Shown piece after piece: positions 1-64,000 of a DNA stretch of 64,000 bases; position 1 is the first letter of the stretch, and each line of letters begins with the position of its first letter. This DNA is from Oligoflexia bacterium. GTDB lineage: Bacteria; Bdellovibrionota; Bdellovibrionia; JABDDW01. The notes under the pieces are model-generated. The model had not been told where the DNA came from. It saw nothing but the letters and a program-made list of their open reading frames with translations, and did no database searches. The stretch is taken from contig JADJXN010000007.1 of the NCBI GenBank assembly GCA_016715815.1, positions 5,549 through 69,548 of the forward strand, in the 5' to 3' direction. The position numbers were made by a program, and so were the translations under genes.

Positions 1-194
1 GCAAAATTAAAAAAGCGAGGCATTGGAAAAATGCTTGGTCCAGATAATACTAAAAGCGAAGCTTTTGCACTTGAGGTATTGGAAAATCCTGTTGGTGGAA
101 AAGAAACGGATAACACTATACAAAAAGCTATTGTTGGCGAAACGGTTTGGGGCTACCCATTTATGGTTAACTGCAAATGATATAGGATGATCTT

Positions 195-551
195 ATGATA
201 AAATTAATAACAGTTTTAAGCCTTTTGGCAATTTCTTCAACAACTTCAGCTGAAATAGTTAGCAAGAAAACTGCAAATGAAGGCTTAGAACAAACAATTA
301 GACAATATGTTGAATACAGCATTTCATTACAGGGCGGACAACCTTTTCAAGTTATTTATCTAAACCCTGAAACTGTTAACTTAGGCCAGCTTAAATGTGG
401 TTTAGATTCCAGCCAAAATCAAACTTGCGAGCTACCATTCAACCTTCGATACCAATGTAAGTATAATCTGAAAAGCTTAATATTTTATTATGAAAATAGA
501 GTCATGAGTATTCGCCCAGTTTACCAGACAAACCATCAGGGATGTAATTAA
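195..551 (+). CDS. hypothetical secreted protein (N-terminal signal peptide)
   Basis: ORF of 118 aa with a hydrophobic N-terminus ending ...TTSA; no recognisable domain. Confidence 0.35.
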   Translation: MIKLITVLSLLAISSTTSAEIVSKKTANEGLEQTIRQYVEYSISLQGGQPFQVIYLNPETVNLGQLKCGLDSSQNQTCELPFNLRYQCKYNLKSLIFYYENRVMSIRPVYQTNHQGCN

Positions 552-578
552 AGCCCCCCCCCCAACACGACAGGCTCG

Positions 579-1481
579 TTAATTAAACCTATCAAGTTTC
601 CAATTATAGCTTTCAAAACTAAGCTGGCTACAGTGTAAACCAAAAATGGGGGCCTCAATGCCACCATACATTTCATCCCCTACAATAGGGGATCCAAGTT
701 TTGATAATTGCGCTCTAATTTGATGAGTTCTACCTGTGATGAGATTTATTTCACTCAAAAAACCTGGCGCCATTGTTGGGATTTTTTTTCCAACATTAAA
801 TTCAAAACTTTTAACACTTAAAATTTCAAGCAAACACTCATCATATTTTATAATAGGGTCAACATTTTTACCCCTACCTTCAAATTCCTGCTCCGTTATA
901 ACTGTCTTAGGCGAGCGCAAGCTTTCCACCATAAAATGTCTAATTAAACCAGTCTCTGGTTTGGTGGTCGTTAAGGCCTGGTAGATTTTTTTTACCTTTC
1001 TATCTGATAAAAGCTGGTTGTAATGGGCTTGGTAATTTTTATTTTTTGCTAAAAGCACAAGGCCTGAAGTGGGCACATCAAGGCGGTTTGTAACATATAA
1101 TTTAGTTTCAAATGCAGCACTTAAGTTTTCTTTGGCGTTATCTAAAGTGGCGTGCATGGGAAGCCCTGAGGGCTTATTAAAAATAACAAAATCTTGGGTT
1201 TGAAAAATAATATTTTTTTGAAGCTCTTTAATATTAAAGGGGTATCTTTTGGGCTCCAAATGCACACGGACTTGATCTTGGCTATGTAAAATGAATGCTG
1301 CATCTAAAATGCGATTTTTATTTACATACACTGCACCTAAATTAATTAAAAACTCTAAACTCTCAAGGTTTGTGTTGGGAAGTTCTTGGCTTAGGTGTTT
1401 AATTAAATTTTCAGGCTTTATGGGCCCTTTTAGGTAGGCTATGCGCCCCTGGGACCTAAAGGCTCCGTAACTTTCACTCAT
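579..1481 (-). CDS. RluA-family 23S rRNA pseudouridine synthase
   Basis: 300 aa with the RluA motif HQIRAQLSKLGSPIVGDEMYGG and an S4-like N-terminus. Confidence 0.8.
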   Translation of the reverse strand: MSESYGAFRSQGRIAYLKGPIKPENLIKHLSQELPNTNLESLEFLINLGAVYVNKNRILDAAFILHSQDQVRVHLEPKRYPFNIKELQKNIIFQTQDFVIFNKPSGLPMHATLDNAKENLSAAFETKLYVTNRLDVPTSGLVLLAKNKNYQAHYNQLLSDRKVKKIYQALTTTKPETGLIRHFMVESLRSPKTVITEQEFEGRGKNVDPIIKYDECLLEILSVKSFEFNVGKKIPTMAPGFLSEINLITGRTHQIRAQLSKLGSPIVGDEMYGGIEAPIFGLHCSQLSFESYNWKLDRFN

Positions 1482-1544
1482 GGCGCTATGGTATACGCTT
1501 AAAACACTCTGCTTGCCACCACTTATGGCTTCGGGCTAAACTTC

Positions 1545-3173
1545 ATGCCATATATGCAAAGCCTACAAACCCACATTGATACTTCATCAGCGGAGTTTAA
1601 AGCAAACTCAGCCACCATGGAAAAGCTTTTAAAAGAGTACCTGCGCAATTTTGAAAAAGTCACCCAGGGTGGTGGCAAAGAAGCTATTTTAAAACACAGA
1701 GCCCGGGATAAATACACAGCCCGTGAGAGACTCACAAAACTCTTAGACCCAGGCACTCCCTTTTTAGAATTAAGCGCACTTGCCGCTTGGGATATGTACT
1801 CAAATGAAGCACCCAGTGCAGGAATTATAACAGGCATTGGTGTTATCCATGGGCGAGAAGTTATGGTTGTAGCCAATGATGCCACTGTTAAAGGTGGAAC
1901 TTATTTTCCCATAACGGTAAAAAAGCATTTACGCGCTCAAGAAATTGCCTTTGAAAATGCTCTGCCTTGTATTTACCTTGTAGATTCAGGTGGAGCCTTT
2001 TTACCTCTTCAAGCAGAAGTTTTTCCGGATAGGGATCACTTTGGCGGCATTTTTTATAACCAAGCTCGCATGTCAGCAGCAGGGATTGCACAAATTGCAT
2101 GTGTGATGGGCTCTTGCACCGCAGGGGGAGCATATATCCCAGCCATGTGTGATGAGTCTGTCATTGTCAGAGGTAATGGAACTATTTTTCTTGGTGGCCC
2201 CCCACTTGTCAGAGCTGCCACTGGGGAAATTGTTGATGCTGAAAGCCTTGGTGGAGCACAAGTTCATTGCCAAAAAAGTGGTGTGACAGATCATTTAGCT
2301 GAAGATGAAGACCACGCCCTTGAGATCGTAAGAAATATTGTAAAGAGCTTAAATAGAAAACCACTTAATCAGTCAAAATTAATTTTATCAGCTATTGCAC
2401 CAGCTGAGCCACTTTATGATGCAAAAGAAATGTATGGCATTATTCCAAAAGACACACGCCAACCATTTGACGTAAAAGAAATTATTGCACGCATTGTAGA
2501 TAAAAGTGAATTTCAGGAATTTAAAGCTCAGTATGGCACAACTTTAGTTTGCGGCTTTGCGCGTATTTGGGGCTTTCCTGTAGGAATAATTGCCAATAAC
2601 GGAGTTTTATTTAGCGAAAGCGCATTAAAGGCCACACATTTTATAGAACTTATGTGCCAAAGAAATATCCCTCTAGTGTTTTTGCAAAACATTACGGGCT
2701 TTATGGTTGGCAAAAAATATGAAAATGAAGGCATTGCAAAAGACGGCGCTAAAATGGTGATGGCTGTCAGTAATGCCCGTGTTCCTAAATTTACTGTTAT
2801 TATTGGCGGAAGCTATGGTGCCGGGAATTATGGCATGTGCGGACGTGCGTTTAGGCCAAGGCAATTATGGATGTGGCCCAACGCTAGAATTAGTGTCATG
2901 GGTGGAGAGCAGGCTGCAAATGTTTTACTCACCGTAAAGCTTGATCAACTTGCAGCTCAGAAAAAAACTATGAGCACTTCTGAGCAAGCAAATTTTAAAA
3001 AACCCACTTTAGAAAAATATGAAACTGAAAGCAGCTGCTATTATTCAACAGCACGTCTTTGGGATGATGGCATCATTGATCCCATAGACACAAGAAAGGT
3101 TTTAAGTTTAGGTCTTGCTGCTAGTGCTAATCAAAATGATGAAGAAACAAAATTTGGCGTCTTTAGAATGTAA
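1545..3173 (+). CDS. methylcrotonyl-CoA/propionyl-CoA carboxylase, carboxyltransferase (beta) subunit
   Basis: 542 aa with typical carboxyltransferase architecture ([23 protein letters not shown]); lies in an operon with enoyl-CoA hydratase, biotin carboxylase and HMG-CoA lyase, which fits the leucine/isovalerate (liu) catabolic pathway. Confidence 0.85.
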
Positions 3174-3185
3174 GGAAAAAATTTT

Positions 3186-3962
3186 ATGTCACAAGTATTA
3201 ATAGAGAAAAACAATCGCATCTTAAATGTAACTCTTAATCGCCCAGAGGCCCACAATGCTTTAAGTGTAGAAATGATGAAGCTTATTCAAAAAGCTTTTG
3301 AAAGTGTTAAAAAAGACAAAACCATTAGAGCTGTTCATTTAAAAGCAAATGGCCCAAGCTTTTGTGCAGGGGGAGATCTTAATTGGATGCGCGCCTCTGC
3401 TAAATTCACTTTAGCCCAAAATATTAAAGATGCCACACAGCTTTCAAACATGTATGAAAGTATTTTTAATTGCCCAACACCTGTTTTAGCTTCTGTGCAT
3501 GGAAATATTTTTGGCGGAGGCCTTGGACTTATTGCCACTTGTGATGTTGTTGCGTCCACAATGGACACTAAATTTTGTTTTTCTGAATTAAAAATTGGTG
3601 TAGTGCCAAGTATTATAGCCCCTTACGTTTTAAGAAAAATTCCAGAAAAAGATGCAAGGCAGTTATTTTTAACTGCTGAGCTTTTTAAAACTGATAAAGC
3701 GCTTCAATGTGGCCTTATTCATTATGTTGGCTTAACCGAGCAAGAGCGTAACCAATTTATATCAGAACGCCTTGAGATGATTTCACATAACGCGCCAGAA
3801 GGCACACGTGTTACAAAGGATTTACTACATAAACTAAAATCTTTAAACCATGCCGGTGCAAAAAAATTAACCATTAAAACCATAGCTCAAAGAAGAGTTT
3901 CAAAAGAGGGTCAGGAAGGCTTAAAATCTTTTTTTGAAAAGAAAGATCCTAGCTGGAAATAA
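3186..3962 (+). CDS. enoyl-CoA hydratase/isomerase family (likely methylglutaconyl-CoA hydratase)
   Basis: 258 aa crotonase fold (AGGDL..., GGGLGLIATCD); operon context with the MCC subunits and HMG-CoA lyase. Confidence 0.8.
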   Translation: MSQVLIEKNNRILNVTLNRPEAHNALSVEMMKLIQKAFESVKKDKTIRAVHLKANGPSFCAGGDLNWMRASAKFTLAQNIKDATQLSNMYESIFNCPTPVLASVHGNIFGGGLGLIATCDVVASTMDTKFCFSELKIGVVPSIIAPYVLRKIPEKDARQLFLTAELFKTDKALQCGLIHYVGLTEQERNQFISERLEMISHNAPEGTRVTKDLLHKLKSLNHAGAKKLTIKTIAQRRVSKEGQEGLKSFFEKKDPSWK

Positions 3963-3965
3963 ATA

Positions 3966-5423
3966 ATGCGAGTAGGAATAATAAACCGAGGCGAAGTAGC
4001 TGTTAGAATTATAAAATCTTGTCATGAACTTGGTTTAAAAACTGTCTTGTTTCATTCAAGCTCAGATAAACAAACCCTAGCCTATGAGCTTTGCGATGAA
4101 GCCTTTGAGCTAAAAGGTCAAACTCCGCTGGAGACTTATTTAAATATTCCAGTTATTATTGAGGCGTTAAAGGCCACCAAGGTAGATCTTGTGCACCCTG
4201 GCTTTGGTTTCCTAAGTGAGAACGCTTATTTTGTAACTCAGCTTGAGAATAATAAAATTAATTTCATTGGCCCCAAAGCCACATCTATTGATGCCGTTGG
4301 AAATAAAATTAAAGCCATAAAGCTTGCTCAAAGTGCAGGTGTACCAACAACACCAAGCTATGTTGGCCCAACTGATGATGCAAAAAAACTTCTTATTGAG
4401 GTAAAAAAAATAGGCTACCCCTGTATGGTAAAAGCCGCCGCCGGTGGTGGCGGAAAGGGAATGAAGAGGGTTAATTCTGATAAAGAATTACTAGAGCAAG
4501 TTGAATCAGCCAAACGTGAAGCACAAAATTCCTTTGGAAATAATGAGGTATTTATTGAAAAAATAATTGAAGACGCCAGGCACATTGAGGTGCAAATTTT
4601 GTGTGACAAATTTGGCAATAACTTTCATTTTTATGAAAGGGATTGTACAGTGCAAAGAAGGTATCAAAAAATTTTTGAGGAAACTCCCTCGCCAACTTTA
4701 AAGCCGGATTTAAGAGAAAAAATCCTAGATTGTGCTTTAAAAATTGCAAAAGCCGCCAATTACACAAATGCAGGCACCGTTGAGTTTTTAGTAGAACCTG
4801 GTGGTAATTTTTATTTTATGGAGCTAAACACAAGGCTTCAAGTAGAACACACAGTGTCTGAAATGCTTTGCGGGGTTGATTTTATAAAACTTCAAATCTC
4901 CATTGCGTTAGGAGAAAAATTAGAATTTAAACAAAAAGATATCATGCCGCGTGGCCACGCCTTAGAGGTTCGCATTTATGCTGAAAACCCAGAGCAAGAG
5001 TTTTTACCGTCTACCGGAGATATTTTAGAGCTATATTTGCCTATTGGCCCACATAGACGTTTTGATTTTGGTTATTCCAAAGGCCACAGCGTAACACCTT
5101 ATTTTGACCCCATGATTGGAAAAGTTATCACTTGGGCACCCACAAGAATGGAAAACTTAAAGCGCATGCATGCCACACTGAGTGAGCTTGTTATTTTTGG
5201 CATTTATACAAATATTGAATTTCTAAAATCTGTTTTAACTAATAAAAAATTTATTTCAGGCCACTACAACACGCACTTTTTAGAAGAGGCCTATGCCAGT
5301 GGTTTTAACCCGCCCCAGCTTTCACAAGATCAAAATGAGTTTGCAAAACTTGCTATGAAAAACTCTCAGCTCACTCAAAGTGTTAATGCTCAAGGTTTAA
5401 GGTATCAATCGCCATGGCAATAA
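3966..5423 (+). CDS. biotin carboxylase domain of acyl-CoA carboxylase alpha subunit
   Basis: 485 aa with an ATP-grasp glycine loop (MVKAAAGGGGKGM) and typical AccC-like sequence; ends 10 nt into the next ORF in another frame. Confidence 0.85.
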   Translation: MRVGIINRGEVAVRIIKSCHELGLKTVLFHSSSDKQTLAYELCDEAFELKGQTPLETYLNIPVIIEALKATKVDLVHPGFGFLSENAYFVTQLENNKINFIGPKATSIDAVGNKIKAIKLAQSAGVPTTPSYVGPTDDAKKLLIEVKKIGYPCMVKAAAGGGGKGMKRVNSDKELLEQVESAKREAQNSFGNNEVFIEKIIEDARHIEVQILCDKFGNNFHFYERDCTVQRRYQKIFEETPSPTLKPDLREKILDCALKIAKAANYTNAGTVEFLVEPGGNFYFMELNTRLQVEHTVSEMLCGVDFIKLQISIALGEKLEFKQKDIMPRGHALEVRIYAENPEQEFLPSTGDILELYLPIGPHRRFDFGYSKGHSVTPYFDPMIGKVITWAPTRMENLKRMHATLSELVIFGIYTNIEFLKSVLTNKKFISGHYNTHFLEEAYASGFNPPQLSQDQNEFAKLAMKNSQLTQSVNAQGLRYQSPWQ

Positions 5424-5761
5424 CTAAGTATTTAAGGCAGGGCTCAAAACTTTGGGTGCATCATAGTGGAAGAACTTTTGTTGTTGAAGCAGAGGGCAGT
5501 GCAACCGGCTTGATTACAAAACCACATAAGAAAAAAACTTTAAGTGGTGTATTAGAATCCCCCATGCCTGGAAAAATTTTAAAAATAAATGTAAAAAAAG
5601 GCGAGGTGGTAAAGGAAAATCAAACATTATGTGTAATAGAGGCCATGAAAATGGAGTATGCCCTAAAAGCTCCTTTTGATGGTAAAATTAAAGAAGTCTT
5701 TAAGACCCCAAATCAACTGGTTGTGTTAAGTGAGAAAGTTTTAGAAATGGAAAAACAATAA
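5414..5761 (+). CDS. biotin carboxyl carrier (biotinyl/lipoyl) domain protein
   Basis: 115 aa with the biotinylation motif EAMKME; a separate ORF overlapping the biotin carboxylase ORF (split or frameshifted alpha subunit). Confidence 0.7.
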   Translation: MAITKYLRQGSKLWVHHSGRTFVVEAEGSATGLITKPHKKKTLSGVLESPMPGKILKINVKKGEVVKENQTLCVIEAMKMEYALKAPFDGKIKEVFKTPNQLVVLSEKVLEMEKQ

Positions 5762-6657
5762 TGAAAGTAAAAATTGTAGAAGTTGGTCCCCGTGATGGAC
5801 TTCAGAATGAACAAAAAGTTCTAACACTAGAGCAAAAAAAGCGCTTTATTGAATTACTTATTCAAGCAGGCCATGAATTTATAGAAGTAGGTGCTTTTGT
5901 AAGGGAAGATAAAATTCCCCAAATGGCAAATACGGGTGAGTTATTAATGTCTTTGCAAAAAAATCTCTCCGGAAAAGTAAATTTATCTGTGTTAGTTCCA
6001 AATGCAAAAGGCTTTATGTTAGCCCAAAAGGCAAATGCTAAATCAATTTCTGTTTTTACAGCAGCAAGTGAGACTTTTAATAAAAATAATATCAACGCCA
6101 GTATTGAAGAAAGCTTAGAAAACTTTAAGGCATTTTTACCAGAGGCTAAAAAAAATAAATTATTTATTCGTGGCTATGTTTCAACCTGCTTTGGCTGCCC
6201 CTATGAGGGTAAGGTTTCTGAAAAGGCCGTACTAAATGTAACACAAAAACTATTAAAACTAGGGGTTAACGAAATTAGCATTGGAGACACCATAGGTGTG
6301 GCAAACCCAACACAGGTTAAACAATTAACAAAAAAACTTTTAAAGCTAGTGGGCCATAAAAAACTAGCTCTTCACTTTCATGACACCCGAGGCACTGCTT
6401 TAGCTAACATTTTAAGCGGGCTTGATGCTGGTGTTAGAATTTTTGATACTTCTTCTGGCGGCCTTGGTGGCTGCCCCTATGCTCCAGGTGCAAGTGGAAA
6501 TGTGGCCACAGAGGATGTTTTATACATGCTTCATGAAATGGGCGTTAAAACCAAAATTGATTTAAATAAGGCAAGCCGTGCTGCCCTTTATATTCAAGAG
6601 GTTTTGGGCTATAAGTTACCAGGCAAATATCTACAAAGTATTAAAGAAATTCCGTGA
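5761..6657 (+). CDS. hydroxymethylglutaryl-CoA lyase
   Basis: 298 aa; the N-terminus VEVGPRDGLQNE and the TIM-barrel HMGL family are recognisable. Confidence 0.9.
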   Translation: MKVKIVEVGPRDGLQNEQKVLTLEQKKRFIELLIQAGHEFIEVGAFVREDKIPQMANTGELLMSLQKNLSGKVNLSVLVPNAKGFMLAQKANAKSISVFTAASETFNKNNINASIEESLENFKAFLPEAKKNKLFIRGYVSTCFGCPYEGKVSEKAVLNVTQKLLKLGVNEISIGDTIGVANPTQVKQLTKKLLKLVGHKKLALHFHDTRGTALANILSGLDAGVRIFDTSSGGLGGCPYAPGASGNVATEDVLYMLHEMGVKTKIDLNKASRAALYIQEVLGYKLPGKYLQSIKEIP

Positions 6658-7538
6658 GAGTTGTTATTACCCTATCAGGACAAGGCCAACGATTTTTGGA
6701 AGCCGGCTATAAAAAAATTAAGCCTCTTATTGAAGTTGACGGCAAACCGATAATAGAGCATTTAGTAGAAAAATTTCCAAGCAAGTGGCTTAAAACATTC
6801 ATTTGTAATGATGAGCAATATAAAAGCGAAGAATTAATAACAACACTAAACAAAATTGCTCCTGGCTCAAAAATTGTAGCCATACCAAAACATTTCAAAG
6901 GACCCGTATGGTCAGTGCTTGAAGCTATGAAACTTATGCCTGACTCTATTTCAGACAGCGAACCTTTAATTGTAAATTACTGTGATTTTAGCTTTGAATG
7001 GAGCTCTGAAGAATTTGAAAACTTTGTCGCGCAAACTGACTGTGATGGCGCTGTTGTTTGCTACACAGGCTTTCACCCTAGCTATATTCGCCCTAATTTA
7101 TACGCATATTGCAAAGTAGATGGCTCAAAGGTTTTAGAAATTAAAGAAAAGGGGCATTTTACCCAAGATAGAACTCAAGAGTATGCATCTAGTGGCACAT
7201 ATTATTTTAAATCAGGAAAAATTATTAAAAAATATTTTAATGTTGCAATGCAATCAGAGCACCTTATTAATGGCGAAGCTTTTGTGAGCTTAGCATACAT
7301 GCCTATGCTAAAAGATGGGCTCGATATAAGAGTATTTGAAATTAAATGGTTTTTACAATGGGGAACACCTGAGGATTTAAAAGATTACCAGTATTGGTCA
7401 AATTTCTTTAAAGTGACCCCCCCCGTTCATTTCATAAATCTTTGTATTAAAAAGGGTTTAGATGTAAAACTATTAAAAACGAGAGAGTTTGATTATTGGT
7501 ATAATTATTTTACCTTTAAACAAATGCGCGAGGCCTAA
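6654..7538 (+). CDS. sugar-nucleotide nucleotidyltransferase-like protein
   Basis: 294 aa with an NTP-transferase-like N-terminus (ITLSGQGQRF...KPLIEVDGKPII); overlaps the HMG-CoA lyase stop. Confidence 0.45.
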   Translation: MRVVITLSGQGQRFLEAGYKKIKPLIEVDGKPIIEHLVEKFPSKWLKTFICNDEQYKSEELITTLNKIAPGSKIVAIPKHFKGPVWSVLEAMKLMPDSISDSEPLIVNYCDFSFEWSSEEFENFVAQTDCDGAVVCYTGFHPSYIRPNLYAYCKVDGSKVLEIKEKGHFTQDRTQEYASSGTYYFKSGKIIKKYFNVAMQSEHLINGEAFVSLAYMPMLKDGLDIRVFEIKWFLQWGTPEDLKDYQYWSNFFKVTPPVHFINLCIKKGLDVKLLKTREFDYWYNYFTFKQMREA

Positions 7539-7539
7539 G

Positions 7540-8337
7540 ATGAGTTGGATTAAAAAACATAAAATATTATCAGTTATTATTTTAATAATTTTACTTATTG
7601 CGGTAAGTGGAATTATTAAAAAAAGAAAATCAGCCAATACTCTTCTTACCGAGCCTCTTAAAACCGGCACTATCATTGAAAGTGTTTATGGTATTGGAAC
7701 CATTACAGCTGTTAAAAGTTTTCAAGTAAAAGTAACCGTTAATAACACCATTCAAAGGCTTTTTGTAAAAGAAGGTGATTTTGTTAAAAAAGGCCAAAGA
7801 CTTGTCATTATGGATGCCGGTAACTTTAGCGCCCCTTTTGATGGCACCATTACTTACCTTCCTTTTAAAGAGGGGGAAAATGTTTTTGCAAATTCTATTG
7901 TTTTAAGCCTTGTGGATTTAACTGACCGCTATTTGGTAGTCACCCTTGAGCAACAAGGAGCACTTCGAGTGCGGCATGGGCAAAAAGCTCGCTTAAGTTT
8001 TGACAGCATGCGCTCAGAATCTTTTGAGGGAGTAGTACAGTCAGTATATTCAAATGATAACAGCTTTCTTGTCCGCATTGACGTACCTAATATTCCACCA
8101 CAAATTTTACCAGGCATGACAGCCGATGTTGCCATTGGAATTAATGAGAAGAAAAATGTTCTGCTAGCACCTATTGCTGCACTTGATTCAGATAAAGTGT
8201 ATAAAAAAAATGATTTTGGTGCCGCTGAAGAATTTAAAGTAAAACTCGGCATTGCAGATGGTGAAATGGTTGAGATTATTTCAGATGAAATTAAAGAGGG
8301 CGACCGTTTACTTATTAAGAAAAAACTACTTCCATGA
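7540..8337 (+). CDS. HlyD/MacA-family periplasmic adaptor (membrane fusion protein)
   Basis: Start moved to MSWIKK (track ORF starts at 7489); N-terminal TM helix then a beta/lipoyl-like region; operon with FtsX-like permease and ABC ATPase. Confidence 0.65.
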   Translation: MSWIKKHKILSVIILIILLIAVSGIIKKRKSANTLLTEPLKTGTIIESVYGIGTITAVKSFQVKVTVNNTIQRLFVKEGDFVKKGQRLVIMDAGNFSAPFDGTITYLPFKEGENVFANSIVLSLVDLTDRYLVVTLEQQGALRVRHGQKARLSFDSMRSESFEGVVQSVYSNDNSFLVRIDVPNIPPQILPGMTADVAIGINEKKNVLLAPIAALDSDKVYKKNDFGAAEEFKVKLGIADGEMVEIISDEIKEGDRLLIKKKLLP

Positions 8338-9587
8338 CCTTTTTAGCTGTTAAGTATTTACTAGCAAGAAGAAGACAAACCGTATTAATGCTTCTTGGGA
8401 TTTTTTTTGGAACAGCCGCTTATGTGGCTATTTCTGGTTTTATGCTTGGCTTTAGAGAATATCTTGTTGAGCAGCTAATTAATAACAATGCGCATATTCA
8501 TATACAAGCCAGGGAGGAATTTTTAACTAATCACAGCCTAGATCACTCTTTTTATAAAAAGGCATATGATTATATTTTTTGGTCTACACCTCCTTCTGGC
8601 AGAAAAGATAGTGCCATTGTGGAAAACCCTCAGCTTTGGTACGAGCGCTTAAGAAATGATCCCAGGGTTGTTGCCTATTCACCGCAACTCACTACTTCTG
8701 TAATTTTTAGTAAAGGCAAGGCTACTGTACCCGCCACATTAATAGGTTGTGATCCACTTCAACAAACAAAAGTAACCACTATTGGAGAATATATAACACA
8801 AGGTAAATTTTCAGATTTAGCTGTTGGTGGAAACCGTGTGATTTTGGGAGATGAACTCATGAATCGCCTAGGTGCTCGAGTTTCAGAAAATATTTTTCTC
8901 TCTTTAGCCAATAGTGCTCCAATCCCTTTTAAAGTAGTAGGTATTTATAAAACAGGGAATAAATTAGCAGATGCTTCTGCCTATGGAGCTATAGGAGATG
9001 TTCAAAGGGTAAGTAAGTCTTCCAACAAAGTGAATGAAATTGCTGTAAAATTAGTAGATCACTCACAAGCCTCAGCCATTGCATCAACTTGGGCAAAACT
9101 AGGCCTAGAAAAAGTACAAAGCTGGGACCAAGTAAATGCTAATATTTTTGAAATTTTTAAAATTCAAGATGCTGTTAGGTTTTTATCTATCGGGGCCATT
9201 ATGGTTGTAGCTGCATTTGGAATTTATAATGTTTTAAACATGACTGTTATGCAAAAGAAAAAAGATGTGGCCATTTTGCACTCCATGGGCTACAGCACAA
9301 AAGATATTGTTTCTTTATTTTTCACACAGGGAATTATTTTGGGTTTTACAGGTGTCATTTTAGGTTTAAGTTTTGGTTATGTCTTTTGTTTATACTTACA
9401 AACCATACCATTTGGTGGTGGGCCCACAGCAGTAGGTACAGGTTATCTCATGGTTTCTTTTAACCCCGCTATTTATGTTCAAGCGGCGGGCCTTGCATTT
9501 TTAGCCGCCACCATAGCAAGTGTATTACCCGCTTATGCCGCTGGCAAACTAACTCCCATTGAAATTATAAGGTCCGGTGCAGAATGA
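8334..9587 (+). CDS. ABC transporter permease, FtsX/MacB/LolCE family
   Basis: 417 aa; N-terminal TM, large periplasmic domain and C-terminal TM cluster typical of FtsX-like permeases. Confidence 0.75.
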   Translation: MTFLAVKYLLARRRQTVLMLLGIFFGTAAYVAISGFMLGFREYLVEQLINNNAHIHIQAREEFLTNHSLDHSFYKKAYDYIFWSTPPSGRKDSAIVENPQLWYERLRNDPRVVAYSPQLTTSVIFSKGKATVPATLIGCDPLQQTKVTTIGEYITQGKFSDLAVGGNRVILGDELMNRLGARVSENIFLSLANSAPIPFKVVGIYKTGNKLADASAYGAIGDVQRVSKSSNKVNEIAVKLVDHSQASAIASTWAKLGLEKVQSWDQVNANIFEIFKIQDAVRFLSIGAIMVVAAFGIYNVLNMTVMQKKKDVAILHSMGYSTKDIVSLFFTQGIILGFTGVILGLSFGYVFCLYLQTIPFGGGPTAVGTGYLMVSFNPAIYVQAAGLAFLAATIASVLPAYAAGKLTPIEIIRSGAE

Positions 9588-10246
9588 GTTTAATAGCGCA
9601 TAAAGTACATAAAACTTTAGGTGAACCGCCAACAAAAGTTTTAACAGATATTAATTTTGAAATTAAAGATGGGGAATTTGTAGCCCTTACTGGGCGTTCT
9701 GGCTCTGGTAAAAGTACTTTGCTTTATTTACTAAGTAGTTTAGATACCCCCACACAAGGATACATTGAAATTGATAAACACAATGTAAGTCAAATGACAA
9801 AACTAGAAGTTTGCAAATTTAGAAATGAGCAAATGGGCTTTGTATTTCAGTTTCATTATCTTATTGCAGAATTAAGTGCTTTAGAGAATGTTTTAATGCC
9901 CGCTAAAAAGGCGGGTTTGGCTGATAAAAAAAAGAATTATGCGCAAGATCTTTTAAAACAATTTGGTTTAGCAGACAAACCTCACCGCTTACCCCGCCAG
10001 CTTTCCGGCGGGGAACAGCAAAGAGTGGCTATTGCGCGAGCCCTTGTCATGCAGCCAAAGTATCTTTTTGCTGATGAGCCAACAGGCTCACTTGATTCAC
10101 ACAATAGCGAAGTGGTGATGAATATTATTCGTGAAGCTAATCAAAACCTGGGTACCACCGTCATCATGGTTACCCACGATGTTGGTTTTGCAAAACAAGC
10201 CAGAAGACAAATTCATCTTGTTGATGGTAAAGTAGTTTCTTCTTAA
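9584..10246 (+). CDS. ABC transporter ATP-binding protein (MacB/LolD-like)
   Basis: Walker A GRSGSGKST, signature LSGGEQQR, Walker B LFADEPTG. Confidence 0.85.
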   Translation: MSLIAHKVHKTLGEPPTKVLTDINFEIKDGEFVALTGRSGSGKSTLLYLLSSLDTPTQGYIEIDKHNVSQMTKLEVCKFRNEQMGFVFQFHYLIAELSALENVLMPAKKAGLADKKKNYAQDLLKQFGLADKPHRLPRQLSGGEQQRVAIARALVMQPKYLFADEPTGSLDSHNSEVVMNIIREANQNLGTTVIMVTHDVGFAKQARRQIHLVDGKVVSS

Positions 10247-13200
10247 TGCTTTCTAGCAAATAAGCTGTAAACACAAGGCACAACAATTAAAGTTAAAAAT
10301 GTTGAAACTAAAACCCCACCAATTACAGCAATAGACATGGGCATACGTGTTTCCGCTCCTGGCCCAAGTGATAATGCTGCTGGAAGTGCTCCTGCCATTG
10401 TTGCAAATGAAGTCATAAGAATGGGACGTAGCCTCACAGGGCAGGCTTCAAGTAAAGCCTCACGCACTCGCATACCTTGGTGGCGCATATGATTTGTAAA
10501 TTCAACAAGTAAAATAGAATTTTTTTTAACTATTCCCATTAATAAAATAAGTCCAATCATGCTGTACATATTCACTGATTGATTTGTAATTAATAACGCT
10601 AAAAATGCTCCAGAAATACTAAATGGCAGGGCCACTAAAACTGTGACAGGGTCTTTGTAACTATTAAACTGTGAAGCTAAAACCATATAGGAAATAACAA
10701 CGCCTAAAACAAGTGCAAAAATTAAACTAAAAAATGTTTCTTTAAAAGATTCTGCACTTCCCCCCATGACTATTTTATAATTTGGTGGCAATATTTTTTC
10801 AGAAATTTTTTGAACTGCTGCAATGGCTTCCGACTGAGATTTTCCTGAAACTACGTTTGCATAAACTTTTAAAGCGCGCTGTCTGTTTTCTCTTGAAATA
10901 TATTGCAAACTTGGTTTTTCAGTTACCTCTACAAGTTCAGACAGTTGAACAAGCTCGCCTCTGTTATTTCTAACAAAAAGACTTTTTATTTGCTCCACTC
11001 TTTGCCGTTCAGTCTTTGGAAGGCTTATTGTAATATAATATCTGTGTCCACCTTTAGAGTACCTTTCATTTTGTATACCACCAATCATGGCTTGAATAGT
11101 CTTTGCTATAACACGCACACTTACTCCACGGGCAGCCGTTTTTAACCTGTCAGGCAAAATATCTATTTCAATTTGCCCTTTTTGATAGTCTGAGCCCACA
11201 TCTACCATAAGAGCAGTTTTATTCATTTCATCTACAAATTTTTCAGAATAGTCGACAAGCTTTTCCCACTCCGGTCCCTGAACAGTAAATTCAACAGGAA
11301 AACCATGGCCTGATGCAAAACCTCTCATAGAAAGATCTTGAATAAAAATTTTAGCATCTTTAATTTTTTTAAACTCACCTCTTGCAAAATTCATAAATTC
11401 TTCCTGGGACATTTTTCTTTTATTTGGCGGCGCCATAGTTACAAAAATATTAGCCGTATTAAATTGGCCATTTGGACCAAAACCACCAACGGCTGCATAG
11501 TAGCCAGAAACCTCAGAGCGTGAACTTAAAAACTTTTCAATTTCCAAAACTTTGCCATCTGTAAAACCAAGAGAGGAGCCCGCTGGAGTTTTAATACGCA
11601 TCATGAATTGGCTTTGGTCTTGAGCTGGAACAAATTCTTTTTTTAAAAATTTATTTGAAAAAAGGCTTAATACAAATATTAATAAAGAAGCTCCAACTAC
11701 CCTCCAACGATGATCCAGCGCCCATATCAAAGTGGCTTTATATTTTTCAGTAACAGAATCTACAATTTTATCGATAAATCGTCCAACCTTGCTTCTTTTC
11801 TCAGTTAATGCTGAAAACTGAGAAGCACGCATTGGGGTTAATGTCAGTGCTTCTACTAGAGAGAGTAATACTGCTGCTGTCATTGTCACACCAAATTGGA
11901 AGAAGAATTTTCCAATAACCCCGCTCATAAATGCAACCGGTAAAAAGATGGCCACGATAGCAATTGTAGCGGCAAGAGCTGCAAAGGTGATTTCTTTTGC
12001 ACCATCCGTCGCGGCTGTAATTTTATTTTTTCCCATTTCTTGATGTCTAATAATGTTTTCTAAAACCATAATGGCATCATCAACTACTATTCCAATAGAA
12101 AGGCTTAGTGCCATAAGGGTAAATGTGTTAAGGGTAAAGCCAGAGAAATATAAAATGATAAATGTACCAATAATAGATGTAGGAATAGCTAATAAAATAT
12201 TAAACGTTGAAGTCCATGAACCTAAAAATGCCCAGCATACAAGACCTGTTAAGATGGCTGCTAAAACTAGCGTCATAACAAGCTCATTGACGTTTTCTCT
12301 TATAAACTTTGTACCATCTACTCTGATTTGAAGATTCATTCCCTCAGGCAGTGAAAGCCTTACCGTTTCAAGCTTCTTTTTAACAGCATCTGCCACGGCC
12401 ACAGCATTCGTCCCACGCTGCTTTTTTATTCCAATCCCTACAGCACGCTCACCGTTGGAGCGACTAATGCGTGTTACATCCGAAAGGTCTTCTTCCACCT
12501 TAGCAACTTGCTTTAATAAAATAGTTGTGTAATTAGGCGCACCACCACGGGTATTAATGCGCATGTTTTCAAAATCTTCTACGGTTTTACCTTCGCCTAA
12601 AATTCGCACATTTAGAGCGCTATCCGCTGTTTCTAAATAACCCGCCGGAAGCTCGGCATGTTCTGCCTCAATGGTGTTAATAATGTCATCAACAGTAAGG
12701 TTATAATAATTTAGCTTTTGTTTATCCGGCCAAATGCGCATACTGGGCTCAATGTAACCACCCAGCATTACCTCTCCCACACCCTTAACAGTAGAGAATT
12801 GATCTTTAAGGTGGTCACGCACATAGCTCATCATTTCATAGGGAGAATATTTATTACTTCTAAAAGCAATCCACATAATGGGCATATCTTCAGGATTGGT
12901 TTTATAAATTGTAGGCGTGTCCATTTCTTTTGGCAGATGTCTTTGGGCTTGAGCAATTTTTGTTTGCACTTCTTGGGTTGCCACGTTTATGTCACGGCCC
13001 AATTCAAACTCAATGGAAATACTGGCAGAGCCTAAATAAGATGTGGATTCAATTTTTTTAATTCCCTCAACAGAGCTCACTGCATCTTCAATAATATCAA
13101 CAATATCTGTCTCCATAATCTCTGGAGAAGCACCTTGGTAACTAACAGAAACAGAAACCACAGGAAAATCCACATCGGGCATTTGGCTTATACCCATTCT

Positions 13201-13290
13201 TAAAAAAGAAATGGCTCCAAAAATAATAAGCCCAGACATAAGCATCCAGGCAAAGACAGGGCGTTTTATTGAAATTTCAGATATGGTCAT
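10243..13290 (-). CDS. RND efflux transporter, AcrB/HAE1 family
   Basis: 1015 aa with 12-TM/two large periplasmic loop architecture and typical AcrB N-terminus (MTISEISIKRPVFAWML). Confidence 0.9.
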   Translation of the reverse strand: MTISEISIKRPVFAWMLMSGLIIFGAISFLRMGISQMPDVDFPVVSVSVSYQGASPEIMETDIVDIIEDAVSSVEGIKKIESTSYLGSASISIEFELGRDINVATQEVQTKIAQAQRHLPKEMDTPTIYKTNPEDMPIMWIAFRSNKYSPYEMMSYVRDHLKDQFSTVKGVGEVMLGGYIEPSMRIWPDKQKLNYYNLTVDDIINTIEAEHAELPAGYLETADSALNVRILGEGKTVEDFENMRINTRGGAPNYTTILLKQVAKVEEDLSDVTRISRSNGERAVGIGIKKQRGTNAVAVADAVKKKLETVRLSLPEGMNLQIRVDGTKFIRENVNELVMTLVLAAILTGLVCWAFLGSWTSTFNILLAIPTSIIGTFIILYFSGFTLNTFTLMALSLSIGIVVDDAIMVLENIIRHQEMGKNKITAATDGAKEITFAALAATIAIVAIFLPVAFMSGVIGKFFFQFGVTMTAAVLLSLVEALTLTPMRASQFSALTEKRSKVGRFIDKIVDSVTEKYKATLIWALDHRWRVVGASLLIFVLSLFSNKFLKKEFVPAQDQSQFMMRIKTPAGSSLGFTDGKVLEIEKFLSSRSEVSGYYAAVGGFGPNGQFNTANIFVTMAPPNKRKMSQEEFMNFARGEFKKIKDAKIFIQDLSMRGFASGHGFPVEFTVQGPEWEKLVDYSEKFVDEMNKTALMVDVGSDYQKGQIEIDILPDRLKTAARGVSVRVIAKTIQAMIGGIQNERYSKGGHRYYITISLPKTERQRVEQIKSLFVRNNRGELVQLSELVEVTEKPSLQYISRENRQRALKVYANVVSGKSQSEAIAAVQKISEKILPPNYKIVMGGSAESFKETFFSLIFALVLGVVISYMVLASQFNSYKDPVTVLVALPFSISGAFLALLITNQSVNMYSMIGLILLMGIVKKNSILLVEFTNHMRHQGMRVREALLEACPVRLRPILMTSFATMAGALPAALSLGPGAETRMPMSIAVIGGVLVSTFLTLIVVPCVYSLFARKH

Positions 13291-13967
13291 AGTGCTAAGG
13301 CGCCACCTAGTTGTACTACATAGTTGTCGTTATTAAGTCTTTTGTATTGTAAATTCATCTCTGCTTCATTGCGCGAGTTTAAAATTCCTATTTTATTTAA
13401 ACTGAATGCCACACCCAAGGCGGCGGCTCCATAACTGTAAGAAATAGAAGTATTATACTCCTCAAGACCGCGCTGAAAATAAATCCAATTTTCATAGGTT
13501 AAATTTAAGTAGGGCATCACTGCTTGAGTAGATGTGTATTGGCCACGATAGCTAATTCCCACATTTAATGGCAAAATATGTAGCACCGTTGAGGTTAGTG
13601 CTTGCTCATGTTGTGAGTAGGAATAACCCACTGATGCAAGCCAACCCAATCTGCCAAAATTATTAAATAGGTAGTGGTTAAATTGGTAATTAAGCATGGC
13701 AATATTATTATTAAATGCATAATTAATAGTATTCCCGTGGGCTTCAAAACTCATTGGTTTTAGTTTTGCAAAACCTGCCAATAAATTTATTTGAAAGTTA
13801 GCTTCTGTTTTTTTTTGCTGAACACTTAGCTCTTCTTGGAGTTTTAATTCAGAAGTTTCTCTTACAATGTCAGCCTGCTCTCCAATAGGAATTTCAAAAT
13901 CTTTATCAGGAGCTGCCATACAAATTGATGAAAAAATAAAGGTAAAAATAAAAGTTTTAGTTTGCAT
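13287..13967 (-). CDS. hypothetical outer-membrane beta-barrel-like protein
   Basis: Signal peptide plus alternating aromatic/polar strands, Y/F-rich, C-terminal ...GGALAL; not an MFP. Confidence 0.35.
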   Translation of the reverse strand: MQTKTFIFTFIFSSICMAAPDKDFEIPIGEQADIVRETSELKLQEELSVQQKKTEANFQINLLAGFAKLKPMSFEAHGNTINYAFNNNIAMLNYQFNHYLFNNFGRLGWLASVGYSYSQHEQALTSTVLHILPLNVGISYRGQYTSTQAVMPYLNLTYENWIYFQRGLEEYNTSISYSYGAAALGVAFSLNKIGILNSRNEAEMNLQYKRLNNDNYVVQLGGALAL

Positions 13968-15261
13968 AAGCCTTCTCCAAATCTATTCCCATATATTGGC
14001 GTAACTGCAAAAGAGTTTGCAGGTAACTAAACTGGGAGTTAATAAATAATTTTTCTGCCTCATAGCGAGTGCGCTGTAAATTTACTACATCTTGGCTTGA
14101 AGCCACCCCTTGCTTATATGCCTTATTTGCCAAATCTAAAGCCACACGCGCCTCTTTAACAGAAGTTTGCGCAAGATCTAGTTGAGATTTTGTTGAATTA
14201 AGCGAGTGCAAAGCATTTTCTAAATTGGCACGCAAGGTGTCCTTTGCAATTTGTAGATCTTTTTCTGCTTGATATTTTTTCTCAGCATACTGACTTCTTT
14301 TTGACAAAGAAGAAAGCCCAGAAAAAAGTGGAACAGTTAAGCTTACACCTACAGAATAATACTGAGAGTTTGAATTAAACATATTAGCTGTATCCGGAGA
14401 CTGATACCCCCCCGTTCCAGTTAAATATAAACTTGGTAAATCTGCGGCTAAATCAATTCCTTCAGAATATTCAACTTGCTCTAATTTTAACTGTGCAGAT
14501 CTAATATCTGGGTTATCTTTAAGAGCTAATCCAAAAGCTGTTTCAAGACTAATTTTATTTATTGGGCTAATCACTGTTTGAAACTGAGCCTTTAATTCTC
14601 TGTCATTACTTTCACCTAAAAGTTTATTTAAATTAGAAAGGGCATTTTTTGTATTATTTTGAGCCGTCTCAAAATCTGCTAGAGAGAGTGTGTAGTTAAC
14701 TTTAGCTTGAAGCTGGTCCATTTTTCTTGTACGGCCAATGCGCTCATACTGAGTTGTAATATCAACATAGGCTTTTAGCACTTGCTTGTTGGACTGTGCT
14801 GCATCTAAAAGTTGTTGGGTTTGGGCCAAGCTATAAAAACCAGTTACTAAATTATAAACAGCACTTTGTTTGGTGCTAAAATAACTCTGTGTTGCTATGT
14901 CTTCTGCTGATTTATAATAACTAAGCCCATTTGTTAAAAGCCCACTTGTGTAAAGTGGCTGGCTAAGAGTTAAACCAAGTTTATAAGTATTAGCATTTAA
15001 TGCTGAAGATAAAGAGCTGGAGCTACCCGTTGTAAATGTGGCACTTCTTTGCTCATTGGTAAATGAGCCCACACCATTTATAGTGGGAAAGAGAGAGCCA
15101 CGGTTTTTTGATGTTTCCGCCTCTGCCCCTTTAATTTGTGATTTTGCTTTTTTAATTTCAACACTGTAATCAATGCCTTTTTTTAATGCCTCTTTCATAG
15201 TAAGAGGGGCTGGTGCTGCAAAAACAAAGCTGTTAATAAAAATTAAAAAAACTAGTTTCAT
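13957..15261 (-). CDS. TolC-family outer membrane efflux protein
   Basis: 434 aa with signal peptide and two internal repeats of the coiled-coil/beta-barrel pattern typical of the OEP family. Confidence 0.75.
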   Translation of the reverse strand: MKLVFLIFINSFVFAAPAPLTMKEALKKGIDYSVEIKKAKSQIKGAEAETSKNRGSLFPTINGVGSFTNEQRSATFTTGSSSSLSSALNANTYKLGLTLSQPLYTSGLLTNGLSYYKSAEDIATQSYFSTKQSAVYNLVTGFYSLAQTQQLLDAAQSNKQVLKAYVDITTQYERIGRTRKMDQLQAKVNYTLSLADFETAQNNTKNALSNLNKLLGESNDRELKAQFQTVISPINKISLETAFGLALKDNPDIRSAQLKLEQVEYSEGIDLAADLPSLYLTGTGGYQSPDTANMFNSNSQYYSVGVSLTVPLFSGLSSLSKRSQYAEKKYQAEKDLQIAKDTLRANLENALHSLNSTKSQLDLAQTSVKEARVALDLANKAYKQGVASSQDVVNLQRTRYEAEKLFINSQFSYLQTLLQLRQYMGIDLEKAYAN

Positions 15262-15788
15262 TTTACTCTATAAACGTCAAGGTATCCGCTAAAGGGGTTG
15301 GCACTGTAAACCTCGCCAAATACATGGTCTCCCTCAACTGTTAAATGTAATGTGATCTGATTTCCCACCCCTTGAGCAGAATGGGTAGTTAATCTTTTTT
15401 TAGCAGGTTCATAGATAGCAGCTTCAAAACTTCCAACGGGTATGTACCTTGGCTCAACCACTTTATTTTTTTTAAAACACTGCCCTCTATTCATACATGC
15501 CAAAAGGCTTCCCTTTATAACTGGAATCCCTTCAGTTTTCATCTGCCCTGGGTCTGGTAAAATATACTTTGAAGTAAAAAGTCTTAAAGACACATCCGTA
15601 ATGGTGCCATCAAACCTTGTCACTGTTCCAAAATAAGTTCCCTCAAGAGTTTGAATTTTTTTTAATTCATCAAGGGCATATTGATCAGTCTGGTCTTCAA
15701 ATTTTTGCTTGGCAGTTTTTTCTGGCCCACAGGAACCTAATAAGAAGGAAGTCAAAATTAAAAAACTAAAAACACGTCCCATAAACAC
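15258..15788 (-). CDS. hypothetical lipoprotein
   Basis: Lipobox LLGSC after the signal peptide. Confidence 0.4.
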   Translation of the reverse strand: MFMGRVFSFLILTSFLLGSCGPEKTAKQKFEDQTDQYALDELKKIQTLEGTYFGTVTRFDGTITDVSLRLFTSKYILPDPGQMKTEGIPVIKGSLLACMNRGQCFKKNKVVEPRYIPVGSFEAAIYEPAKKRLTTHSAQGVGNQITLHLTVEGDHVFGEVYSANPFSGYLDVYRVK

Positions 15789-15853
15789 CCCTTTAAACTA
15801 AAACTTAAACTACTAAAAAAGCCTTAGTTAATCAATAAATTGCTGCTTAGGGC

Positions 15854-18424
15854 CTAAGTAAGTTCTTTGGTTTTGTCTAAACGGTCTAATCTCTCTATAA
15901 GCTTTAAATTCTGCTCAGAGAGTTTTTCAATACGCTCATTAAGCTCTTTAAGTTCAGATGGCTTATTTTGCTCAGCCCTAATTTGATGAGCCGCTCTAAA
16001 CGCCTGGGCCTTAAAGTGCCCATCTATTACCCTATGGGCCACCCCTTCAAGGGCAGAAACTGCATGGTTTTCTTTTCTTGCCACTAAAGCTTCAATGGCC
16101 GCTCGCTTTGCCCCCAAGTAGGGGTCATCTAATGTTTCAACTAAAAGCTCTCTCACTTCTGGCTTTTCCCATGCCACATGGCCTAAGCCTAAAATGGCAT
16201 TAGCTCTTGCATATTTAGGTGCCCCATAGCGCGCCCCTTGCACAAATAGATTATGTGCTTTTTCATCATAAAGATTTGCTAGCCCTGCATAGGCTTGGGC
16301 CGTCACATAATCACGCCAAGATTTTATTTGAGTTGCTGATTTTAATTTATCAAATGCTTTTTGATTTTTTGTTTTACCAAGCGCACTACAAGCTGCCCCT
16401 TTTACAAATATGTTTTTATCACTATCAATTCGCTCAATAAGTGCATCAGCAGCCTTTTGGCTTTTAAAGCTTCCCAAGGCTTTACAAATTTTAGCTCTTA
16501 CTTTTGCTTTTTTCTCCTCACTTAATGCGCTTAATAATGCGCGCTCTGCAGTTTGCGTTTTAGTTTTTGCAAGCGCTAATGCAGCCTCAGCTCTTACACC
16601 CCAAAACGGATCTTTTTTAAGACTAGATTCCATAATCTCAACAGCATCAAGGCTTGGCTCTTTTGCTAAATTTTTTAGGGCCCAAATTTTTCCAACAACA
16701 TCGTCATCGTTTTCAAGTTGGGCTTTAATCATATCTTGTGGAATAGCCCACTCAAGCTTTTTAAGAAGATGGTTGCCTCTATCAAAAATAAAATACTGGG
16801 GTTTTTCTTTAAGAGAAAAATAAAATGTCTGCTCAGCTTGGGTAATATTTAAATTCATTACCTCTTTACTTTTATCTTTATAAACAAATTCCACTGCAGT
16901 TTTAAGCTCAAAAATGCTCACATTATTTTCAGGCTTTTGCTTTTGCTCCACTTTTATTTGAGCTAAATTTTTCTTTTCATCCCACTGATAACTTATTTTT
17001 AAATCCGGAAAGCCTGCTTTATAAACCCATTGGTCAAAAAACTTCTGCAGACTTTCACCGCTAACTGCTTCAAAGGCTCTTTGAAAATCAACGGTTTCAA
17101 CAACTCCACCCTTATGAGTGTCTAGGTATTTTTTTGTAGCAGCCCAAAAATCTGTATCACCTACATGGGCTTTAAGAGTTTGTAAAACAAGGCCTGCTTT
17201 TTGGTAAGTATGCCTATCCCACACCTCTGCCGGGTCTGCGTAATAATTTGTAACTATGGGGCGCCTGAATTCTGCATCCTCATCAAAATAAACATTTAAA
17301 TCTTCATAACGGTAGTAATCAGCCTCATCTTTTCCCATATCTTGTTCTTTAAAAACATATTCCATAAATGTGGCCCAACCCTCATTTAGCCAACCATGGG
17401 ACCAGTGCTTGCAAGTGACTAAATCCCCGAACCATTGATGGGCTAGTTCATGGGCCACCAAATCATCACTGGTAAAATCTTCTTCTATTTCAAGTGGGTG
17501 CAATGTTGCATCAGTTTGTGTTGTGGCAGAGGTATTTTCCATTCCGCCAAATACAAATTCACTTACGGCAATTTGTGCGTATTTTTCATATGGGTAATCT
17601 ACACCTATTTTTTGACTAAAAAATTCTAGCATCTTTGGTGTTTTGCCAAAACTTACTTTAGCCTCTGCCTCACGCCCCTTTTCCACAAGATAGGTGACAG
17701 CCTTACCACGCCAATCATCTTTAATTTCAGAAAATTTACCAACGGTAAGTGTAACTAAATATGCTGGAAGCAAAAACTGAGTCTTCCAATGAAAACTCCA
17801 CACCTTTCCACCGCGCACTTCAGAGTGCAATGCACCGTTAGAGGTGGCTATATAACCAGCAGGAACTTCAATTTTTAAATCAAAAGCAAATTTAATTCCC
17901 GGCTCGTCAAAACAGGGGAACCAGTATCTTGCGTCATCATCTTGACCTTGGGTCCACACTTGTGTGGGCCTGTCTGGGTAAGCCTCATCTGGTTTAATAA
18001 AATAAATTCCCGCTCTTGGTTTATGAGCTGTATAGACAATTTTAATTTGCCCTTGGTCACCTCTGAGCATTTTATTTGGTAAATGGACAACTACATATTG
18101 TGGCTCTATTTCAAATTGAACGGGGTTAAATTGCCCGCGCAAAGTAAATTGCACATCATGAATTTTTAATTCACAGGCATTAATTTTTACTTTTTGTACT
18201 TCCTTTTGCACCACTTTAAAATCAATGGTGGCCACACCAGATAATTCTTCTTTATCAATATTTAAACTTAGCTCTAAAGACTCATGAAAGGGTAAAACAG
18301 GTCTGTCTTCACTGTACTGAGTTTGCGCCCAAGAAAATGTGTAGGCATTACTATCTGAGCTCTGTCTCCTATTTCCTCTATGGGCTCGGCACTGGCATCC
18401 CAAAAAATCTTTTAAGCTTTGCAT
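15854..18424 (-). CDS. aminopeptidase N (M1 family) with C-terminal HEAT repeats
   Basis: GGMEN exopeptidase motif and the zinc motif HELAHQWFG...E; C-terminal HEAT/PBS-lyase-like repeats; the true start may be downstream of the track start. Confidence 0.85.
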   Translation of the reverse strand: MQSLKDFLGCQCRAHRGNRRQSSDSNAYTFSWAQTQYSEDRPVLPFHESLELSLNIDKEELSGVATIDFKVVQKEVQKVKINACELKIHDVQFTLRGQFNPVQFEIEPQYVVVHLPNKMLRGDQGQIKIVYTAHKPRAGIYFIKPDEAYPDRPTQVWTQGQDDDARYWFPCFDEPGIKFAFDLKIEVPAGYIATSNGALHSEVRGGKVWSFHWKTQFLLPAYLVTLTVGKFSEIKDDWRGKAVTYLVEKGREAEAKVSFGKTPKMLEFFSQKIGVDYPYEKYAQIAVSEFVFGGMENTSATTQTDATLHPLEIEEDFTSDDLVAHELAHQWFGDLVTCKHWSHGWLNEGWATFMEYVFKEQDMGKDEADYYRYEDLNVYFDEDAEFRRPIVTNYYADPAEVWDRHTYQKAGLVLQTLKAHVGDTDFWAATKKYLDTHKGGVVETVDFQRAFEAVSGESLQKFFDQWVYKAGFPDLKISYQWDEKKNLAQIKVEQKQKPENNVSIFELKTAVEFVYKDKSKEVMNLNITQAEQTFYFSLKEKPQYFIFDRGNHLLKKLEWAIPQDMIKAQLENDDDVVGKIWALKNLAKEPSLDAVEIMESSLKKDPFWGVRAEAALALAKTKTQTAERALLSALSEEKKAKVRAKICKALGSFKSQKAADALIERIDSDKNIFVKGAACSALGKTKNQKAFDKLKSATQIKSWRDYVTAQAYAGLANLYDEKAHNLFVQGARYGAPKYARANAILGLGHVAWEKPEVRELLVETLDDPYLGAKRAAIEALVARKENHAVSALEGVAHRVIDGHFKAQAFRAAHQIRAEQNKPSELKELNERIEKLSEQNLKLIERLDRLDKTKELT

Positions 18425-19468
18425 TTATTTTAAAACCCCACGCTTTACTTGATCCCTTTCAATGGCTTCAAAAAGTGCTTTAAAATTACCCTCTCCAAAA
18501 CCTTTATTACCTGCACGTTGAATTACTTCAAAAAAGAATGGTCCCACCGTGTTTTCCGAGAATATTTGAAGAAGATACCCTGAGGCATCTCCATCAACTA
18601 AAATGCGGTGTTTTTTAAGCTCATTAAGATCTTCTTTTATACCTTTAACTCTTTTTGGCACTTCATCGTAATATGTATCTGGAACATCTAAAAAAGGTTG
18701 GCCTGTTTTTTTAAGCGCCGGTAGAGTTTCTAAAATATTAGCCGTTGTTAGTGCTAAATGCTGAACCCCAGGGCCATTATTTGAATCAAGGTATTCTTGA
18801 ATTTGGCTTAGCTTTTCAGTGGGCTCATTCACTGGAATTTTAACTGTTCCCTCATCATTTTCTAAAACTTTACTTACAAGACCTGTGCGCCCTGTTGTTA
18901 TATGGAAAAACCTTGTTACTTTAAAATCAAAAACTTTTGCGTAAAAATCAGCCCACTTTTCCATGGAGCCTTTTTCTACATTGCAGGTTAAATGGTCCAC
19001 GGCAAACATACCCAAGCCAAATGGCTCAGGGGCTTTTTGCTTAAATTCATTATCAACAAAATCTGTGTTTTTACGTGAAATAAATGTGTGAGTAACATTC
19101 CCCATAGCACAAATTTGGGCCATTTCAACTTCCCCACCACCTAGTTTATGTTTTACGGCATCTTGATTTTTTTTAGCTCCTCGTTTGACTGCCTCTGCTA
19201 ACGCCGCTCCCGCATCTTTAACTTCAAATCTTACGTCACAAATTCCATCCCCATGCTTTTCTACAAATTTAGCTGCATAGCTTGATGGGTTAATTGGTTT
19301 TGTTAAAAATGCTTTTATTTTACCCTGCACCCAAAGTTGTTTAGCTTCATTTTTAGTTTCTAAATCTGCTATTTTTTCAAAACCCCAATTTTTAAGCTGT
19401 TTTATGCGTGGATTAAAATCTTTTACTGCAAACTCAACAGCATCAACTCCGTATAATTTTATACTCAT
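18425..19468 (-). CDS. hppD: 4-hydroxyphenylpyruvate dioxygenase
   Basis: 347 aa with two VOC-fold modules and typical HPPD sequence (GVQHLALTT, NFKALFEAIE). Confidence 0.8.
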   Translation of the reverse strand: MSIKLYGVDAVEFAVKDFNPRIKQLKNWGFEKIADLETKNEAKQLWVQGKIKAFLTKPINPSSYAAKFVEKHGDGICDVRFEVKDAGAALAEAVKRGAKKNQDAVKHKLGGGEVEMAQICAMGNVTHTFISRKNTDFVDNEFKQKAPEPFGLGMFAVDHLTCNVEKGSMEKWADFYAKVFDFKVTRFFHITTGRTGLVSKVLENDEGTVKIPVNEPTEKLSQIQEYLDSNNGPGVQHLALTTANILETLPALKKTGQPFLDVPDTYYDEVPKRVKGIKEDLNELKKHRILVDGDASGYLLQIFSENTVGPFFFEVIQRAGNKGFGEGNFKALFEAIERDQVKRGVLK

Positions 19469-19555
19469 ATATTATTCCTCCTTAAAACGCGTTTAGTTTA
19501 GACCCAAAACTTCACAGTTGCAATGAGTCATTGGAGCTGATACTTTTGGCGCACT

Positions 19556-20155
19556 ATGCAAGCGTCATTTGAAAATCAAATCCTCCAAATTGCCGCTCTG
19601 GGCACATGGTGCATCGTTACAGGAGAACCTATGCAAAAGCCTCTGGAGCCAATAAATGATCCTCGTTGGGAGGAAAAATCTGGCGTTTTTGTTACTTTAA
19701 AAAATGGCTTATCGGTGCGCGGCTCAGTGGGTATGCTTGAATCAAGCACCTCTTTGCAAGAAACACTTTTTGATGCTGGCCAATCTGCTGCCACACATGA
19801 CCATAGATTTACCCCTGTTAGCCAAGATGAGATTGAAAATTTAAGTATAGAAGTTACTTTAATTAATAATTCTCAAAAAATTAAAACCCCCAATGAACTG
19901 CTCATAGGCTCTCACGGGCTTGTTGTTTCAAAGGGTGATAAGCGCTCAGTCATGCTTCCTCAAGTAGCTATTGAAAAGGGCTGGAGTGCTGTGGAATTTT
20001 TAGAGGCCACCTGTGAAAAAGCCGGCCTAAAACATGATGACTGGAGAGACCCCAATACCCTTGTTGAAGTTTTTGACTGCCAAAGCTTTCAAAGCACTTC
20101 AGTTGTTGAAATTATTAAGGAGTTTATTTCTTCGCCTTCGTTTAAGCTACACTAA
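19556..20155 (+). CDS. AMMECR1-domain protein
   Basis: 199 aa with an LSVRGSVGM region resembling the AMMECR1 LRGCIG core (Cys to Ser). Confidence 0.45.
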   Translation: MQASFENQILQIAALGTWCIVTGEPMQKPLEPINDPRWEEKSGVFVTLKNGLSVRGSVGMLESSTSLQETLFDAGQSAATHDHRFTPVSQDEIENLSIEVTLINNSQKIKTPNELLIGSHGLVVSKGDKRSVMLPQVAIEKGWSAVEFLEATCEKAGLKHDDWRDPNTLVEVFDCQSFQSTSVVEIIKEFISSPSFKLH

Positions 20156-20157
20156 GG

Positions 20158-20652
20158 TTACTGGCAATTCGCTAAATGCATAAAGTTTTGAGTGCCAATA
20201 ATTTCTTTGTACATTGCTCTATCAATTGAAGTGTCTTCGCTGCTTGCAACAACCTCAATGCGATAAGATTTTCTAGGAAGATTATATTTAATTGTATCAA
20301 TGGTGTTTTCTACAACGTATACGTTTGAAATTCCAAAATCTTTCATACCTGTTTTAGGATTAATTTTATAGCAATTAAAGTAGCTCCCATCCTCATCATT
20401 TGTGCGTAAAATCTCACAGCTATCTACTTTAGCTTTAATAAAAGTTTCAACAACATCCCGAGAAGTTCTGTTAAAGGCAGCCACTGTAACGTTAAAACCA
20501 CTGGTATCTTTAAAAATTTCAAGACGCAAATAGCTGCCTGTTGGTTCTTTGGGGTGAGTCGCACAGCTCATAATTTCTGTTGTTGTTGTAGGCTCATCAG
20601 AAAAAGCCGGAAAAGAAACCAAAACTAGAGCTGCTAATAAAAGATATTTCAT
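20158..20652 (-). CDS. hypothetical secreted protein
   Basis: Signal peptide (LVSFPAFS); no known domain. Confidence 0.35.
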   Translation of the reverse strand: MKYLLLAALVLVSFPAFSDEPTTTTEIMSCATHPKEPTGSYLRLEIFKDTSGFNVTVAAFNRTSRDVVETFIKAKVDSCEILRTNDEDGSYFNCYKINPKTGMKDFGISNVYVVENTIDTIKYNLPRKSYRIEVVASSEDTSIDRAMYKEIIGTQNFMHLANCQ

Positions 20653-20691
20653 GAAATCCCCCCTGTAATAAAATTTTATACTTAAACGCTA

Positions 20692-20735
20692 GCGCAAAAA
20701 AAAGCGGGTGGCAAGCTTTAGGCTCTACCACCCGC
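20692..20735 (-). terminator. rho-independent terminator of rnpB
   Basis: On the minus strand GCGGGUGGUAGAGCCUAAAGCUUGCCACCCGC followed by U8. Confidence 0.6.
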
Positions 20736-21082
20736 ACAATTCAACCTAAGTTTTACTATAAGCCGGATTCTGTTATCGGCAATCATTCCTCTGGGAGGCA
20801 AATTACTTTGCCCCTCAAGCGATCTTACCCGGAAGTCTTAAGCGAGCCACTCACTTCCCTATTTGATCTTGCACCGTGCAGAGTTTGGCTGTTTTCACTC
20901 CTTAGCTCCCTAAAAAGCTCCCGTTTCCGCTTTTAAGATCACTGCCTCAGACATTCTCTCTGTTCCACTGTTCCTCATCTTACGATGGGGGGCCGTTAGC
21001 CCCTGCACTGCTCTGTGGAGTCCGGACTTTCCTCAAACGCTAGTTATTGCATCTGCAATTGCCCGTAAAACTTAAATTGTTC
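20736..21082 (-). ncRNA. rnpB: RNase P RNA (bacterial type A)
   Basis: The minus strand contains the universally conserved P4 strands GAGGAAAGUCCGGACUCCACAGAGCA and ACAGAAUCCGGCUUAU; the P1 helix pairs 5' AAUUUAAGUUUUAC with 3' GUAAAACUUAGGUUG; ~345 nt ORF-free region. Confidence 0.8.
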
Positions 21083-21137
21083 TTTGTATATAACAAAAAA
21101 ATTTGAAATAGGGAACAACGAGGTTATTTTAATTTGC

Positions 21138-21680
21138 TTAGAACCGGCAAGTTAGCTCGGTGTGTTTAGAATAGCCAGACAATCTTGCAAATTCTACTAG
21201 AATGTATACGCCTAATATCTTACCCGTTGGGCTTTTAAGAATATCAATGGTCGCTCTTTCTACTGGTGCATATTGGTTATTTTGCCTTTTAAGGCGCACA
21301 ATTCTACTTTTTTGCGCATTAGATTCAATTGTTAAAACCCTGTTAGAAGTTTGGTTGGCAGTGTGTAAATCAAATTTAGAAAAAAGAGTGTAGTTTTGAG
21401 CAGATAAGCTTGCAGATACTTCTCTATATGGGGCTGTAACCGGTGTAGCACCCACCTCATTGTAATTAAGCGTAAATTGACAAGCAAGGTTTGGCTGCTG
21501 TTGAACTACTCCCTTTAAATTAAGCTCTCTTTTCCCAGGAGGAATAAATGAGCGTAAGAGATCTATTGCTTGATTCTCTTTATTAGCCTGAGCAAAAGGT
21601 GAAAACGAAAATAAAACTGCTAGTATAAATATTAAAACTTTCATTTGACCTCCAAAATTAACCAACAACAAATTAACCAT
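21138..21680 (-). CDS. hypothetical secreted protein
   Basis: Signal peptide; no domain recognised. Confidence 0.35.
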   Translation of the reverse strand: MVNLLLVNFGGQMKVLIFILAVLFSFSPFAQANKENQAIDLLRSFIPPGKRELNLKGVVQQQPNLACQFTLNYNEVGATPVTAPYREVSASLSAQNYTLFSKFDLHTANQTSNRVLTIESNAQKSRIVRLKRQNNQYAPVERATIDILKSPTGKILGVYILVEFARLSGYSKHTELTCRF

Positions 21681-22089
21681 CTAAGGCTTGGTTGGCAAGC
21701 TTATCCGCAATTTTATTTTGCTCACGCGGTATATACTCAAATTTAACGTCTTTAAACGCCAAAACCAGTTCATTGGCTTTTACAAATAATGGAATAATCC
21801 CCTCAGCTTTTACCTTATATTCGCCAATCATTTGGCGAACCATTAACTGAGAATCTGCTTTAAGAATTAGTCTTTTAACACCCGCTTTTTTGCATACATT
21901 TAAGGCCACCAACATTCCCATATACTCAGCATAGTTATTGGTCCGCTCACCTAATCTTTCAGCACCCTCTAATAAAATATCCCCTTTAAGATTGGTAATC
22001 ACAAAACCAAAAGAGGCAGGCCCGGGATTGCCGCGGCTGGCTCCATCGGTGTAAACAATAACTTGCTCAGGTAGTTTAAGTTTACTCAT
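21673..22089 (-). CDS. ribonuclease H (RNase HI-like)
   Basis: VYTDGASRGNPGPASFGFVI...NNYAEYMG... with the catalytic D/E/D pattern; start taken as MSKLKL, overlapping the upstream stop. Confidence 0.75.
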   Translation of the reverse strand: MSKLKLPEQVIVYTDGASRGNPGPASFGFVITNLKGDILLEGAERLGERTNNYAEYMGMLVALNVCKKAGVKRLILKADSQLMVRQMIGEYKVKAEGIIPLFVKANELVLAFKDVKFEYIPREQNKIADKLANQALDG

Positions 22090-22802
22090 TGAAGAGGGGC
22101 TTGGCAGAGAATTCTCATACAATGTGGACACTCTAAAATTTCCTCACCCTTTTGTAGTTTAACAAACATTTGCTCAGGAATTAACACATCGCAAGAGCTG
22201 CATCTTTTGTTTTTAACAATTCCCACGCCATGACCATATATAGAGCTAATTCTCTCATATTTTTGCAAAAATGCTGGGGAAATATTTTTTTTAAATTCTT
22301 CTTTTTCTTTTGTTGCCACTACTATTTCCTGCTGTCTTGTCTGCACAACAATTTCAAGGGCGTTTTTCTTGTCTTTTAAAAGAGCCTCAAGGTTTTCTTT
22401 ATTTTCTTTAATTTTTGAAAGCTCAACACCAAGTTCAATTTTATGAGAATCAATTTTTTCAATTTCAACGTTACGATCTTTGCAAAGTTTTTTTAATTTA
22501 TCTATGTGCTTTTGGGTGAAATGATACTCTTTATGCCTACCCAAAATTGAAGGGATTTTTGCTTCAAGCTCTTTTGCCAGTTTTGTATCTGATTGTATGG
22601 CATTAACATAATCTAATCTTTGCTTATCTAAATCGCTATGTTGCCACTGTAATGATTCATATTTTGTAGTAATAACTAGAAGATCTGATTCTAGGTTTTT
22701 TAAATCAAGGGGAATAAAGCGTAAAACTTTCTGTGCTGCTTGAATTTTTAAATCAAACTTCTGAAATTCTGCCAGTTTTTTGAGTTCTTCTTGCACTTGC
22801 AT
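22086..22802 (-). CDS. zinc-ribbon/coiled-coil protein (COG1579-like)
   Basis: Long coiled coil plus C-terminal CxxC...CxxC (CSSCDV...CPHC); this family commonly neighbours rnhA. Confidence 0.6.
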   Translation of the reverse strand: MQVQEELKKLAEFQKFDLKIQAAQKVLRFIPLDLKNLESDLLVITTKYESLQWQHSDLDKQRLDYVNAIQSDTKLAKELEAKIPSILGRHKEYHFTQKHIDKLKKLCKDRNVEIEKIDSHKIELGVELSKIKENKENLEALLKDKKNALEIVVQTRQQEIVVATKEKEEFKKNISPAFLQKYERISSIYGHGVGIVKNKRCSSCDVLIPEQMFVKLQKGEEILECPHCMRILCQAPLQ

Positions 22803-22870
22803 AAACGCCTTCTTATTTAGTTTTCAAAAATCCCATCCAGAACTCTGATACTCCGTGCTCCGAGAACATT

Positions 22871-22910
22871 CCGATATCAGATATCTGATATCGGATATCA
22901 GATATCAGAG
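22871..22910. repeat. perfect 24-nt palindrome embedded in 5 tandem GATATCN heptads
   Basis: CCGATATCAGATATCTGATATCGG followed by ATATCAGATATCA; immediately 3' of tRNA-Met. Confidence 0.7.
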
Positions 22911-22917
22911 TGGTTCA

Positions 22918-22994
22918 TGGTGGGCCCACCAGGATTTGAACCTGGGACTGCCCGGTTATGAGCCGGGAGCTCTAACCAGCTGAGCTATAGGCCC
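22918..22994 (-). tRNA. tRNA-Met (anticodon CAT; could be tRNA-Ile2/lysidine)
   Basis: Minus strand GGGCCUAUAGCUCAGCUGGUUAGAGCUCCCGGCUCAUAACCGGG...GGUUCAAAUCCUGGUGGGCCCACCA; cloverleaf with a CAU anticodon loop. Confidence 0.85.
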
Positions 22995-23036
22995 TCTTTG
23001 TTTTAAACAATTATCAAGAAAGTTTGTTATTCCTTC

Positions 23037-25082
23037 TTAGCTATCTATAAAAGCTTTGAGCTTTTTAGCACGGCTTGGGTGACGCAATTTTCTTAGCGCC
23101 TTGGCTTCAATTTGTCTAATACGCTCACGGGTTACGTTAAAATCCTGTCCAACCTCTTCAAGCGTATGATCACTTTCTTCACCAATACCAAAACGCATTC
23201 TTAATACTTTCTCCTCACGGGGAGTCAAAGTTGCAAGCACGCGTCTTGTTTGCTCTGCTAAATTTAAGTTAATAATGGCCTCTGCAGGGTTAATAACTTT
23301 TTTATCCTCAATAAAATCCCCTAAATGCGAATCTTCTTCTTCACCTACAGGAGTCTCAAGGCTAATTGGCTCTTTTGCTATTTTTAAAACTTTTCTAACT
23401 TTATCAATGGGCATTTCCATCTTTTCTGCAATTTCCTCAGGTGTTGGTTCGCGCCCAATTTCTTGTACTAAATAACGTGATGTACGAATAAGCTTGTTAA
23501 TTGTCTCTATCATGTGAACCGGTATACGAATGGTTCTGGCCTGGTCTGCAATAGCTCTTGTAATGGCTTGGCGGATCCACCAAGTTGCATAGGTTGAAAA
23601 CTTGTAACCTCGACGGTATTCAAACTTATCAACCGCCTTCATAAGACCAATGTTACCCTCTTGAATTAAATCTAAAAACTGTAACCCGCGGTTGGTATAC
23701 TTTTTAGCAATACTCACCACTAAACGTAAGTTTGCTTCAACAAGTTCTGCTTTTGCTTTATCAGCTTTTCTCTGGCCCGCTTCAATGCCCCAGTAGGTTT
23801 CCTTAACCCAACCATAGTGCATCTCTGCTTCTTCAACGACGCGGTCAATTCTTGCTTGAAATTTTGAAAGCTGCTCAACCAAAACCTCAAGGGCTTCAAA
23901 GGTCATGTTTGTATCTCTAAGAAGCTTTGATCTGTCTTTGGGGTTTTCTTGCATTCTTTTTTGAAGCTCAAGAAGTGCTTTAAAATCTATAACTTTTGCT
24001 TTTGTCACACCTGTTTTAATTTGCCCGTGAAGGTAATTAAGGCGGCTAACAAGGTTTTTAAATTTAATAACAATACGGTCAATGGTTTTACGGTTAAAGC
24101 TTACGTCTTGGAAATTTTTAAAAACTTCAGCCTTGTTTTTATCAAGCTCGGCGTAAATTTTATCTTTTACCGCAATGGCAAGGCCCGGCTTGTTAAGCTG
24201 CTCAAAATATTTTTGTGATTTCTTTTTATAGTTTTTAACATGGCCAATTAAAGAATGAATTTTTTCAATATACTCTTTTTCATCATAGGTTGTGTCTTCG
24301 TCTTCAAGACCGCGAAAAATACTTTTTACTTTAATTCTGCCGGCATTAAGTCTGTCGCCAATGTTTATAATTTCACAGGTTCCAAGAGGAGAGCTTAAAA
24401 TAACTTTTAAAATTTCTAGCTCGCCCTCTTCAATCTTTTTAGCGATTTCTACTTCGCCTTCGCGGGTAAGAAGGCTCACACTACCCATTTTTCTTAAATA
24501 AAGTCTAACAGGGTCATTGCCTTTTCCGGCGGCATCAGTACTTTCTGCCTCTTCCTCTTCTTCGTCTTCATCCTCATCAGAGTCTGAAGATTCTGCTGGC
24601 TCGCTTAAAAACTCTTCGTCTTTTCCACCTTTTGTTTTTTTAGTGCCATCTACAAGTTTGATGTTACTTTCTTCAATAGCAGTCATTAAAATTTCAATAA
24701 GCTCAGGGGATGTGATTTCAGGAGGCAATAAATCGTTTATTTCTTCAAAAGTTACAAACCCGCGGGTGGAACCAAGAGCAATAAAACGTTTAATTTCACT
24801 TTGTATTTTTTCAAATAATTCTTTTGAAGGTGGTCTTTCTGGCTCGCGCTTTGGTTGCACCTCTGCTGTGATAACCACACTTTCTTGAATAACTACTTTT
24901 TCCTCAATAATAACTGCGGGCTTTTTTGCTTTTGACACTGCCACTGTGGCTTGCACTTTTTTTGATGCAAGCTTACCAATACCAATAGCCTTTACTTTAG
25001 GGGCCTTTGCACTTTTAGCCACAACTTTTTTAGCGGGCTTTTTTGCTTTAAGGGGTTTTTTTGTTTTTTTGTTCTTTGTCAT
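23037..25082 (-). CDS. rpoD: RNA polymerase sigma-70 factor RpoD
   Basis: Regions 1.1 to 4 recognisable ([37 protein letters not shown], region 4.2 [27 protein letters not shown]); acidic/Lys-rich N-terminal extension. Confidence 0.95.
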
Positions 25083-25089
25083 GTTCGTG

Positions 25090-26871
25090 TTATCTCCTTT
25101 GAGGTCCCTTTTGTTCTTTCGCTAGTTCAAAATAATCCTGCAACTTTTTAACATTTACTTCTGGCTCAGTTTTTATTTGGCTTAAAATTTCCTTTGCCTT
25201 AATTTTCAAACTTCGCCTGCTCACTTGTAGTATGCAATCACTTACAAGCTTTCTTTCCTCGTCTTTATCTTTAGGCCGATCCTCTACAAAAAGCGCAATC
25301 AAGTCCTTAAGTATCTGCCTTTGCGCAGTACCCAATAGAGAAGCAGCTAATCTATCAAAATCACTTGGGTTCTGACAATATTTTTCAATTATACTTTGAG
25401 CCAGCTCCCGAGTTATTGGGCTAATAAAACTGCTAATTAAGTGCTCAGTATCCCGAACACGCTCTAAGTACTCTTGTTCTACTAGCATATATTGAACCAA
25501 CAATTTTTCTTCTTTGGGTATTTCAGAGAGATTTATTAAACTTTCATTTTTCTTTGTATTTTCAATAACTTGAGCACGCTTCACGGGGCTGGCATGAGTT
25601 ATTATGTTGGTGTCAAGATTGAGCCTGTCTGCCGTTTCTTGTAAGTAAAGACTTCTTAACTGTTGATCCTTTACACGATCTAAAAATGGCTGAATCTGGC
25701 TTAAAACTTCTTTCTTATCAGTGGCTCGCCCTTTAAATCCCCTCATCATGCTAGTTAAGACAACACTAAAGTGGTCGGGGGCTAATTGAAGTGCTTGTTT
25801 AAATTTTTCGGCCCCATGTAATCTAATATATTCATCAGGGTCTTTTGCACCAGTTAATACTAGGCATTTTGATAATATTGCTTCTTCTAAAAAAAACGGC
25901 AATGCTCTTTGTGCTGCAATTTGGCCGGCCTCATCACTATCAAATAAAACAGTAACTTTATTACAAAGTTTTTTGATGGCTCTAGCATGCTCATGGGTAA
26001 ATGCAGTGCCTAAAGTTGCTACCACATTTTTAATTCCAAATTGGTAAAGAGAAATTAAATCCATATAACCTTCAACCAATATAACTTCTTTTTCCGCTCT
26101 AATGTATTTGGCCGTGGCATGTACCCCGTAAAGCGTTTTACTTTTGTTAAAAACAGGGGTCTCAGGAGAATTTAAATATTTTGGCTGTTCATTTTCATCA
26201 ATACTGCGCCCACCAAAACCTAAAACATTTTCTGAAACCGAAATAATAGGAAACATCAAACGGTTTCTAAAAATATCAAAATGTTCTTGGTTTTGTTTTT
26301 TCTTTATAAGGCCTAGTTTTTCACAAAGTGCTAAAGGAGCTTTTGCTTTTTTTAAAATCTCACTCAAAGTTGACCAAGAATTTGGAGCAAAGCCGATTTT
26401 AAAATCCTCTAAAACTTCTTCACTTAAATTTCTTTTTTTAATGTATTGCCAAATGGGATGATCTTTTTTTTGAGCTTTTAGGTTTTTATAAAAATAAGAA
26501 GCTACATATTTATTAAGTTTAAAAAAGGTTTTAATCTCATTTTCTTTTTCTTGGTCTTCTTTTTTGTATTCAATCTTGGGAATAGGAATTCCAGCACGGT
26601 TTGCAAGGGCCTCCACTGATTGCACAAAATCCATTCCGTGGTAATCCATCATAAAGCTAAATACATTGCCCGATTTTCTACAACCAAAGCAGTGGTAAAC
26701 TTGTTTTGGCTCACTGACAAAAAAACTAGGCGTGCGTTCAGCATGGCCCGGAAAAGGGCAAAGGCCTTTAAGGCTTGAGCCTGAGTGAGACAGCTCAACA
26801 ACATCACCAATAACACTTACAATGTCATTGGCGTCTCTGACTTTATCAATAAAGTCGGCCTGAAACTTCAA
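25090..26871 (-). CDS. dnaG: DNA primase DnaG
   Basis: Zinc-ribbon [19 protein letters not shown] (EGYMDLISL...DSDEAG); operon with rpsU and rpoD. Confidence 0.9.
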
Positions 26872-26891
26872 AAGCCCCCCATAAATTGTTA

Positions 26892-27371
26892 TTAACTTAG
26901 CTTAGACTTAACCACTTCGCTGATGAGTTTACCATCAGCCATGCCTTGAGCTTTTGCCATAACTGCTTTCATTACAAGACCCATATCTTTTGCTGAGCTT
27001 GCTTTTGTTTCAGTAATGGCTTGAGCCACAAGGGCCTCAACTTGTTCTTTGGACATCATTTGAGGGAGGTAAGACTCTATTACTTTAAGTTCTGCCTTTT
27101 CTTGGTCGGCCAAATCTTGGCGCCCACCGGCTACAAACTGCTCAATAGAATCTTTGCGCTGCTTTACCAAAGTTTTTAGCACTGAAATAATAAGCTCATC
27201 AGCTTTTTGGTCTTCAGTACGTTTATCATTGGGGTCAGCTGCTTTTACTCTCTCATCGATCTCTTTGTTTTTAACTGCTGATTGAACCATTCTTATGGTT
27301 GAAAGCTTTATCTTGTCGCCACTTTTCATGGCGGCTTTTAAATCTTCCATCATTTTAGCTTTTAAAGACAC
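26892..27371 (-). CDS. GatB/YqeY domain protein
   Basis: 159 aa typical YqeY sequence; conserved position between rpsU and dnaG. Confidence 0.8.
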   Translation of the reverse strand: MSLKAKMMEDLKAAMKSGDKIKLSTIRMVQSAVKNKEIDERVKAADPNDKRTEDQKADELIISVLKTLVKQRKDSIEQFVAGGRQDLADQEKAELKVIESYLPQMMSKEQVEALVAQAITETKASSAKDMGLVMKAVMAKAQGMADGKLISEVVKSKLS

Positions 27372-27373
27372 TT

Positions 27374-27571
27374 TTAGTACTCCGATTTCTTCCCTTTTTT
27401 TAAATTTCTCTTACGAGCCGCAATAGACTTCTTTTTAAGTCTTACGCTGGGTTTTTCATAGTGTTCGCGTTTTTTAACCTCAGACAAAATGCCACCTTTT
27501 TCAACTTGCTTTTTAAAGCGTCTTAAAGCTCCTTCAAAGCTTTCACCTTCTCTAATTTTTACACCTGGCAT
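27374..27571 (-). CDS. rpsU: 30S ribosomal protein S21
   Basis: 65 aa basic protein ([34 protein letters not shown]). Confidence 0.9.
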
Positions 27572-27665
27572 TTAAAATTCACCCGCCTCTCATAATAAAT
27601 TTAAACACTGATAGGTATCAATGCCCCTTGTTTTTGTCAACAAAGCCCTCTAATAATAGCCACTT

Positions 27666-28049
27666 ATGTCTGACTTAAATGACCAAAAATGGATGAAAAC
27701 CGCTTTAAAGCTTGCTGAAGAGGCCCAAGCCCTTGGCGAGGTCCCAGTTGGGGCATTAGTGGTTCAGACAAAGGACCTTAAAACTGGTGAAAATTTAGTT
27801 GAGCCGGTTTTAATTTCAAAGGCTTTTAATAACCGAGAATCTGCCCAAAACCCGGTAGGCCATGCTGAGCTTTTAGCTATCAGTGAGGCTTCAAAAAAGT
27901 TGAATCGTTGGCGCTTAACTGGCTGCACACTTTATGTAACTTTAGAGCCTTGTGTGATGTGCGCAGGTGCCATTGTACTTTCCCGCATTGATCGGGTTGT
28001 GTTTGGAGCGCATGATCCAAAAGCAGGTGCTATTGAATCTATTTTATAA
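27666..28049 (+). CDS. tadA: tRNA-specific adenosine deaminase TadA, N-terminal part (apparent frameshift; C-terminus continues in frame +1 to 28155)
   Basis: HAELLAI and LEPCVMCAGAI zinc motifs in this frame; the conserved C-terminus ...VTSGVCSEEAGALLKNFF is encoded by overlapping ORF 27967..28155 in another frame. Confidence 0.7.
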   Translation: MSDLNDQKWMKTALKLAEEAQALGEVPVGALVVQTKDLKTGENLVEPVLISKAFNNRESAQNPVGHAELLAISEASKKLNRWRLTGCTLYVTLEPCVMCAGAIVLSRIDRVVFGAHDPKAGAIESIL

Positions 28050-28395
28050 AATATTTTTTGATAAAAAATTAAATCACACGCCGAAAGTTACATCAGGTGT
28101 TTGCTCTGAGGAGGCGGGGGCTTTATTAAAAAACTTTTTTTTAAAAAAAAGATAAGCGACCTTGTTGAAGCTTGTGCCGTCAATAGCTACCCATGTGTTA
28201 TACAAATGCCCACACTCTCACTCTTAAGCCCAAAAACGCAATAAAATCGAAAATAGGTAAATAATAATACGAGCCGCTATTAACAAAATTCTAAAACTAG
28301 ACTCATACTTTATTATATACCGCCGAATCTTCCTTATGAGGTGTTTTGTTCTCATAAGTACCCCCTTTCAAATGCCAGGGGGAACTCCGTTTCCA

Positions 28396-28430
28396 AAAGG
28401 GCGACAACAAGGTCGCCCTTTTCTTTTATG
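28396..28430 (+). terminator. rho-independent terminator (possible 3' end of a small RNA)
   Basis: AAGGGCGACaacaagGTCGCCCTT followed by TTCTTTT; preceded by two further hairpins at ~28345-28390. Confidence 0.45.
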
Positions 28431-28606
28431 CAAAGACAAGTTCAGCTTCGCTCTTAAATATATTTATTTTTAAATATCTTTGTGTCCGACAGGCGGACCA
28501 AAAAATCCGGAATTCTGACTAACTTTTTAACAAAACTTGTCCGACTTAAGTTTAGCCTAGGCACTCCCGATAGCTCTTTTGGGTAACAAATAAAGGGGCG
28601 TCTTTC

Positions 28607-29023
28607 ATGAAGTTAAAGTTAACTTTTCTTATTCTTCCATTTATTTTTTTAAACTTTGCAGAGGCACGGTTTTCAAACCTAAAAATTGCTAGCCCATTTA
28701 TTGAAAATGGCGGCTCCGGATGTGATGACCATAATTGCATTTGGCTAACTGGAAAAAACTTTAAGGCTACAAATACAGTTATCTTATTTATACCTAATAC
28801 ATTTTTTAGTTTAGCAACATACAATGTGGAGTTTACTGCTAATAATCAAAACTCAGGAAAAGACTTAATAACCTTTAGAATTACAGATACTAGTGTCCAA
28901 GAGATTTTTGCATCAAGCGGGTTAAGGGTACAAATTATTGACAACACCACGGGAGAAAGATCAGCTTTTTCTCTGTTAAAAAAAGAGACTCCTCAACCAC
29001 CACCTCCTCCTTCTGTGTACTAA
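28607..29023 (+). CDS. hypothetical secreted protein with C-terminal poly-Pro tail
   Basis: Signal peptide (FIFLNFAEA); ends ...ETPQPPPPPSVY. Confidence 0.4.
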   Translation: MKLKLTFLILPFIFLNFAEARFSNLKIASPFIENGGSGCDDHNCIWLTGKNFKATNTVILFIPNTFFSLATYNVEFTANNQNSGKDLITFRITDTSVQEIFASSGLRVQIIDNTTGERSAFSLLKKETPQPPPPPSVY

Positions 29024-29036
29024 CCCACCACCTCAA

Positions 29037-30017
29037 GTGGTTATTAATACCTGCCAAGAAGTTGGTTACCCAGCAAATTATGTTGGCTCTTACATTAGCA
29101 GACGTCAATTTGATTGCGTAACACAAACCTATTCAGACTGGCAAAGAGAAGATACCTGCAAGCCAAATGATGTTTTACCTCCACCCCCTCCAACACCGCC
29201 TGTTGCAACTAGTGGTTGGCAAACAAAATATGTAGGCTTTTATGCCTCCGCCCTCTATGGGGTTGGAAGTGGAAACTATATTCAAGAAGTATCAGCTGTT
29301 TCTAATGTGGTTTTAGTAGGCTCAACAGATCCTGATTTAATTTTAAAGCTCCAAACAGCTAAAGATTTAAATATGAAGGTACTTATCTCAACACGTTGGA
29401 GTTTTTTTGATGGCAATGGTGATATTGTCTCAAACCACATACAAAATTGGCATACCTTAAGGCAAAAACTTGAGCCCTTTAGAACAAGTATTATTGGCTT
29501 TTACTTGGCAGATGAGCCTTATTGGATACATCAATTAGGTCATTCTCCAGATTTACGCCACTATGACTGGGTAAGAGACTGGTTAAACCATCTTTCAAGA
29601 ATTATTAAAATAGATTGGCCTGAAGCTATTACCGCATTTGTTGAGGCCTACCCCATTTTTACTGAGGGACATTTTTTAAACCCTGAGCTTGTGGATTGGA
29701 TTGGCATGGATTGCTACGAAGGTTTTGATAGTTGTGGTGGAAAAAGCATTCCCTGGTATTATGAGCAAATTAAAAAAACAATGCACTCTAAACAAAAGCT
29801 CATAGCAGTTCCAGGTGTGGGAAAACCAATTAACTCAGCCAAAACTGAATCACAAATTTTAAATGAGCTTAAAAAGTATGATGAAATGATAAAGGCTGAC
29901 TCACGCTTTATTATGACAATGCCCTTTTTGTGGCAAAGCTTTGGCTCATCCTCTGATGGTGGTTGGCACGGGGCCCGTGATTTAAGCTCTGTAAAAGCAG
30001 AGCTTTTAAAGCGCTAA
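29037..30017 (+). CDS. hypothetical protein, possible TIM-barrel glycoside-hydrolase-like; may be the frameshifted continuation of the previous ORF
   Basis: GTG-started ORF with no signal peptide of its own; begins with a second Pro-rich linker (PPPPPTPPVATSG). Confidence 0.4.
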   Translation: MVINTCQEVGYPANYVGSYISRRQFDCVTQTYSDWQREDTCKPNDVLPPPPPTPPVATSGWQTKYVGFYASALYGVGSGNYIQEVSAVSNVVLVGSTDPDLILKLQTAKDLNMKVLISTRWSFFDGNGDIVSNHIQNWHTLRQKLEPFRTSIIGFYLADEPYWIHQLGHSPDLRHYDWVRDWLNHLSRIIKIDWPEAITAFVEAYPIFTEGHFLNPELVDWIGMDCYEGFDSCGGKSIPWYYEQIKKTMHSKQKLIAVPGVGKPINSAKTESQILNELKKYDEMIKADSRFIMTMPFLWQSFGSSSDGGWHGARDLSSVKAELLKR

Positions 30018-30042
30018 ACCATAATTAAATTAATTAAGCTTA

Positions 30043-30768
30043 TTATGTTTTAAATAAAGCTTTGCTTGGCGAAGAAAAAAACTTGTCCCCATAAGAACAG
30101 CTAAATAAAACCAAAACCCCATCCTTGTAGCCGCCCTTTCTGAAATAAGATTTTAGAAAAATAGAAAGTCCTGAAAAAACATATAAAACATTATGTTTTA
30201 CACCTTTTTTATAAAGCGCCTCGGCATCTAAAGAAGAGTAGGTATTAATTTTATCCATCATGAGGGATAGTGTTTCAGGCGGAAAGTGCAAAATGGGAAA
30301 TTCAATTCTTCTAATTTCACCTTCAAAAGTAACATACTCATGCACCTCACCTATAAACTCGCAATCTTGGCGTTTAAAAAGTCTCCATTGATATGAAGGG
30401 GTTTTTTCTCCATAAAAATAAATTTTCCCCCTAAAGTGCTCAAGCCTTTTAACTTCTATAAGGCTTACTTCTTTTTTGGTAGCAACACCTTTGGGATGAG
30501 GGGCATCACATAAGTGAATCAAGTTTGAGAGCTGCCCGGGGCCTGATTGTTTGAATTTTTTCAAAAAACTTATTAGCTCTGGTGAGCATCCACTCCAGGC
30601 TCTCACAAAAACTTTATTAGAATATTTTTTGGCAATTTCTAAGGTTTTATCCTCACTTTGAGCATCAACAACAATAATTTCATCTGCCCATTTCAAGCTT
30701 TCAAGGCAGTTTTGAATGTTTTTTTCTTCGTTTTTTGTAATAACAAATGCTGAAATACTAGTTTGCAT
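30043..30768 (-). CDS. glycosyltransferase family 2 (LPS-core type)
   Basis: N-terminal AFVITKNEEKNIQNCLESL...DEIIVVDAQSEDKT. Confidence 0.7.
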   Translation of the reverse strand: MQTSISAFVITKNEEKNIQNCLESLKWADEIIVVDAQSEDKTLEIAKKYSNKVFVRAWSGCSPELISFLKKFKQSGPGQLSNLIHLCDAPHPKGVATKKEVSLIEVKRLEHFRGKIYFYGEKTPSYQWRLFKRQDCEFIGEVHEYVTFEGEIRRIEFPILHFPPETLSLMMDKINTYSSLDAEALYKKGVKHNVLYVFSGLSIFLKSYFRKGGYKDGVLVLFSCSYGDKFFSSPSKALFKT

Positions 30769-31190
30769 ATTCTTTTAAAATATTATTAAAAATCTCTTGT
30801 TGATCATATTCTTTTTTAACTCGCTCTTTTGCCTTCTCACCCATAGCGGGCCACTTATCCTTTTCTCTTAACGCACTTTTAATGGCCTCTTTTAGGCTTT
30901 CTAAGGATTTTGGCTCACAAAGCCAGCCCGTTTCCCCTGGGCGTACAAGCTCAGGTGTTCCACCGCTGTTTGTTCCAACCACTGGCAATGCTGCTAATTG
31001 CGCATCTAAGAGAGCTAAAGAAAAACACTCCTCATAACTTGGCAAGATATAAAGATCAAAGGCCTTAAATATTTAAAGACTCAAGCATGACACCCAAAAA
31101 AATAAGTTTGTGGCGGTTTATTTTTCTTAAATTTAAAAAATACTTCTCTGCTGCGGCGTTATTGGGCTTGAACCCCCAATAACTACTAAG
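30758..31190 (-). pseudogene. GT4-family glycosyltransferase remnant (N-terminally truncated, frameshifted)
   Basis: The C-terminal 95 aa carry the GT4 E-x7-E region (PSYEECFSLALLDAQ...VVGTNSGG); upstream pieces (FKAFDLYILPSYEE, KLIFLG) are out of frame with stops. Confidence 0.55.
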
Positions 31191-32045
31191 GTGTCAGTTT
31201 TATCATTATGAAAATATCAGCAAAGGCATGCTGAGCTCTTTTACCCTTTGATTTTTCAATTCTACTAACTGTTCCAATAATTGTTGCCGTTGTGAAAGGC
31301 CTAGTTTTTCGCTGTTTTTTTTTATCAAAAATTTGGGCTTCTTGTTTTTTATGTCGCGTCCGTAGTTAATAATTTTGAATTTTTTGAGGCTCAATTGGTA
31401 AGTAGTGCTCCTAAGGATTTCTTGGCTGGCTCGCTACTGCTACTGCTAACTCATCTACAACAGACTAAATGAGCCTGTGGTATGGGACGTTTTTGTAGTA
31501 GTTAATCCATAAATGCATTTGTAAAATTATTTTGGCCTCTTTTTGACACTGTTTTCGGAAGCATACGTAGGTAAAAAAAACAGGACACCTCTTGAGTTGA
31601 GTGAAGGTGAATCATCAAATAGACTAAAAACCCCGGATGCGCACGGTTAAACACCACCACCTCCAGAGATTTTGTACTATCAAAATCCCAATTAGGGATT
31701 TTATTTTGAACATAGCCTTTTAGGTAAGAGCCCGGAAAAACCACAAAAGACCACTTCATGGCCATGGCTTTTCTGGAAAGCTGCTAGCTCTAAAGCGTAT
31801 TGTCCAGCCAAGAAAGCTTTGCGATGGGAAAATGTCATTATCCTCATTCCCAAAAGGTAGCAGGTAGTTTTGGTAATTATAGACTTATGCTGACTTGAGA
31901 TGTAATTAATGCTTATTTAGTTACCGTGAAAGGCATTATTTAGTCAGCGGAAGCGGCACAAGACTCTACCCATTAACATCAGCTGTTAGTAAACAGCTTT
32001 ACCAGTTATAATAAACCCACCATTTACTATCCTCTCTCACTTTTA

Positions 32046-32780
32046 ATGCTGGCAGGTATAAAAGATATTTTAATTATCAGTACCCATGAGATTTACCGCA
32101 TTGAAGAGCTTTTAGGAAGTGGGGATAATTTTGGTATAAAACTTTCTTATAAAGTACAACCAAAACTTGAGGGCATTGCCCAAGCATTCATACTGGGTGA
32201 GGAGTTTATAAATAAAAGCCCAGTAAGTTTAGTCTTAGGGGATAACTTATTTTTGGCCAAGGATGCAAAACCTTTAGAAAAGGCAGCAAGATAAAAGATG
32301 GCGCATGCGTATTTGGTTACCAAGTTCAAGACCCTGAGCGCTACGGAGTAGTTGAGTTTGATACTAATAAAAGGCAATCAGTGTTGGAAAAGCCACAAAA
32401 AGCCAAAATCAAAGTGGGCTGTAACGGGCCTATATTTTATGATTCACATTAGTGTGAAATGACAAAAAATTAAAGCCCTCAAAACAGGGAAACTTGAAAC
32501 TACAGATTTAAATTTAGAATATCTAAAAGCAGAAGACTTAAGGTTGAGCTTTTAGGCCGCGGCGTTAGCTGGCTTGATACAGGCTCTGCTGAGAGTTTAT
32601 TAGAGAGTGCAAGCCGGTTTGTTCAAACTTTAGAAAAGCGCCAAGGCTTCAAATTGCTTGTTTAGAGGAGATTGCATTAAGTAAGGGTTTTTACTAACTC
32701 CTCAGCAACTTACTAAAATAGCTACAGAAAAATATCCTTCCAGTGGTATGGTTTGTATGTCCGCAATTTAGTTCCTGAGG
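32046..32780 (+). pseudogene. rmlA: glucose-1-phosphate thymidylyltransferase (rmlA) pseudogene
   Basis: RmlA-like segments (ILIISTHE...[19 protein letters not shown]..., [54 protein letters not shown]) scattered over three frames with in-frame stops. Confidence 0.75.
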
Positions 32781-32789
32781 TAAAAAAAC

Positions 32790-32882
32790 GGAGAGGTGGC
32801 TACGGAGTGGTTGAAGGCACATGATTGGAAATCATGCATACGGGCAACCGTATCGAGGGTTCGAACCCCTCTCTCTCCGCCA
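32790..32882 (+). tRNA. tRNA-Ser (anticodon GGA)
   Basis: GGAGAGGUGGCUACGGAGUGGUUGAAGGCACAUGAUUGGAAAUCAUG + long variable arm CAUACGGGCAACCGUAUC + GAGGGUUCGAACCCCUCUCUCUCCGCCA; resembles E. coli tRNA-Ser. Confidence 0.85.
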
Positions 32883-34149
32883 ACACCAGGGCTAAAAAAT
32901 TAAAAACATTAGATTGCAAAATTCGAAATGTGTTAAATAATATATGTTAAACGCGTCAAAAACTGAAGACTATCTTTACGGGGGTATGGCGATGAAACTT
33001 TTAATTTGTATAATGACATTTTCAATAAACGCGTTTGCGGCGACACCTTTTCTTGATCAATATTTTCTTGTGGGACCACATAATGACACCTATTTTTTTG
33101 CTCCCTTAGCCAAAACCCATTGCAAAGAATATCAAGTCTTTAAGATTTCTTGGCTAACATTGAGTTAAGCTTTAAAAATCAATGAGCGATGATGTTTTAC
33201 TTTTTGGAAGTTACCCAGTTTATACTGAATACGCCTCTTGCCCTGAGACTGATAATCAGGTTGTTATTAATTTTCAGGATATATATCTGCAAAAACAGAA
33301 AAGGAAATCTGTTGCTAGCAGAATATGTAAAAAGGGTGAATAAAAAAACGTTTTTTAATAGATATTTAGCCTTTTTAAAACCAGAACACACAGTCAATGT
33401 ATTCAATTTCGAAATAGATGGTGTTACAACCCTAAGATATCATAAAGATGCAATATCTTTTTCTGATGCCACACAGGAAGTTGATGAATTTAAAAAAAAT
33501 TAATATTAACCATGGGTAAAGCTGATGCTGTGAAAGATTTTCTTAGGAAAATCAATAAAGCCTAGTGATTATGAAAACACAATAAGATTAATAGAAATGC
33601 TAAGTATATTACATTTTTCTTCGTCATCAATGGTTCATGTTGAAATACTTTGCGTGAAGGAGATGGTTATTGGGAGCATTATCCTTGTAATCCAAACTCC
33701 TTTTTGCGAATTAGTTTCAATGCAGCAATAACTTGGTTCTAAATCTGGATTTTCTCGGCCAGAACCACTTTTGTAAAAAACTAACACCCAAATATGTCAC
33801 TGACTTTTTGGTCAGCTCTGAACAAAAATAAAACAGCCTAGCAAGTGGAACATGCTAGTTTAACCTTTCTTTTAATGCACCAGGCTAAACCTGCCAAATA
33901 AATCAAGACATGCATGCGTGATATCAATGCTATACTGCTCCCTTGTAAGTCATTGACACCACAAAACCTATAACTGGTAAAGATTATGAACCCTTGAAGC
34001 TGCCAAAATATTTGGTAGAAAGGATGTCTCAAAATGGAGACTCAAATGGTAAAAGAGCCTAAAATAGCGGTGTTGATTACTAAGTTATGTAGTTCACAGG
34101 AATTTAGAGGATTACTGGCGAGCTGAAGAGAAAGTTGAATTGATTGTGA

Positions 34150-35240
34150 TTGGTCTGACAAGGAAAAATTCCAGTGACAACCCTTTGCAAGATCAACAAC
34201 GTAACGCCAAGTCAGTATTACGAGTGGCGGGAGAAATTTTTAGCTACAGGTAAGCGGGGCCTCATGGCAAATGGAGGTAAGACCCAACGAGAAGCTGAGC
34301 TTGAGAAGAAAATAAGTATTTTTAGAGCGCTGTATTGGAGAATTAACTCTTGAAAAGAGTTGTTAAAAAAATCAGCGAAGATTCCTAAAGTTAGGAAAAT
34401 TGTTAATAAATATAAGAACGACTTTAAGGTGCGAACCCTGAGCAAGGTTCTTGGGGTGAGTCGCCAAAGGGTTTATTTTATTAAAAAATGCCCAGAGTTA
34501 AGAGCACCAGAAGGGAAAGAAAAATGAAAGAAGATGAGGCTATGATAATAAAAAATATTGAAAATTGTTTCGAGAACTACCTGTCTATGGCTATAGACGT
34601 GTAACAGCTGTTTTGCGCCACAGGTATGGATTAAGGTAAGCTGGAAAAGGTTTACAAGATAATGCGTGAGAAAACTTTGTATGCCACCAAGTCACAGTCA
34701 CTTAAAAAGATGTTTAGAGGAGTACCGTTTGCAACAAAACTCAAGTTCAAGATCAAATGAGTTATGGGGTATAGACATGACATACATTTGGTGTGGTTAA
34801 AGATGTAGTGCTACTTCCATGGAGTTATTGATCATCATGACAAGACGTTGCTTAGTTACTATTTTCAAAGATCTTGCTCTGCCTTGGGTGGTGTAATGGC
34901 CTAGGGAAATGCAGCATCCAGAGAAGTGAGTCCTTGGAGTTAGATCTGATAACGGTTGTCACTATGGAGCGAAGGTCTTTAAAGACGAGATTAGACGTCT
35001 TAGAATTAATCATACAAGAACTATGGTTAATACCCCCAAAGGCAATGCTGAATTGAGAGATTTTTAGATCACTCAAAGAGAATGGTGTGGCAACAGAAAT
35101 TTTTAATTTTGAACAAGCTAAAGAGGCTGTTGATAAATGGTATTAAAGTACAACCAAGAGCGCCCACACCAAACCCTTGATTACTTAACCCCAAAACAAT
35201 TTTACGAAAGGAGCACTATAGGAAATATTCAACAAAAAGT
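34150..35240 (+). mobile_element. degenerate IS3-family insertion sequence copy (transposase orfA/orfB remnants)
   Basis: OrfA-like (QYYEWREKFLATGKRG...REAELEKKISIF) and rve-like (WGIDMTYIW, ...QPRAPTPNP) translations broken by many stops and frameshifts. Confidence 0.5.
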
Positions 35241-35460
35241 GTCTTGATTTATAGGGAGCACTACACACTTTTCCTTGTCCAAAGAGCCTCACACTTAACG
35301 GAGGTTCTTATGAATCTAATCACTCGAATTGTTTTAGGGCTGGTGAAGCTGGCGTTAGCCATCGGCTTCGCCGGAGGGCTAATTGATCTCACGCATACCA
35401 TGAAGGACGAGGCGCTGAAGGCTCATAGGCAAGGGATCGTGATGACCTTCTCCCCTTAAA

Positions 35461-36643
35461 TTAGTCCAGTCTGAGTCGGATTAAACTGTGGTAAAAGCTA
35501 CAGAAGGAGGAGGTAGGTATGTCCAGAGGGAAGAGATATAGTCCAGAGGAAGTAATAATAAAACTACGCGAAGCTGAAGCTTTGCAGGTTCAAGGATTAA
35601 ACCAAGGTGAAATTTGTAGGCAACTTGGTGTTTCAGCAGACACTTATATCCGTTGGGAAAAGATATGGTGGGATGCGTGTTGATCAAGCAAAAAAGCTTA
35701 AAGATCTGGAAAGGAGAATCAGCAGCTTAAAAATTAGTAGCTGATTTAAGCCTTGATAATTCCATGCTCAAAAGTTAACAAGGGAAACTTTTAAGCCCGA
35801 CAAGGAAGCGTCAAAAGCTGTGGTGATGTTAATAGAAAAGTTTGAAACATCTGAACGTCGGGCATGTAAAGTTGTTAGTCTTTTCAGAGCGACAAAAGAT
35901 ACGAAGCAAAAGTAGATACAATAAATAAAGTGATCACGCCAAAAATTGAGTACGCAAGTCAATATGGGCGCTATGGCTACAGGAAGTAACAGCAATGGTG
36001 AGAGCTGATGGGTTTTAAAGTGAATCACAAAAGAGTTTACCGTATATGGCGTAGGAGGAGGATTAAAAGTACCAAAGAAGCAACCAAAAGAAGTAGACTT
36101 TGGCTCAACGATGGATCTTGTATCAGAAAAAGGCCGGAGTATAAAAATCATGTGGTCATATGATTTTGTGCATGATTACACACATGATGGAAGGCCAATA
36201 AAGATGTTAACCATCATTGATGAATTTAGTAGAAAACTTAGCAATCAAAGTGGGGAGAAAATTAAGATCTATAGATGTGTTAGAAGCACTGGCTGATTTA
36301 TTTTTAGAAAAAGGAATTCCAAAATACATCAGATCAGATAATGGGCCAGAATTTATTGCCAGAAAACTTATCCACTGGTTTGGCAAAATTAAAATAAGTC
36401 CATTATTTATCACACCAGGGAGTCCATGGGAGAATGGTTACATTGAATCATTTAATGGGAGACTCAGGGATGAGTTGTTAAATGGAGAAATATTTTTTAC
36501 ATTAAAAGAGGCTCAAGTTTTGATAGAGAGATGGCGAAGAAATTACAACACCATAAGGCCACATAGTAGCTTAGGTTACAAACCACCAGCTCCTGAGGCA
36601 ATTATGGTTGCAATTTAAACTATCCGACTGTACATGGACTAAA
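35461..36643 (+). mobile_element. degenerate IS3-family insertion sequence with imperfect terminal inverted repeats
   Basis: Left end TTAGTCCAGTCTGAGTCGGAT is mirrored at the right end as ATCCGACTGTACATGGACTAA; OrfA MSRGKRYSPEEVIIKLREAEALQVQGLNQGEICRQLGVSADTYIRWEK; orfB full of stops. Confidence 0.65.
36217..36618 (+). pseudogene. IS3-family transposase, integrase-core C-terminal fragment
   Basis: rve domain tail SDNGPEF...[23 protein letters not shown]...[11 protein letters not shown]. Confidence 0.7.
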
Positions 36644-36656
36644 TAGTGGGGCTGGG

Positions 36657-36860
36657 TCACTCTCCCCAAGGGTCGCTATTATATGTTGTTATTTGATCTA
36701 GGCCTACAATAGGAGTTGGCCAAGAGCTCTGGCTTAAAGCCGCCTCATAGCCGAGTTTATTAATTTTATTTTGAGCGGATACAATGGTATCTGCATCAAG
36801 AGCTGCAGCAAAAGAATTTAAAGAAAATAATGCGATTAAAAAAAGCAGTGTTAGTTTCAT
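36657..36860 (-). CDS. small secreted peptide (67 aa, Sec signal)
   Basis: MKLTLLFLIALFSLNSFAAALDA...; immediately downstream of the NTase/PqqD operon. Confidence 0.35.
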   Translation of the reverse strand: MKLTLLFLIALFSLNSFAAALDADTIVSAQNKINKLGYEAALSQSSWPTPIVGLDQITTYNSDPWGE

Positions 36861-36975
36861 GGGTCCCCCTCCCGTTAAACTATTTGCTAAAAATTCTAGT
36901 ATGGGGGGTTAAAGACACCTAGTTAAGAAAAGTGAAATCTTCTGTTAAGCGCATCGTTTTAATTTTTAAAAATGA

Positions 36976-38103
36976 TTAGGGTTTACCTTTTAATTTCCTT
37001 AGGCCATAAATTGCTCGCCAAATATAAAGAGCTGGTAAATAGATGTTGGATTTGATGTTATATTTTTTCTTCATGTATTCTTTGGGGGGGATAAGTCGTT
37101 CCTGTAAGTATTTGAGTTTATTTGGTAAGCTTAGACTTTCTAAATCGCAAACAAAATCGCTTAGAAGGCTGCGCTTGGGGCTTAAAAAAACTATAGAATC
37201 AGCCTCATCACTATTGGGCTTGGCACTTATAATTTCTTGTAAGAAAGTCTCGGGCCATATTGTATTAAACCATTCTTTCGTTTTTTCCATGCCTTTAGCA
37301 CATAGAAACCAAACTTTTTTTTCTTTTGCTAGGTTTTGAAAATCCGTCAGCCAGATTGAGTTTTTTTTGTCAGTTAAAAGATGTGTATCATAAAGCCACA
37401 GCGGGTTTTCCTCATCGTGGTGGTGCGCAACACCATGAATAAAAGCATACAAGAGAGCGTGATGGTCGTTCATCACCTTTATGACTCCATTATGTTCTGG
37501 CAAATCTTGAGCTGCACTATAAGCCTCATCAAAAGAAATAAGATTTGCAAAATAATTAATATTACTGAGCTTCCAGTGCAGATCAAAAACCAAATTATAA
37601 CCATGGTGTTCAAGTTTTGAAAAGGCGCACTGATGTCCTGCCTGTTGGCCATAGGTCATATTTTCTTGTCTATAACCTAGAGATTTGAAAACCTGGAAAG
37701 CTAATTGACGATTTTTTTCAGAAATAAAAAGATCAATATCTCCGTGAGCGCGCAGACCTGGTCTTGGGTAAATGGTATAGGAGAGCGCAGCCCCTTTTAA
37801 AACAAGAAAAGGAATATTATTTTTTTTAAACTCAAGGCCTAATTTAATTAGGGCGTGTTTTCTGATGTCTATTAAAAACGTTTCTCGTGCTACCTCAAGC
37901 TTAAGGGCTTGCTTAACAGACGACGGGCAGGTTTGTGTAAGGACATTTTGTTCTAGCCAGTAATTTAATAGTGGCAGGAGATGATTTTTTTTTAACTCGT
38001 CTAAAAGAAATTTTTGAAACCCGGCATCGCTTTCATCCCAAGTTACAGTAGTGCTGTTAGCAGCTTGCTGTATTACTTTCTGAAATTTTTTTTGGTAAAG
38101 CAT
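36976..38103 (-). CDS. Pol-beta-type nucleotidyltransferase family protein (lasso-cluster-associated type)
   Basis: hG[GS]...D.D signature in AHGDIDLFIS; 4-nt gap to the upstream PqqD gene. Confidence 0.6.
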   Translation of the reverse strand: MLYQKKFQKVIQQAANSTTVTWDESDAGFQKFLLDELKKNHLLPLLNYWLEQNVLTQTCPSSVKQALKLEVARETFLIDIRKHALIKLGLEFKKNNIPFLVLKGAALSYTIYPRPGLRAHGDIDLFISEKNRQLAFQVFKSLGYRQENMTYGQQAGHQCAFSKLEHHGYNLVFDLHWKLSNINYFANLISFDEAYSAAQDLPEHNGVIKVMNDHHALLYAFIHGVAHHHDEENPLWLYDTHLLTDKKNSIWLTDFQNLAKEKKVWFLCAKGMEKTKEWFNTIWPETFLQEIISAKPNSDEADSIVFLSPKRSLLSDFVCDLESLSLPNKLKYLQERLIPPKEYMKKKYNIKSNIYLPALYIWRAIYGLRKLKGKP

Positions 38104-38107
38104 AGAT

Positions 38108-38395
38108 TTACTGAAAGCTAATCAAATTATTTTTTTTTAAAACTTTTAGTAAGGATAAAACATCGGTCTCTGCTTTTTGTTTGCCAATCTGGTAATCTTG
38201 CACAAGTGTAGTAATAATTTTTTTTACAGGAGTTCCTTTTTTTATCAGTTCCCAAATTTGGGTCCCAACCTGGTTAAGACCGAAGTACGTTCCTGATTCT
38301 AAATGAAGTATGACTTCTTCTTTTTGAACGGGGCGCGAGACAATGTCTTTAGAAATTATTATTTTAGATTCAAGAAGGTTCTTTGTGCTTTGCAT
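38108..38395 (-). CDS. PqqD-family RiPP recognition element (lasso B1-like)
   Basis: 95 aa (ILHLESGTYFGLNQVGTQIWELIKKGTPVKKIITTLVQDY) with the typical PqqD winged-helix pattern. Confidence 0.75.
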   Translation of the reverse strand: MQSTKNLLESKIIISKDIVSRPVQKEEVILHLESGTYFGLNQVGTQIWELIKKGTPVKKIITTLVQDYQIGKQKAETDVLSLLKVLKKNNLISFQ

Positions 38396-39641
38396 AGACC
38401 ACCTGCGGGTTAGAGAATAATTTATTAAACAACAAATTTTTATTTTTTGTCAAGTAATGTTCAACAGTATATGCAGCATAAAGCATTAAATAGATATCCA
38501 GATAGGTTCTGTGTAATGTGTGGGCCCAAAAAACCCCTGTTATAATAATAAATGATGCAAAGTGAAAATAAATAAGAAGCTGTGTTTTTATTTTTTCTCT
38601 ATTTAAATACATTCCAATTAAACCCAAAAGCAAAAGTGGTGTGTAAGAAAAAAAATAAACAATTTGTACAACTGGAGTTTTTTGCGGGTTAAAAATCCAA
38701 CTAAAACCAGCCATATTTTTTTTTATAAAACCCACAAAAGTTTGCCATGGGTGAGTTTTAATGTATTTGATAGCCATTTGAGTGTACCACTGGTTCTGTA
38801 GACGCTCGTTATGTTCTATCAGATAAATCTCAACTATATCTAGATCGATAAAGGCTTTTGAACGGCTTGTATCCATGCTTTCTCTTGGGTAGTGAGAAAA
38901 TGTGTGAGGATTATTCCCTCCCCAGAGAGCCTTACCAAACTGGGAGGTTATTAGTGGGGCGCCAATAAGAAGATGGGTGCGTATAAGCCACGGTAAAATA
39001 GTGAAAAAACAAAAAATAATAATTAAAAGGGGTTTTCCAAATTTTATTTTAATATGAGCGGTGTTATTTATAAAAACCCATATTGCGGCAAGTGGTACAA
39101 ATGGGAATAGAGTGCTTCGGACAAGTAAGGTTAGGCCTAAACAGATCCCTGCTACAGCACTTAGATAAAGCTTTTTTGAATTGTTAGCCTTGATTAGAAA
39201 GACGGTGCTAAGTGCCGTCATAAATGTAAAAAGACTAGCTTCGTGTAATGAAGGATCATGAAGAACAAAGTAAGGGTAAAGAGCTGTTAATAGAGCTGCA
39301 CTTATTCCTATTTTGTAAGAGAAAAATTTTTTTCCGATGTAGAAGATGCAAAGTGTGGTGGCGGCGCCTAAGAGAGATTGGAGAACAACAATAACAATAA
39401 AACTCATGGAGCTTAATGCCGCAAAACTAAGAAGAAGTGGGTAGCCGGGTGGAATAAAGGCGTAGTAGGCTGGGTCGCCGAGGTAAAGCCCGTATCCTTG
39501 TGTAAGATTTTTTGCAATCTGAAAGTAGGACTCATATCCACGGTTCCAAAATAAATCCTCTCCGACAATAAAGGCGGAGCCTGCGCGCAGCATAAAGGCG
39601 AGTACAAAAATTAAATGTAACCGATATTTTTTTATATACAT
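38370..39641 (-). CDS. GT-C fold membrane glycosyltransferase (ArnT/PMT family)
   Basis: 423 aa polytopic protein with an ArnT/PMT-like N-terminal loop (...YAFIPPGYPLLLSFA...) and ~10 TM helices; 3' end overlaps the PqqD gene. Confidence 0.6.
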   Translation of the reverse strand: MYIKKYRLHLIFVLAFMLRAGSAFIVGEDLFWNRGYESYFQIAKNLTQGYGLYLGDPAYYAFIPPGYPLLLSFAALSSMSFIVIVVLQSLLGAATTLCIFYIGKKFFSYKIGISAALLTALYPYFVLHDPSLHEASLFTFMTALSTVFLIKANNSKKLYLSAVAGICLGLTLLVRSTLFPFVPLAAIWVFINNTAHIKIKFGKPLLIIIFCFFTILPWLIRTHLLIGAPLITSQFGKALWGGNNPHTFSHYPRESMDTSRSKAFIDLDIVEIYLIEHNERLQNQWYTQMAIKYIKTHPWQTFVGFIKKNMAGFSWIFNPQKTPVVQIVYFFSYTPLLLLGLIGMYLNREKIKTQLLIYFHFASFIIITGVFWAHTLHRTYLDIYLMLYAAYTVEHYLTKNKNLLFNKLFSNPQVVYAKHKEPS

Positions 39642-39703
39642 TAATTGTGGTTATCCTATGTTTAGTCTTGCAATGAGCGGGCAAAATAACAATAATTTTC
39701 TAT

Positions 39704-40855
39704 ATGCATTCTGAATCTGCTTTAAAGATCCCATTAGTTTCCCAATTGCTGAAAGACCCTTCTTTTAAAATAATAAAACGTGCGGTTGATTCAAAATGGA
39801 TTTATGAAAAGCTGGTTCCATTGGGCCATTGCGGCTTTAACCCTGCCACCAATGCGGCCTATGTAGGTTTTAATTCGTCAGTGTCGCAGTGGTTACAAAA
39901 TCCCAAGCAAAGTATTCGCAGTTTTAACTTTAACGATACATTTTTACATGAGCTTTTTTTTATAATCCATGATTACCTTCATGCCTGGAGCTACAATGCC
40001 ATTAACGAGCTTTACCCAGGTTTAAAATTTGGTTACGGAAAAATTACTGAAAAAAACTTTGAAGACTATGTTTTTTGCCATATTTTAACTGAGGCGGTAG
40101 CCACGGTGGGCCTAGATTATTGGTATTTATCCACCATTGAATTAAACCAGGTAATACCAGTAGGCGCTAATATCAAAACACTGACAGCGGCTTATCACGT
40201 AAAAAATAATTCGGAATATAGACGCTTTGACCCTAAGTTTAATGCACAAAAAAGGGGTTTTTTAAAAACACTTAACGATGCTTATTGCGATGGTATTTTT
40301 TATGCTTTACCAATGAAAGCCATCCAACTCAGCCCTCAGATATATAGATGGTATTGGCATGAGCTGACCTATGGGAGGCTTCAGAGAAAATACACTCGTC
40401 AATGGTTAAGCTATTTGTCTGCGGGCGAGGTTGTGTGTGAGCAGGCTAAGCTAGATATTAAAATCGATAATTCAAAAAAATGGATGCAAGAACTTGTTGA
40501 AGACTTATCCCTATTGCTTTGGCAAAAGGTTAAGGAGAATAAAAATATTTGGTTTAAGCCGCAATACGATGTTAAGCACGACGCTTGGGGCGGGAGTGGA
40601 AAATTGCAAATGGACAGTAGGTTTACATCGTTGATCCATCTAAAGACGCCAAAAACATTTAATTATCTTGACTACTATGTATCTCAATATGCCATTAGAC
40701 ATACCTTTTCTGAGAATAGTAAGGCCATTGCAAGCCAGCTTCCAGAAATTGCCAAAAGTAAAAATTTGCAAAAGCTAAAGAAAATATTTAAAAATCAAAA
40801 AAAGGTAGAGTCCGCGTTTGACGTCTATCCACAATCGCTTTTTATGCTCCCCTAA
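39704..40855 (+). CDS. hypothetical protein with HExxxxxH motif
   Basis: 383 aa; FLHELFFIIHDYLHAW; no known domain recognised. Confidence 0.35.
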   Translation: MHSESALKIPLVSQLLKDPSFKIIKRAVDSKWIYEKLVPLGHCGFNPATNAAYVGFNSSVSQWLQNPKQSIRSFNFNDTFLHELFFIIHDYLHAWSYNAINELYPGLKFGYGKITEKNFEDYVFCHILTEAVATVGLDYWYLSTIELNQVIPVGANIKTLTAAYHVKNNSEYRRFDPKFNAQKRGFLKTLNDAYCDGIFYALPMKAIQLSPQIYRWYWHELTYGRLQRKYTRQWLSYLSAGEVVCEQAKLDIKIDNSKKWMQELVEDLSLLLWQKVKENKNIWFKPQYDVKHDAWGGSGKLQMDSRFTSLIHLKTPKTFNYLDYYVSQYAIRHTFSENSKAIASQLPEIAKSKNLQKLKKIFKNQKKVESAFDVYPQSLFMLP

Positions 40856-49652: not shown

Positions 49653-50951
49653 ATGGATTTGTCTCTTGTAATACCCTGTTATAACGAGGCACTGTATTTA
49701 AAAAATAATTTTAATGCTCTGGTTAGTGTATTAAAGCAGACTAGCTATGAGTTTGAAATTATTTTTGTTGATGATTGCAGTACAGATAACACAAAAGAGA
49801 TCATTGGCGAAATTAGTAACTCAAGCCATAATTGTAAAGCCATATTTAATTTAAAAAACTTAGGCAGAGGCACTTCTTTTAAGCAAGGCTTTTCAGTGGC
49901 TGAGGGGCGAATTATTGGCTTTATTGATATCGATTTAGAAATAGCCCCCCATTATATTCTTGATCTCATTTCCAAAATTGATAAAGAAGGTTTTGATTTA
50001 TCACTTGGCCGGCGCTTTTTGTTTTATGGCTTTCAAAAACCAATACGTAATATTTTTTCCCTTCTTTGTAGATATTTCTGCTCTCTAGTACTTGGAACGC
50101 AAAATTACGACACCCAAGTTGGATGTAAGTTTTTTAATGGCCATACGGCGCGACCGAGTATTTTAGAAAGTAAAAGTAGTAGTTGGTTTTGGGATACAGA
50201 AGTTATATTTATGGCGCAATTAAATAAACTAAAGATTGTTGACATTCCAGTTCGCTATAGACCGCTTAAAAATAAAAAATCAACAGTGAGAATTATTCCT
50301 GACACGATTAAATTTATACAAGGGGTGCGTGAACTAAGGCGCAAAATGGGATTGAGTTTATCTAATCGCTCCCCCATATATTGGAGCAATAAAGGGTATA
50401 ACTTTATTATGCAACTATTGACTGGGAAGAGTTTTCAACAATCTTTTTCAAAAGTGGCAGAGCTTATTCCAGAAAGTGCTTCGGTTATTGATGTTTGTTG
50501 TGGAACTGGAGAGTTTTATTATAAACATTTAAAACAAAAAAATTGTGATTATAGAGGGCTTGACTATAATTATCGTTTTGTAAAAGGCATTAATAAAAGA
50601 GGGGTAAAATCAAACTTGTCTGATGTTCGTTATGAGAAAATCCCGGCTTGTGACTATGTTGTTATGGTTTCAAGTTTTTATCATTTTAAAAAACAAAAAA
50701 ATGAAATATTAAAAAACATGCGAGCCTCGGCTCAAAAGGCGGTAATTATTAGTGAGCCTGTGCACAATTTTTCGCGGCACCGTATTGGTTTTGTGTCAAA
50801 GGTGGCAGTTATGCTAAGTAAGCCTGGGGAAGGGGAGTATATGGAACGCTTTAATTTAAAAGAGTTTCAAGAATTTGCACAAGCGGAAGGAGCAACAGAG
50901 TTTTATTTTAACTCTAAAGATAAAAATGCCATTGCGGTTTTTAAAACTTGA
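49653..50951 (+). CDS. bifunctional GT2 glycosyltransferase / class I SAM methyltransferase
   Basis: N-terminus LVIPCYNEALYL...FVDDCSTDNT (GT2); C-terminus VIDVCCGTGEF (SAM motif I). Confidence 0.7.
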   Translation: MDLSLVIPCYNEALYLKNNFNALVSVLKQTSYEFEIIFVDDCSTDNTKEIIGEISNSSHNCKAIFNLKNLGRGTSFKQGFSVAEGRIIGFIDIDLEIAPHYILDLISKIDKEGFDLSLGRRFLFYGFQKPIRNIFSLLCRYFCSLVLGTQNYDTQVGCKFFNGHTARPSILESKSSSWFWDTEVIFMAQLNKLKIVDIPVRYRPLKNKKSTVRIIPDTIKFIQGVRELRRKMGLSLSNRSPIYWSNKGYNFIMQLLTGKSFQQSFSKVAELIPESASVIDVCCGTGEFYYKHLKQKNCDYRGLDYNYRFVKGINKRGVKSNLSDVRYEKIPACDYVVMVSSFYHFKKQKNEILKNMRASAQKAVIISEPVHNFSRHRIGFVSKVAVMLSKPGEGEYMERFNLKEFQEFAQAEGATEFYFNSKDKNAIAVFKT

Positions 50952-50976
50952 GCCTATTTTAGAGGTTACATAAAAA

Positions 50977-51759
50977 ATGTCAAAAATCAGTGTTGTTATT
51001 CCAGTTTATAATCAGTCGCACTTTACAAAGAGATGCTTGCCATCTTTAATTGATGGAGCGGTTGAGCCGCAAGAGCTAATTATTATCGATAACAACTCAA
51101 CTGACGACACACCAAAATATTTAAAAGAGTTTCAAGAATATGCAGAAAATAAAAATTGGAAGATGCAAATTATTACAAACCCCCAAAATGTGGGTGTGGG
51201 GGCGGCGTTTAATCAAGGTATTAAGGCGGCAAGTGCGGAGTATGTAGCCCTTGGCAATAACGACACTTGGATTATGCCCGGCTGGGACAACGCTTTAATT
51301 AACGCTATTGAAACTTTGAAAGCCGACATGGTAGGCCCTCATTTTGACGAGAGCTTATTTAATGAAAAGGAAATTTTAGAAAAGGCAAAAAAATTTGTTA
51401 AAAAAAATCACGGACGTGCAACGCGCGAGTGGGCTGTTATTTTAATGATGTTTAAAAAAGAAGTTTTTGAAAAAATTGGTCTTTTTGATGAGCGCTTTTT
51501 TATCACCTACGAAGATCGTGACCTAAGAGAGAGAATGGACCGTGCCGGTATGAAGTATTATAAAACTGGTAATTGTTATATTTGGCATCATTCAAAAGGT
51601 ACCCGCGATGCCGGTGGTGTTGTTTCTAATTATGAGGCTGATAGTTTAAAAAAATTTATTGAAAAGTGGGGCTTTGACCCAAGGCCACAGGAAAACACAC
51701 TTTTATACCGCTACAAACGCAAATGGGTACGCTTTAAAAATCGGCTAGGTTATCTTTAA
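50977..51759 (+). CDS. glycosyltransferase family 2
   Basis: ISVVIPVYNQSHFTKRCL...IIIDNNSTDDT... Confidence 0.8.
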   Translation: MSKISVVIPVYNQSHFTKRCLPSLIDGAVEPQELIIIDNNSTDDTPKYLKEFQEYAENKNWKMQIITNPQNVGVGAAFNQGIKAASAEYVALGNNDTWIMPGWDNALINAIETLKADMVGPHFDESLFNEKEILEKAKKFVKKNHGRATREWAVILMMFKKEVFEKIGLFDERFFITYEDRDLRERMDRAGMKYYKTGNCYIWHHSKGTRDAGGVVSNYEADSLKKFIEKWGFDPRPQENTLLYRYKRKWVRFKNRLGYL

Positions 51760-52837
51760 TAATTTCAGCAGCTAACTTTATTCCTTCTGGGTTCCAGTGG
51801 GTGTCATCCAGCCAATAAATATACTTATTATTTTTCAATAATTTTTCTGCAACAACTTGAAACTGAGGAAGTAAATTAATGCTATGAACTTTATTTTTGC
51901 TAAGCTCATTTGAAAGCTGATTTAAATAGGGCTCACTATTTGTTGTGCTTTGGTTTTTGTTCAAATTTGCATAAACAGTGTATTTTTCAGGAACAAGTAC
52001 AACGTGTAGGGTGATTTGTTTTTTTGCTAATAATTTTTTAAGTTCTGTAAAATACTGTGTATCACTAGTTATCTGATTAAAGCTTGGGTGATTGTACTTC
52101 TCTATTTGTGAGGGTGGGTAAATTATTTCCGCATTATTTATTAATTTTTCAATTTTTACATTTGATTCAAAGCGATTTGGAAAAATATTTTTAGTTACAA
52201 AACTCTTTTCAAAGCGAGATGAAATAATCTCAAGGGGGTTAAAATTTTTATAGTAATCAAACAAAATTTTTAATTTGCTAAAAAAACTATTATCTAAAGT
52301 CTTGTTAAAATCCTTTATCTCCTCAGGACTTCTGTGGTGTCTTTCAAGGTGAAAAAACAAAAGAGCCTTGGGAGTTGTTGTTAAATTTTTTAAAAGCCAA
52401 GCTAAATATTCAAGCTCAAGTTTTCCGGCCCCATTATAAACATGAGCATTTAATGCTTTTGATAGCTGCTCTGCTGGAATCTGCTCTTGTGAAACGCCCT
52501 CGCCAAAAGTAAAGGAATCGCCATAAATAAGAATATCATTTTTTTGATTAAATACATCTAAAGTATTTCTGTAGCCCCATGGATCTGTAATAAATATTTC
52601 TGAGCGGTATTGACAAAAATCCATGCGGTTTGAAAGTTTTGCCAAGTCTCCACAAATAGCATTTTTTTGCATATTAAAATTGGCTTCAAAAGGTGCCGCG
52701 GGAAGGCGTCTTAAACTGGCGCACTCAAGGGCTCTTGTGCAAAACACTGTGGGAGATAATGAGCGCGGCAAAGTATAAGCTGCTAAAAAAAGAGCGTATA
52801 CTATTAAAACTATTTTTATAAAGCCTAAATTCCTCAT
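51734..52837 (-). CDS. AlgJ/AlgX-like DHHW-motif SGNH protein (MBOAT partner)
   Basis: N-terminal anchor; LDDTHWNPEG (DxHW signature) near the C-terminus; immediately downstream of an MBOAT gene. Confidence 0.6.
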   Translation of the reverse strand: MRNLGFIKIVLIVYALFLAAYTLPRSLSPTVFCTRALECASLRRLPAAPFEANFNMQKNAICGDLAKLSNRMDFCQYRSEIFITDPWGYRNTLDVFNQKNDILIYGDSFTFGEGVSQEQIPAEQLSKALNAHVYNGAGKLELEYLAWLLKNLTTTPKALLFFHLERHHRSPEEIKDFNKTLDNSFFSKLKILFDYYKNFNPLEIISSRFEKSFVTKNIFPNRFESNVKIEKLINNAEIIYPPSQIEKYNHPSFNQITSDTQYFTELKKLLAKKQITLHVVLVPEKYTVYANLNKNQSTTNSEPYLNQLSNELSKNKVHSINLLPQFQVVAEKLLKNNKYIYWLDDTHWNPEGIKLAAEIIKDNLADF

Positions 52838-52846
52838 ATCCCTTTC

Positions 52847-54217
52847 TTAAAACTGAAAATATAAAAATGGTGAATTATTATTTGCCAAAATTCTTACTAG
52901 TGAGATTAAAAATAAAGCTGCCATGGCCCAAGATTTAATTTTGCCATATTTATGTTTAAGCTCAAAGGTATTGGGCATTGTATGGGCTATAATAATGCTT
53001 AATGCTACAACACAGGCCAGAGTTTGCCACTGAGCTGGCATAGCACCTGGCATTTGGCCAAACATTTTATTTAAAATTAAAAATGAAGTAGCCATATCAG
53101 GGGATCTAAAAAAGACCCAGGCAATAACAACCAATAAAAAGGTGATCATCTTTGCAACAAAGGGTGAAAGCTTGGCATTACCAAACTCTTTCCATAAGTG
53201 GTTTATAATCAAATAAATTCCATGCAAAGCGCCCCAAATAATAAATGTCCAGTTGGCTCCATGCCAAAGACCGCCTAAAAGCATAGTGATAAATAAATTT
53301 ATTTTAGTTCTCAAAGGTGAGATTCTGTTTCCCCCAAGGGGAATATATAAATAATCTCTTAGCCAAGTAGAAAGGCTAATGTGCCAGCGGCGCCAAAAAT
53401 CAGAAATATCTATGGCCTTATAGGGTGAGTTGAAATTTTGTGGAATTCTAATTCCAAACATGTAACCAAGGCCTACGGCCATGTCACTGTAGCCAGAAAA
53501 GTCAAAATACAGCTGATACGTATAGCCCAGCATTATAAGCCAAGTGCCAGAGCTGCTAAGAGTATTTATATTTAAAAATGCTGGGTCAATAATAGCGGCA
53601 ATGCTATCTGCGATGAGTACTTTTTTAAAAAGCCCAATAAGAAAAAAGCTAAAACCCTCATTAATTTTGGAAAATTTGTCAGACTTATCAATTTTCTCTA
53701 AATCTTCCTCAATTTGCCTAAAGCGCACAATGGGCCCTGCGACAAGTTGAGAAAATAAAGAAACATAACAAGAAAATTCAAAAAAGTTTTTTGTAGGCTT
53801 AATAGTTCCGCGGTAGGCATCAATAATGTAGCTCATGGTGTGAAAGGTGTAAAAAGATATACCAACTGGTAAAATTATTTTTAAAGCTGGCAAATCAACA
53901 GCCCAGTGCATATTATCTGCAAAGAAATTATAATATTTAAAAAAACCTAAAAGCGCTAAATCAACACTAATGGCTAAAACCATAGCCCTTTTTTTAAGTA
54001 TTTTATTTTTAGCTTTTAAAATATAAAGGCCTGCAAAATAACTTACCAAAGTTGAAAAAAGCATTAATAGGCAAAACCGCGCATCCCACCAACCATAAAA
54101 AACATAGCCAGTAAGAGTGAGCCAAAAGTAGCGCTCAGTTTTGGTTTTAAGGTTCCAAAAAACAAAATAAGTTATGGGTAAAAAGGCAAATAAAAAGACA
54201 ACACTGTTAAAGAGCAT
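52847..54217 (-). CDS. MBOAT-family membrane-bound O-acyltransferase (AlgI-like)
   Basis: FSGYSDMAVGLGYMFGIRIPQNFNSPY...FWRRWHISLSTWLRDY; paralogous to 40856..42337. Confidence 0.85.
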   Translation of the reverse strand: MLFNSVVFLFAFLPITYFVFWNLKTKTERYFWLTLTGYVFYGWWDARFCLLMLFSTLVSYFAGLYILKAKNKILKKRAMVLAISVDLALLGFFKYYNFFADNMHWAVDLPALKIILPVGISFYTFHTMSYIIDAYRGTIKPTKNFFEFSCYVSLFSQLVAGPIVRFRQIEEDLEKIDKSDKFSKINEGFSFFLIGLFKKVLIADSIAAIIDPAFLNINTLSSSGTWLIMLGYTYQLYFDFSGYSDMAVGLGYMFGIRIPQNFNSPYKAIDISDFWRRWHISLSTWLRDYLYIPLGGNRISPLRTKINLFITMLLGGLWHGANWTFIIWGALHGIYLIINHLWKEFGNAKLSPFVAKMITFLLVVIAWVFFRSPDMATSFLILNKMFGQMPGAMPAQWQTLACVVALSIIIAHTMPNTFELKHKYGKIKSWAMAALFLISLVRILANNNSPFLYFQF

Positions 54218-54220
54218 TAT

Positions 54221-55453
54221 TTATTCTAAAATTTTTGTTTCCGGAATGAAGACAACAAATTTTGCGCCCCAATCTTTGATGTAGGAATGTTTTTTGGCAA
54301 TCTCGTCTTTAAAATTCCATGGCAAAATAACAACATAATCTGGTTTTTCTTCCTTTAAAGCATGGGCAGCTTTAATTGGAATATGTGTTCCAGGTAAAAA
54401 GCGTCCTTGTTTTGCGGGAGTGTCATCTACGGTAAAGTCTATAAAATCAGATCTAATGCCACAAAAATTTAAAAATGTGTTTCCTTTTGCTGGGGCACCA
54501 AAGCCTGCAATCTTTTTTCCTTGGTTTTTTGCTTTAATTAAAAAATCAAGGGCTGATCTTTTTGTTTTATGTACTTTTTCTTTAAAAGAAAAATAATACT
54601 CTTTATTTTTCATCCCAGCAGTTTCTTCTTTTTTATTCAAATCTAAAAGACGCTGAGACATTTGTTTTTTTAATTCTTTATGGGTTGCATAAATTCTTAA
54701 AGAGCCACCGTGAGTGGGTAGTTCTTCACAATCAAAAATTTCAAGACCATGATGCAAAAATATTCCAGAAACAGCGTGAAGAGAAAAATAAGAAAAATGC
54801 TCATGATAAATGGTATCAAACTGGTTGTGAGTCATAAGTTGGTAAAGGTGTGGAAATTCCATGGTGATTACACCTTTTGGTTTTAAAGCGCGCTTCATTC
54901 CAGCAACAAAATCATTAATATCTGGTACATGGGCTAAAACATTATTGCCAATAAGTAAATCTGCTTGCTTATTGTCTTCACAAAGCTCAATGGCAGTTTG
55001 TACGCCAAAAAATTTCACTTCAGTGGGTATTCCCTTATTAAGGGCTTTAACTGCAACATTAGCTGCCGGTTCTACACCCAAAACAGGAATGCCTTTTTCT
55101 TTAAAGTATTGAAGTAAGTAGCCATCGTTTGATGCTAATTCAACAACTTGGCTGGCGGATGTAAGTTTAAAGCGATCAATGGCCATTTCTGCATATTTTT
55201 TTGAATGCTCTAACCAAGTTTGGGAGTAAGATGAGAAATAAGCATAATCGGTAAAAATATGAGCTGGACTTTGTACCTCCTCTACCTGAACCAAATGACA
55301 CTTATGGCAAAGGTACAAGCAAAGTGGGTAAAAGGGCTCCATGTGGTGAATGTGGCTCAAAGGTAAGTAACTATTGGCCAGTGGTGACATACCAAGGTCA
55401 ATGATGACGTCTTTCAAAGTTGTTTTACAGAACCTGCATTCTGGACTGCTCAT
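54221..55453 (-). CDS. class I SAM-dependent methyltransferase with N-terminal zinc-ribbon (sugar C-methyltransferase-like)
   Basis: CRFC...CHKC zinc-binding N-terminus; SAM motif I VVELASNDGY; C-terminal domain typical of the TylCIII-like C-methyltransferase family. Confidence 0.7.
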   Translation of the reverse strand: MSSPECRFCKTTLKDVIIDLGMSPLANSYLPLSHIHHMEPFYPLCLYLCHKCHLVQVEEVQSPAHIFTDYAYFSSYSQTWLEHSKKYAEMAIDRFKLTSASQVVELASNDGYLLQYFKEKGIPVLGVEPAANVAVKALNKGIPTEVKFFGVQTAIELCEDNKQADLLIGNNVLAHVPDINDFVAGMKRALKPKGVITMEFPHLYQLMTHNQFDTIYHEHFSYFSLHAVSGIFLHHGLEIFDCEELPTHGGSLRIYATHKELKKQMSQRLLDLNKKEETAGMKNKEYYFSFKEKVHKTKRSALDFLIKAKNQGKKIAGFGAPAKGNTFLNFCGIRSDFIDFTVDDTPAKQGRFLPGTHIPIKAAHALKEEKPDYVVILPWNFKDEIAKKHSYIKDWGAKFVVFIPETKILE

Positions 55454-55458
55454 GATGG

Positions 55459-56226
55459 ATGTTATATTATAATAATGTTTGGGCTTTCAAGGAGGAATTT
55501 ATGTCCAAAAAAACTTGGCATGTGCACATGAGTGGGCAAACATTAGGGCCGCTTACCACTGAGGCTGTTAAAACCATGCTAAGCCAAATGCGCCTGCATT
55601 TTGTGGATTATATTTGGACACAAGGTTTTACCAAATGGTTAAGAATTAACGAAGTTGATGATTTTATGTCCCTTATGCCAAGCTACCCTCAAGAGTCCAT
55701 ACCGAGTGTTGCAAAAGAAAGTAAAGATATGGCTGAGGAAGAAGTTGTTGTGCCACTGAAGCCTAAAAAAGCGTTGGCGCCAAAAACTACATCTAAATCT
55801 TCTCCTAAGGCCTCTCCCGCACCCACTCTAAAGCCAGCACCTGAGCCAATTGAAGAAGAAGCGCTAGAGCCTGAGCCACCGGCACCGCCCCCAGTGCCTG
55901 CTAAAAAAGTTTGGCCAAAAGAGAGAAGGACAATAAGAGTTAAGCTTGAGGGCGGAGTAAATATCTCAAAAATTGGGGAGTATGTGCTGGTTGATATTAG
56001 TGAGGGTGGAGTTTTCGTTAAAGCACAAAAAAATTTAGAAATTGGAACTGAAGTTAAGTTTTCACTGCGCTCAAATCTGACAAAAGAAGTTCTTCATTTA
56101 ACGGGTGTGGTTATTAGACATGGTATTAGCCACAATGAGCAGGGTTTTGCCATTGAGTTTACCCGCCTTAACCCCAGCTACAAACGCCTCATTAAGCAAT
56201 ACGTGGCTCAATTTAATGTTGAGTAA
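55459..56226 (+). CDS. DUF4339(GYF-like)-PilZ domain protein (c-di-GMP effector candidate)
   Basis: N-terminus WHVHMSGQTLGPLT...; Pro-rich linker; PilZ motifs RRTIR and DISEGG. Confidence 0.65.
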   Translation: MLYYNNVWAFKEEFMSKKTWHVHMSGQTLGPLTTEAVKTMLSQMRLHFVDYIWTQGFTKWLRINEVDDFMSLMPSYPQESIPSVAKESKDMAEEEVVVPLKPKKALAPKTTSKSSPKASPAPTLKPAPEPIEEEALEPEPPAPPPVPAKKVWPKERRTIRVKLEGGVNISKIGEYVLVDISEGGVFVKAQKNLEIGTEVKFSLRSNLTKEVLHLTGVVIRHGISHNEQGFAIEFTRLNPSYKRLIKQYVAQFNVE

Positions 56227-59200
56227 ATTATTAGTTCTTATAACTCTGTTTTGTTTTTCACATTTAGCTAGTGCTGATGCTTTAGATAATTTAATACAAA
56301 ACTCAAAGTGGGATGATGCTGTTCAAACTTCTTTTGAAATAACAAAAAAAAACCCTAATAACCATGATGCCAGGCTAAAAGGGGCTTATGCATTATTTCA
56401 AAAAGGGTATTTTAATTCTGCACTAGTGTATTTAAAAAGTATCCCCATGGCTGAGTGGAAAAAGCTACCACAGGGAAAAGATAAACTTGTAGAAGTTGTT
56501 TTGTTATTTCAAAAAAAAATGCCAGCCCAATTTATTCCCTGGCGCCTAGATCAACTTCCAACAGATATTTCTTCAAATGTAACGGCTGATGAATTAAATT
56601 ATGCAAAAGCAAGACTGGCTTTTGAGTCTGGCAATGATGCTTTAGCAGAAAAGCTTTTTTTGCAAATTAACTCAGGCTCTAGATACTATGCGGCAAGTCT
56701 TTATTTGCTGGGTTCTATTAAAGTTAAACAAACTGACTATGCTCAGGCACACTTTTATTTTTCTAAAGTTTTTGAACCAGTGGTTTTTGAAAAATCAACT
56801 GAGTTTTGGAAAGATGTTTCATCTGAAATGACATCCCACTGGGGGGCTAATTTAAAAATTCAATTCACAGCAGATCCACTTTTGCAAATTAAGCGAATTG
56901 GTGAGCTTTCAATGCTAGGGCTTGCAAGGCTTGCCTATGCTCAGAAAAAATTTGACCTTGCTCTTGAAAGATACTCTAAAGTTCCATCAAGCTCTAAGTA
57001 TTATAACCGGGCTAACATAGAAAAAGTTTGGGCTCTACTTTCTATGGCAAAGCACCAAGAGGCCGAAGCCCTAGCATCAAAACTAGAGTTTGAAAGTGCA
57101 GGGGTTGAGTCTATGGAGGCTAAAATATTAAAAGCCCTTATTATGGCCGACGCTGGTATGAGCGAAAAGGCAAGGTCTGAAATTAATGAATTTCAAAAAA
57201 AATACCTTGAATCAAAAAAAGATATTACCCCCTTTTTAAATTTAAAAAATGATCAAAGAATACAGGCCTTAGAAGAAAGTCAGAAAAATATTAAATCTGA
57301 AATTGAAGATTTGAAAAAAGAGGAATTAAGAATTTATTCTGCTTACAAAAAATTTGCCTCAGATTTAGAGGCTTTAAAATTTCAATCCGCAAATTTAATT
57401 GCCAGGTGGAATAAGGAAAAAGCAGTTAATGCCAGGGCGGATTTAGATAAGTTTTATTTGCAGTCAAAACTAATAAAAGCCGAAACCTACTTAGAGGAAC
57501 ACCATAAATTAAAATTAGAATTTAAAAAAACTGGAGCAGGTATTGACCTTAAAAAACAATCGGAGTATGAGGCACGTCTGGCAGATTTATTAGAAAAAGC
57601 TTCTGAGCAAGTTGGTGGGATGGACCAATCTTTAAATTTAAAATTCAGACAAAGTGAAATTATTTGGGAATTAGGAACTACTAAAATAATTCTAGGCCAG
57701 GAAAATGAAGGGGAAAAATTAAGAGAGCAGGCCACAAAAATTATAGAAGGTATAGCTAACCAAAAATTTAATAAGCAAGACCAGGCTCTTTTCTTTTTAG
57801 GTTTTGCTTACATGGAAACCGGGCGAACAAATGAGTCTATGCAAGTATTTAGAGATTATGTAAAGCGCTTTCCCCAGCATGTGCATGTGCCAGATGCATA
57901 TAGAATATTGGGGGATCAAAACTTTGATGAGAATAAATTTGTCCAAGCTGAAAATGATTATAAGCAAGTTTTGCAATTTGCAGATTCTCCTTTTGTTGGC
58001 TACGCGCTTTATAAATTAGGTTGGTCTGGTTACAATTTAAGAGCTTATGGTCGTGCACTTTTGGGTTTAGAAGAAGCCTATTTATGGACTAAAAAATCAG
58101 CCCAAACCGGTGGGGAGCTTTTAAGCCTTCAGCGTGAGGCAAGGCGGGATCTGATTTCAGTTTATGCGGAACTAGGAGATCACAAAAAGGCTTTTGAATA
58201 TTTTAAAAATATTGACCAAGATTATCTTCCTTGGATTTTAGAGCTTGTGAAGCAGCTAGAGCAAAATGGTCAGTATGAAAAGACTCAAGACCTCTATGCT
58301 CAGCTCATACAAGCAGATCCAAAATCTAAAAATGCAATGCTTTATCAAGCTGGAATTATTTATTCAGCCTATAGGCTTCAGCGTTGGCAAATTGTTGAAA
58401 CAACCCTTTTTGATTTATTAAATAATTATTCCGACCAGCTTAAAAACCCTACAAAAGAAGAAACAACTGAGGCAAAAGTAGAAGCCATTATTAGAGAAGC
58501 GGTAACAGCACATTTAAATGATTTTAAAGCCTCTGTTTTAGACGCAGTAAAGGAAAGAATTGTAAAATTAAATTCAACTTATTTAGGGGCGTTTGAAAAA
58601 TGGCCCCAGTCACAAAACCTGCTCTACAGACATGCTCAATACTTATTTGAAAATAATAATATTAAAGCCGCTCAAAATTGTTTTGAAAACCATTGGCTTT
58701 GGTTTAAAAATGAAATTAAAGACCCTTTAAAAGAGGAGGCCTTGAGAAACTTAATTTCAACTTTGGGCCGCTTAGAAGATTTAAACAAGGACAGTATTAC
58801 AAAATTAACATCTGAGGCTGAAAAGATAATTAACTTCACAACAGAGTATGAAAAACTCTACCCTGAGACCAAATACACCCGTACCATTTTATTTTTAAAA
58901 GCGTCTATCTTTTTGAAATTTAAAAAGCTTGAAGAAGGAATTAAAATTAGCCAGCAATTATTAGATGACAAAGCGGATGACGATATTACAAAAAAATCTT
59001 TTAAAAACCTGGCTAAAGCTTACTACGAATTAAGGGATTGGGAGCGTACCTATAATTGGGCTTTAAAAACTAAGGGCCCCAAAAATGAGCTTCAAATAAT
59101 AAAAGAAGAATCTTATTTCTTATGGGCGCAAGGAATTACGGATCCTAAAAAGGCTTCTGAATTATATTTAAAAATTGCACAAAATCCAGATATGGCAAAG

Positions 59201-60490
59201 CTTCATGATAAGAGTTTATATAATGCCTTTATTTATTTTGAAAAGCTAAATGACTACTCAAAAGCCATTGAAGTGGCAGAAAAACTTGAAAAGAAAAACC
59301 CCAACTATGATGGCTTTTTTAATATTTCAGGTGTGCGCGCCTCTATGTATCAGGAATCTGGCCAGTACGATAAAGCACTTCAGCAGTTAAATTTATTTTT
59401 AAAAAAACCAGGGGATGAAAAGCTGCAAAAACAAGCTCAGCTAAATAGAGCCCTTATTTTAGAAGCACTTGAACAAACAGCTCAGGCTCAAAGTGAATTT
59501 AAAAATTATTTAAATAGTAAAAGTGGTGCCACAGAAGCCGGAAAAAAAGAGGCCGAGCTAGCACTTAAAAGGCTAACCTATGTGACCAAGAAAGAGGTTA
59601 TACCTAAATTGCCAGAGTGGGAAAAATTAAAATCAGAAAAAGCCACTTATGATAAGCAATTAAGTACAAAATCAAAAGATTTTGTTAAAAAAATAAAAGA
59701 AGATGGTATTAGGCTTCAAAATATTTCCAAAAAGTTTTTAGATATTTCTGGTAATGAAAAAATAAATTACTTTCACCGCTATGAAGCTCTTTGTGTGGTT
59801 CCATTTTTATATTCTAAATATGCTTTTGCTATACGTTTAATTAAAGGAGATGATGCTGAGCTTGATAAGGAGCTTGAAAAGTTAGCCCAACCAATAGACC
59901 AAAAATCAAAAGAGTTTGCCCAAAGCTGTATAGACCAATCCTATAAAGCACGCCATCGAGGACCTGAGTTTGAAAAAGTTTTAGATTTTTATGGGTGGCA
60001 AGCGGATGCCAATATGGCTTCAAAAGCTAATGATGTATTAAAAGAATTTGAAAAAAAATATCCACTCATTCAAAAATCTCAAAATTCAAAAGAAGAAGAG
60101 TTAACATCAAAAATTTTAAAATTAAACGGTGAGAAAAAATCAGATAAGGATTCCTGGTACAATTTAGCCTACATTCGTTACACTCAAAAAAAATATCGCC
60201 TAGCAAGGTTAACCACTATTGATGCTTTATCTAAATTTCAAAAATCTTATGAGCTTTTTAACCTTTTTGTAGCAATAGAATTAAAATTAAACACAGAAGA
60301 TAATATTTTAGATTTATTTGAAGATGCGGGCGAAAAAGGCTCAGGCCATGGGTGGGCTAATGCAGGGTATTTACATTTAAAAGATTTGCGCCTGCAGGAT
60401 GCTTTGAAAAATTTTAAACTTGCCTTAAACAAAGGGGCTTTTGATGAAGAGCCTGAATTGAAAGATAAAATTAGGGAGCTTTTAAAATGA
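56216..60490 (+). CDS. large secreted tetratricopeptide-repeat protein (~1424 aa)
   Basis: Start at MLSKLLVLITLFCFSHLASA (signal peptide); many TPR-like helical repeats throughout. Confidence 0.7.
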   Translation: MLSKLLVLITLFCFSHLASADALDNLIQNSKWDDAVQTSFEITKKNPNNHDARLKGAYALFQKGYFNSALVYLKSIPMAEWKKLPQGKDKLVEVVLLFQKKMPAQFIPWRLDQLPTDISSNVTADELNYAKARLAFESGNDALAEKLFLQINSGSRYYAASLYLLGSIKVKQTDYAQAHFYFSKVFEPVVFEKSTEFWKDVSSEMTSHWGANLKIQFTADPLLQIKRIGELSMLGLARLAYAQKKFDLALERYSKVPSSSKYYNRANIEKVWALLSMAKHQEAEALASKLEFESAGVESMEAKILKALIMADAGMSEKARSEINEFQKKYLESKKDITPFLNLKNDQRIQALEESQKNIKSEIEDLKKEELRIYSAYKKFASDLEALKFQSANLIARWNKEKAVNARADLDKFYLQSKLIKAETYLEEHHKLKLEFKKTGAGIDLKKQSEYEARLADLLEKASEQVGGMDQSLNLKFRQSEIIWELGTTKIILGQENEGEKLREQATKIIEGIANQKFNKQDQALFFLGFAYMETGRTNESMQVFRDYVKRFPQHVHVPDAYRILGDQNFDENKFVQAENDYKQVLQFADSPFVGYALYKLGWSGYNLRAYGRALLGLEEAYLWTKKSAQTGGELLSLQREARRDLISVYAELGDHKKAFEYFKNIDQDYLPWILELVKQLEQNGQYEKTQDLYAQLIQADPKSKNAMLYQAGIIYSAYRLQRWQIVETTLFDLLNNYSDQLKNPTKEETTEAKVEAIIREAVTAHLNDFKASVLDAVKERIVKLNSTYLGAFEKWPQSQNLLYRHAQYLFENNNIKAAQNCFENHWLWFKNEIKDPLKEEALRNLISTLGRLEDLNKDSITKLTSEAEKIINFTTEYEKLYPETKYTRTILFLKASIFLKFKKLEEGIKISQQLLDDKADDDITKKSFKNLAKAYYELRDWERTYNWALKTKGPKNELQIIKEESYFLWAQGITDPKKASELYLKIAQNPDMAKLHDKSLYNAFIYFEKLNDYSKAIEVAEKLEKKNPNYDGFFNISGVRASMYQESGQYDKALQQLNLFLKKPGDEKLQKQAQLNRALILEALEQTAQAQSEFKNYLNSKSGATEAGKKEAELALKRLTYVTKKEVIPKLPEWEKLKSEKATYDKQLSTKSKDFVKKIKEDGIRLQNISKKFLDISGNEKINYFHRYEALCVVPFLYSKYAFAIRLIKGDDAELDKELEKLAQPIDQKSKEFAQSCIDQSYKARHRGPEFEKVLDFYGWQADANMASKANDVLKEFEKKYPLIQKSQNSKEEELTSKILKLNGEKKSDKDSWYNLAYIRYTQKKYRLARLTTIDALSKFQKSYELFNLFVAIELKLNTEDNILDLFEDAGEKGSGHGWANAGYLHLKDLRLQDALKNFKLALNKGAFDEEPELKDKIRELLK

Positions 60491-60729
60491 AAATCTTTTT
60501 AATAATACTTTTTTGCGCTACGTCGAGTTGGGCGCAAGAACAAAGCAAGCCTAAAGTCATTTATAAAAAGTCTGAAACTCATAAATTTTCTGGTTTAAAA
60601 TTAAAAGGGCAATTCAAAAAACCCGAATTGAGTTATATTTATCAGAGAAAGGGAATTCGTTTTGAACAAATTGTCGATGTCCCGGAAAATTTTAACCAAC
60701 AAATTATCCACTCAAGCTCTGAGTTCTAG
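60487..60729 (+). CDS. small secreted protein
   Basis: Signal peptide IILFCATSSWAQE. Confidence 0.3.
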   Translation: MKIFLIILFCATSSWAQEQSKPKVIYKKSETHKFSGLKLKGQFKKPELSYIYQRKGIRFEQIVDVPENFNQQIIHSSSEF

Positions 60730-61978
60730 TTTAAAAGTTAGCGTTTACTGGGGGGATATTTTATACGGCACCATTTTATGTGGTCCCAATGAATCTATCA
60801 CCATTGGAAAAGCGGGACATAATACTTTTGTCTTGGATTTAGATGATGCCTCCTCCACTAGAGATTCATTAGAAGTTGTTAAAGTAAATGAAGATAAATC
60901 AGCTGATATACGTTTTGATGACAGCATTGATGGCCACATAAAGCTAGGCGGAAAGCTCATGTCGCTCTCAACTGCTAGGCAAGAGCAGCATTTAAAAAAA
61001 GATGGCCAGGGTGTTTACCACATACAAATTAAAGATAAAGAAAAGGCCGATTTAGCCATAGGGCTAGTAAGTTTTTATTTTGATTGGTTAGACAATATTG
61101 AGGTTTTACCGCGAAAATCTGATTTAAACAAAGAAGATCAAAAAAAATGGATCATTATTCTTTTAAGCGTACTTCTAGCACCTGTTTTAATATTTTTGAT
61201 TATATCCATTTTCCCACCAAAGGAGCCTGAGCGCCCACCAGAGAGACTTGTGACGTTACTTCCAAGACAGCAGCCGGCAAAAGCAGCCATGGGAGCACAA
61301 CAAACCGCCGATGGAGGGGCTCAAAAAGGAGATTTGGGGAAAGCGCAGGTGGCGGCTGAAGAAAAACCAAGTGCTGCGCAACTTTTAAAAAGAGCTAATA
61401 TTGGAAGCCTGCTTTCAGGTTTAACTTCAATGGGCGCTAATGCGCCTAGTGCGCCAACACAAAATCAGAAAACTCAAGTGTCTCAAGCAGGTACTGGTGG
61501 GTTTTCAACAGAGGGGTTAAAAACAGGTGGTGGTGGAAAAACCGTTGGTATTGGTAGGACCGTTGGTGAGGGCCAAGGTGGCTTTGAAGGAACTGGAAGA
61601 TTAGGTCTCTCGGGGGATGCAGCTGTTGAAGGTGGTACAGGACACGGAAGCCCTGATACTTTGGTGCGAGGCGGGCTTTCAAAAGATGTTATTGAAGCAA
61701 TCATTCGTCGTCGCCAACACCGCATTCGTTTATGTTATGAACGGCAACTTAACTTTAACCCAAAGCTTGCCGGTAAAATTTCAGTTAGATTTGTGATTGG
61801 CAAAAACGGTGAAGTGCTCAAGGCTGATTCTATTGAAGACACTATGAAGAGTGAGCCTGTGAGACAATGTGTATTAACCGAGGTTAAAACCTGGACATTC
61901 CCTCACCCTGAGGGTGGAACTTTGGTAGATGTAGATTATCCTTTTGTGTTTGAATCAAGTGCCCGCACGGGGCAGTAA
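60662..61978 (+). CDS. membrane protein with Gly-rich region and C-terminal TonB-C/AgmX-like domain
   Basis: TM helix (WIIILLSVLLAPVLIFLIISIF), Pro-rich then Gly-rich segment; C-terminus ...ISVRFVIGKNGEVLKADSIEDT...DVDYPFVFE resembling the TonB C-terminal fold. Confidence 0.45.
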   Translation: MNKLSMSRKILTNKLSTQALSSSLKVSVYWGDILYGTILCGPNESITIGKAGHNTFVLDLDDASSTRDSLEVVKVNEDKSADIRFDDSIDGHIKLGGKLMSLSTARQEQHLKKDGQGVYHIQIKDKEKADLAIGLVSFYFDWLDNIEVLPRKSDLNKEDQKKWIIILLSVLLAPVLIFLIISIFPPKEPERPPERLVTLLPRQQPAKAAMGAQQTADGGAQKGDLGKAQVAAEEKPSAAQLLKRANIGSLLSGLTSMGANAPSAPTQNQKTQVSQAGTGGFSTEGLKTGGGGKTVGIGRTVGEGQGGFEGTGRLGLSGDAAVEGGTGHGSPDTLVRGGLSKDVIEAIIRRRQHRIRLCYERQLNFNPKLAGKISVRFVIGKNGEVLKADSIEDTMKSEPVRQCVLTEVKTWTFPHPEGGTLVDVDYPFVFESSARTGQ

Positions 61979-62099
61979 ACTTATCTCTTATTCGCAGGTT
62001 TGCACTTTTATCTAAAGCAACTTCGTAACATCGAGTTTATTATCCGAATTAGTTAGGCATTACAGTATTTTTCTCTCCCACTTTAGACTGCTTTCTTTG

Positions 62100-62945
62100 T
62101 TAAATTTGTTTTTTCCACCTGTAGCGATTATGGTTTGCGCAAAGAAGCCTTAAGTTATTTATATCTGTCGAGGAGCCGCCGTAGCTGTATGGTTTGATAT
62201 GATCTATTTGAATAAAGTGCGTGGAGTTACATTTTTGTGCTGAGCTGTCTATTGCATTGTCCTTTTGATCTTTGCTGCTTTCAGGCTTACCTGCATTGAA
62301 GTTCTTATCGCTAACATATTGGCATTTTCCCTGATCCCGCTTCCATACTTGGCGCTTAATTTCTGTTGGAATGTAGCGGGAATTTGGTGATTCTTTGTGT
62401 GCCTTTTGAGCATCTGATTTCTTTACTTCCGCCGGCGGAAGTGCATTTTGACACCGGCTCTTATCAAGCTTCTTAAGCGCAATCTCCGCTAGCTCTAAAA
62501 GTAACTCCTCATAACTAGGATTAGCTTTTTTATGAGAAATTAATGCCTTTACCCTCTCAAGCTTCTCTTTAAGCTCTTTTGTGATAACAAATCTTACTTC
62601 AATCTTTTCTTCTGTGATTAGTCTTTCCCTATCTTGAGGAATTGTAGCTAAGGGTGATATTTTTATTAATTCTTTCTCGCACTCACTTTTAGATTTGTTT
62701 TCTAATTTACCCAATAACTCTCGTTTTTGATTAATGTTATAGCTTTTCTGGTTAACTCTTTTTTCTTGGCCAATAAACATGGCGGCCTGGGATAAAGTAG
62801 TAAGGTTTAAATTACCCTTTTCTATTTTAGTTTTAACTTCAGGGATGTCTTTCATAAGTCTCATAGCAGAGATTCTACGTTGAGCGGCACTTTCAGAGTA
62901 TTGTAGTTCTTTTACGCAAAACTCAAATAAGCTAGGGTAGCCCAT
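62100..62945 (-). CDS. HNH endonuclease domain protein
   Basis: C-terminal HNH motif IDHIKPYSYGGSSTDINNLRLLCANHN; a possible N-terminal extension upstream is interrupted by a stop. Confidence 0.7.
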   Translation of the reverse strand: MGYPSLFEFCVKELQYSESAAQRRISAMRLMKDIPEVKTKIEKGNLNLTTLSQAAMFIGQEKRVNQKSYNINQKRELLGKLENKSKSECEKELIKISPLATIPQDRERLITEEKIEVRFVITKELKEKLERVKALISHKKANPSYEELLLELAEIALKKLDKSRCQNALPPAEVKKSDAQKAHKESPNSRYIPTEIKRQVWKRDQGKCQYVSDKNFNAGKPESSKDQKDNAIDSSAQKCNSTHFIQIDHIKPYSYGGSSTDINNLRLLCANHNRYRWKKQI

Positions 62946-63421
62946 TTCAAGATAAAGCTTTCGGGTTTGTACTTCTAAAGATAATCTAACACTAAAGACA
63001 AGAGTTTTCTTTCTTCTGAAACAAGGTTTTTTAATTCTGTTATTAACTCACCACTAGATACGTTTTTAAGCACAGTTACAAGTTCTCCGTTAGCAAGTAC
63101 TTTCAAATTAGTTGAGAGAGCATTCTTTTTAATTTCTAAGTTATTCATTTAAGTCTCCTTTGTTTAAGCAGCACAATAACATGGGTTTTAAATCTTAGAT
63201 TTTTCACTCACAAATCAATCACGTCAGGCGAATTCAAAAATGATTTTAGAGCGAAAGAAAATTCCAGGACAATACAATAAAGACAATGTGTGTGCGAATA
63301 AAGTAGTAAATAAAAGCAAAAGTAAAACTCACAGAACAAAACAAAATTCCAACAAAAACTCGATCAAGTGAAAAATAATTAAAAGGCGAGAGTAAAAAAG
63401 ACAAAGGAAATAATAAACCAA

Positions 63422-63526
63422 AGCAAAGAGCAAAGAGCAAAAAGCAAAAAGCAAAGAGCAAAGAGCAAAAAGCAAAAAGCAAAGAGCAAAGAGCAAAGAG
63501 CAAAAAGCAAAAAGCAAAGAGCAAAT
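63422..63526. repeat. heptanucleotide tandem repeat, 15 x AGCAAA[G/A], with a 28-nt higher-order period
   Basis: agcaaag agcaaag agcaaaa agcaaaa ... read directly; the track ORFs over it are Leu/Phe-rich artefacts. Confidence 0.85.
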
Positions 63527-63556
63527 CATTAAAGTCAGCAGCTCAAAGAACTACAC

Positions 63557-63964
63557 TTATCTTTTATTAACAGCTTTATTAGCTGGTTTACGTGGTGCAG
63601 GTGCTGCGTTTTCTGCAGCTGGAGTATGAGTTTTTGCGGCATCGGCAGGTTGATCTAGATAGTTTGTGCGTACTTGCTCCTCTGAGCTTTGCCCACTTGT
63701 TACAAATAAATCAATCACTGGGGTGGCTGAAATCATGTGAAACGTCATGGTTTTGGGTGGCTCTTCATTACCAAGTTTGTCCACACTTTTATAAGAAATT
63801 TTATAAACTTTTTGATCACTATTTAATGTAATTGGTCCTTGATAAAGCTGAAGCGGGCCATCGTTTATACTTACAAAAGTTTTATCCACCCCTACGGCAC
63901 TATTGCCAACATTAAAGGTAATAACGTTGGGTGCAGGGGAATAAGTTGTATTATTTCGCTCCAC
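63557..63964 (-). CDS. hypothetical protein (partial, continues beyond the window end)
   Basis: ORF open to the window edge; Ala/Pro/Lys-rich C-terminus. Confidence 0.35.
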   Translation of the reverse strand: MERNNTTYSPAPNVITFNVGNSAVGVDKTFVSINDGPLQLYQGPITLNSDQKVYKISYKSVDKLGNEEPPKTMTFHMISATPVIDLFVTSGQSSEEQVRTNYLDQPADAAKTHTPAAENAAPAPRKPANKAVNKR

Positions 63965-64000
63965 AAGTGATTGAGCTGTTGAGATAGTTGTCTCAGGCCC

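Follow-up and report, generated by a model that had tools for sequence, protein, structure and literature searches.

In three relatives of the genome studied here (L002, L006 and L007), rpoD-dnaG-yqeY-rpsU is followed by tadA and the glycosyltransferase genes GT2 and GT4, with the genes intact in all three. The block includes rmlA in L002 and L006, and in L006 and L007 it is closed by a tRNA-Ser(GGA) in the same orientation as in the window, the whole 64,000-nt stretch of DNA that was analysed. DnaG of the window is 60% identical to that of L002 and 48-50% identical to those of L006 and L007. An rpsU-yqeY-dnaG-rpoD operon likewise adjoins the tadA-to-tRNA-Ser block of the window, and the gene order up to the tRNA is validated by this synteny. 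As judged from gene order, the tadA-GT2-GT4-rmlA-tRNA-Ser block is ancestral, and the region of 27.6-32.9 kb would be a vertically inherited tadA-(secreted protein)-GT2-GT4-rmlA-tRNA-Ser(GGA) arrangement in an uncultured Oligoflexia/Bdellovibrionota genome. The original prediction regarded GT4 and rmlA as flanks of a horizontally acquired island; they are instead members of this block. The relatives, with the block intact and free of IS elements, come close to the arrangement that the prediction itself had named as contradicting it.

Synteny with the relatives stops at the 3' end of the tRNA-Ser, and the DNA beyond differs genome by genome. The window continues there with DNA that would be lineage-specific: roughly 1 kb to which no family could be assigned, then the IS3-family elements ISA and ISB with a 190-bp fragment between them, and a lasso-peptide/glycan locus (Table 1). 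We consider it likely that a conserved block is here followed by lineage-specific DNA past the tRNA, that the frame lesions are consensus errors, and that the breakpoint is real.

Table 1 Features of the window around the tRNA-Ser(GGA) junction.
Feature	Coordinates	Strand	Basis or content
tadA (tRNA adenosine deaminase)	27666..28155	+	Pfam deaminase domains; opens conserved block
Secreted Pro-rich protein	28607..30017	+	ORFs 28607-29023 and 29037-30017
GT2 glycosyltransferase	30036..30768	-	Ortholog of tadA-adjacent GT2 in relatives
GT4 glycosyltransferase	30761..31853	-	Pfam Glycos_transf_1 on C-terminal part; tblastn pieces in three frames
rmlA (glucose-1-phosphate thymidylyltransferase)	31927..32785	+	Pfam NTP_transferase in two frames; full length
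tRNA-Ser(GGA)	32790..32882	+	ARAGORN; Rfam 40.8 bits
AT-rich stretch (33% GC)	32883..33897	+	ORFs 32944-33168, 33182-33343 and 33189-33503
Left-hand IS3-family element, ISA	33898..35252	+	Frames broken throughout; NCBIfam IS3 79 bits in one frame
190-bp GC-rich (50.5%) fragment	35253..35442		Between ISA and ISB; small open frame 35244-35459
Right-hand IS3-family element, ISB	35443..36659	+	Pfam; ends TGACC...GGTCA; IS407-like OrfA and OrfB
67-aa ORF	36657..36860	-	Stop codon TGA coincides with the first three bases at the IS end
Lineage-specific lasso-peptide and glycan-modification locus	36976..55453		Pfam and NCBIfam

In tadA, a T run at about 28044 holds a +1 frameshift, the only one in the gene, which splits it into two frames (tblastn against the relatives); in a frameshift-aware alignment its product is 64% identical to TadA of L002 with 0 residues lost. 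The two ORFs of the secreted Pro-rich protein, neither with a Pfam match, probably represent one gene in which the frame slips by 1 nt near 29015-29025, and the PPPPP/TGTG stretch is read through in both frames. The GT2 gene had been described as intact; aligned with its orthologs in L002, L006 and L007, it lacks 25 codons in frame (at about 30589), including the FFLDADE (DxD) core, and a frameshift at 30105 puts its final ~23 codons in a different frame. Its Pfam match spans just profile positions 1-57 of 168. The 75-nt in-frame loss is unlike homopolymer-type errors.

GT4, previously considered truncated, is full length: residues 6-389 of the 392-aa ortholog align over 31831-30767 (frameshift-aware alignment with GT4 of L002 and L007), its reading is spread over three frames by 10 or more frameshifts, 1 stop interrupts it, and the final 306 nt (30764-31069) are free of lesions. 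The scattering of rmlA over three frames was correctly noticed, and frameshift-aware alignment places at least 7 frameshifts and at least one in-frame stop in the gene. By eye about 12 shifts can be counted in rmlA, several of them T-run or A-run contractions; at least one stop, the TAG near 32450, does not result from a single homopolymer indel. In our reading, several shifts in rmlA and GT4 would be single contractions of T or A runs, and undoing them restores conserved peptides. The frame-corrected RmlA is 69% identical to that of L002 and 66% to that of L006 (272 residues), and these two are 70% identical to each other; for both frame-corrected GT4 and rmlA, the similarity to the orthologs is about that among the orthologs themselves. 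GT2, GT4 and RmlA fall 6-13 points below the similarity to L002, the nearest of the relatives, predicted from the trend of DnaG, YqeY and TadA, an excess divergence that relaxed selection would also explain.

The tRNA-Ser(GGA) was borne out on the plus strand. It looks functional and is orthologous to the block-closing tRNA-Ser of L006 and L007; their alignment shows changes that compensate each other in the anticodon and variable stems, together with 3 additional nt in the D loop. Past it, two small orphan ORFs had been predicted. A Pfam match was found neither for the ORFs of the AT-rich stretch nor in its six frames, and, in our reading of the frames, ORFs 32944-33168 and 33189-33503 may be fragments of a single small gene for a secreted protein, interrupted at A-runs.

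The two IS3-family elements that follow are indeed different from each other and frame-broken in the record, with matches to the Pfam domains HTH_Tnp_1, HTH_21, rve and rve_3 divided among reading frames; their proposed decay did not hold up, and the ISB lesions are absent from the independent contigs L009 and L011. In ISA, HTH_23, HTH_28, HTH_Tnp_1, rve_3 and HTH_21 are scattered over frames. Its candidate terminal inverted repeats (ATAAATCAAGACA... and ...TGTCTTGATTTAT) align with a score of 42, against a 95th percentile of 30 for shuffled sequences. The inverted repeats claimed for the right-hand element are real (arms at 35452-35481 and 36622-36651), and the true ends of ISB lie about 17 nt outside those first proposed. 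The bases next to ISB are GTGA at its left end and CTCT at its right end, showing no target-site duplication, and L009 and L011 confirm both junctions.

The independent contigs were assembled from short reads: L009 (sample SRR34646275) corresponds to window positions 35126-36619 and L011 (sample SRR34646263) to 35667-37401, with no difference between the two contigs over 963 nt. In both of them orfB is intact, and L009 has the full 93-aa orfA, while orfA of L011 runs off the contig end. Intact ISB has an orfA of 93 aa and, in the -1 frame, an orfB of 266-268 aa that scores 222 bits against the NCBIfam IS3 model (cut-off 160). Compared with L009, the window shows 16 indel events of 1-3 nt each (13 deletions and 3 insertions, located in A, G or T runs or in AG, TG, ATT or GA repeats) against 4 substitutions. 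The ISB part holds 15 small indels and 3 substitutions, all within 35593-36230; over the part that L011 covers, comparison with it gives 13 of those indels and 2 of those substitutions again, and the final 430 nt of ISB are clean in the window. The final 115 nt of ISA, covered by L009, differ by 1 deletion and 1 substitution. The flanks at 35161-35592 and 36231-37401 (the latter against L011) are 100% identical to the independent contigs, as is the 190-bp fragment to L009; searches of JGI metagenomes and of plasmids found nothing matching this fragment. A third contig, L010, is 100.000% identical to window positions 37793-38953. Because of these identities, the populations behind L009-L011 are essentially the same strain as the window. 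The junction between ISB and the lasso locus is real, since the exact product of the 67-aa ORF also occurs on L011. In the organism ISB is intact and can presumably transpose as IS3 elements usually do, with a programmed -1 frameshift that would give OrfAB, followed by copy-out/paste-in.

The frame lesions are consensus errors in a metagenome-assembled contig, demonstrably so in ISB and probably so elsewhere; for tadA, GT2, GT4, rmlA and ISA (28.0-35.1 kb), this reading is based on analogy with ISB and on the lesion spectrum. The errors would mostly be deletions of 1-3 nt within homopolymers or short tandem repeats. The part of the contig that holds them would have poor support, and they are sparse from about 28 kb and dense at 31.07-35.14 and 35.66-36.23 kb. 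Outside 28-36.3 kb there are ~45 ORFs, and not one of them has the look of a split gene; their Pfam and NCBIfam matches are full length, and both flanks are tiled without unexplained gaps. The homopolymer-length spectrum of the dense zone departs only slightly from the remainder. The MAG may have been built from long reads, as its accession block would suggest. A candidate study for the MAG and its pipeline is PMC8012365.

Genuine decay, in which the IS elements and the ancestral glycan module of GT2, GT4 and rmlA would be real pseudogenes inactivated after the new glycan/lasso locus arrived, is in our view quite improbable. The lesions are present in the deposited sequence, every struck gene except tadA is dispensable, the three glycosylation genes are slightly more diverged than the core genes predict, and the DxD core of GT2 is gone through a clean deletion, which may be real. 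Yet two independent assemblies of this locus, with 100% identical flanks, contain an intact ISB. In mutation-accumulation studies, substitutions outnumber indels, the reverse of the 4 to 1 excess of indels seen here. All the supposed pseudogenes remain full length without large deletions, and the lesion patches ignore gene boundaries, with the essential tadA also struck once. The proposal that decay of the IS elements locked the biosynthetic locus in place is refuted, because the right-hand element is intact at this locus in independent data.

The 3' end of the tRNA marks a real break in genome structure: synteny stops there, the GC3 skew reverses and ISB lacks a target duplication. The plus-strand GC3 skew is negative in 20/26 genes to the left and positive in 21/21 to the right (Fisher p = 2.4e-8), a sign change that holds for both gene orientations. 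The junction had been called island-like; the discontinuity in synteny and skew is real, but the island signature (integrase, att repeat, foreign tetranucleotides) is missing, so that a tRNA-targeted island is unproven. We favour an IS-mediated inversion or translocation of native-composition DNA, or an insertion from a close relative, to which we give somewhat less than an even chance. An integrase-mediated island at the tRNA-Ser(GGA) 3' end, carrying the lasso/glycan locus, with integrase and attL erased by IS insertions and the distal att beyond the window, appears unlikely, though worth some weight. The cargo differs in each relative from exactly this 3' end, and the corresponding tRNA of L007 has the end of a Phage_integrase gene 26 nt from its 3' end. 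The best non-self matches of the AsnB-like gene are only ~40% identical and named from other phyla. The skew polarity is unlike that of the left flank, and the locus has a slightly raised GC3 (0.317 vs 0.287, p = 0.012). The differences in GC3 and codon usage are only marginal. The tetranucleotides are native, with correlations to the core of 0.86-0.92 for 37-55.5 kb compared with 0.89-0.94 among core segments. No integrase domain was found over 32.9-62.9 kb (six frames of 32883-34060 and Pfam-scanned ORFs of 36.7-62.9 kb), and conjugation and phage genes are absent. The direct repeat of the tRNA 3' end that had been suggested was not present in the window (16-25 nt, up to 3 mismatches). The reversed skew runs on to the window end at 64 kb, leaving the borders of the proposed 37-55 kb island unmarked.

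An assembly join through ISA or the low-quality stretch to its left, linking two genome places or two strains such that the tRNA-Ser block and lasso locus would not be neighbours in the cell, is improbable. The record is a MAG, the error-dense stretch, IS elements and skew reversal coincide, and 28.0-35.1 kb lies outside all independent contigs, L009 beginning inside ISA at 35126. Both sides share composition, however, and with the order up to the tRNA-Ser backed by synteny and the ISA 3' end through 37.4 kb validated by L009 and L011, only ~2.2 kb (32.9-35.1 kb) is left to conceal a join. A chromosomal replication origin beside the tRNA-Ser and IS elements would give the minus-to-plus sign change, seen over ~30 kb on each side, and would fit rpoD, dnaG and rpsU being co-oriented with a fork heading leftwards from the junction. 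It is very improbable, given that dnaA, dnaN and other origin-linked genes are absent from the window, that the skew sign in L006 is unchanged beyond its tRNA-Ser, and that 30.6-36.4 kb has no perfect DnaA box, with a weak excess of one-mismatch boxes (6, of which 0 with a TCCACA core).

The lineage-specific locus to the right of ISB encodes NTP_transf_5, PqqD, PMT_2, two MBOAT proteins, an HPrK-like kinase, a 58-aa candidate precursor, an AsnB-like cyclase, a B2 protease, an ABC exporter, GT2s, an AlgX-like protein and a sugar C-methyltransferase. MBK9294683.1 matches an AsnB-like protein of the window with 100% identity. An alignment of the candidate precursor also underlies the annotation of this lasso locus, which has a canonical counterpart in L008.

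A conceptual OrfB, stitched from the three frames in which the right-hand insertion sequence (IS) lies in the window, was used as a query and matched a 268-aa protein at 97% identity in a short-read (Logan) assembly. The matching contig, L009 (SRR34646275), aligned to window positions 35126-36619, spanning the 3' end of the left-hand IS, a GC-rich spacer and nearly the whole right-hand IS, and in it both orfA and orfB of the right-hand IS are intact. Between the window and L009 there were 16 indel events (13 deletions and 3 insertions, 1-3 nt each) and 4 substitutions, with the indels sited in runs of A, G or T or in short repeats (AG, TG, ATT or GA). Exact look-ups with two window ORFs gave further contigs of the same population in SRR34646263. 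Of these, L010 was 100.000% identical to window 37793-38953, and L011 covered 35667-37401, including the 3' end of the NTP_transf_5 gene, a 67-aa ORF, the IS end and an intact 266-aa orfB. L011 and L009 were identical to each other over 963 nt and shared 13 indels and 2 substitutions relative to the window, and over 36231-37401 the window and L011 did not differ at all. The differences were concentrated in a 575-nt patch of the 1217-nt element, with flanks 100% identical. All 15 window indels in the right-hand IS were absent from L009 and L011, so the lesions did not recur in independent copies as those of a pseudogene would; this comparison applies to the right-hand IS, the independent contigs starting at 35126.

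Because the two independent assemblies are consistent with one another, match the metagenome-assembled genome (MAG) perfectly outside the patch and differ from it inside the patch mostly by homopolymer or short-repeat indels, the lesions in the right-hand IS are almost certainly consensus errors and not mutations. Genuine decay would be expected to leave at least as many substitutions as indels, an even spread of lesions and deletions of all sizes, whereas the right-hand IS region showed 16 indels against 4 substitutions, clustered, and the affected genes were full length. The original prediction had read the IS elements as decayed and the biosynthetic locus to their right as locked in by that decay. 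The intact copy at the same locus in L009 and L011 contradicts the former for the right-hand IS, and the locking-in falls with it.

Coordinates of features in the window, with scores or remarks where available
Feature	Position	Remark
RNase P RNA, class A	20743-21074	215 bits
tRNA-Met	22918-22994	
tadA	27666-28155	
Two adjacent ORFs	28607-30017	138 aa (signal peptide) and 326 aa
GT2	30036-30768	minus strand
GT4	30761-31853	minus strand
rmlA	31927-32785	
tRNA-Ser(GGA)	32790-32882	plus strand
Left-hand IS	33898-35252	
GC-rich fragment	35253-35442	190 bp, 50.5% GC
Right-hand IS	35443-36659	
Lasso-peptide gene set	36976-49616	complete-looking; includes ABC exporter
NTP_transf_5	36976-38103	
PqqD/B1	38108-38395	
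HPrK-like	44662-45612	
Candidate precursor	45619-45795	58 aa, Gly-rich
AsnB-like cyclase	45792-47726	
B2 protease	47727-48146	NF033537, 78 bits (cut-off 33)

The right-hand element, frame-broken in the window, has the layout of the IS3 family. In L009, orfA (HTH_Tnp_1, 93 aa; contig positions 395-676, frame 2) is followed by orfB (HTH_21, rve and rve_3, 266-268 aa; 700-1506, frame 1) in a 0 / -1 arrangement, and the intact orfB scored 222 bits against the NCBIfam IS3 model (NF033516, cut-off 160). The terminal inverted repeats that had been recognised for this element are real, and its true ends, TGACC and GGTCA, lie 17 nt outward of the proposed ones on each side. In these repeats TGACCTTCTCCCCTTAAATTAGTCCAG... 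is paired with ...CATGGACTAAATAGTGGGGCTGGGTCA, giving 5'-TG...CA-3' termini, and the corrected length of ~1.23 kb is also that of the family. The element presumably belongs to the IS407 group, as judged from its terminal and OrfA/OrfB motifs. Unlike IS3-family elements, it lacks the 3-4-bp target-site duplication: no duplication of 3-5 bp was found, and the flanks, GTGA and CTCT, are confirmed by L009 and L011. A misjoin at the element, raised by the missing duplication, was ruled out by the same two contigs, which confirm both junctions. An imperfect direct repeat, CAAGGG(A)TCG, flanks the element at 35430-35439 and 36667-36675, 3 nt beyond its left end and 7 nt beyond its right end; it is too long and too far offset for an IS3 target duplication and may be chance or a footprint.

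To the right of the tRNA, Pfam matched two different IS3-type domain sets (HTH_Tnp_1, HTH_21, rve, rve_3), scattered across frames. The left-hand element gave HTH, rve_3 and HTH_21 matches over several frames, and one broken frame reached 79 bits against the IS3 model (cut-off 160). In its candidate inverted repeat all 13 terminal positions match, for a score of 42, and shuffled sequences reached at most 44. No intact reference copy was found; by its sequence, the element is IS3-like. The fragment between the two elements, GC-rich in a genome of 37% GC, is identical in L009 and holds a small membrane-like ORF. Neither this fragment nor the 3' end of the left-hand IS had a match in JGI metagenomes, and the small ORF had no plasmid match.

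A search with DnaG found no close relative of the window genome; the best matches were 60-61% identical, and the named ones were Oligoflexia or Bdellovibrionales. Three relatives with usable contigs, L002, L006 and L007 (DnaG 60%, ~50% and 48% identical to the window), all carry rpoD-dnaG-yqeY-rpsU, then a divergent tadA, then GT2 and GT4, and rmlA is also present in L002 and L006, with rmlC and rmlD additionally in L006. The block genes are intact and the IS absent in all three. By tblastn, the window has the same order for every block gene of the relatives, and the block of L006 and L007 is closed by a tRNA-Ser(GGA) oriented as in the window. As the relatives share both the block order and this terminal tRNA, the GT2, GT4, rmlA and tRNA genes are the ancestral side of the junction and not island-borne debris. 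The conserved operon is also present in L001, a distant genome and the sole DnaG match in the genome collection (37% identity), with no tRNA-Ser found near it. RNase P RNA and tRNA-Met genes lie inside the conserved left-hand block, at positions matching L006 and L007. Exact look-ups of the window GT2, HNH protein, NTP_transf_5 and P0121 gave no match.

In the window, the frames of four block genes are disrupted relative to the intact orthologs, as in pseudogenes, with at least ten frameshifts in GT4, at least seven in rmlA and one each in GT2 and tadA. GT4, of which Pfam matched the C-terminal half and which had been described as truncated, spans residues 6-389 of a 392-aa ortholog in a frameshift-aware protein-to-DNA alignment. 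GT2, described as intact, lacks 25 codons including the FFLDADE (DxD) core and has its last ~23 codons out of frame. The broken frame reported for rmlA was confirmed, with the Pfam NTP_transferase match running over two frames left of the tRNA.

The lesions in GT4, rmlA, the left-hand IS and tadA are likely to be artefacts too, on several lines of analysis. The affected genes are all full length, and the frame-corrected RmlA has no excess of amino-acid divergence, being 69% and 66% identical to those of L002 and L006, which are themselves 70% identical. Several shifts in the GT4/rmlA zone are single T-run or A-run contractions whose correction, in our reading, restores conserved peptides. The patches ignore gene borders, with GT2 clean at all but two sites, the last 306 nt of GT4 free of lesions and the next 770 nt of GT4 holding at least ten shifts. 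The tadA gene, normally essential, is frameshifted once (+1), within a run of T at ~28044, and is otherwise full length and 64% identical to its ortholog; this frameshift is probably a consensus error. Among the ~45 ORFs outside 28-36.3 kb none looks split, there are no unexplained gaps, and family matches are full length. Between tadA and GT2, two adjacent ORFs with no family match look like one Pro-rich secreted protein whose frame is broken by 1 nt at a TGTG stretch near 29020, and such a gene is absent at this position in the three relatives.

Some observations argue against an artefact. The clean 75-nt in-frame deletion in GT2 (window 30589, minus strand), by which the EQRNFAL...FFLDADE catalytic core is lost, differs in kind from the homopolymer indels of the other genes; it may have occurred in the organism or in assembly. 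GT2, GT4 and RmlA fall 6-13 points below the similarity to L002 that core genes predict, a calibration that cannot separate decay from error, since the intact-looking GT2 has the same modest deficit as GT4 and rmlA. At least one rmlA stop also requires a substitution. The homopolymer-length spectrum of the error-dense zone had slightly fewer long runs than the rest, a difference that was not significant. In a further, improbable reading, part of the damage, such as the loss of the GT2 DxD core, would be real and record an old glycan module replaced by the neighbouring locus.

The tRNA-Ser(GGA) itself was called by both ARAGORN and Rfam, as proposed. It scores 40.8 bits, compared with 52-54 for its orthologs, having 3 more nt in the D loop and a discriminator G where L006 and L007 have U, and its anticodon and variable stems are still paired via compensatory changes. 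On the 3' side of this gene, tblastn in both directions matched no called gene between the window and L006 or L007. L006 carries a Gp49/HTH_37 pair and a creatininase there. In L007, a short (254-aa) Phage_integrase gene (contig positions 4220-5099) terminates 26 nt away from the orthologous tRNA, on its 3' side, and is followed by metal-related genes (YHS, DUF4010, PepSY, rhodanese), with no second copy of the tRNA end in the 5 kb of contig. The window has the IS pair and then the lasso/glycan locus, and lineage-specific DNA thus begins at the shared tRNA 3' end, as expected of an island. Because the DNA beyond this end differs in each genome, gene content in this Bdellovibrionota lineage has changed repeatedly at the tRNA-Ser(GGA) that closes the tadA-glycosyltransferase block. 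The predicted junction is therefore a real discontinuity, where the conserved order stops and differing cargo begins.

The original prediction further held that the locus beyond the tRNA is an island that arrived by horizontal transfer. Like tRNA-linked islands, the window has lineage-specific DNA from the tRNA 3' end and, in L007, an integrase at the same tRNA; unlike them, it lacks an integrase, an att direct repeat and a foreign tetranucleotide signature, and GT4 and rmlA lie on the conserved side. The proposed distal repeat was not found: a search of the 64-kb window with the last 25 nt and 16 nt of the tRNA, allowing 3 mismatches, gave a single occurrence of each, although a border may lie outside the window, and in the relatives the tRNA 3' end matched the tRNA itself only. 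A six-frame Pfam scan of the 1.2 kb after the tRNA (32883-34060) detected no integrase domain, nor did the Pfam scan of ORFs at 36.7-62.9 kb, and the L007 integrase had no tblastn match in the window. The position at a tRNA stands, and the island is unproven. Foreign ancestry is favoured by the AsnB-like gene, whose best non-self matches (excluding MBK9294683.1, 100% identical to the window protein) reach 40% identity and belong to other phyla, and by a canonical counterpart cluster in an unrelated genome, L008. On the compositional shift expected of an island, the measures diverged. GC3 is slightly higher in the locus than in the core (0.317 vs 0.287, p = 0.012), codon-usage fit is slightly lower (p = 0.054) and the skew is reversed, but the tetranucleotide signature is native, with r of 0.86-0.92 for 37-55.5 kb against core segments and 0.89-0.94 among core segments.

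Of the 26 genes left of 30.8 kb, 20 have a negative plus-strand GC3 skew, and all 21 genes right of 36.9 kb have a positive one (Fisher p = 2.4e-8), independently of gene orientation; the frame-corrected GT4 and rmlA resemble the left side. The reversal runs to the window end (64 kb), and 55 kb is therefore unmarked as a border. Its cause would be an inversion, an insertion, an assembly join or an origin. Resident DNA inverted or translocated through an IS, or DNA inserted from a near relative, fits better than import from a distant donor, because native tetranucleotides occur together with a reversed strand polarity and an IS whose flanks (GTGA/CTCT) show no target duplication. An assembly join could hide in 32.9-35.1 kb only. 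A chromosomal replication origin would lie far from dnaA, beside rpsU-dnaG-rpoD and at a tRNA insertion hotspot, and is very improbable, since a DnaA-box search at the junction gave no perfect box and no convincing cluster, the window has no origin-linked genes, and L006 shows no skew reversal beyond the tRNA. The recurrent tRNA-Ser(GGA) site, the IS with hybrid flanks and the skew reversal suggesting rearrangement are the modest real biology of this region; its overall content is not unusual for bacterial genomes.

Beyond the IS pair lies a complete-looking lasso-peptide gene set. Paeninodin-type lasso clusters have an HPr-kinase-like kinase and a nucleotidyltransferase. The window resembles them in its PqqD-like B1, transglutaminase-like B2, AsnB-like cyclase and short precursor ORF, and in its HPrK-like protein, NTP_transf_5 and ABC exporter, the canonical order being seen in L008. 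The window precursor is 40% identical to the L008 ORF in the same position. Unlike in paeninodin-type clusters, the set is scattered in the window and interleaved with genes for membrane glycosyl- and acyl-transferases (PMT_2, MBOAT).

A literal reading of the record would make this region a case of genome decay with a "fossilised" island, and what it shows instead is that the public MAG is of poor quality over this stretch. The accession block of this MAG is presumably that of Danish activated-sludge Nanopore MAGs, and if the MAG belongs to that study the pipeline used could have left unpolished windows in it. This pipeline comprised CANU, Racon, two medaka rounds and Racon with Illumina, with --include-unpolished (PMC8012365). 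Users of the record should regard ~28-36.3 kb as unreliable and expect intact GT4, rmlA and tadA genes (the 75-nt deletion in GT2 being possibly real), together with two IS3-family elements predicted to be probably active.

Consensus errors in Nanopore and PacBio CLR assemblies yield indel-rich "pseudogenes", a known annotation artefact. The window lesions resemble this artefact in being short indels, mainly deletions, in homopolymers and short tandem repeats, in genes that are full length and otherwise well conserved, and, for the right-hand IS, in being gone from short-read data of the same strain. Unlike in the usual long-read case, the errors fall within ~8 kb of an otherwise clean 64 kb, in patches of ~0.5-4 kb, and this confinement therefore calls for a local cause, for example low or mixed coverage or unpolished windows.

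Follow-up and report, generated by a model that had tools for sequence, protein, structure and literature searches.

The window, that is, the whole 64-kb stretch of DNA analysed here, holds what by its gene content is a lasso peptide cluster of the kinase/nucleotidyltransferase (K/N) class, of the pseudomycoidin/Bsf type and with a predicted threaded product, and a gene for a GT-C fold membrane glycosyltransferase forms one tight operon with two components of this cluster, the PqqD-type RRE (B1) and the NTP_transf_5 protein (N). In this study I show that the same GT-C family recurs in the neighbourhood of N, K and PqqD genes in other genomes; that a GT-C accompanies the K/N lasso pathway in several unrelated bacteria is new. 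As best explanation I propose, at a little less than an even chance, that this is a split-B K/N lasso cluster with N-dependent phosphoglycosylation, followed after export by an extension that a lipid-sugar-dependent GT-C would carry out. The operon and the region downstream of it comprise:

38370..39641, minus strand: GT-C fold membrane glycosyltransferase (PMT_2/GT39-like), 423 aa, first gene of the operon
38108..38395, minus strand: B1, PqqD-type RRE, 95 aa, middle gene of the operon
36976..38103, minus strand: N, NTP_transf_5 nucleotidyltransferase-fold protein (PsmN/BsfN type), 375 aa, last gene of the operon
30758..36618, downstream of N: decayed flank with a GT1/GT4 C-terminal fragment, an RmlA-like fragment, tRNA-Ser(GGA) and two IS3-type transposase remnants

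The first-pass annotation had described three packed minus-strand genes, two of them overlapping by 26 nt and the third 4 nt away, and the open reading frames agree with this to the nucleotide: GT-C ends with TGA at 38370-38372 and overlaps the PqqD frame by 26 nt, and the TAA of PqqD is followed after 4 nt by the ATG of the nucleotidyltransferase. The names given to the three genes were also sound, all Pfam assignments being significant (GT-C, PF13231 PMT_2, E 9.5e-11, above its cut-off; PqqD, PF05402, E 2.6e-17; N, PF14907, E 2.5e-32). The PqqD start, ATG 38395, is the sole canonical start upstream of the PqqD domain, and GCAGGTGGTCT ahead of it looks like a Shine-Dalgarno site. In a consensus scan of 36500-40000, promoter- and terminator-like sites were not commoner than in shuffled sequence, and none was found at the gene junctions of the trio. 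The operon is bordered by IS3 and pseudogene scars, and as these abut it, the exact GT-C/PqqD junction may be a recent accident.

The precursor, kinase, cyclase, B2 and ABC-2 exporter genes are located 6-11 kb from the trio, with B1 and N 6-9 kb from K, C and B2:

44662..45612, minus strand: K, HprK-related peptide kinase (HprK_rel_A E 3.4e-10, Hpr_kinase_C E 2e-4, both below cut-off)
45619..45795, minus strand: A, lasso precursor, 58 aa, with the translation MKKIKKHKKKHQIKKKYESPKLTNYGNIKSVVK (putative leader) and ARKGGGGFDGGGGKPNSRASGWPPT (putative core)
45792..47726, minus strand: C, lasso macrolactam cyclase (Asn_synthase E 1.7e-33; lass_lactam_cya E 1.6e-105, below the curated cut-off)
47727..48146, plus strand: B2, transglutaminase-like leader peptidase (PF13471 E 1.8e-19; lasso_biosyn_B2 78 bits, cut-off 33)
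48159-48944, plus strand: ABC-2 permease, starting 12 nt past B2
48933-49616, minus strand: DrrA-like ABC ATPase, likely forming the exporter together with the permease

The set by which a split-B lasso cluster is recognised, C, B2 and a PqqD RRE, is thus present with one copy of each. A PqqD profile run against all open reading frames of the 64-kb window has one match only, 38108..38395, and K, N, B2, C and GT-C are likewise single-copy within it. The K motif H...GxxGxGKS-x15-DD is that of BsfK (compared with PMC10368454), and the intact catalytic motifs of both K and N support the best explanation. Phosphorylated lasso peptides carry YxxPxL at -17..-12 and Ile/Val at -2 (PMC10368454); when YESPKL of the precursor, an instance of this leader motif used by B1 proteins, is set at -17..-12 by that rule, the core would start at A34, with Val (instead of Thr) at -2 and an Ala1-Asp9 ring, which makes the site before A34 the putative cleavage site. 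Asp9 of the core ARKGGGGFD fits the Asp/Glu at core position 7-9, four residues of the core peptide are basic, and the precursor, which ends in Thr and not in Ser, contains Ser17 and Ser20. A homologous precursor is present at locus L059; the strict YxxPxL-plus-ring pattern is matched by a precursor in the window only, the other loci yielding by-eye candidates with uncertain cleavage sites. B1 and N possibly came to lie behind GT-C, apart from the A-K-C-B2 core, through rearrangement.

PqqD matches the NCBIfam model lasso_PqqD_Bac with E 4e-19 and 68.5 bits, the curated cut-off of the model being 80, and its closest solved relative is the lasso B1 protein TbiB1 (PDB 5v1u/5v1v; 5v1u, E 6e-14 over 80 residues), which makes it a putative leader binder, although TbiB1 stems from a plain lasso cluster. 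As the only RRE in 64 kb, and a TbiB1-like one, it almost certainly serves the distant B2. This had been the fallback of the first-pass annotation, a split B1 serving the distant B2/C, and the YxxPxL leader motif of the precursor likewise favours it. For genome mining it means that an essential RRE can sit several kb beyond the recognisable core cluster. PqqD probably serves the HprK-like kinase as well, since leader-guided kinase action has a precedent in BsfB1, which speeds up BsfK (PMC10368454), and a similar PqqD-guided action of N is conceivable.

In N, D122/D124 (GDIDLF) are invariant in family alignments; they form the same kind of DxD pair as D134/D136, mutated in PsmN (PMC6993621), and may be equivalent to it in position. 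The AF2 model of N (pLDDT 84), which like the search for related loci was built from a 10-sequence alignment of these nucleotidyltransferases, matches MenT1 and ANT(2'')-Ia; the N profile gave no sequence match in the PDB. The nearest relatives of the window N are found in GT4-Bac_transf-FAD-N-Wzy_C cassettes adjoining lasso genes. PsmK and PsmN add phosphate plus one or two hexoses in vivo (PMC6993621), and it is debated when the N of phosphorylated lasso peptides acts, and whether it is a glycosyltransferase of a novel type or a nucleotidyltransferase that supplies a glycosyltransferase of the host (PMC6993621, PMC9266682, PMC10368454).

GT-C belongs to a family of about 28 close homologs with 31-42% identity. 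Its AlphaFold model (pLDDT 89.9) retrieves with Foldseek a top 30 made up entirely of GT-C-fold membrane enzymes, among them STT3, AglB, PglB, Pmt4, ALG3/9 and ArnT, and its sequence match to solved members is marginal (STT3A, E 1e-3). The topology is N-in, with MYIKKYR followed by TM1 and an acidic loop. E28/D29 stand just before FW, and four of five homolog N-termini, judged by eye, have a D before FW; the alignment shows no invariant acidic column in the first extracytoplasmic loop, and the best-conserved acidic pair is H128/D129. In all known GT-C structures the catalytic loops point to the periplasm or lumen. The RRE binds its leader in the cytoplasm, where leader cleavage and ATP-dependent cyclisation also take place.

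This geometry bears on the main proposal of the first-pass annotation, according to which the RRE, translationally coupled to GT-C, delivers the precursor for leader-guided O-glycosylation from a lipid-linked donor. The 26-nt overlap, the common operon and the fact that PMT and STT3 relatives glycosylate peptides would agree with such a scheme. However, the N-in topology puts catalysis in the periplasm while leader binding and removal take place in the cytoplasm, so that leader-guided action of GT-C is unlikely; and in the other lasso-type loci in which PqqD and GT-C are both resolved (L018, L028, L029 and L033), PqqD has its customary place between K and B2, not beside GT-C, with L033 coupling GT-C to K instead. 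I therefore consider RRE-guided glycosylation by GT-C very improbable.

Among 51 species-level genomes with this GT-C family, N is located within 10 kb of GT-C in 14, PqqD lies near it in 13 and K in 10, and an association of GT-C with a PqqD/kinase/NTase RiPP module is observed in 14-16; about two thirds of the GT-C loci are devoid of N, K and PqqD over that distance. When the neighbouring open reading frames were clustered without bias, N came out as the joint commonest real neighbour family of GT-C. Two more cases have GT-C in one operon with K or N: in L033 an overlapping run of GT-C, K, B1, B2 and C is followed by D and N on the same strand, and L004 has the order N-GT-C-GT41. In other loci GT-C is convergent with N-D-C-B2-B1-K, or the order is K-PqqD-rSAM-GT-C-x-N, and the GT-C/N pairing is found in two RiPP classes, lasso and rSAM/SPASM. 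More distant GT-C-like genes lie within the lasso clusters of L059 and L115. The GT-C-N loci span Acidobacteriota, Alphaproteobacteria and Oligoflexia, and the N-linked members are scattered over the GT-C tree; as many of these loci come from related Acidobacteriaceae, the number of independent events is smaller than 14. These observations indicate that the association of GT-C with K/N RiPP modules is not accidental. The adjacency of PqqD and GT-C, for which the first-pass annotation had suggested a comparison with other genomes, stood only in its looser form: the directly overlapping junction is seen in the window alone among the compared genomes, with scars abutting it, whereas the wider association, operon-level in L033 and L004, recurs.

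The genes between K and GT-C form a mosaic, in which one family has no relation to lasso clusters:

39704..40855, plus strand: conserved hypothetical protein, 383 aa, divergent from GT-C, no Pfam/NCBIfam hit
40856..42337, minus strand: MBOAT (DltB-like) membrane O-acyltransferase (PF03062 E 2e-23; DltB model E 5.6e-42, below cut-off)
42310..43608, minus strand: 432-aa protein overlapping the MBOAT start by 28 nt, no family hit
43673..44677, plus strand: 334-aa protein with an HExxH...E motif, no Pfam hit in any member

The 383-aa protein has more than 221 homologs of 35-47% identity, the two homolog contexts that were checked are without lasso genes, and it is probably outside the lasso pathway. 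The 432-aa protein is the presumed partner of the MBOAT. The family of the 334-aa protein (487 representatives, E<=1e-3) has H133, E134, H137 and E167 invariant in the alignment, which makes it a putative metallopeptidase. The 383-aa and 334-aa proteins were considered as paralogs and rejected (BLASTP E 0.65, hhalign probability 0.7%), as only their H[ED]xxH stretches align. The unassigned proteins had no useful match in PHROGs. No GT-C or N comparison locus has a counterpart of the MBOAT or of the 432-, 383- or 334-aa protein, which puts all four outside the conserved association.

In the proposed pathway, PqqD would first capture the 58-aa precursor in the cytoplasm by its YxxPxL leader and present it to the B2 peptidase and, as with BsfB1, to the HprK-like kinase. 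K would then phosphorylate a core Ser/Thr and the cyclase close the Ala1-Asp9 ring, and next the PsmN-like N would put a sugar on the phosphate or activate the phosphate for that step. Once the ABC-2 exporter had carried the peptide across the inner membrane, GT-C, with its periplasm-facing site and a polyprenyl-phosphate sugar, could build on or lengthen the glycan that the exported peptide carries. The order of the steps, the phosphorylation site, the donor of GT-C and above all its acceptor are what I infer. The proposal would place GT-C in an operon with B1 and N because all three belong to the same tailoring branch, not because of RRE guidance. I know of no experiment or structure that ties a GT-C to any RiPP. 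Against a role for it also count the psm and bsf clusters, which function, or at least occur, with no GT-C (PMC6993621, PMC10368454), the two thirds or so of GT-C loci that lack N, K and PqqD nearby, and the mosaic between K and GT-C.

Alternatively, GT-C, with the MBOAT pair, may be an envelope-glycan enzyme that acts on LPS, EPS or another surface polymer and leaves the peptide untouched, sharing an envelope or accessory island with K/N RiPP modules or providing self-immunity against the producer's own cationic peptide. I regard this as possible, at clearly less than an even chance. The closest homologs of the window GT-C (Pyrinomonadaceae, Anaerolineae; 37-42%) belong to ordinary polysaccharide loci that have no RiPP genes and contain GT4, GT2, Wzy, an Asn-synthase paralog and a carbamoyltransferase. 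Polysaccharide genes also adjoin the window cluster itself: one side has GT2s, another MBOAT/AlgX pair besides the first and a sugar C-methyltransferase, the opposite side the decayed GT4 and RmlA fragments. Both observations count against a role of GT-C on the peptide. ArnT and Dlt protect against cationic peptides, ArnT-like and DltB-like functions being classical defences of this kind, and the four basic residues of the core would fit. However, the genomes of the window, L033 and L004, which are unrelated, each have GT-C in an operon with cytoplasmic RiPP genes, the same GT-C/N pairing occurs in both the lasso and the rSAM/SPASM class, and lasso immunity normally comes from the exporter. 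The window GT2s were also compared with the GT2 beside GT-C in L001, and are not its orthologs.

It is also imaginable, though improbable, that N activates the phosphopeptide (an NDP-peptide would be one such form) and joins it by a phosphodiester bond to a sugar in a glycan that is lipid-linked or at the surface, with GT-C in the window or Wzy_C in relatives ligating or displaying the conjugate, so that the product would be a surface glycoconjugate and not a free antibiotic. The hexose of pseudomycoidin is on the phosphate, and nucleotidylation followed by a host transferase was left possible by the authors (PMC6993621); N lies between Bac_transf/GT4 and Wzy_C in many loci, and its fold is like that of enzymes nucleotidylating small substrates. 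Such a coupling is inference only, however, and in E. coli the psm cluster gives a free hexosylated peptide with no machinery of this kind (PMC6993621), while a profile search of the window open reading frames found neither Bac_transf nor Wzy_C. More generally, K/N RiPPs of both the lasso and the rSAM kind could be substrates of lipid-linked periplasmic glycosylation, in which GT-C or, in relatives, a Bac_transf/GT4/Wzy_C cassette extends the phosphosugar installed by N or joins the phosphopeptide to a glycan that is lipid-linked or at the surface; I put this forward tentatively, as rather unlikely. If true, K/N RiPPs would be the first RiPP class to be modified by GT-C or O-antigen-ligase-type enzymes, and the function of PsmN-type proteins would be explained; the recurrence of N, K and PqqD with GT-C or Bac_transf/GT4/Wzy_C cassettes points to concrete candidate partner enzymes for N. 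Periplasmic, lipid-donor-dependent glycosylation of RiPPs is thereby raised as a possibility, of which the literature searched holds no RiPP report: no paper was found that joins a lasso or K/N RiPP to GT-C, GT39, Wzy_C or undecaprenyl-linked glycosylation, in a search that left most subscription papers outside.

Among known systems, the psm cluster of Bacillus pseudomycoides (A, K, C, B1, B2, N, D; PMC6993621) shares with the window the split B1/B2, the HprK-like kinase and an NTP_transf_5 N with a DxD motif, and by analogy the expected window product is a phosphorylated and hexosylated lasso peptide. However, psm is compact, without the separation of B1 and N from K, C and B2 and without a GT-C, MBOAT or other membrane transferase, and its target is a C-terminal Ser, whereas the window precursor ends in Thr. 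The Bsf cluster of Bradymonas sediminis (A, B1, B2, C, D, K, N; PMC10368454) comes from a Gram-negative predator-related lineage, has the leader YxxPxL at -17..-12 and Ile/Val at -2, and its B1 aids both kinase and B2; unlike the window it is a contiguous 7.2-kb cluster with unrelated flanking genes and no GT-C, and its peptide has a Gly1-Asp8 ring and Ser3 phosphorylation. Lasso peptide glycosylation after cyclisation is known from davasin, where the soluble glycosyltransferase IgtG glycosylates the purified mature lasso peptide in vitro (PMC11912497), but IgtG is not described as a membrane enzyme and is unrelated to GT-C. PglL/WaaL-type Wzy_C ligases and O-oligosaccharyltransferases come into view through the N relatives that adjoin Wzy_C, Bac_transf and GT4, parts of en-bloc periplasmic glycan transfer; the window is without Wzy_C or Bac_transf, and GT-C would be their analogue, not a homolog. 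The PMT_2 hit, the GT-C fold and the N-in topology, and perhaps the acidic first outer loop, are in common with PMT/GT39, ArnT, STT3/PglB/AglB and the Pgf system of S. mutans, GT-C systems that use polyprenyl-phosphate sugars and none of which is linked to a RiPP, and with its 423 aa the window GT-C lacks the big soluble domains found in STT3 and PMT. ArnT attaches its sugar to a phosphate group, the same chemistry as in pseudomycoidin. A GT2 domain of the window, at 49653-50951, resembles the polyprenyl-P-sugar synthases PgfS and ArnC weakly, with scores below cut-off.

The three minus-strand open reading frames proposed in the first-pass annotation, encoding GT-C, PqqD and NTase, are present exactly as described, and they form one end of a lasso-peptide cluster. 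The kinase, precursor and cyclase genes lie upstream on the same strand, and B2 is divergent from the cyclase gene together with an ABC-2 permease, which starts 12 nt after B2, and a DrrA-like ATPase.

Genes of the lasso-peptide cluster (window coordinates)
36976-38103, minus: N, nucleotidyltransferase-fold protein NTP_transf_5 (Pfam 2.5e-32, exceeding the curated cut-off)
38108-38395, minus: B1, PqqD-type RRE (Pfam PqqD 2.6e-17, exceeding the curated cut-off)
38370-39641, minus: GT-C, PMT_2 membrane glycosyltransferase (Pfam 9.5e-11, exceeding the curated cut-off)
44662-45612, minus: K, HprK-related kinase
45619-45795, minus: precursor, 58 aa
45792-47726, minus: C, cyclase
47727-48146, plus: B2 peptidase

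The GT-C stop codon (38370-38372) sits 26 nt within the PqqD frame, for which the ATG at 38395 is the sole canonical start upstream of the domain; the preceding GCAGGTGGTCT looks like a ribosome-binding site. Only 4 nt separate the PqqD stop from the NTase ATG. In a consensus scan, promoter-like and terminator-like sites were not commoner than in shuffled sequence, and none was located at a gene junction. On the strand of the NTase, 116 nt beyond its end, follows a 67-aa open reading frame with a signal-peptide-like N-terminus and no family match (36657-36860, minus).

With profiles derived from the full set of comparison loci, exactly one copy each of PqqD, N, K, B2, C and GT-C turns up across the 64-kb window. 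The top NCBIfam match of PqqD is a lasso-type chaperone model, scoring under that model's cut-off, and among solved structures PqqD comes closest to TbiB1, a lasso RRE (E 6e-14). As PqqD is single-copy and TbiB1 its closest solved relative, it must be the B1 of the distant B2, which bears out the alternative of a split B1 serving B2 and C; a K/N lasso cluster with PqqD as B1 for the distant core is very likely. By analogy with BsfB1 of Bradymonas sediminis, it probably serves the kinase as well (PMC10368454). The kinase retains the H...GxxGxGKS-x15-DD motif (compared with PMC10368454), and N retains the invariant DxD pair, the same kind of pair hit by the PsmN mutations (PMC6993621).

The precursor consists of the predicted leader MKKIKKHKKKHQIKKKYESPKLTNYGNIKSVVK and the predicted core ARKGGGGFDGGGGKPNSRASGWPPT. 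Setting YESPKL at -17 to -12 by the rule for Bsf-type precursors would start the core at Ala34, with Val(-2) and an Ala1-Asp9 ring; Ile or Val at -2 is reported for phosphorylated lasso peptides of Bradymonadales, Acidobacteriaceae and Sphingomonadales (PMC10368454). A candidate precursor in a comparison locus (L059, about 7606-7881, plus; ...YRPPRLVKYGSLSQLALAATKGGTKGDGAANSRA) resembles it: both have a Y..P.L..YG leader, NSRA and a ring region of the form A.KGG...DG. A conserved Ser in NSRA may therefore be a modification site.

Close homologs of the GT-C number about 28 (31-42% identity). I scanned 51 GT-C loci at one genome per species, with neighbour calls resting on non-curated, self-built profiles that were iterated from the window proteins as seeds; precomputed Pfam matches were used for L001, L003, L004 and the contexts of N homologs. 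Within 10 kb of the GT-C, N occurs in 14 of the 51 loci, K in 10 and PqqD in 13, a looser association than the overlapping GT-C/PqqD junction, which was seen in the window alone; for N, about one locus is expected by chance if a 3-Mb genome holds three N genes, an assumed and not a measured number. Unbiased all-against-all clustering of neighbouring frames ranks the N family (13 loci) as joint top real neighbour with a family of about 610 aa, probably the carbamoyltransferase of L001. The GT-C is convergent with N-D-C-B2-B1-K in L018, L025, L028 and L029 and with N-rSAM-PqqD-K in L015, L017 and L020. In L033 its stop and the K start share 4 nt, the genes from K through B1 and B2 to C overlap one after the other, and D and N are on the same strand; in L004, NTP_transf_5-GT-C-GT41, with GT-C and GT41 overlapping, adjoins C, PqqD, B2, an HprK-like gene and a sulfotransferase. 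Taxonomically, these loci belong to the Acidobacteriota, Alphaproteobacteria and Oligoflexia, and N-linked GT-Cs are dispersed over the GT-C tree instead of forming one clade. The signal is strong but correlational, and many loci are from related Acidobacteriaceae. Six acidobacterial HprK-like (ScmC)/PqqD/radical-SAM/SPASM clusters (L003 6764-14476, L015, L016, L017, L020, L053) all have the same GT-C family nearby, and all except L053 NTP_transf_5 (in L003 ScmC-PqqD-rSAM/SPASM-x-GT-C-x-NTP_transf_5), so the K/PqqD/N/GT-C set also accompanies a non-lasso RiPP class.

The closest homologs of N (26-34% identity) lie in operons of the types GT4(s)-N-Bac_transf-ABC-FAD-Wzy_C or Wzy_C-N, directly adjoining PqqD, cyclase, precursor-sized frames, B2 and HprK-like genes. 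Scanning metagenomes added another 80 loci; the 25 loci of at least 8 kb contain GT4 (11), Bac_transf (9), an FAD enzyme (9), Wzy_C (8), PqqD (8), cyclase (6) and GT-C (2), with GT4-Bac_transf-FAD-N-Wzy_C as recurrent order. A GT4(s)/Bac_transf/FAD oxidoreductase/NTP_transf_5 operon, usually followed by Wzy_C of the O-antigen-ligase family, is found in L057, L058, L073, L099, L100, L106, L112, L115, L124 and L135, in most of them immediately adjoining lasso-peptide genes. A distant GT-C-like gene separates N from a divergent PqqD in L115, and another separates K from B2 in L059 (20-25% identity to the window GT-C). Genes for the assembly and transfer of polyprenyl-linked glycans are thus found again and again among N-type RiPP modules. 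The databases hold no close relative of the window cluster (best GT-C 42%, best N 34%).

Between K and GT-C lie a DltB-like MBOAT gene overlapping that of a 432-aa unknown (40856-43608, minus) and two plus-strand unknowns, all four proteins lacking counterparts in the comparison loci, so that this stretch is a mosaic. The 383-aa protein (39704-40855) belongs to a conserved family without a model (>221 homologs, 35-47% identity; H89, D90, H93 and E130 invariant), unrelated to lasso or RiPP genes in the two contexts checked. The 334-aa protein (43673-44677), whose gene runs at its 3' end 16 nt into the kinase gene, has 487 family representatives at E<=1e-3, no Pfam or NCBIfam model, and an invariant HExxH with downstream Glu; it may be a zinc metallopeptidase that is not yet classified. 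The stretch of about 6 kb that adjoins the NTase downstream (30758-36618) has no intact genes.

Remnants downstream of the NTase (window coordinates)
30758-31045: GT1/GT4 C-terminal fragment
32046-32294: RmlA-like NTP_transferase fragment
32790-32882: tRNA-Ser(GGA)
34174-34527 and 35519-36618: two IS3-type transposase remnants

This region may be the leftover of a glycan cassette like that adjoining N in relatives. Given the decayed genes and IS3 remnants beside N and the mosaic interval, the exact GT-C/B1 junction may be a product of rearrangement.

The predicted GT-C structure (AlphaFold, pLDDT 89.9) matches GT-C enzymes only, best the STT3/AglB/PglB oligosaccharyltransferases and Pmt4, then ALG3/9, ArnT and AftA. 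Three basic residues precede TM1, and the first loop, of 42 residues, is acidic. This is the N-in, loop-out topology known for all solved GT-C enzymes, so that the chemistry of this one is expected in the periplasm. The cytoplasm, in turn, is where the RRE recognises the leader, where the leader is cleaved off and where ATP-dependent cyclisation takes place; leader-guided glycosylation by GT-C, as first proposed from the RRE's coupling to it, is therefore very unlikely.

K/N lasso clusters are already known. The C-terminal Ser of pseudomycoidin is phosphorylated by PsmK, and one or two hexoses on the phosphate require PsmN in vivo, which its authors left undecided between a novel glycosyltransferase and a maker of a host-glycosyltransferase substrate (PMC6993621). 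The N model (pLDDT 84) resembles the substrate-nucleotidylating enzymes MenT1 and ANT(2'')-Ia, in agreement with the earlier Phyre result, a likeness that does not settle the chemistry. In the open-access literature I found no link of K/N lasso clusters to GT-C, Wzy_C or undecaprenyl-dependent glycosylation; the only lasso glycosyltransferase described there, IgtG, is unrelated to GT-C and acts on purified mature peptide (PMC11912497).

The most economical model, held tentatively and at slightly below even confidence, is a chain in which B1 would serve B2 and K, K and N would begin a phosphosugar while the peptide is still cytoplasmic, the ABC-2 system would export the peptide, and GT-C would then use a lipid-linked donor to add or extend a sugar. 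Glycosylation of a phosphate has a chemical precedent in enzymes of the ArnT type. Alternatively, GT-C may work on envelope glycans or in self-protection, merely co-located or co-regulated with the RiPP genes, which is quite conceivable, if on the doubtful side: about two thirds of the 51 loci are without RiPP genes (L001 is a plain polysaccharide cluster) and the nearest relatives of the window GT-C are in polysaccharide loci, so the family is not RiPP-specific. Coupling of the phosphopeptide by N to a lipid-linked or surface glycan seems improbable; a profile search of the 64-kb window found neither Wzy_C nor Bac_transf, and GT-C is its sole such glycan transferase.

Past the exporter lies a polysaccharide locus with two GT2s, an AlgX-like SGNH protein paired with a second DltB-like MBOAT (51734-54217, minus), a sugar C-methyltransferase and a PilZ protein. 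One of the two GT2s is fused to a methyltransferase (49653-50951, plus); its GT2 part weakly resembles, below cut-off, PgfS, ArnC and PpgS, which make polyprenyl-phosphate sugars, so that it may supply the donor for GT-C. Elsewhere in the window, without apparent link, are RNase P RNA (20743-21074, minus), a tRNA (22921-22994, minus), a 1461-aa TPR-repeat protein (56105-60490, plus) and an HNH endonuclease gene (62100-62945, minus).

Follow-up and report, generated by a model that had tools for sequence, protein, structure and literature searches.

In a window of 64,000 nucleotides from an uncultured Oligoflexia bacterium (a metagenome-assembled genome), a lasso-peptide gene cluster and a set of cell-surface sugar-modifying genes are intermixed. 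We believe, with a probability of roughly 60%, that this locus is composite: a lasso gene set that includes a GT-C membrane glycosyltransferase, combined with glycan-modification genes that were placed there by rearrangement. Interleaved with the lasso set are two pairs of MBOAT and SGNH-type proteins, the GT-C, a GT2-methyltransferase fusion, a second GT2 and a Zn-ribbon sugar C-methyltransferase (Table 1). Pfam and NCBIfam profile searches, from which the gene identities are taken, placed nearly all the genes listed in a preliminary description of this DNA where it had put them, including the GT2-methyltransferase fusion, the second GT2 and the C-methyltransferase, which combines Methyltransf_13 (Zn-binding) and Methyltransf_14 domains. 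That description had counted three GT2 domains between 38370 and 55453, where there are just two; the third, a shortened GT2, lies outside this range at 30043-30768. Homologues of the locus genes among the relatives examined are all at most 45% identical.

Table 1. Features of the locus, with positions in the window
Feature	Position	Strand	Evidence
Decayed left flank	30043..36618		ORF translations, tRNA calls, domain search
N, NTP_transf_5 nucleotidyltransferase-like (PsmN-type lasso accessory)	36976..38103	-	PF14907, 113 bits
B1, PqqD-type leader-recognition protein	38108..38395	-	PF05402, 63 bits
GT-C membrane glycosyltransferase (PMT_2 subfamily)	38370..39641	-	PF13231, 43 bits
unk383, 383-aa protein without family	39704..40855	+	divergent from GT-C, convergent with MBOAT1
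MBOAT1, AlgI/PatA/DltB-like membrane O-acyltransferase	40856..42337	-	PF03062, 84 bits
Anchored SGNH-fold partner of MBOAT1, 432 aa	42310..43608	-	family absent from Pfam and NCBIfam
334-aa protein with HExxH motif	43673..44677	+	motif read from translation
K, HPr-kinase-like lasso peptide kinase	44662..45612	-	weak Hpr_kinase_C and HprK_rel_A matches
A, 58-aa lasso precursor	45619..45795	-	YxxPxL leader motif and ring Asp
C, Asn-synthetase-like lasso cyclase	45792..47681	-	PF00733
B2, transglutaminase-like leader peptidase	47727..48146	+	NF033537 lasso_biosyn_B2, 78 bits (cutoff 33 bits)
ABC-2 type permease	48159..48944	+	weak ABC2_membrane match
ABC ATPase, DrrA-like	48933..49616	-	PF00005, 83 bits; TIGR01188 drrA, 142 bits
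GT2 fused to class I SAM methyltransferase	49653..50951	+	PF00535, 105 bits; MetW and Methyltransf_23 matches
Second GT2 glycosyltransferase	50977..51759	+	PF00535, 102 bits
AlgX/AlgJ-type SGNH O-acetyltransferase partner of MBOAT2	51734..52837	-	PF16822, 52 bits
MBOAT2	52847..54217	-	PF03062, 114 bits
Zn-ribbon NDP-hexose C-methyltransferase-like enzyme	54221..55453	-	PF08421, 71 bits; PF08484, 215 bits

The lasso cluster is complete and of the kinase/nucleotidyltransferase (paeninodin/pseudomycoidin) type, and the lasso genes proposed earlier are real, with N, B1, K, the precursor, C and B2 all identified. We infer that the set is held in three transcription units, namely C-A-K, GT-C-B1-N (with N 4 nt downstream of B1) and, inverted relative to C, B2 followed after 13 nt by the ABC-2 permease. 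The closest relative of C, at 39-40% identity, is the cyclase of a compact B1-B2-C-A-K-N operon (L001) that contains no glycan genes, as is likewise the case for 13 genome loci, and in which the precursor gene again lies between C and K. K is 38% identical to the kinase of that operon and 34% identical to the kinase of L123. The best NCBIfam matches of B1 (lasso_PqqD_Bac, 68.5 bits) and C (lass_lactam_cya, 354 bits) fall under the respective cutoffs of 80 and 525 bits, and a reading of the B2 translation by eye gives Cys79 and His112 as candidate catalytic residues. The leader motif and ring Asp of the precursor align with those of precursors from related clusters, with Val at position -2 of the leader in place of the Thr conserved in related leaders. 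Its predicted core, ARKGGGGFDGGGGKPNSRASGWPPT, is cationic (2 Arg and 2 Lys) and is expected to form an Ala1-Asp9 ring.

The pseudomycoidin (psm) and paeninodin (pade) clusters both contain genes for a precursor, a cyclase, an HPr-kinase-like kinase, B1, B2 and a transporter, to which psm adds PsmN. Our locus resembles them in its core set (A, B1, B2, C, K and N), its YxxPxL leader and its C-terminal hydroxyl residue. It differs in that this residue is Thr, the genes form three units over both strands, a two-gene ABC-2 type transporter takes the place of a fused exporter, a GT-C runs in the same direction as B1-N, and the host is an Oligoflexia bacterium rather than a Firmicute. PsmK phosphorylates the C-terminal Ser (PMC6993621, PMC9266682), and pseudomycoidin carries hexoses on this phosphoserine in a manner dependent on the NTP_transf_5 protein PsmN (PMC6993621). 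Given these hexoses, and the davasins, which are polyglycosylated by a membrane-associated GT2 fusion (PMC11912497), the earlier remark that lasso peptide glycosylation had not been described is outdated.

As the preliminary description had proposed, the GT-C gene overlaps the PqqD gene B1, by 26 nt, and it has the same orientation as B1-N. The protein has at least eight hydrophobic segments in a multi-span topology, and it retains all 21 invariant residues of a small, distinct subfamily (27 relatives at 31-42% identity). The link between this subfamily and lasso systems is recurrent. Lasso-type genes (N, B1, B2 or K) adjoin a subfamily member in 22 of 84 loci and in 14 of 43 lineages clustered at 70% identity, as well as in 7 of the 18 lineages that are represented by a contig of 8 kb or more, and the whole tree is dotted with lasso-positive loci. 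The lasso neighbour is often directly adjacent and usually the NTP_transf_5 gene: in 14 loci no more than 34 nt separate the GT-C ORF from a lasso gene, which is N in 11 of them, and at least 11 metagenome loci have an N homologue immediately next to the GT-C. The GT-C is followed directly by B1, as here, in L150 and L135, and further arrangements are K / B1-B2-N-GT-C (L131), B1-C-B2-GT-C (L098) and N-GT-C-GT41 together with C, B1, B2 and K (L086 and L123). We found no description of this link in the papers searched. Because members of the subfamily recur inside such clusters, mostly immediately beside N, we assign the GT-C to the lasso gene set, with which it probably works.

In known systems, PMT_2-type GT-Cs use lipid-phosphate-sugar donors at the outer face of the membrane. 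In systems of the ArnC/ArnT and GtrA/GtrB/GtrC type, a GT2 makes the polyprenyl-phosphate sugar and the GT-C transfers it outside the cytoplasm. The present locus is similar in the PMT_2 domain and topology of its GT-C and in the presence of GT2 genes, but no flippase gene was identified here, the GT2s are 10 kb from the GT-C, and the canonical acidic motif of the first loop is not conserved within the GT-C subfamily. We infer each substrate and every enzymatic step of the following route. B1, B2 and C would mature the 58-aa precursor to a lasso with a nine-residue ring, K would phosphorylate the C-terminal Ser or Thr of the peptide, and N would prime this phosphate. The GT-C would add a sugar from a polyprenyl-phosphate donor at the membrane's outer face, during or after export, or might instead modify the envelope of the producer for self-protection. 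The suggestion that PsmN may make 'a substrate used by' a separate glycosyltransferase (PMC6993621) fits the pairing of N with the GT-C. The igt cluster of Streptomyces davaonensis provides a similar case, in that a polysaccharide-type glycosyltransferase, the polysaccharide-deacetylase/GT2 fusion IgtG (assayed in microsomes), polyglycosylates a Ser of the mature lasso peptide (PMC11912497). Here the recurrent partner, and putative recruit, is a GT-C (PMT_2) rather than a GT2 of GT-A fold. A point against counting the two GT2s of our locus among the glycan genes is that GT2 genes accompany lasso clusters of the kinase type in rumen Firmicutes (PMC7533575); the two could thus work for the peptide or provide the donor of the GT-C.

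It is less probable, though worth serious thought, that no glycan gene acts on the peptide and that even the GT-C has, like ArnT, a lipid or glycan of the envelope as its substrate, its recurrence then being due to self-immunity or to a shared position in variable surface-glycan islands. The GT-C is indeed not exclusive to lasso systems, because the majority of long-flank loci have no lasso genes and some are O-antigen-like, such as the O-antigen/EPS-type cluster L084, with Wzy, GT4, WecA-like and AsnB-like genes and a GT2 directly after the GT-C homologue. AsnB-family amidotransferases are common in polysaccharide loci, and lasso cyclases may therefore tend to settle in the same kinds of region as glycan genes. 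Modification of lipid A by ArnT-type enzymes gives protection from cationic peptides, and the present core is such a peptide. However, precursors from other GT-C lasso loci (for example L123, L086 and L098) are not cationic, so that protection from cationic peptides fails as a general role. Furthermore, in many independent lineages the GT-C directly adjoins or overlaps N or B1, a tighter association than mere island co-location predicts, and the GT-C here is apparently co-transcribed with both genes. The proposal in the preliminary description that the peptide is exported and glycosylated outside the cytoplasm may still hold for the GT-C alone, whose subfamily recurs in lasso clusters.

The two claimed MBOAT paralogues, which are 34% identical, each have a conserved WHG histidine and, as had been proposed, an adjacent SGNH-type partner, which is membrane-anchored. 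The gene for the 432-aa partner overlaps MBOAT1 by 28 nt, and its product, whose fold resembles OatA-C, PatB and DltD, has G130, G137, S139 and H409 (FGSSE and DxNH motifs) invariant across a family of 121 representatives. The translation of the MBOAT2 partner carries GDS and DTHW motifs and an N-terminal anchor. MBOAT and SGNH proteins cooperate in the O-acylation of alginate (AlgI/AlgJ/AlgF/AlgX), peptidoglycan (PatA/PatB), teichoic acid (DltB/DltD) and cellulose (WssH/WssI). Our pairs share with these systems the placement of the MBOAT beside a membrane-anchored protein with catalytic Ser and His, and differ in that the locus has no genes for AlgF, alginate or cellulose synthase or DltA/DltC carriers, and in that the 432-aa partner matches no sequence family in Pfam or NCBIfam.

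Across five readable contexts, the MBOAT cassettes are found apart from lasso genes. MBOAT1 and its partner form a self-contained two-gene cassette in four other contigs, none with lasso genes, and MBOAT1 scores 445-489 bits against the MBOATs adjoining 432-aa-family members in L169 and L170; neighbours of these cassettes include Glycos_transf_4, Acyl_transf_3 and Epimerase_2. Of the MBOAT2 relatives in the fetched loci, the closest (45% identity) is in L053, an MBOAT-AlgX-AlgX-epimerase-AsnB polysaccharide locus. Wherever the surroundings of MBOAT/SGNH, GT2 and C-methyltransferase relatives can be read, they are polysaccharide-type or plain and free of lasso genes, and none of the 24 related lasso-positive loci has a homologue of the MBOATs, AlgX, the 432-aa partner, the GT2s or the C-methyltransferase. 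The comparison of synteny that the preliminary description had recommended therefore separates the GT-C, which recurs beside lasso genes, from the remaining genes, which do not.

These data weigh against the view, quite improbable to us, that the entire 18 kb forms a single biosynthetic unit, whose lasso peptide is exported, then receives a C-methylated sugar through the GT-C and GT2s, and is O-acylated by at least one of the MBOAT/SGNH pairs. A model would be the eukaryotic MBOATs GOAT, Hhat and Porcupine, which acylate secreted peptides. The genes are tightly interleaved, with MBOAT1 and its partner between K and GT-C-B1-N, and the sugar-related genes could plausibly build and decorate a glycan jointly. 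Other GT-C lasso loci are rich in tailoring genes (GT41, methyltransferases, a UDP-glucose pyrophosphorylase-like gene and a sulfotransferase, among others), and glycosylation of a mature lasso peptide by a membrane-associated GT2 is known (PMC11912497). However, the MBOAT pairs are in their own apparent transcription units with no lasso gene co-oriented, and both cassettes exist elsewhere without lasso genes. Moreover, we know of no bacterial MBOAT that acylates a peptide, and our literature search found nothing joining MBOATs to lasso peptides and no report of a GT-C or MBOAT acting on one.

Returning to the composite reading, the MBOAT/SGNH pairs, GT2-methyltransferase, GT2 and C-methyltransferase most likely O-acylate and build a cell-surface glycan or peptidoglycan, and their position is most likely due to rearrangement. 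Such rearrangement, in a decaying glycan island that bears IS scars and lies by a tRNA-Ser gene, probably brought them to their places among and next to the lasso genes. The left flank is such a decayed island, with a frameshifted rmlA pseudogene, the truncated GT2, a GT1 fragment and IS3 transposase remnants by tRNA-Ser(GGA) (32790-32882). Together with the lasso-free cassettes, L053 and the absence from related lasso loci, this decay favours the earlier suggestion that a polysaccharide locus was fused with the RiPP genes, except as regards the GT-C. One point against rearrangement is the very tight packing (divergent starts 5-64 nt apart, junctions short or overlapping), which could reflect co-regulation rather than accident, and a search of the locus for inverted repeats marking inversion breakpoints found none. 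The even base composition along the locus likewise gives no sign of it.

That the interleaving is an artefact of a chimeric contig is hardly credible. The source is a metagenome-assembled genome and gene orientation switches unusually often, but an independent Logan assembly matches the unk383/GT-C/B1/N stretch with 100% identity over 3242 nt, GC content is even across the locus, and from 36976 to 55453 the ORFs abut or overlap cleanly at all junctions with no truncated genes.

Among the remaining genes, the 383-aa protein matched nothing in Pfam, NCBIfam or PDB and nothing in the fetched loci, and the 334-aa HExxH protein had no match in any library searched. The ABC ATPase gene is convergent with the ABC-2 permease gene and overlaps it, and the permease, judging by its co-orientation with B2, is a probable peptide exporter or immunity component.

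The preliminary description had set two readings side by side for the glycosyl- and acyltransferase genes that lie among the lasso peptide genes of this window: either a surface polysaccharide locus was merged with them by rearrangement of an island, or the peptide is exported and then glycosylated or acylated outside the cytoplasm. Each proved half right. Our analysis supports a composite locus, in which the membrane glycosyltransferase of the GT-C type belongs functionally with the lasso system (a probability of roughly 0.75), whereas the most likely role of the two MBOAT/SGNH pairs, the GT2 genes and the C-methyltransferase is to modify a surface glycan or peptidoglycan; these genes were probably interleaved by rearrangement in an island scarred by insertion sequences. 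The synteny comparison that the description had proposed divides the genes along the same line. Lasso-type genes are found in 22 of 84 GT-C loci, although most of the contigs surveyed span just 1.5-5 kb, whereas homologs of either MBOAT, of their AlgX-type and 432-aa partners, of the C-methyltransferase or of either GT2 occur in none of the 24 loci that have two or more lasso markers. Taken singly, neither the lasso cluster nor the MBOAT systems are out of the ordinary, and the part worth pursuing is the recurrent pairing of the GT-C gene with N, an NTP_transf_5 gene of the PsmN type. Most of the MBOAT, SGNH and C-methyltransferase genes probably belong to glycan machinery that has no part in the peptide pathway, and recognizing this guards against their annotation as RiPP tailoring.

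The window carries a full lasso set, comprising N, the PqqD-type B1, the HPr-kinase-like K, a predicted 58-aa precursor (A), the putative cyclase C and the leader peptidase B2. B2 matches NF033537 at 78 bits against a 33-bit cutoff and PF13471 at 70 bits, and a putative catalytic Cys79 and His112 were spotted by eye in its translation. B1 matches PF05402 (63 bits, cutoff 23), its top NCBIfam model being lasso_PqqD_Bac at 68.5 bits, under the 80-bit cutoff; C matches PF00733, with lass_lactam_cya as its top NCBIfam model at 354 bits, under the 525-bit cutoff; and N matches PF14907 at 113 bits. K has weak family matches only (21 bits against a 33-bit cutoff) and shares 38% identity across 314 aa with the kinase of L001, an outside lasso locus. 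The precursor ORF lies between C and K and reads, as leader/core, MKKIKKHKKKHQIKKKYESPKLTNYGNIKSVVK/ARKGGGGFDGGGGKPNSRASGWPPT. Its YxxPxL leader motif takes the form YESPKL, the -2 residue is Val where Thr is expected, and alignment to precursors of related clusters predicts the ring-forming Asp at core position 9.

The nearest outside relative of the cyclase (40% identity) belongs to a compact operon encoded on a single strand, B1-B2-C-A(54 aa)-K-N, that is free of glycan genes, and the layout B1-B2-C-K-ABC-N occurs in 13 further lasso clusters of reference genomes. A genome-collection scan with the cyclase alignment, which gave 13 lasso clusters and polysaccharide loci for comparison, returned mostly non-lasso AsnB loci (24-33% identity) because its patterns are generic to asparagine synthetases. 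In the window, the lasso set is split into three units, C-A-K (-), GT-C-B1-N (-) and B2 with an ABC-2 permease (+), such that B2 is inverted relative to C. Between or beside these units lie two plus-strand genes of no recognized family, the MBOAT1 pair, a convergent ABC ATPase, the two GT2 genes and a unit of AlgX-type, MBOAT2 and C-methyltransferase genes. Gaps between divergent starts measure 5-64 nt, and convergent ends abut or overlap by at most 26 nt. Base composition is uniform over the locus, a search there for inverted or direct repeats marking inversion breakpoints found AT-rich chance matches only, and a promoter and terminator scan gave the counts of shuffled sequence. An assembly chimera was considered and rejected: a 3.2-kb Logan contig from an independent assembly reproduces the order unk383 (one of the two unassigned plus-strand genes), GT-C, B1 and N exactly, and the junctions are clean.

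Coordinates of the glycan-related and neighbouring features (window positions)
Feature	Position	Strand	Evidence or remark
Truncated GT2	30043-30768		
GT1 C-terminal fragment	30758-31045		
Frameshifted rmlA (glucose-1-phosphate thymidylyltransferase) pseudogene	32046-32462	+	just upstream of tRNA-Ser(GGA)
tRNA-Ser(GGA)	32790-32882		
IS3-family transposase/integrase fragments	34100-36620		short ORFs in differing frames
67-aa ORF	36657-36860	-	clear N-terminal signal peptide
GT-C glycosyltransferase	38370-39641	-	
unk383	39704-40855	+	383 aa
MBOAT1	40856-42337	-	PF03062 84 bits
432-aa partner of MBOAT1	42310-43608	-	
unk334	43673-44677	+	334 aa
GT2-methyltransferase fusion	49653-50951		
Second GT2	50977-51759		
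AlgX-type SGNH partner of MBOAT2	51734-52837	-	GDS and DTHW motifs
MBOAT2	52847-54217	-	PF03062 114 bits
Zn-ribbon C-methyltransferase	54221-55453	-	PF08421 71 bits, PF13489 53 bits, PF08484 215 bits
Right flank	55459-61978	+	PilZ-GYF protein, 1461-aa TPR protein, GltG-like protein with AgmX/PglI C-terminal domain

As had been described, the GT-C gene overlaps the PqqD gene; the overlap measures 26 nt. Its product matches PF13231 (PMT_2) at 42.6 bits against a cutoff of 26.1 and is polytopic with at least eight hydrophobic segments. The PMT_2 subfamily to which it belongs is small and distinct, with 27 relatives, including matches named Pyrinomonadaceae and Chloracidobacterium, at 31-42% identity. 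Conserved polar residues of the subfamily are H128-D129, S255, D257, an HTxHR motif at 374-378 and D382; the acidic candidates for the first extracytoplasmic loop, E28 and D29, are present in the window protein without conservation across the subfamily.

The neighbourhood sample consisted of 80 metagenome loci fetched with the subfamily alignment and four from context look-ups, and every ORF in these loci was searched using the proteins of the window together with purpose-built HMMs of N, B1, B2 and K. When grouped at 70% identity, 14 of 43 GT-C lineages are lasso-positive, as are 7 of 18 for which the contig reaches at least 8 kb, and the positive loci are dispersed across the entire GT-C tree. 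In 14 loci, at most 34 nt separate the GT-C ORF from a lasso gene, which is N in 11 of them. The orders vary from K / B1-B2-N-GT-C (L131) and B1-C-B2-GT-C (L098) to N-GT-C-GT41 accompanied by C, B1, B2, K and a sulfotransferase (L086 and L123), and the window order, in which GT-C is followed directly by B1, is seen again in L150 and L135. A lasso cluster makes up well under 1% of a genome; judged by that share rather than by a formal background, the frequency and tightness of the association are far above chance. The subfamily is also used outside lasso systems, as in L084, an O-antigen/EPS-type cluster where the gene has a GT2 and an AsnB-like gene as neighbours, and several GT-C loci with long flanks are free of lasso genes.

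Extra tailoring-type genes in the GT-C lasso clusters encode TPR-GT41 proteins, SAM and PRMT-like methyltransferases, a 2OG oxygenase and a UDP-glucose pyrophosphorylase-like protein, and the survey points to heavily tailored lasso clusters with GT41, PRMT-like, 2OG-oxygenase and sulfotransferase genes. The precursors in L086 and L098 end in ...NQHHS and ...QNHHS, respectively. A gene of the TPR plus Glyco_transf_41 type (O-GlcNAc-transferase-like) stands directly beside GT-C in the lasso-containing loci L086, L098, L123, L091, L097 and L115, and L123 has a pair of PRMT-like methyltransferases. Non-lasso GT-C loci tend to lie near an AsnB-family amidotransferase within O-antigen/EPS-type clusters (L084/L085 at 12360-14342; L095, L124, L138).

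Lasso peptides have been mined intensively as natural products, and the PsmN-type 'nucleotidyltransferase' is widespread. Kinase-type lasso clusters are established, and the hexoses on the C-terminal phosphoserine of pseudomycoidin depend on PsmN (PMC9266682, PMC6993621), although its discoverers left undecided whether PsmN is itself a novel type of glycosyltransferase or makes the substrate of another (PMC6993621). Mature davasins are polyglycosylated by a membrane-associated GT2 fusion (PMC11912497), and kinase-type lasso clusters of rumen Firmicutes co-occur with GT2 genes (PMC7533575). The preliminary description knew of no lasso peptide glycosylated or acylated outside the cytoplasm; where glycosylated lasso peptides in general are concerned, that statement is therefore outdated (PMC6993621, PMC11912497). 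A full-text literature search found nothing that joins lasso peptides to MBOAT, PF13231 or PF14907; the genome-mining surveys of Tietz 2017 and Zhu 2016, which lay outside this search, may list the GT-C association in supplementary tables.

What the GT-C enzyme does can be suggested only tentatively. It might glycosylate the exported lasso peptide, which would fit both the N-GT-C pairing and the published idea that PsmN might supply a distinct glycosyltransferase with its substrate (PMC6993621). With similar or slightly lower probability, the enzyme might instead modify the envelope for self-protection; the window peptide is cationic, but the peptides of other GT-C loci are not. A more specific version of peptide glycosylation, which we regard as less likely than not, is that a dedicated GT-C subfamily and the PsmN-type enzyme cooperate in a glycosylation of phosphorylated lasso peptides that spans the membrane. 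K and N would carry out the priming in the cytoplasm, and GT-C would move a sugar from a putative polyprenyl-phosphate donor at the outer face of the membrane during or after export. If true, this would be the first GT-C enzyme acting on a ribosomal natural-product peptide, as far as the literature we found goes, and it would bear on the actual role of PsmN-type enzymes. The repeated pairing of N with GT-C in many unrelated soil and freshwater lineages provides a concrete candidate for the second enzyme.

Turning to the acyltransferases, Pfam and NCBIfam models bear out both MBOAT genes, whose products are 34% identical and share a WHGANW motif that includes the conserved histidine. Each adjoins an anchored SGNH-fold partner with predicted catalytic Ser and His residues, and the DTHW signature reported for the partner of MBOAT2 was confirmed. 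The partner of MBOAT1, described as an SGNH protein with D-x-x-H, belongs to an uncharacterised family without a Pfam model (121 representatives at 50% clustering in a full HMMER search); sequence searches gave no significant PDB or Pfam match for it, and it was identified by fold search alone. G130, G137, S139 and H409 are invariant in the family, and an AlphaFold model built on a 42-sequence family alignment reached a pLDDT of 88.7; at the level of the fold, these results bear out the SGNH label. An MBOAT gene stands beside the partner in all five contexts read, comprising the window and four other contigs, three of the latter in the order partner-MBOAT and L171 in the order MBOAT-partner. 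The MBOATs of L169 and L170 match MBOAT1 at 445-489 bits, and therefore the pair co-evolves as a cassette. Its neighbours in the four contigs include Glycos_transf_4, Acyl_transf_3, methyltransferase and Epimerase_2 genes, and none of the four has lasso genes around it. The family probably represents a new class of O-acyltransferase partner. For MBOAT2, the nearest relative among the fetched loci (45% identity) lies in an MBOAT-AlgX-AlgX-epimerase-AsnB locus.

Membership in known acylation systems was considered and rejected. No ORF of 36976-56226 has an AMP-binding or carrier-protein domain, and Dlt D-alanylation thus lacks its DltA ligase and DltC carrier; the DltB model scores the window MBOATs at 144 and 192 bits, under its 375-bit cutoff. 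AlgF and the alginate polymerase and export components Alg8, Alg44, AlgK and AlgE were not detected within the window, and alginate acetylation (AlgI/J/F/X) was dismissed for these missing partners. The PilZ neighbour does not qualify as Alg44, as it carries a GYF domain and adjoins Glt-type gliding genes. Beside the partner/MBOAT pair of L170 lies a second, Dlt-like module (13525-17976). It comprises an FkbH_N protein, a 79-aa protein that may be a carrier, another MBOAT and two further proteins of 322 aa and 66 aa, which lie on either side of that MBOAT.

The GT2-methyltransferase fusion, the second GT2 and the Zn-ribbon C-methyltransferase were likewise recovered by Pfam and NCBIfam, although 38370-55453 holds two GT2 domains rather than the three reported. 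The C-methyltransferase has a TylC3-like domain order, with a Zn-binding N-terminus, a SAM methyltransferase core and a C-terminal Methyltransf_14 domain, and substrates of this family are NDP-4-keto-6-deoxyhexoses. The sole rmlA in the window is the pseudogene at 32 kb, which fits a once-larger deoxysugar and glycan locus that was later fragmented. The window derives from a metagenome-assembled Oligoflexia genome. Its housekeeping genes (among them acyl-CoA carboxylase, an RND efflux pump, RNase P RNA, rpoD and dnaG) extend up to about 27.4 kb and are followed by a decayed stretch at 27.6-36.9 kb. Here, the rmlA pseudogene, the GT1 fragment and the truncated GT2 look like a decaying surface-glycan locus, and degraded IS3 insertion sequences lie directly left of the N gene. 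The genes of the right flank suggest a Glt-type gliding-motility module.

Several smaller features were also recorded. The 67-aa ORF with a signal peptide is located between N and the remnants of the insertion sequences. The divergent start codons of the C-methyltransferase and PilZ-GYF genes are 5 nt apart (55453/55459), and the ABC-2 permease gene converges on that of its presumed ATPase with an overlap of 12 nt (48933-48944), an odd layout for an ABC transporter pair. Searches of Pfam, NCBIfam, PDB and the retrieved loci gave no homolog of unk383 or unk334, and the two do not resemble each other. Each is wedged between minus-strand units, and unk334 contains an HExxH motif that reads HECAH.
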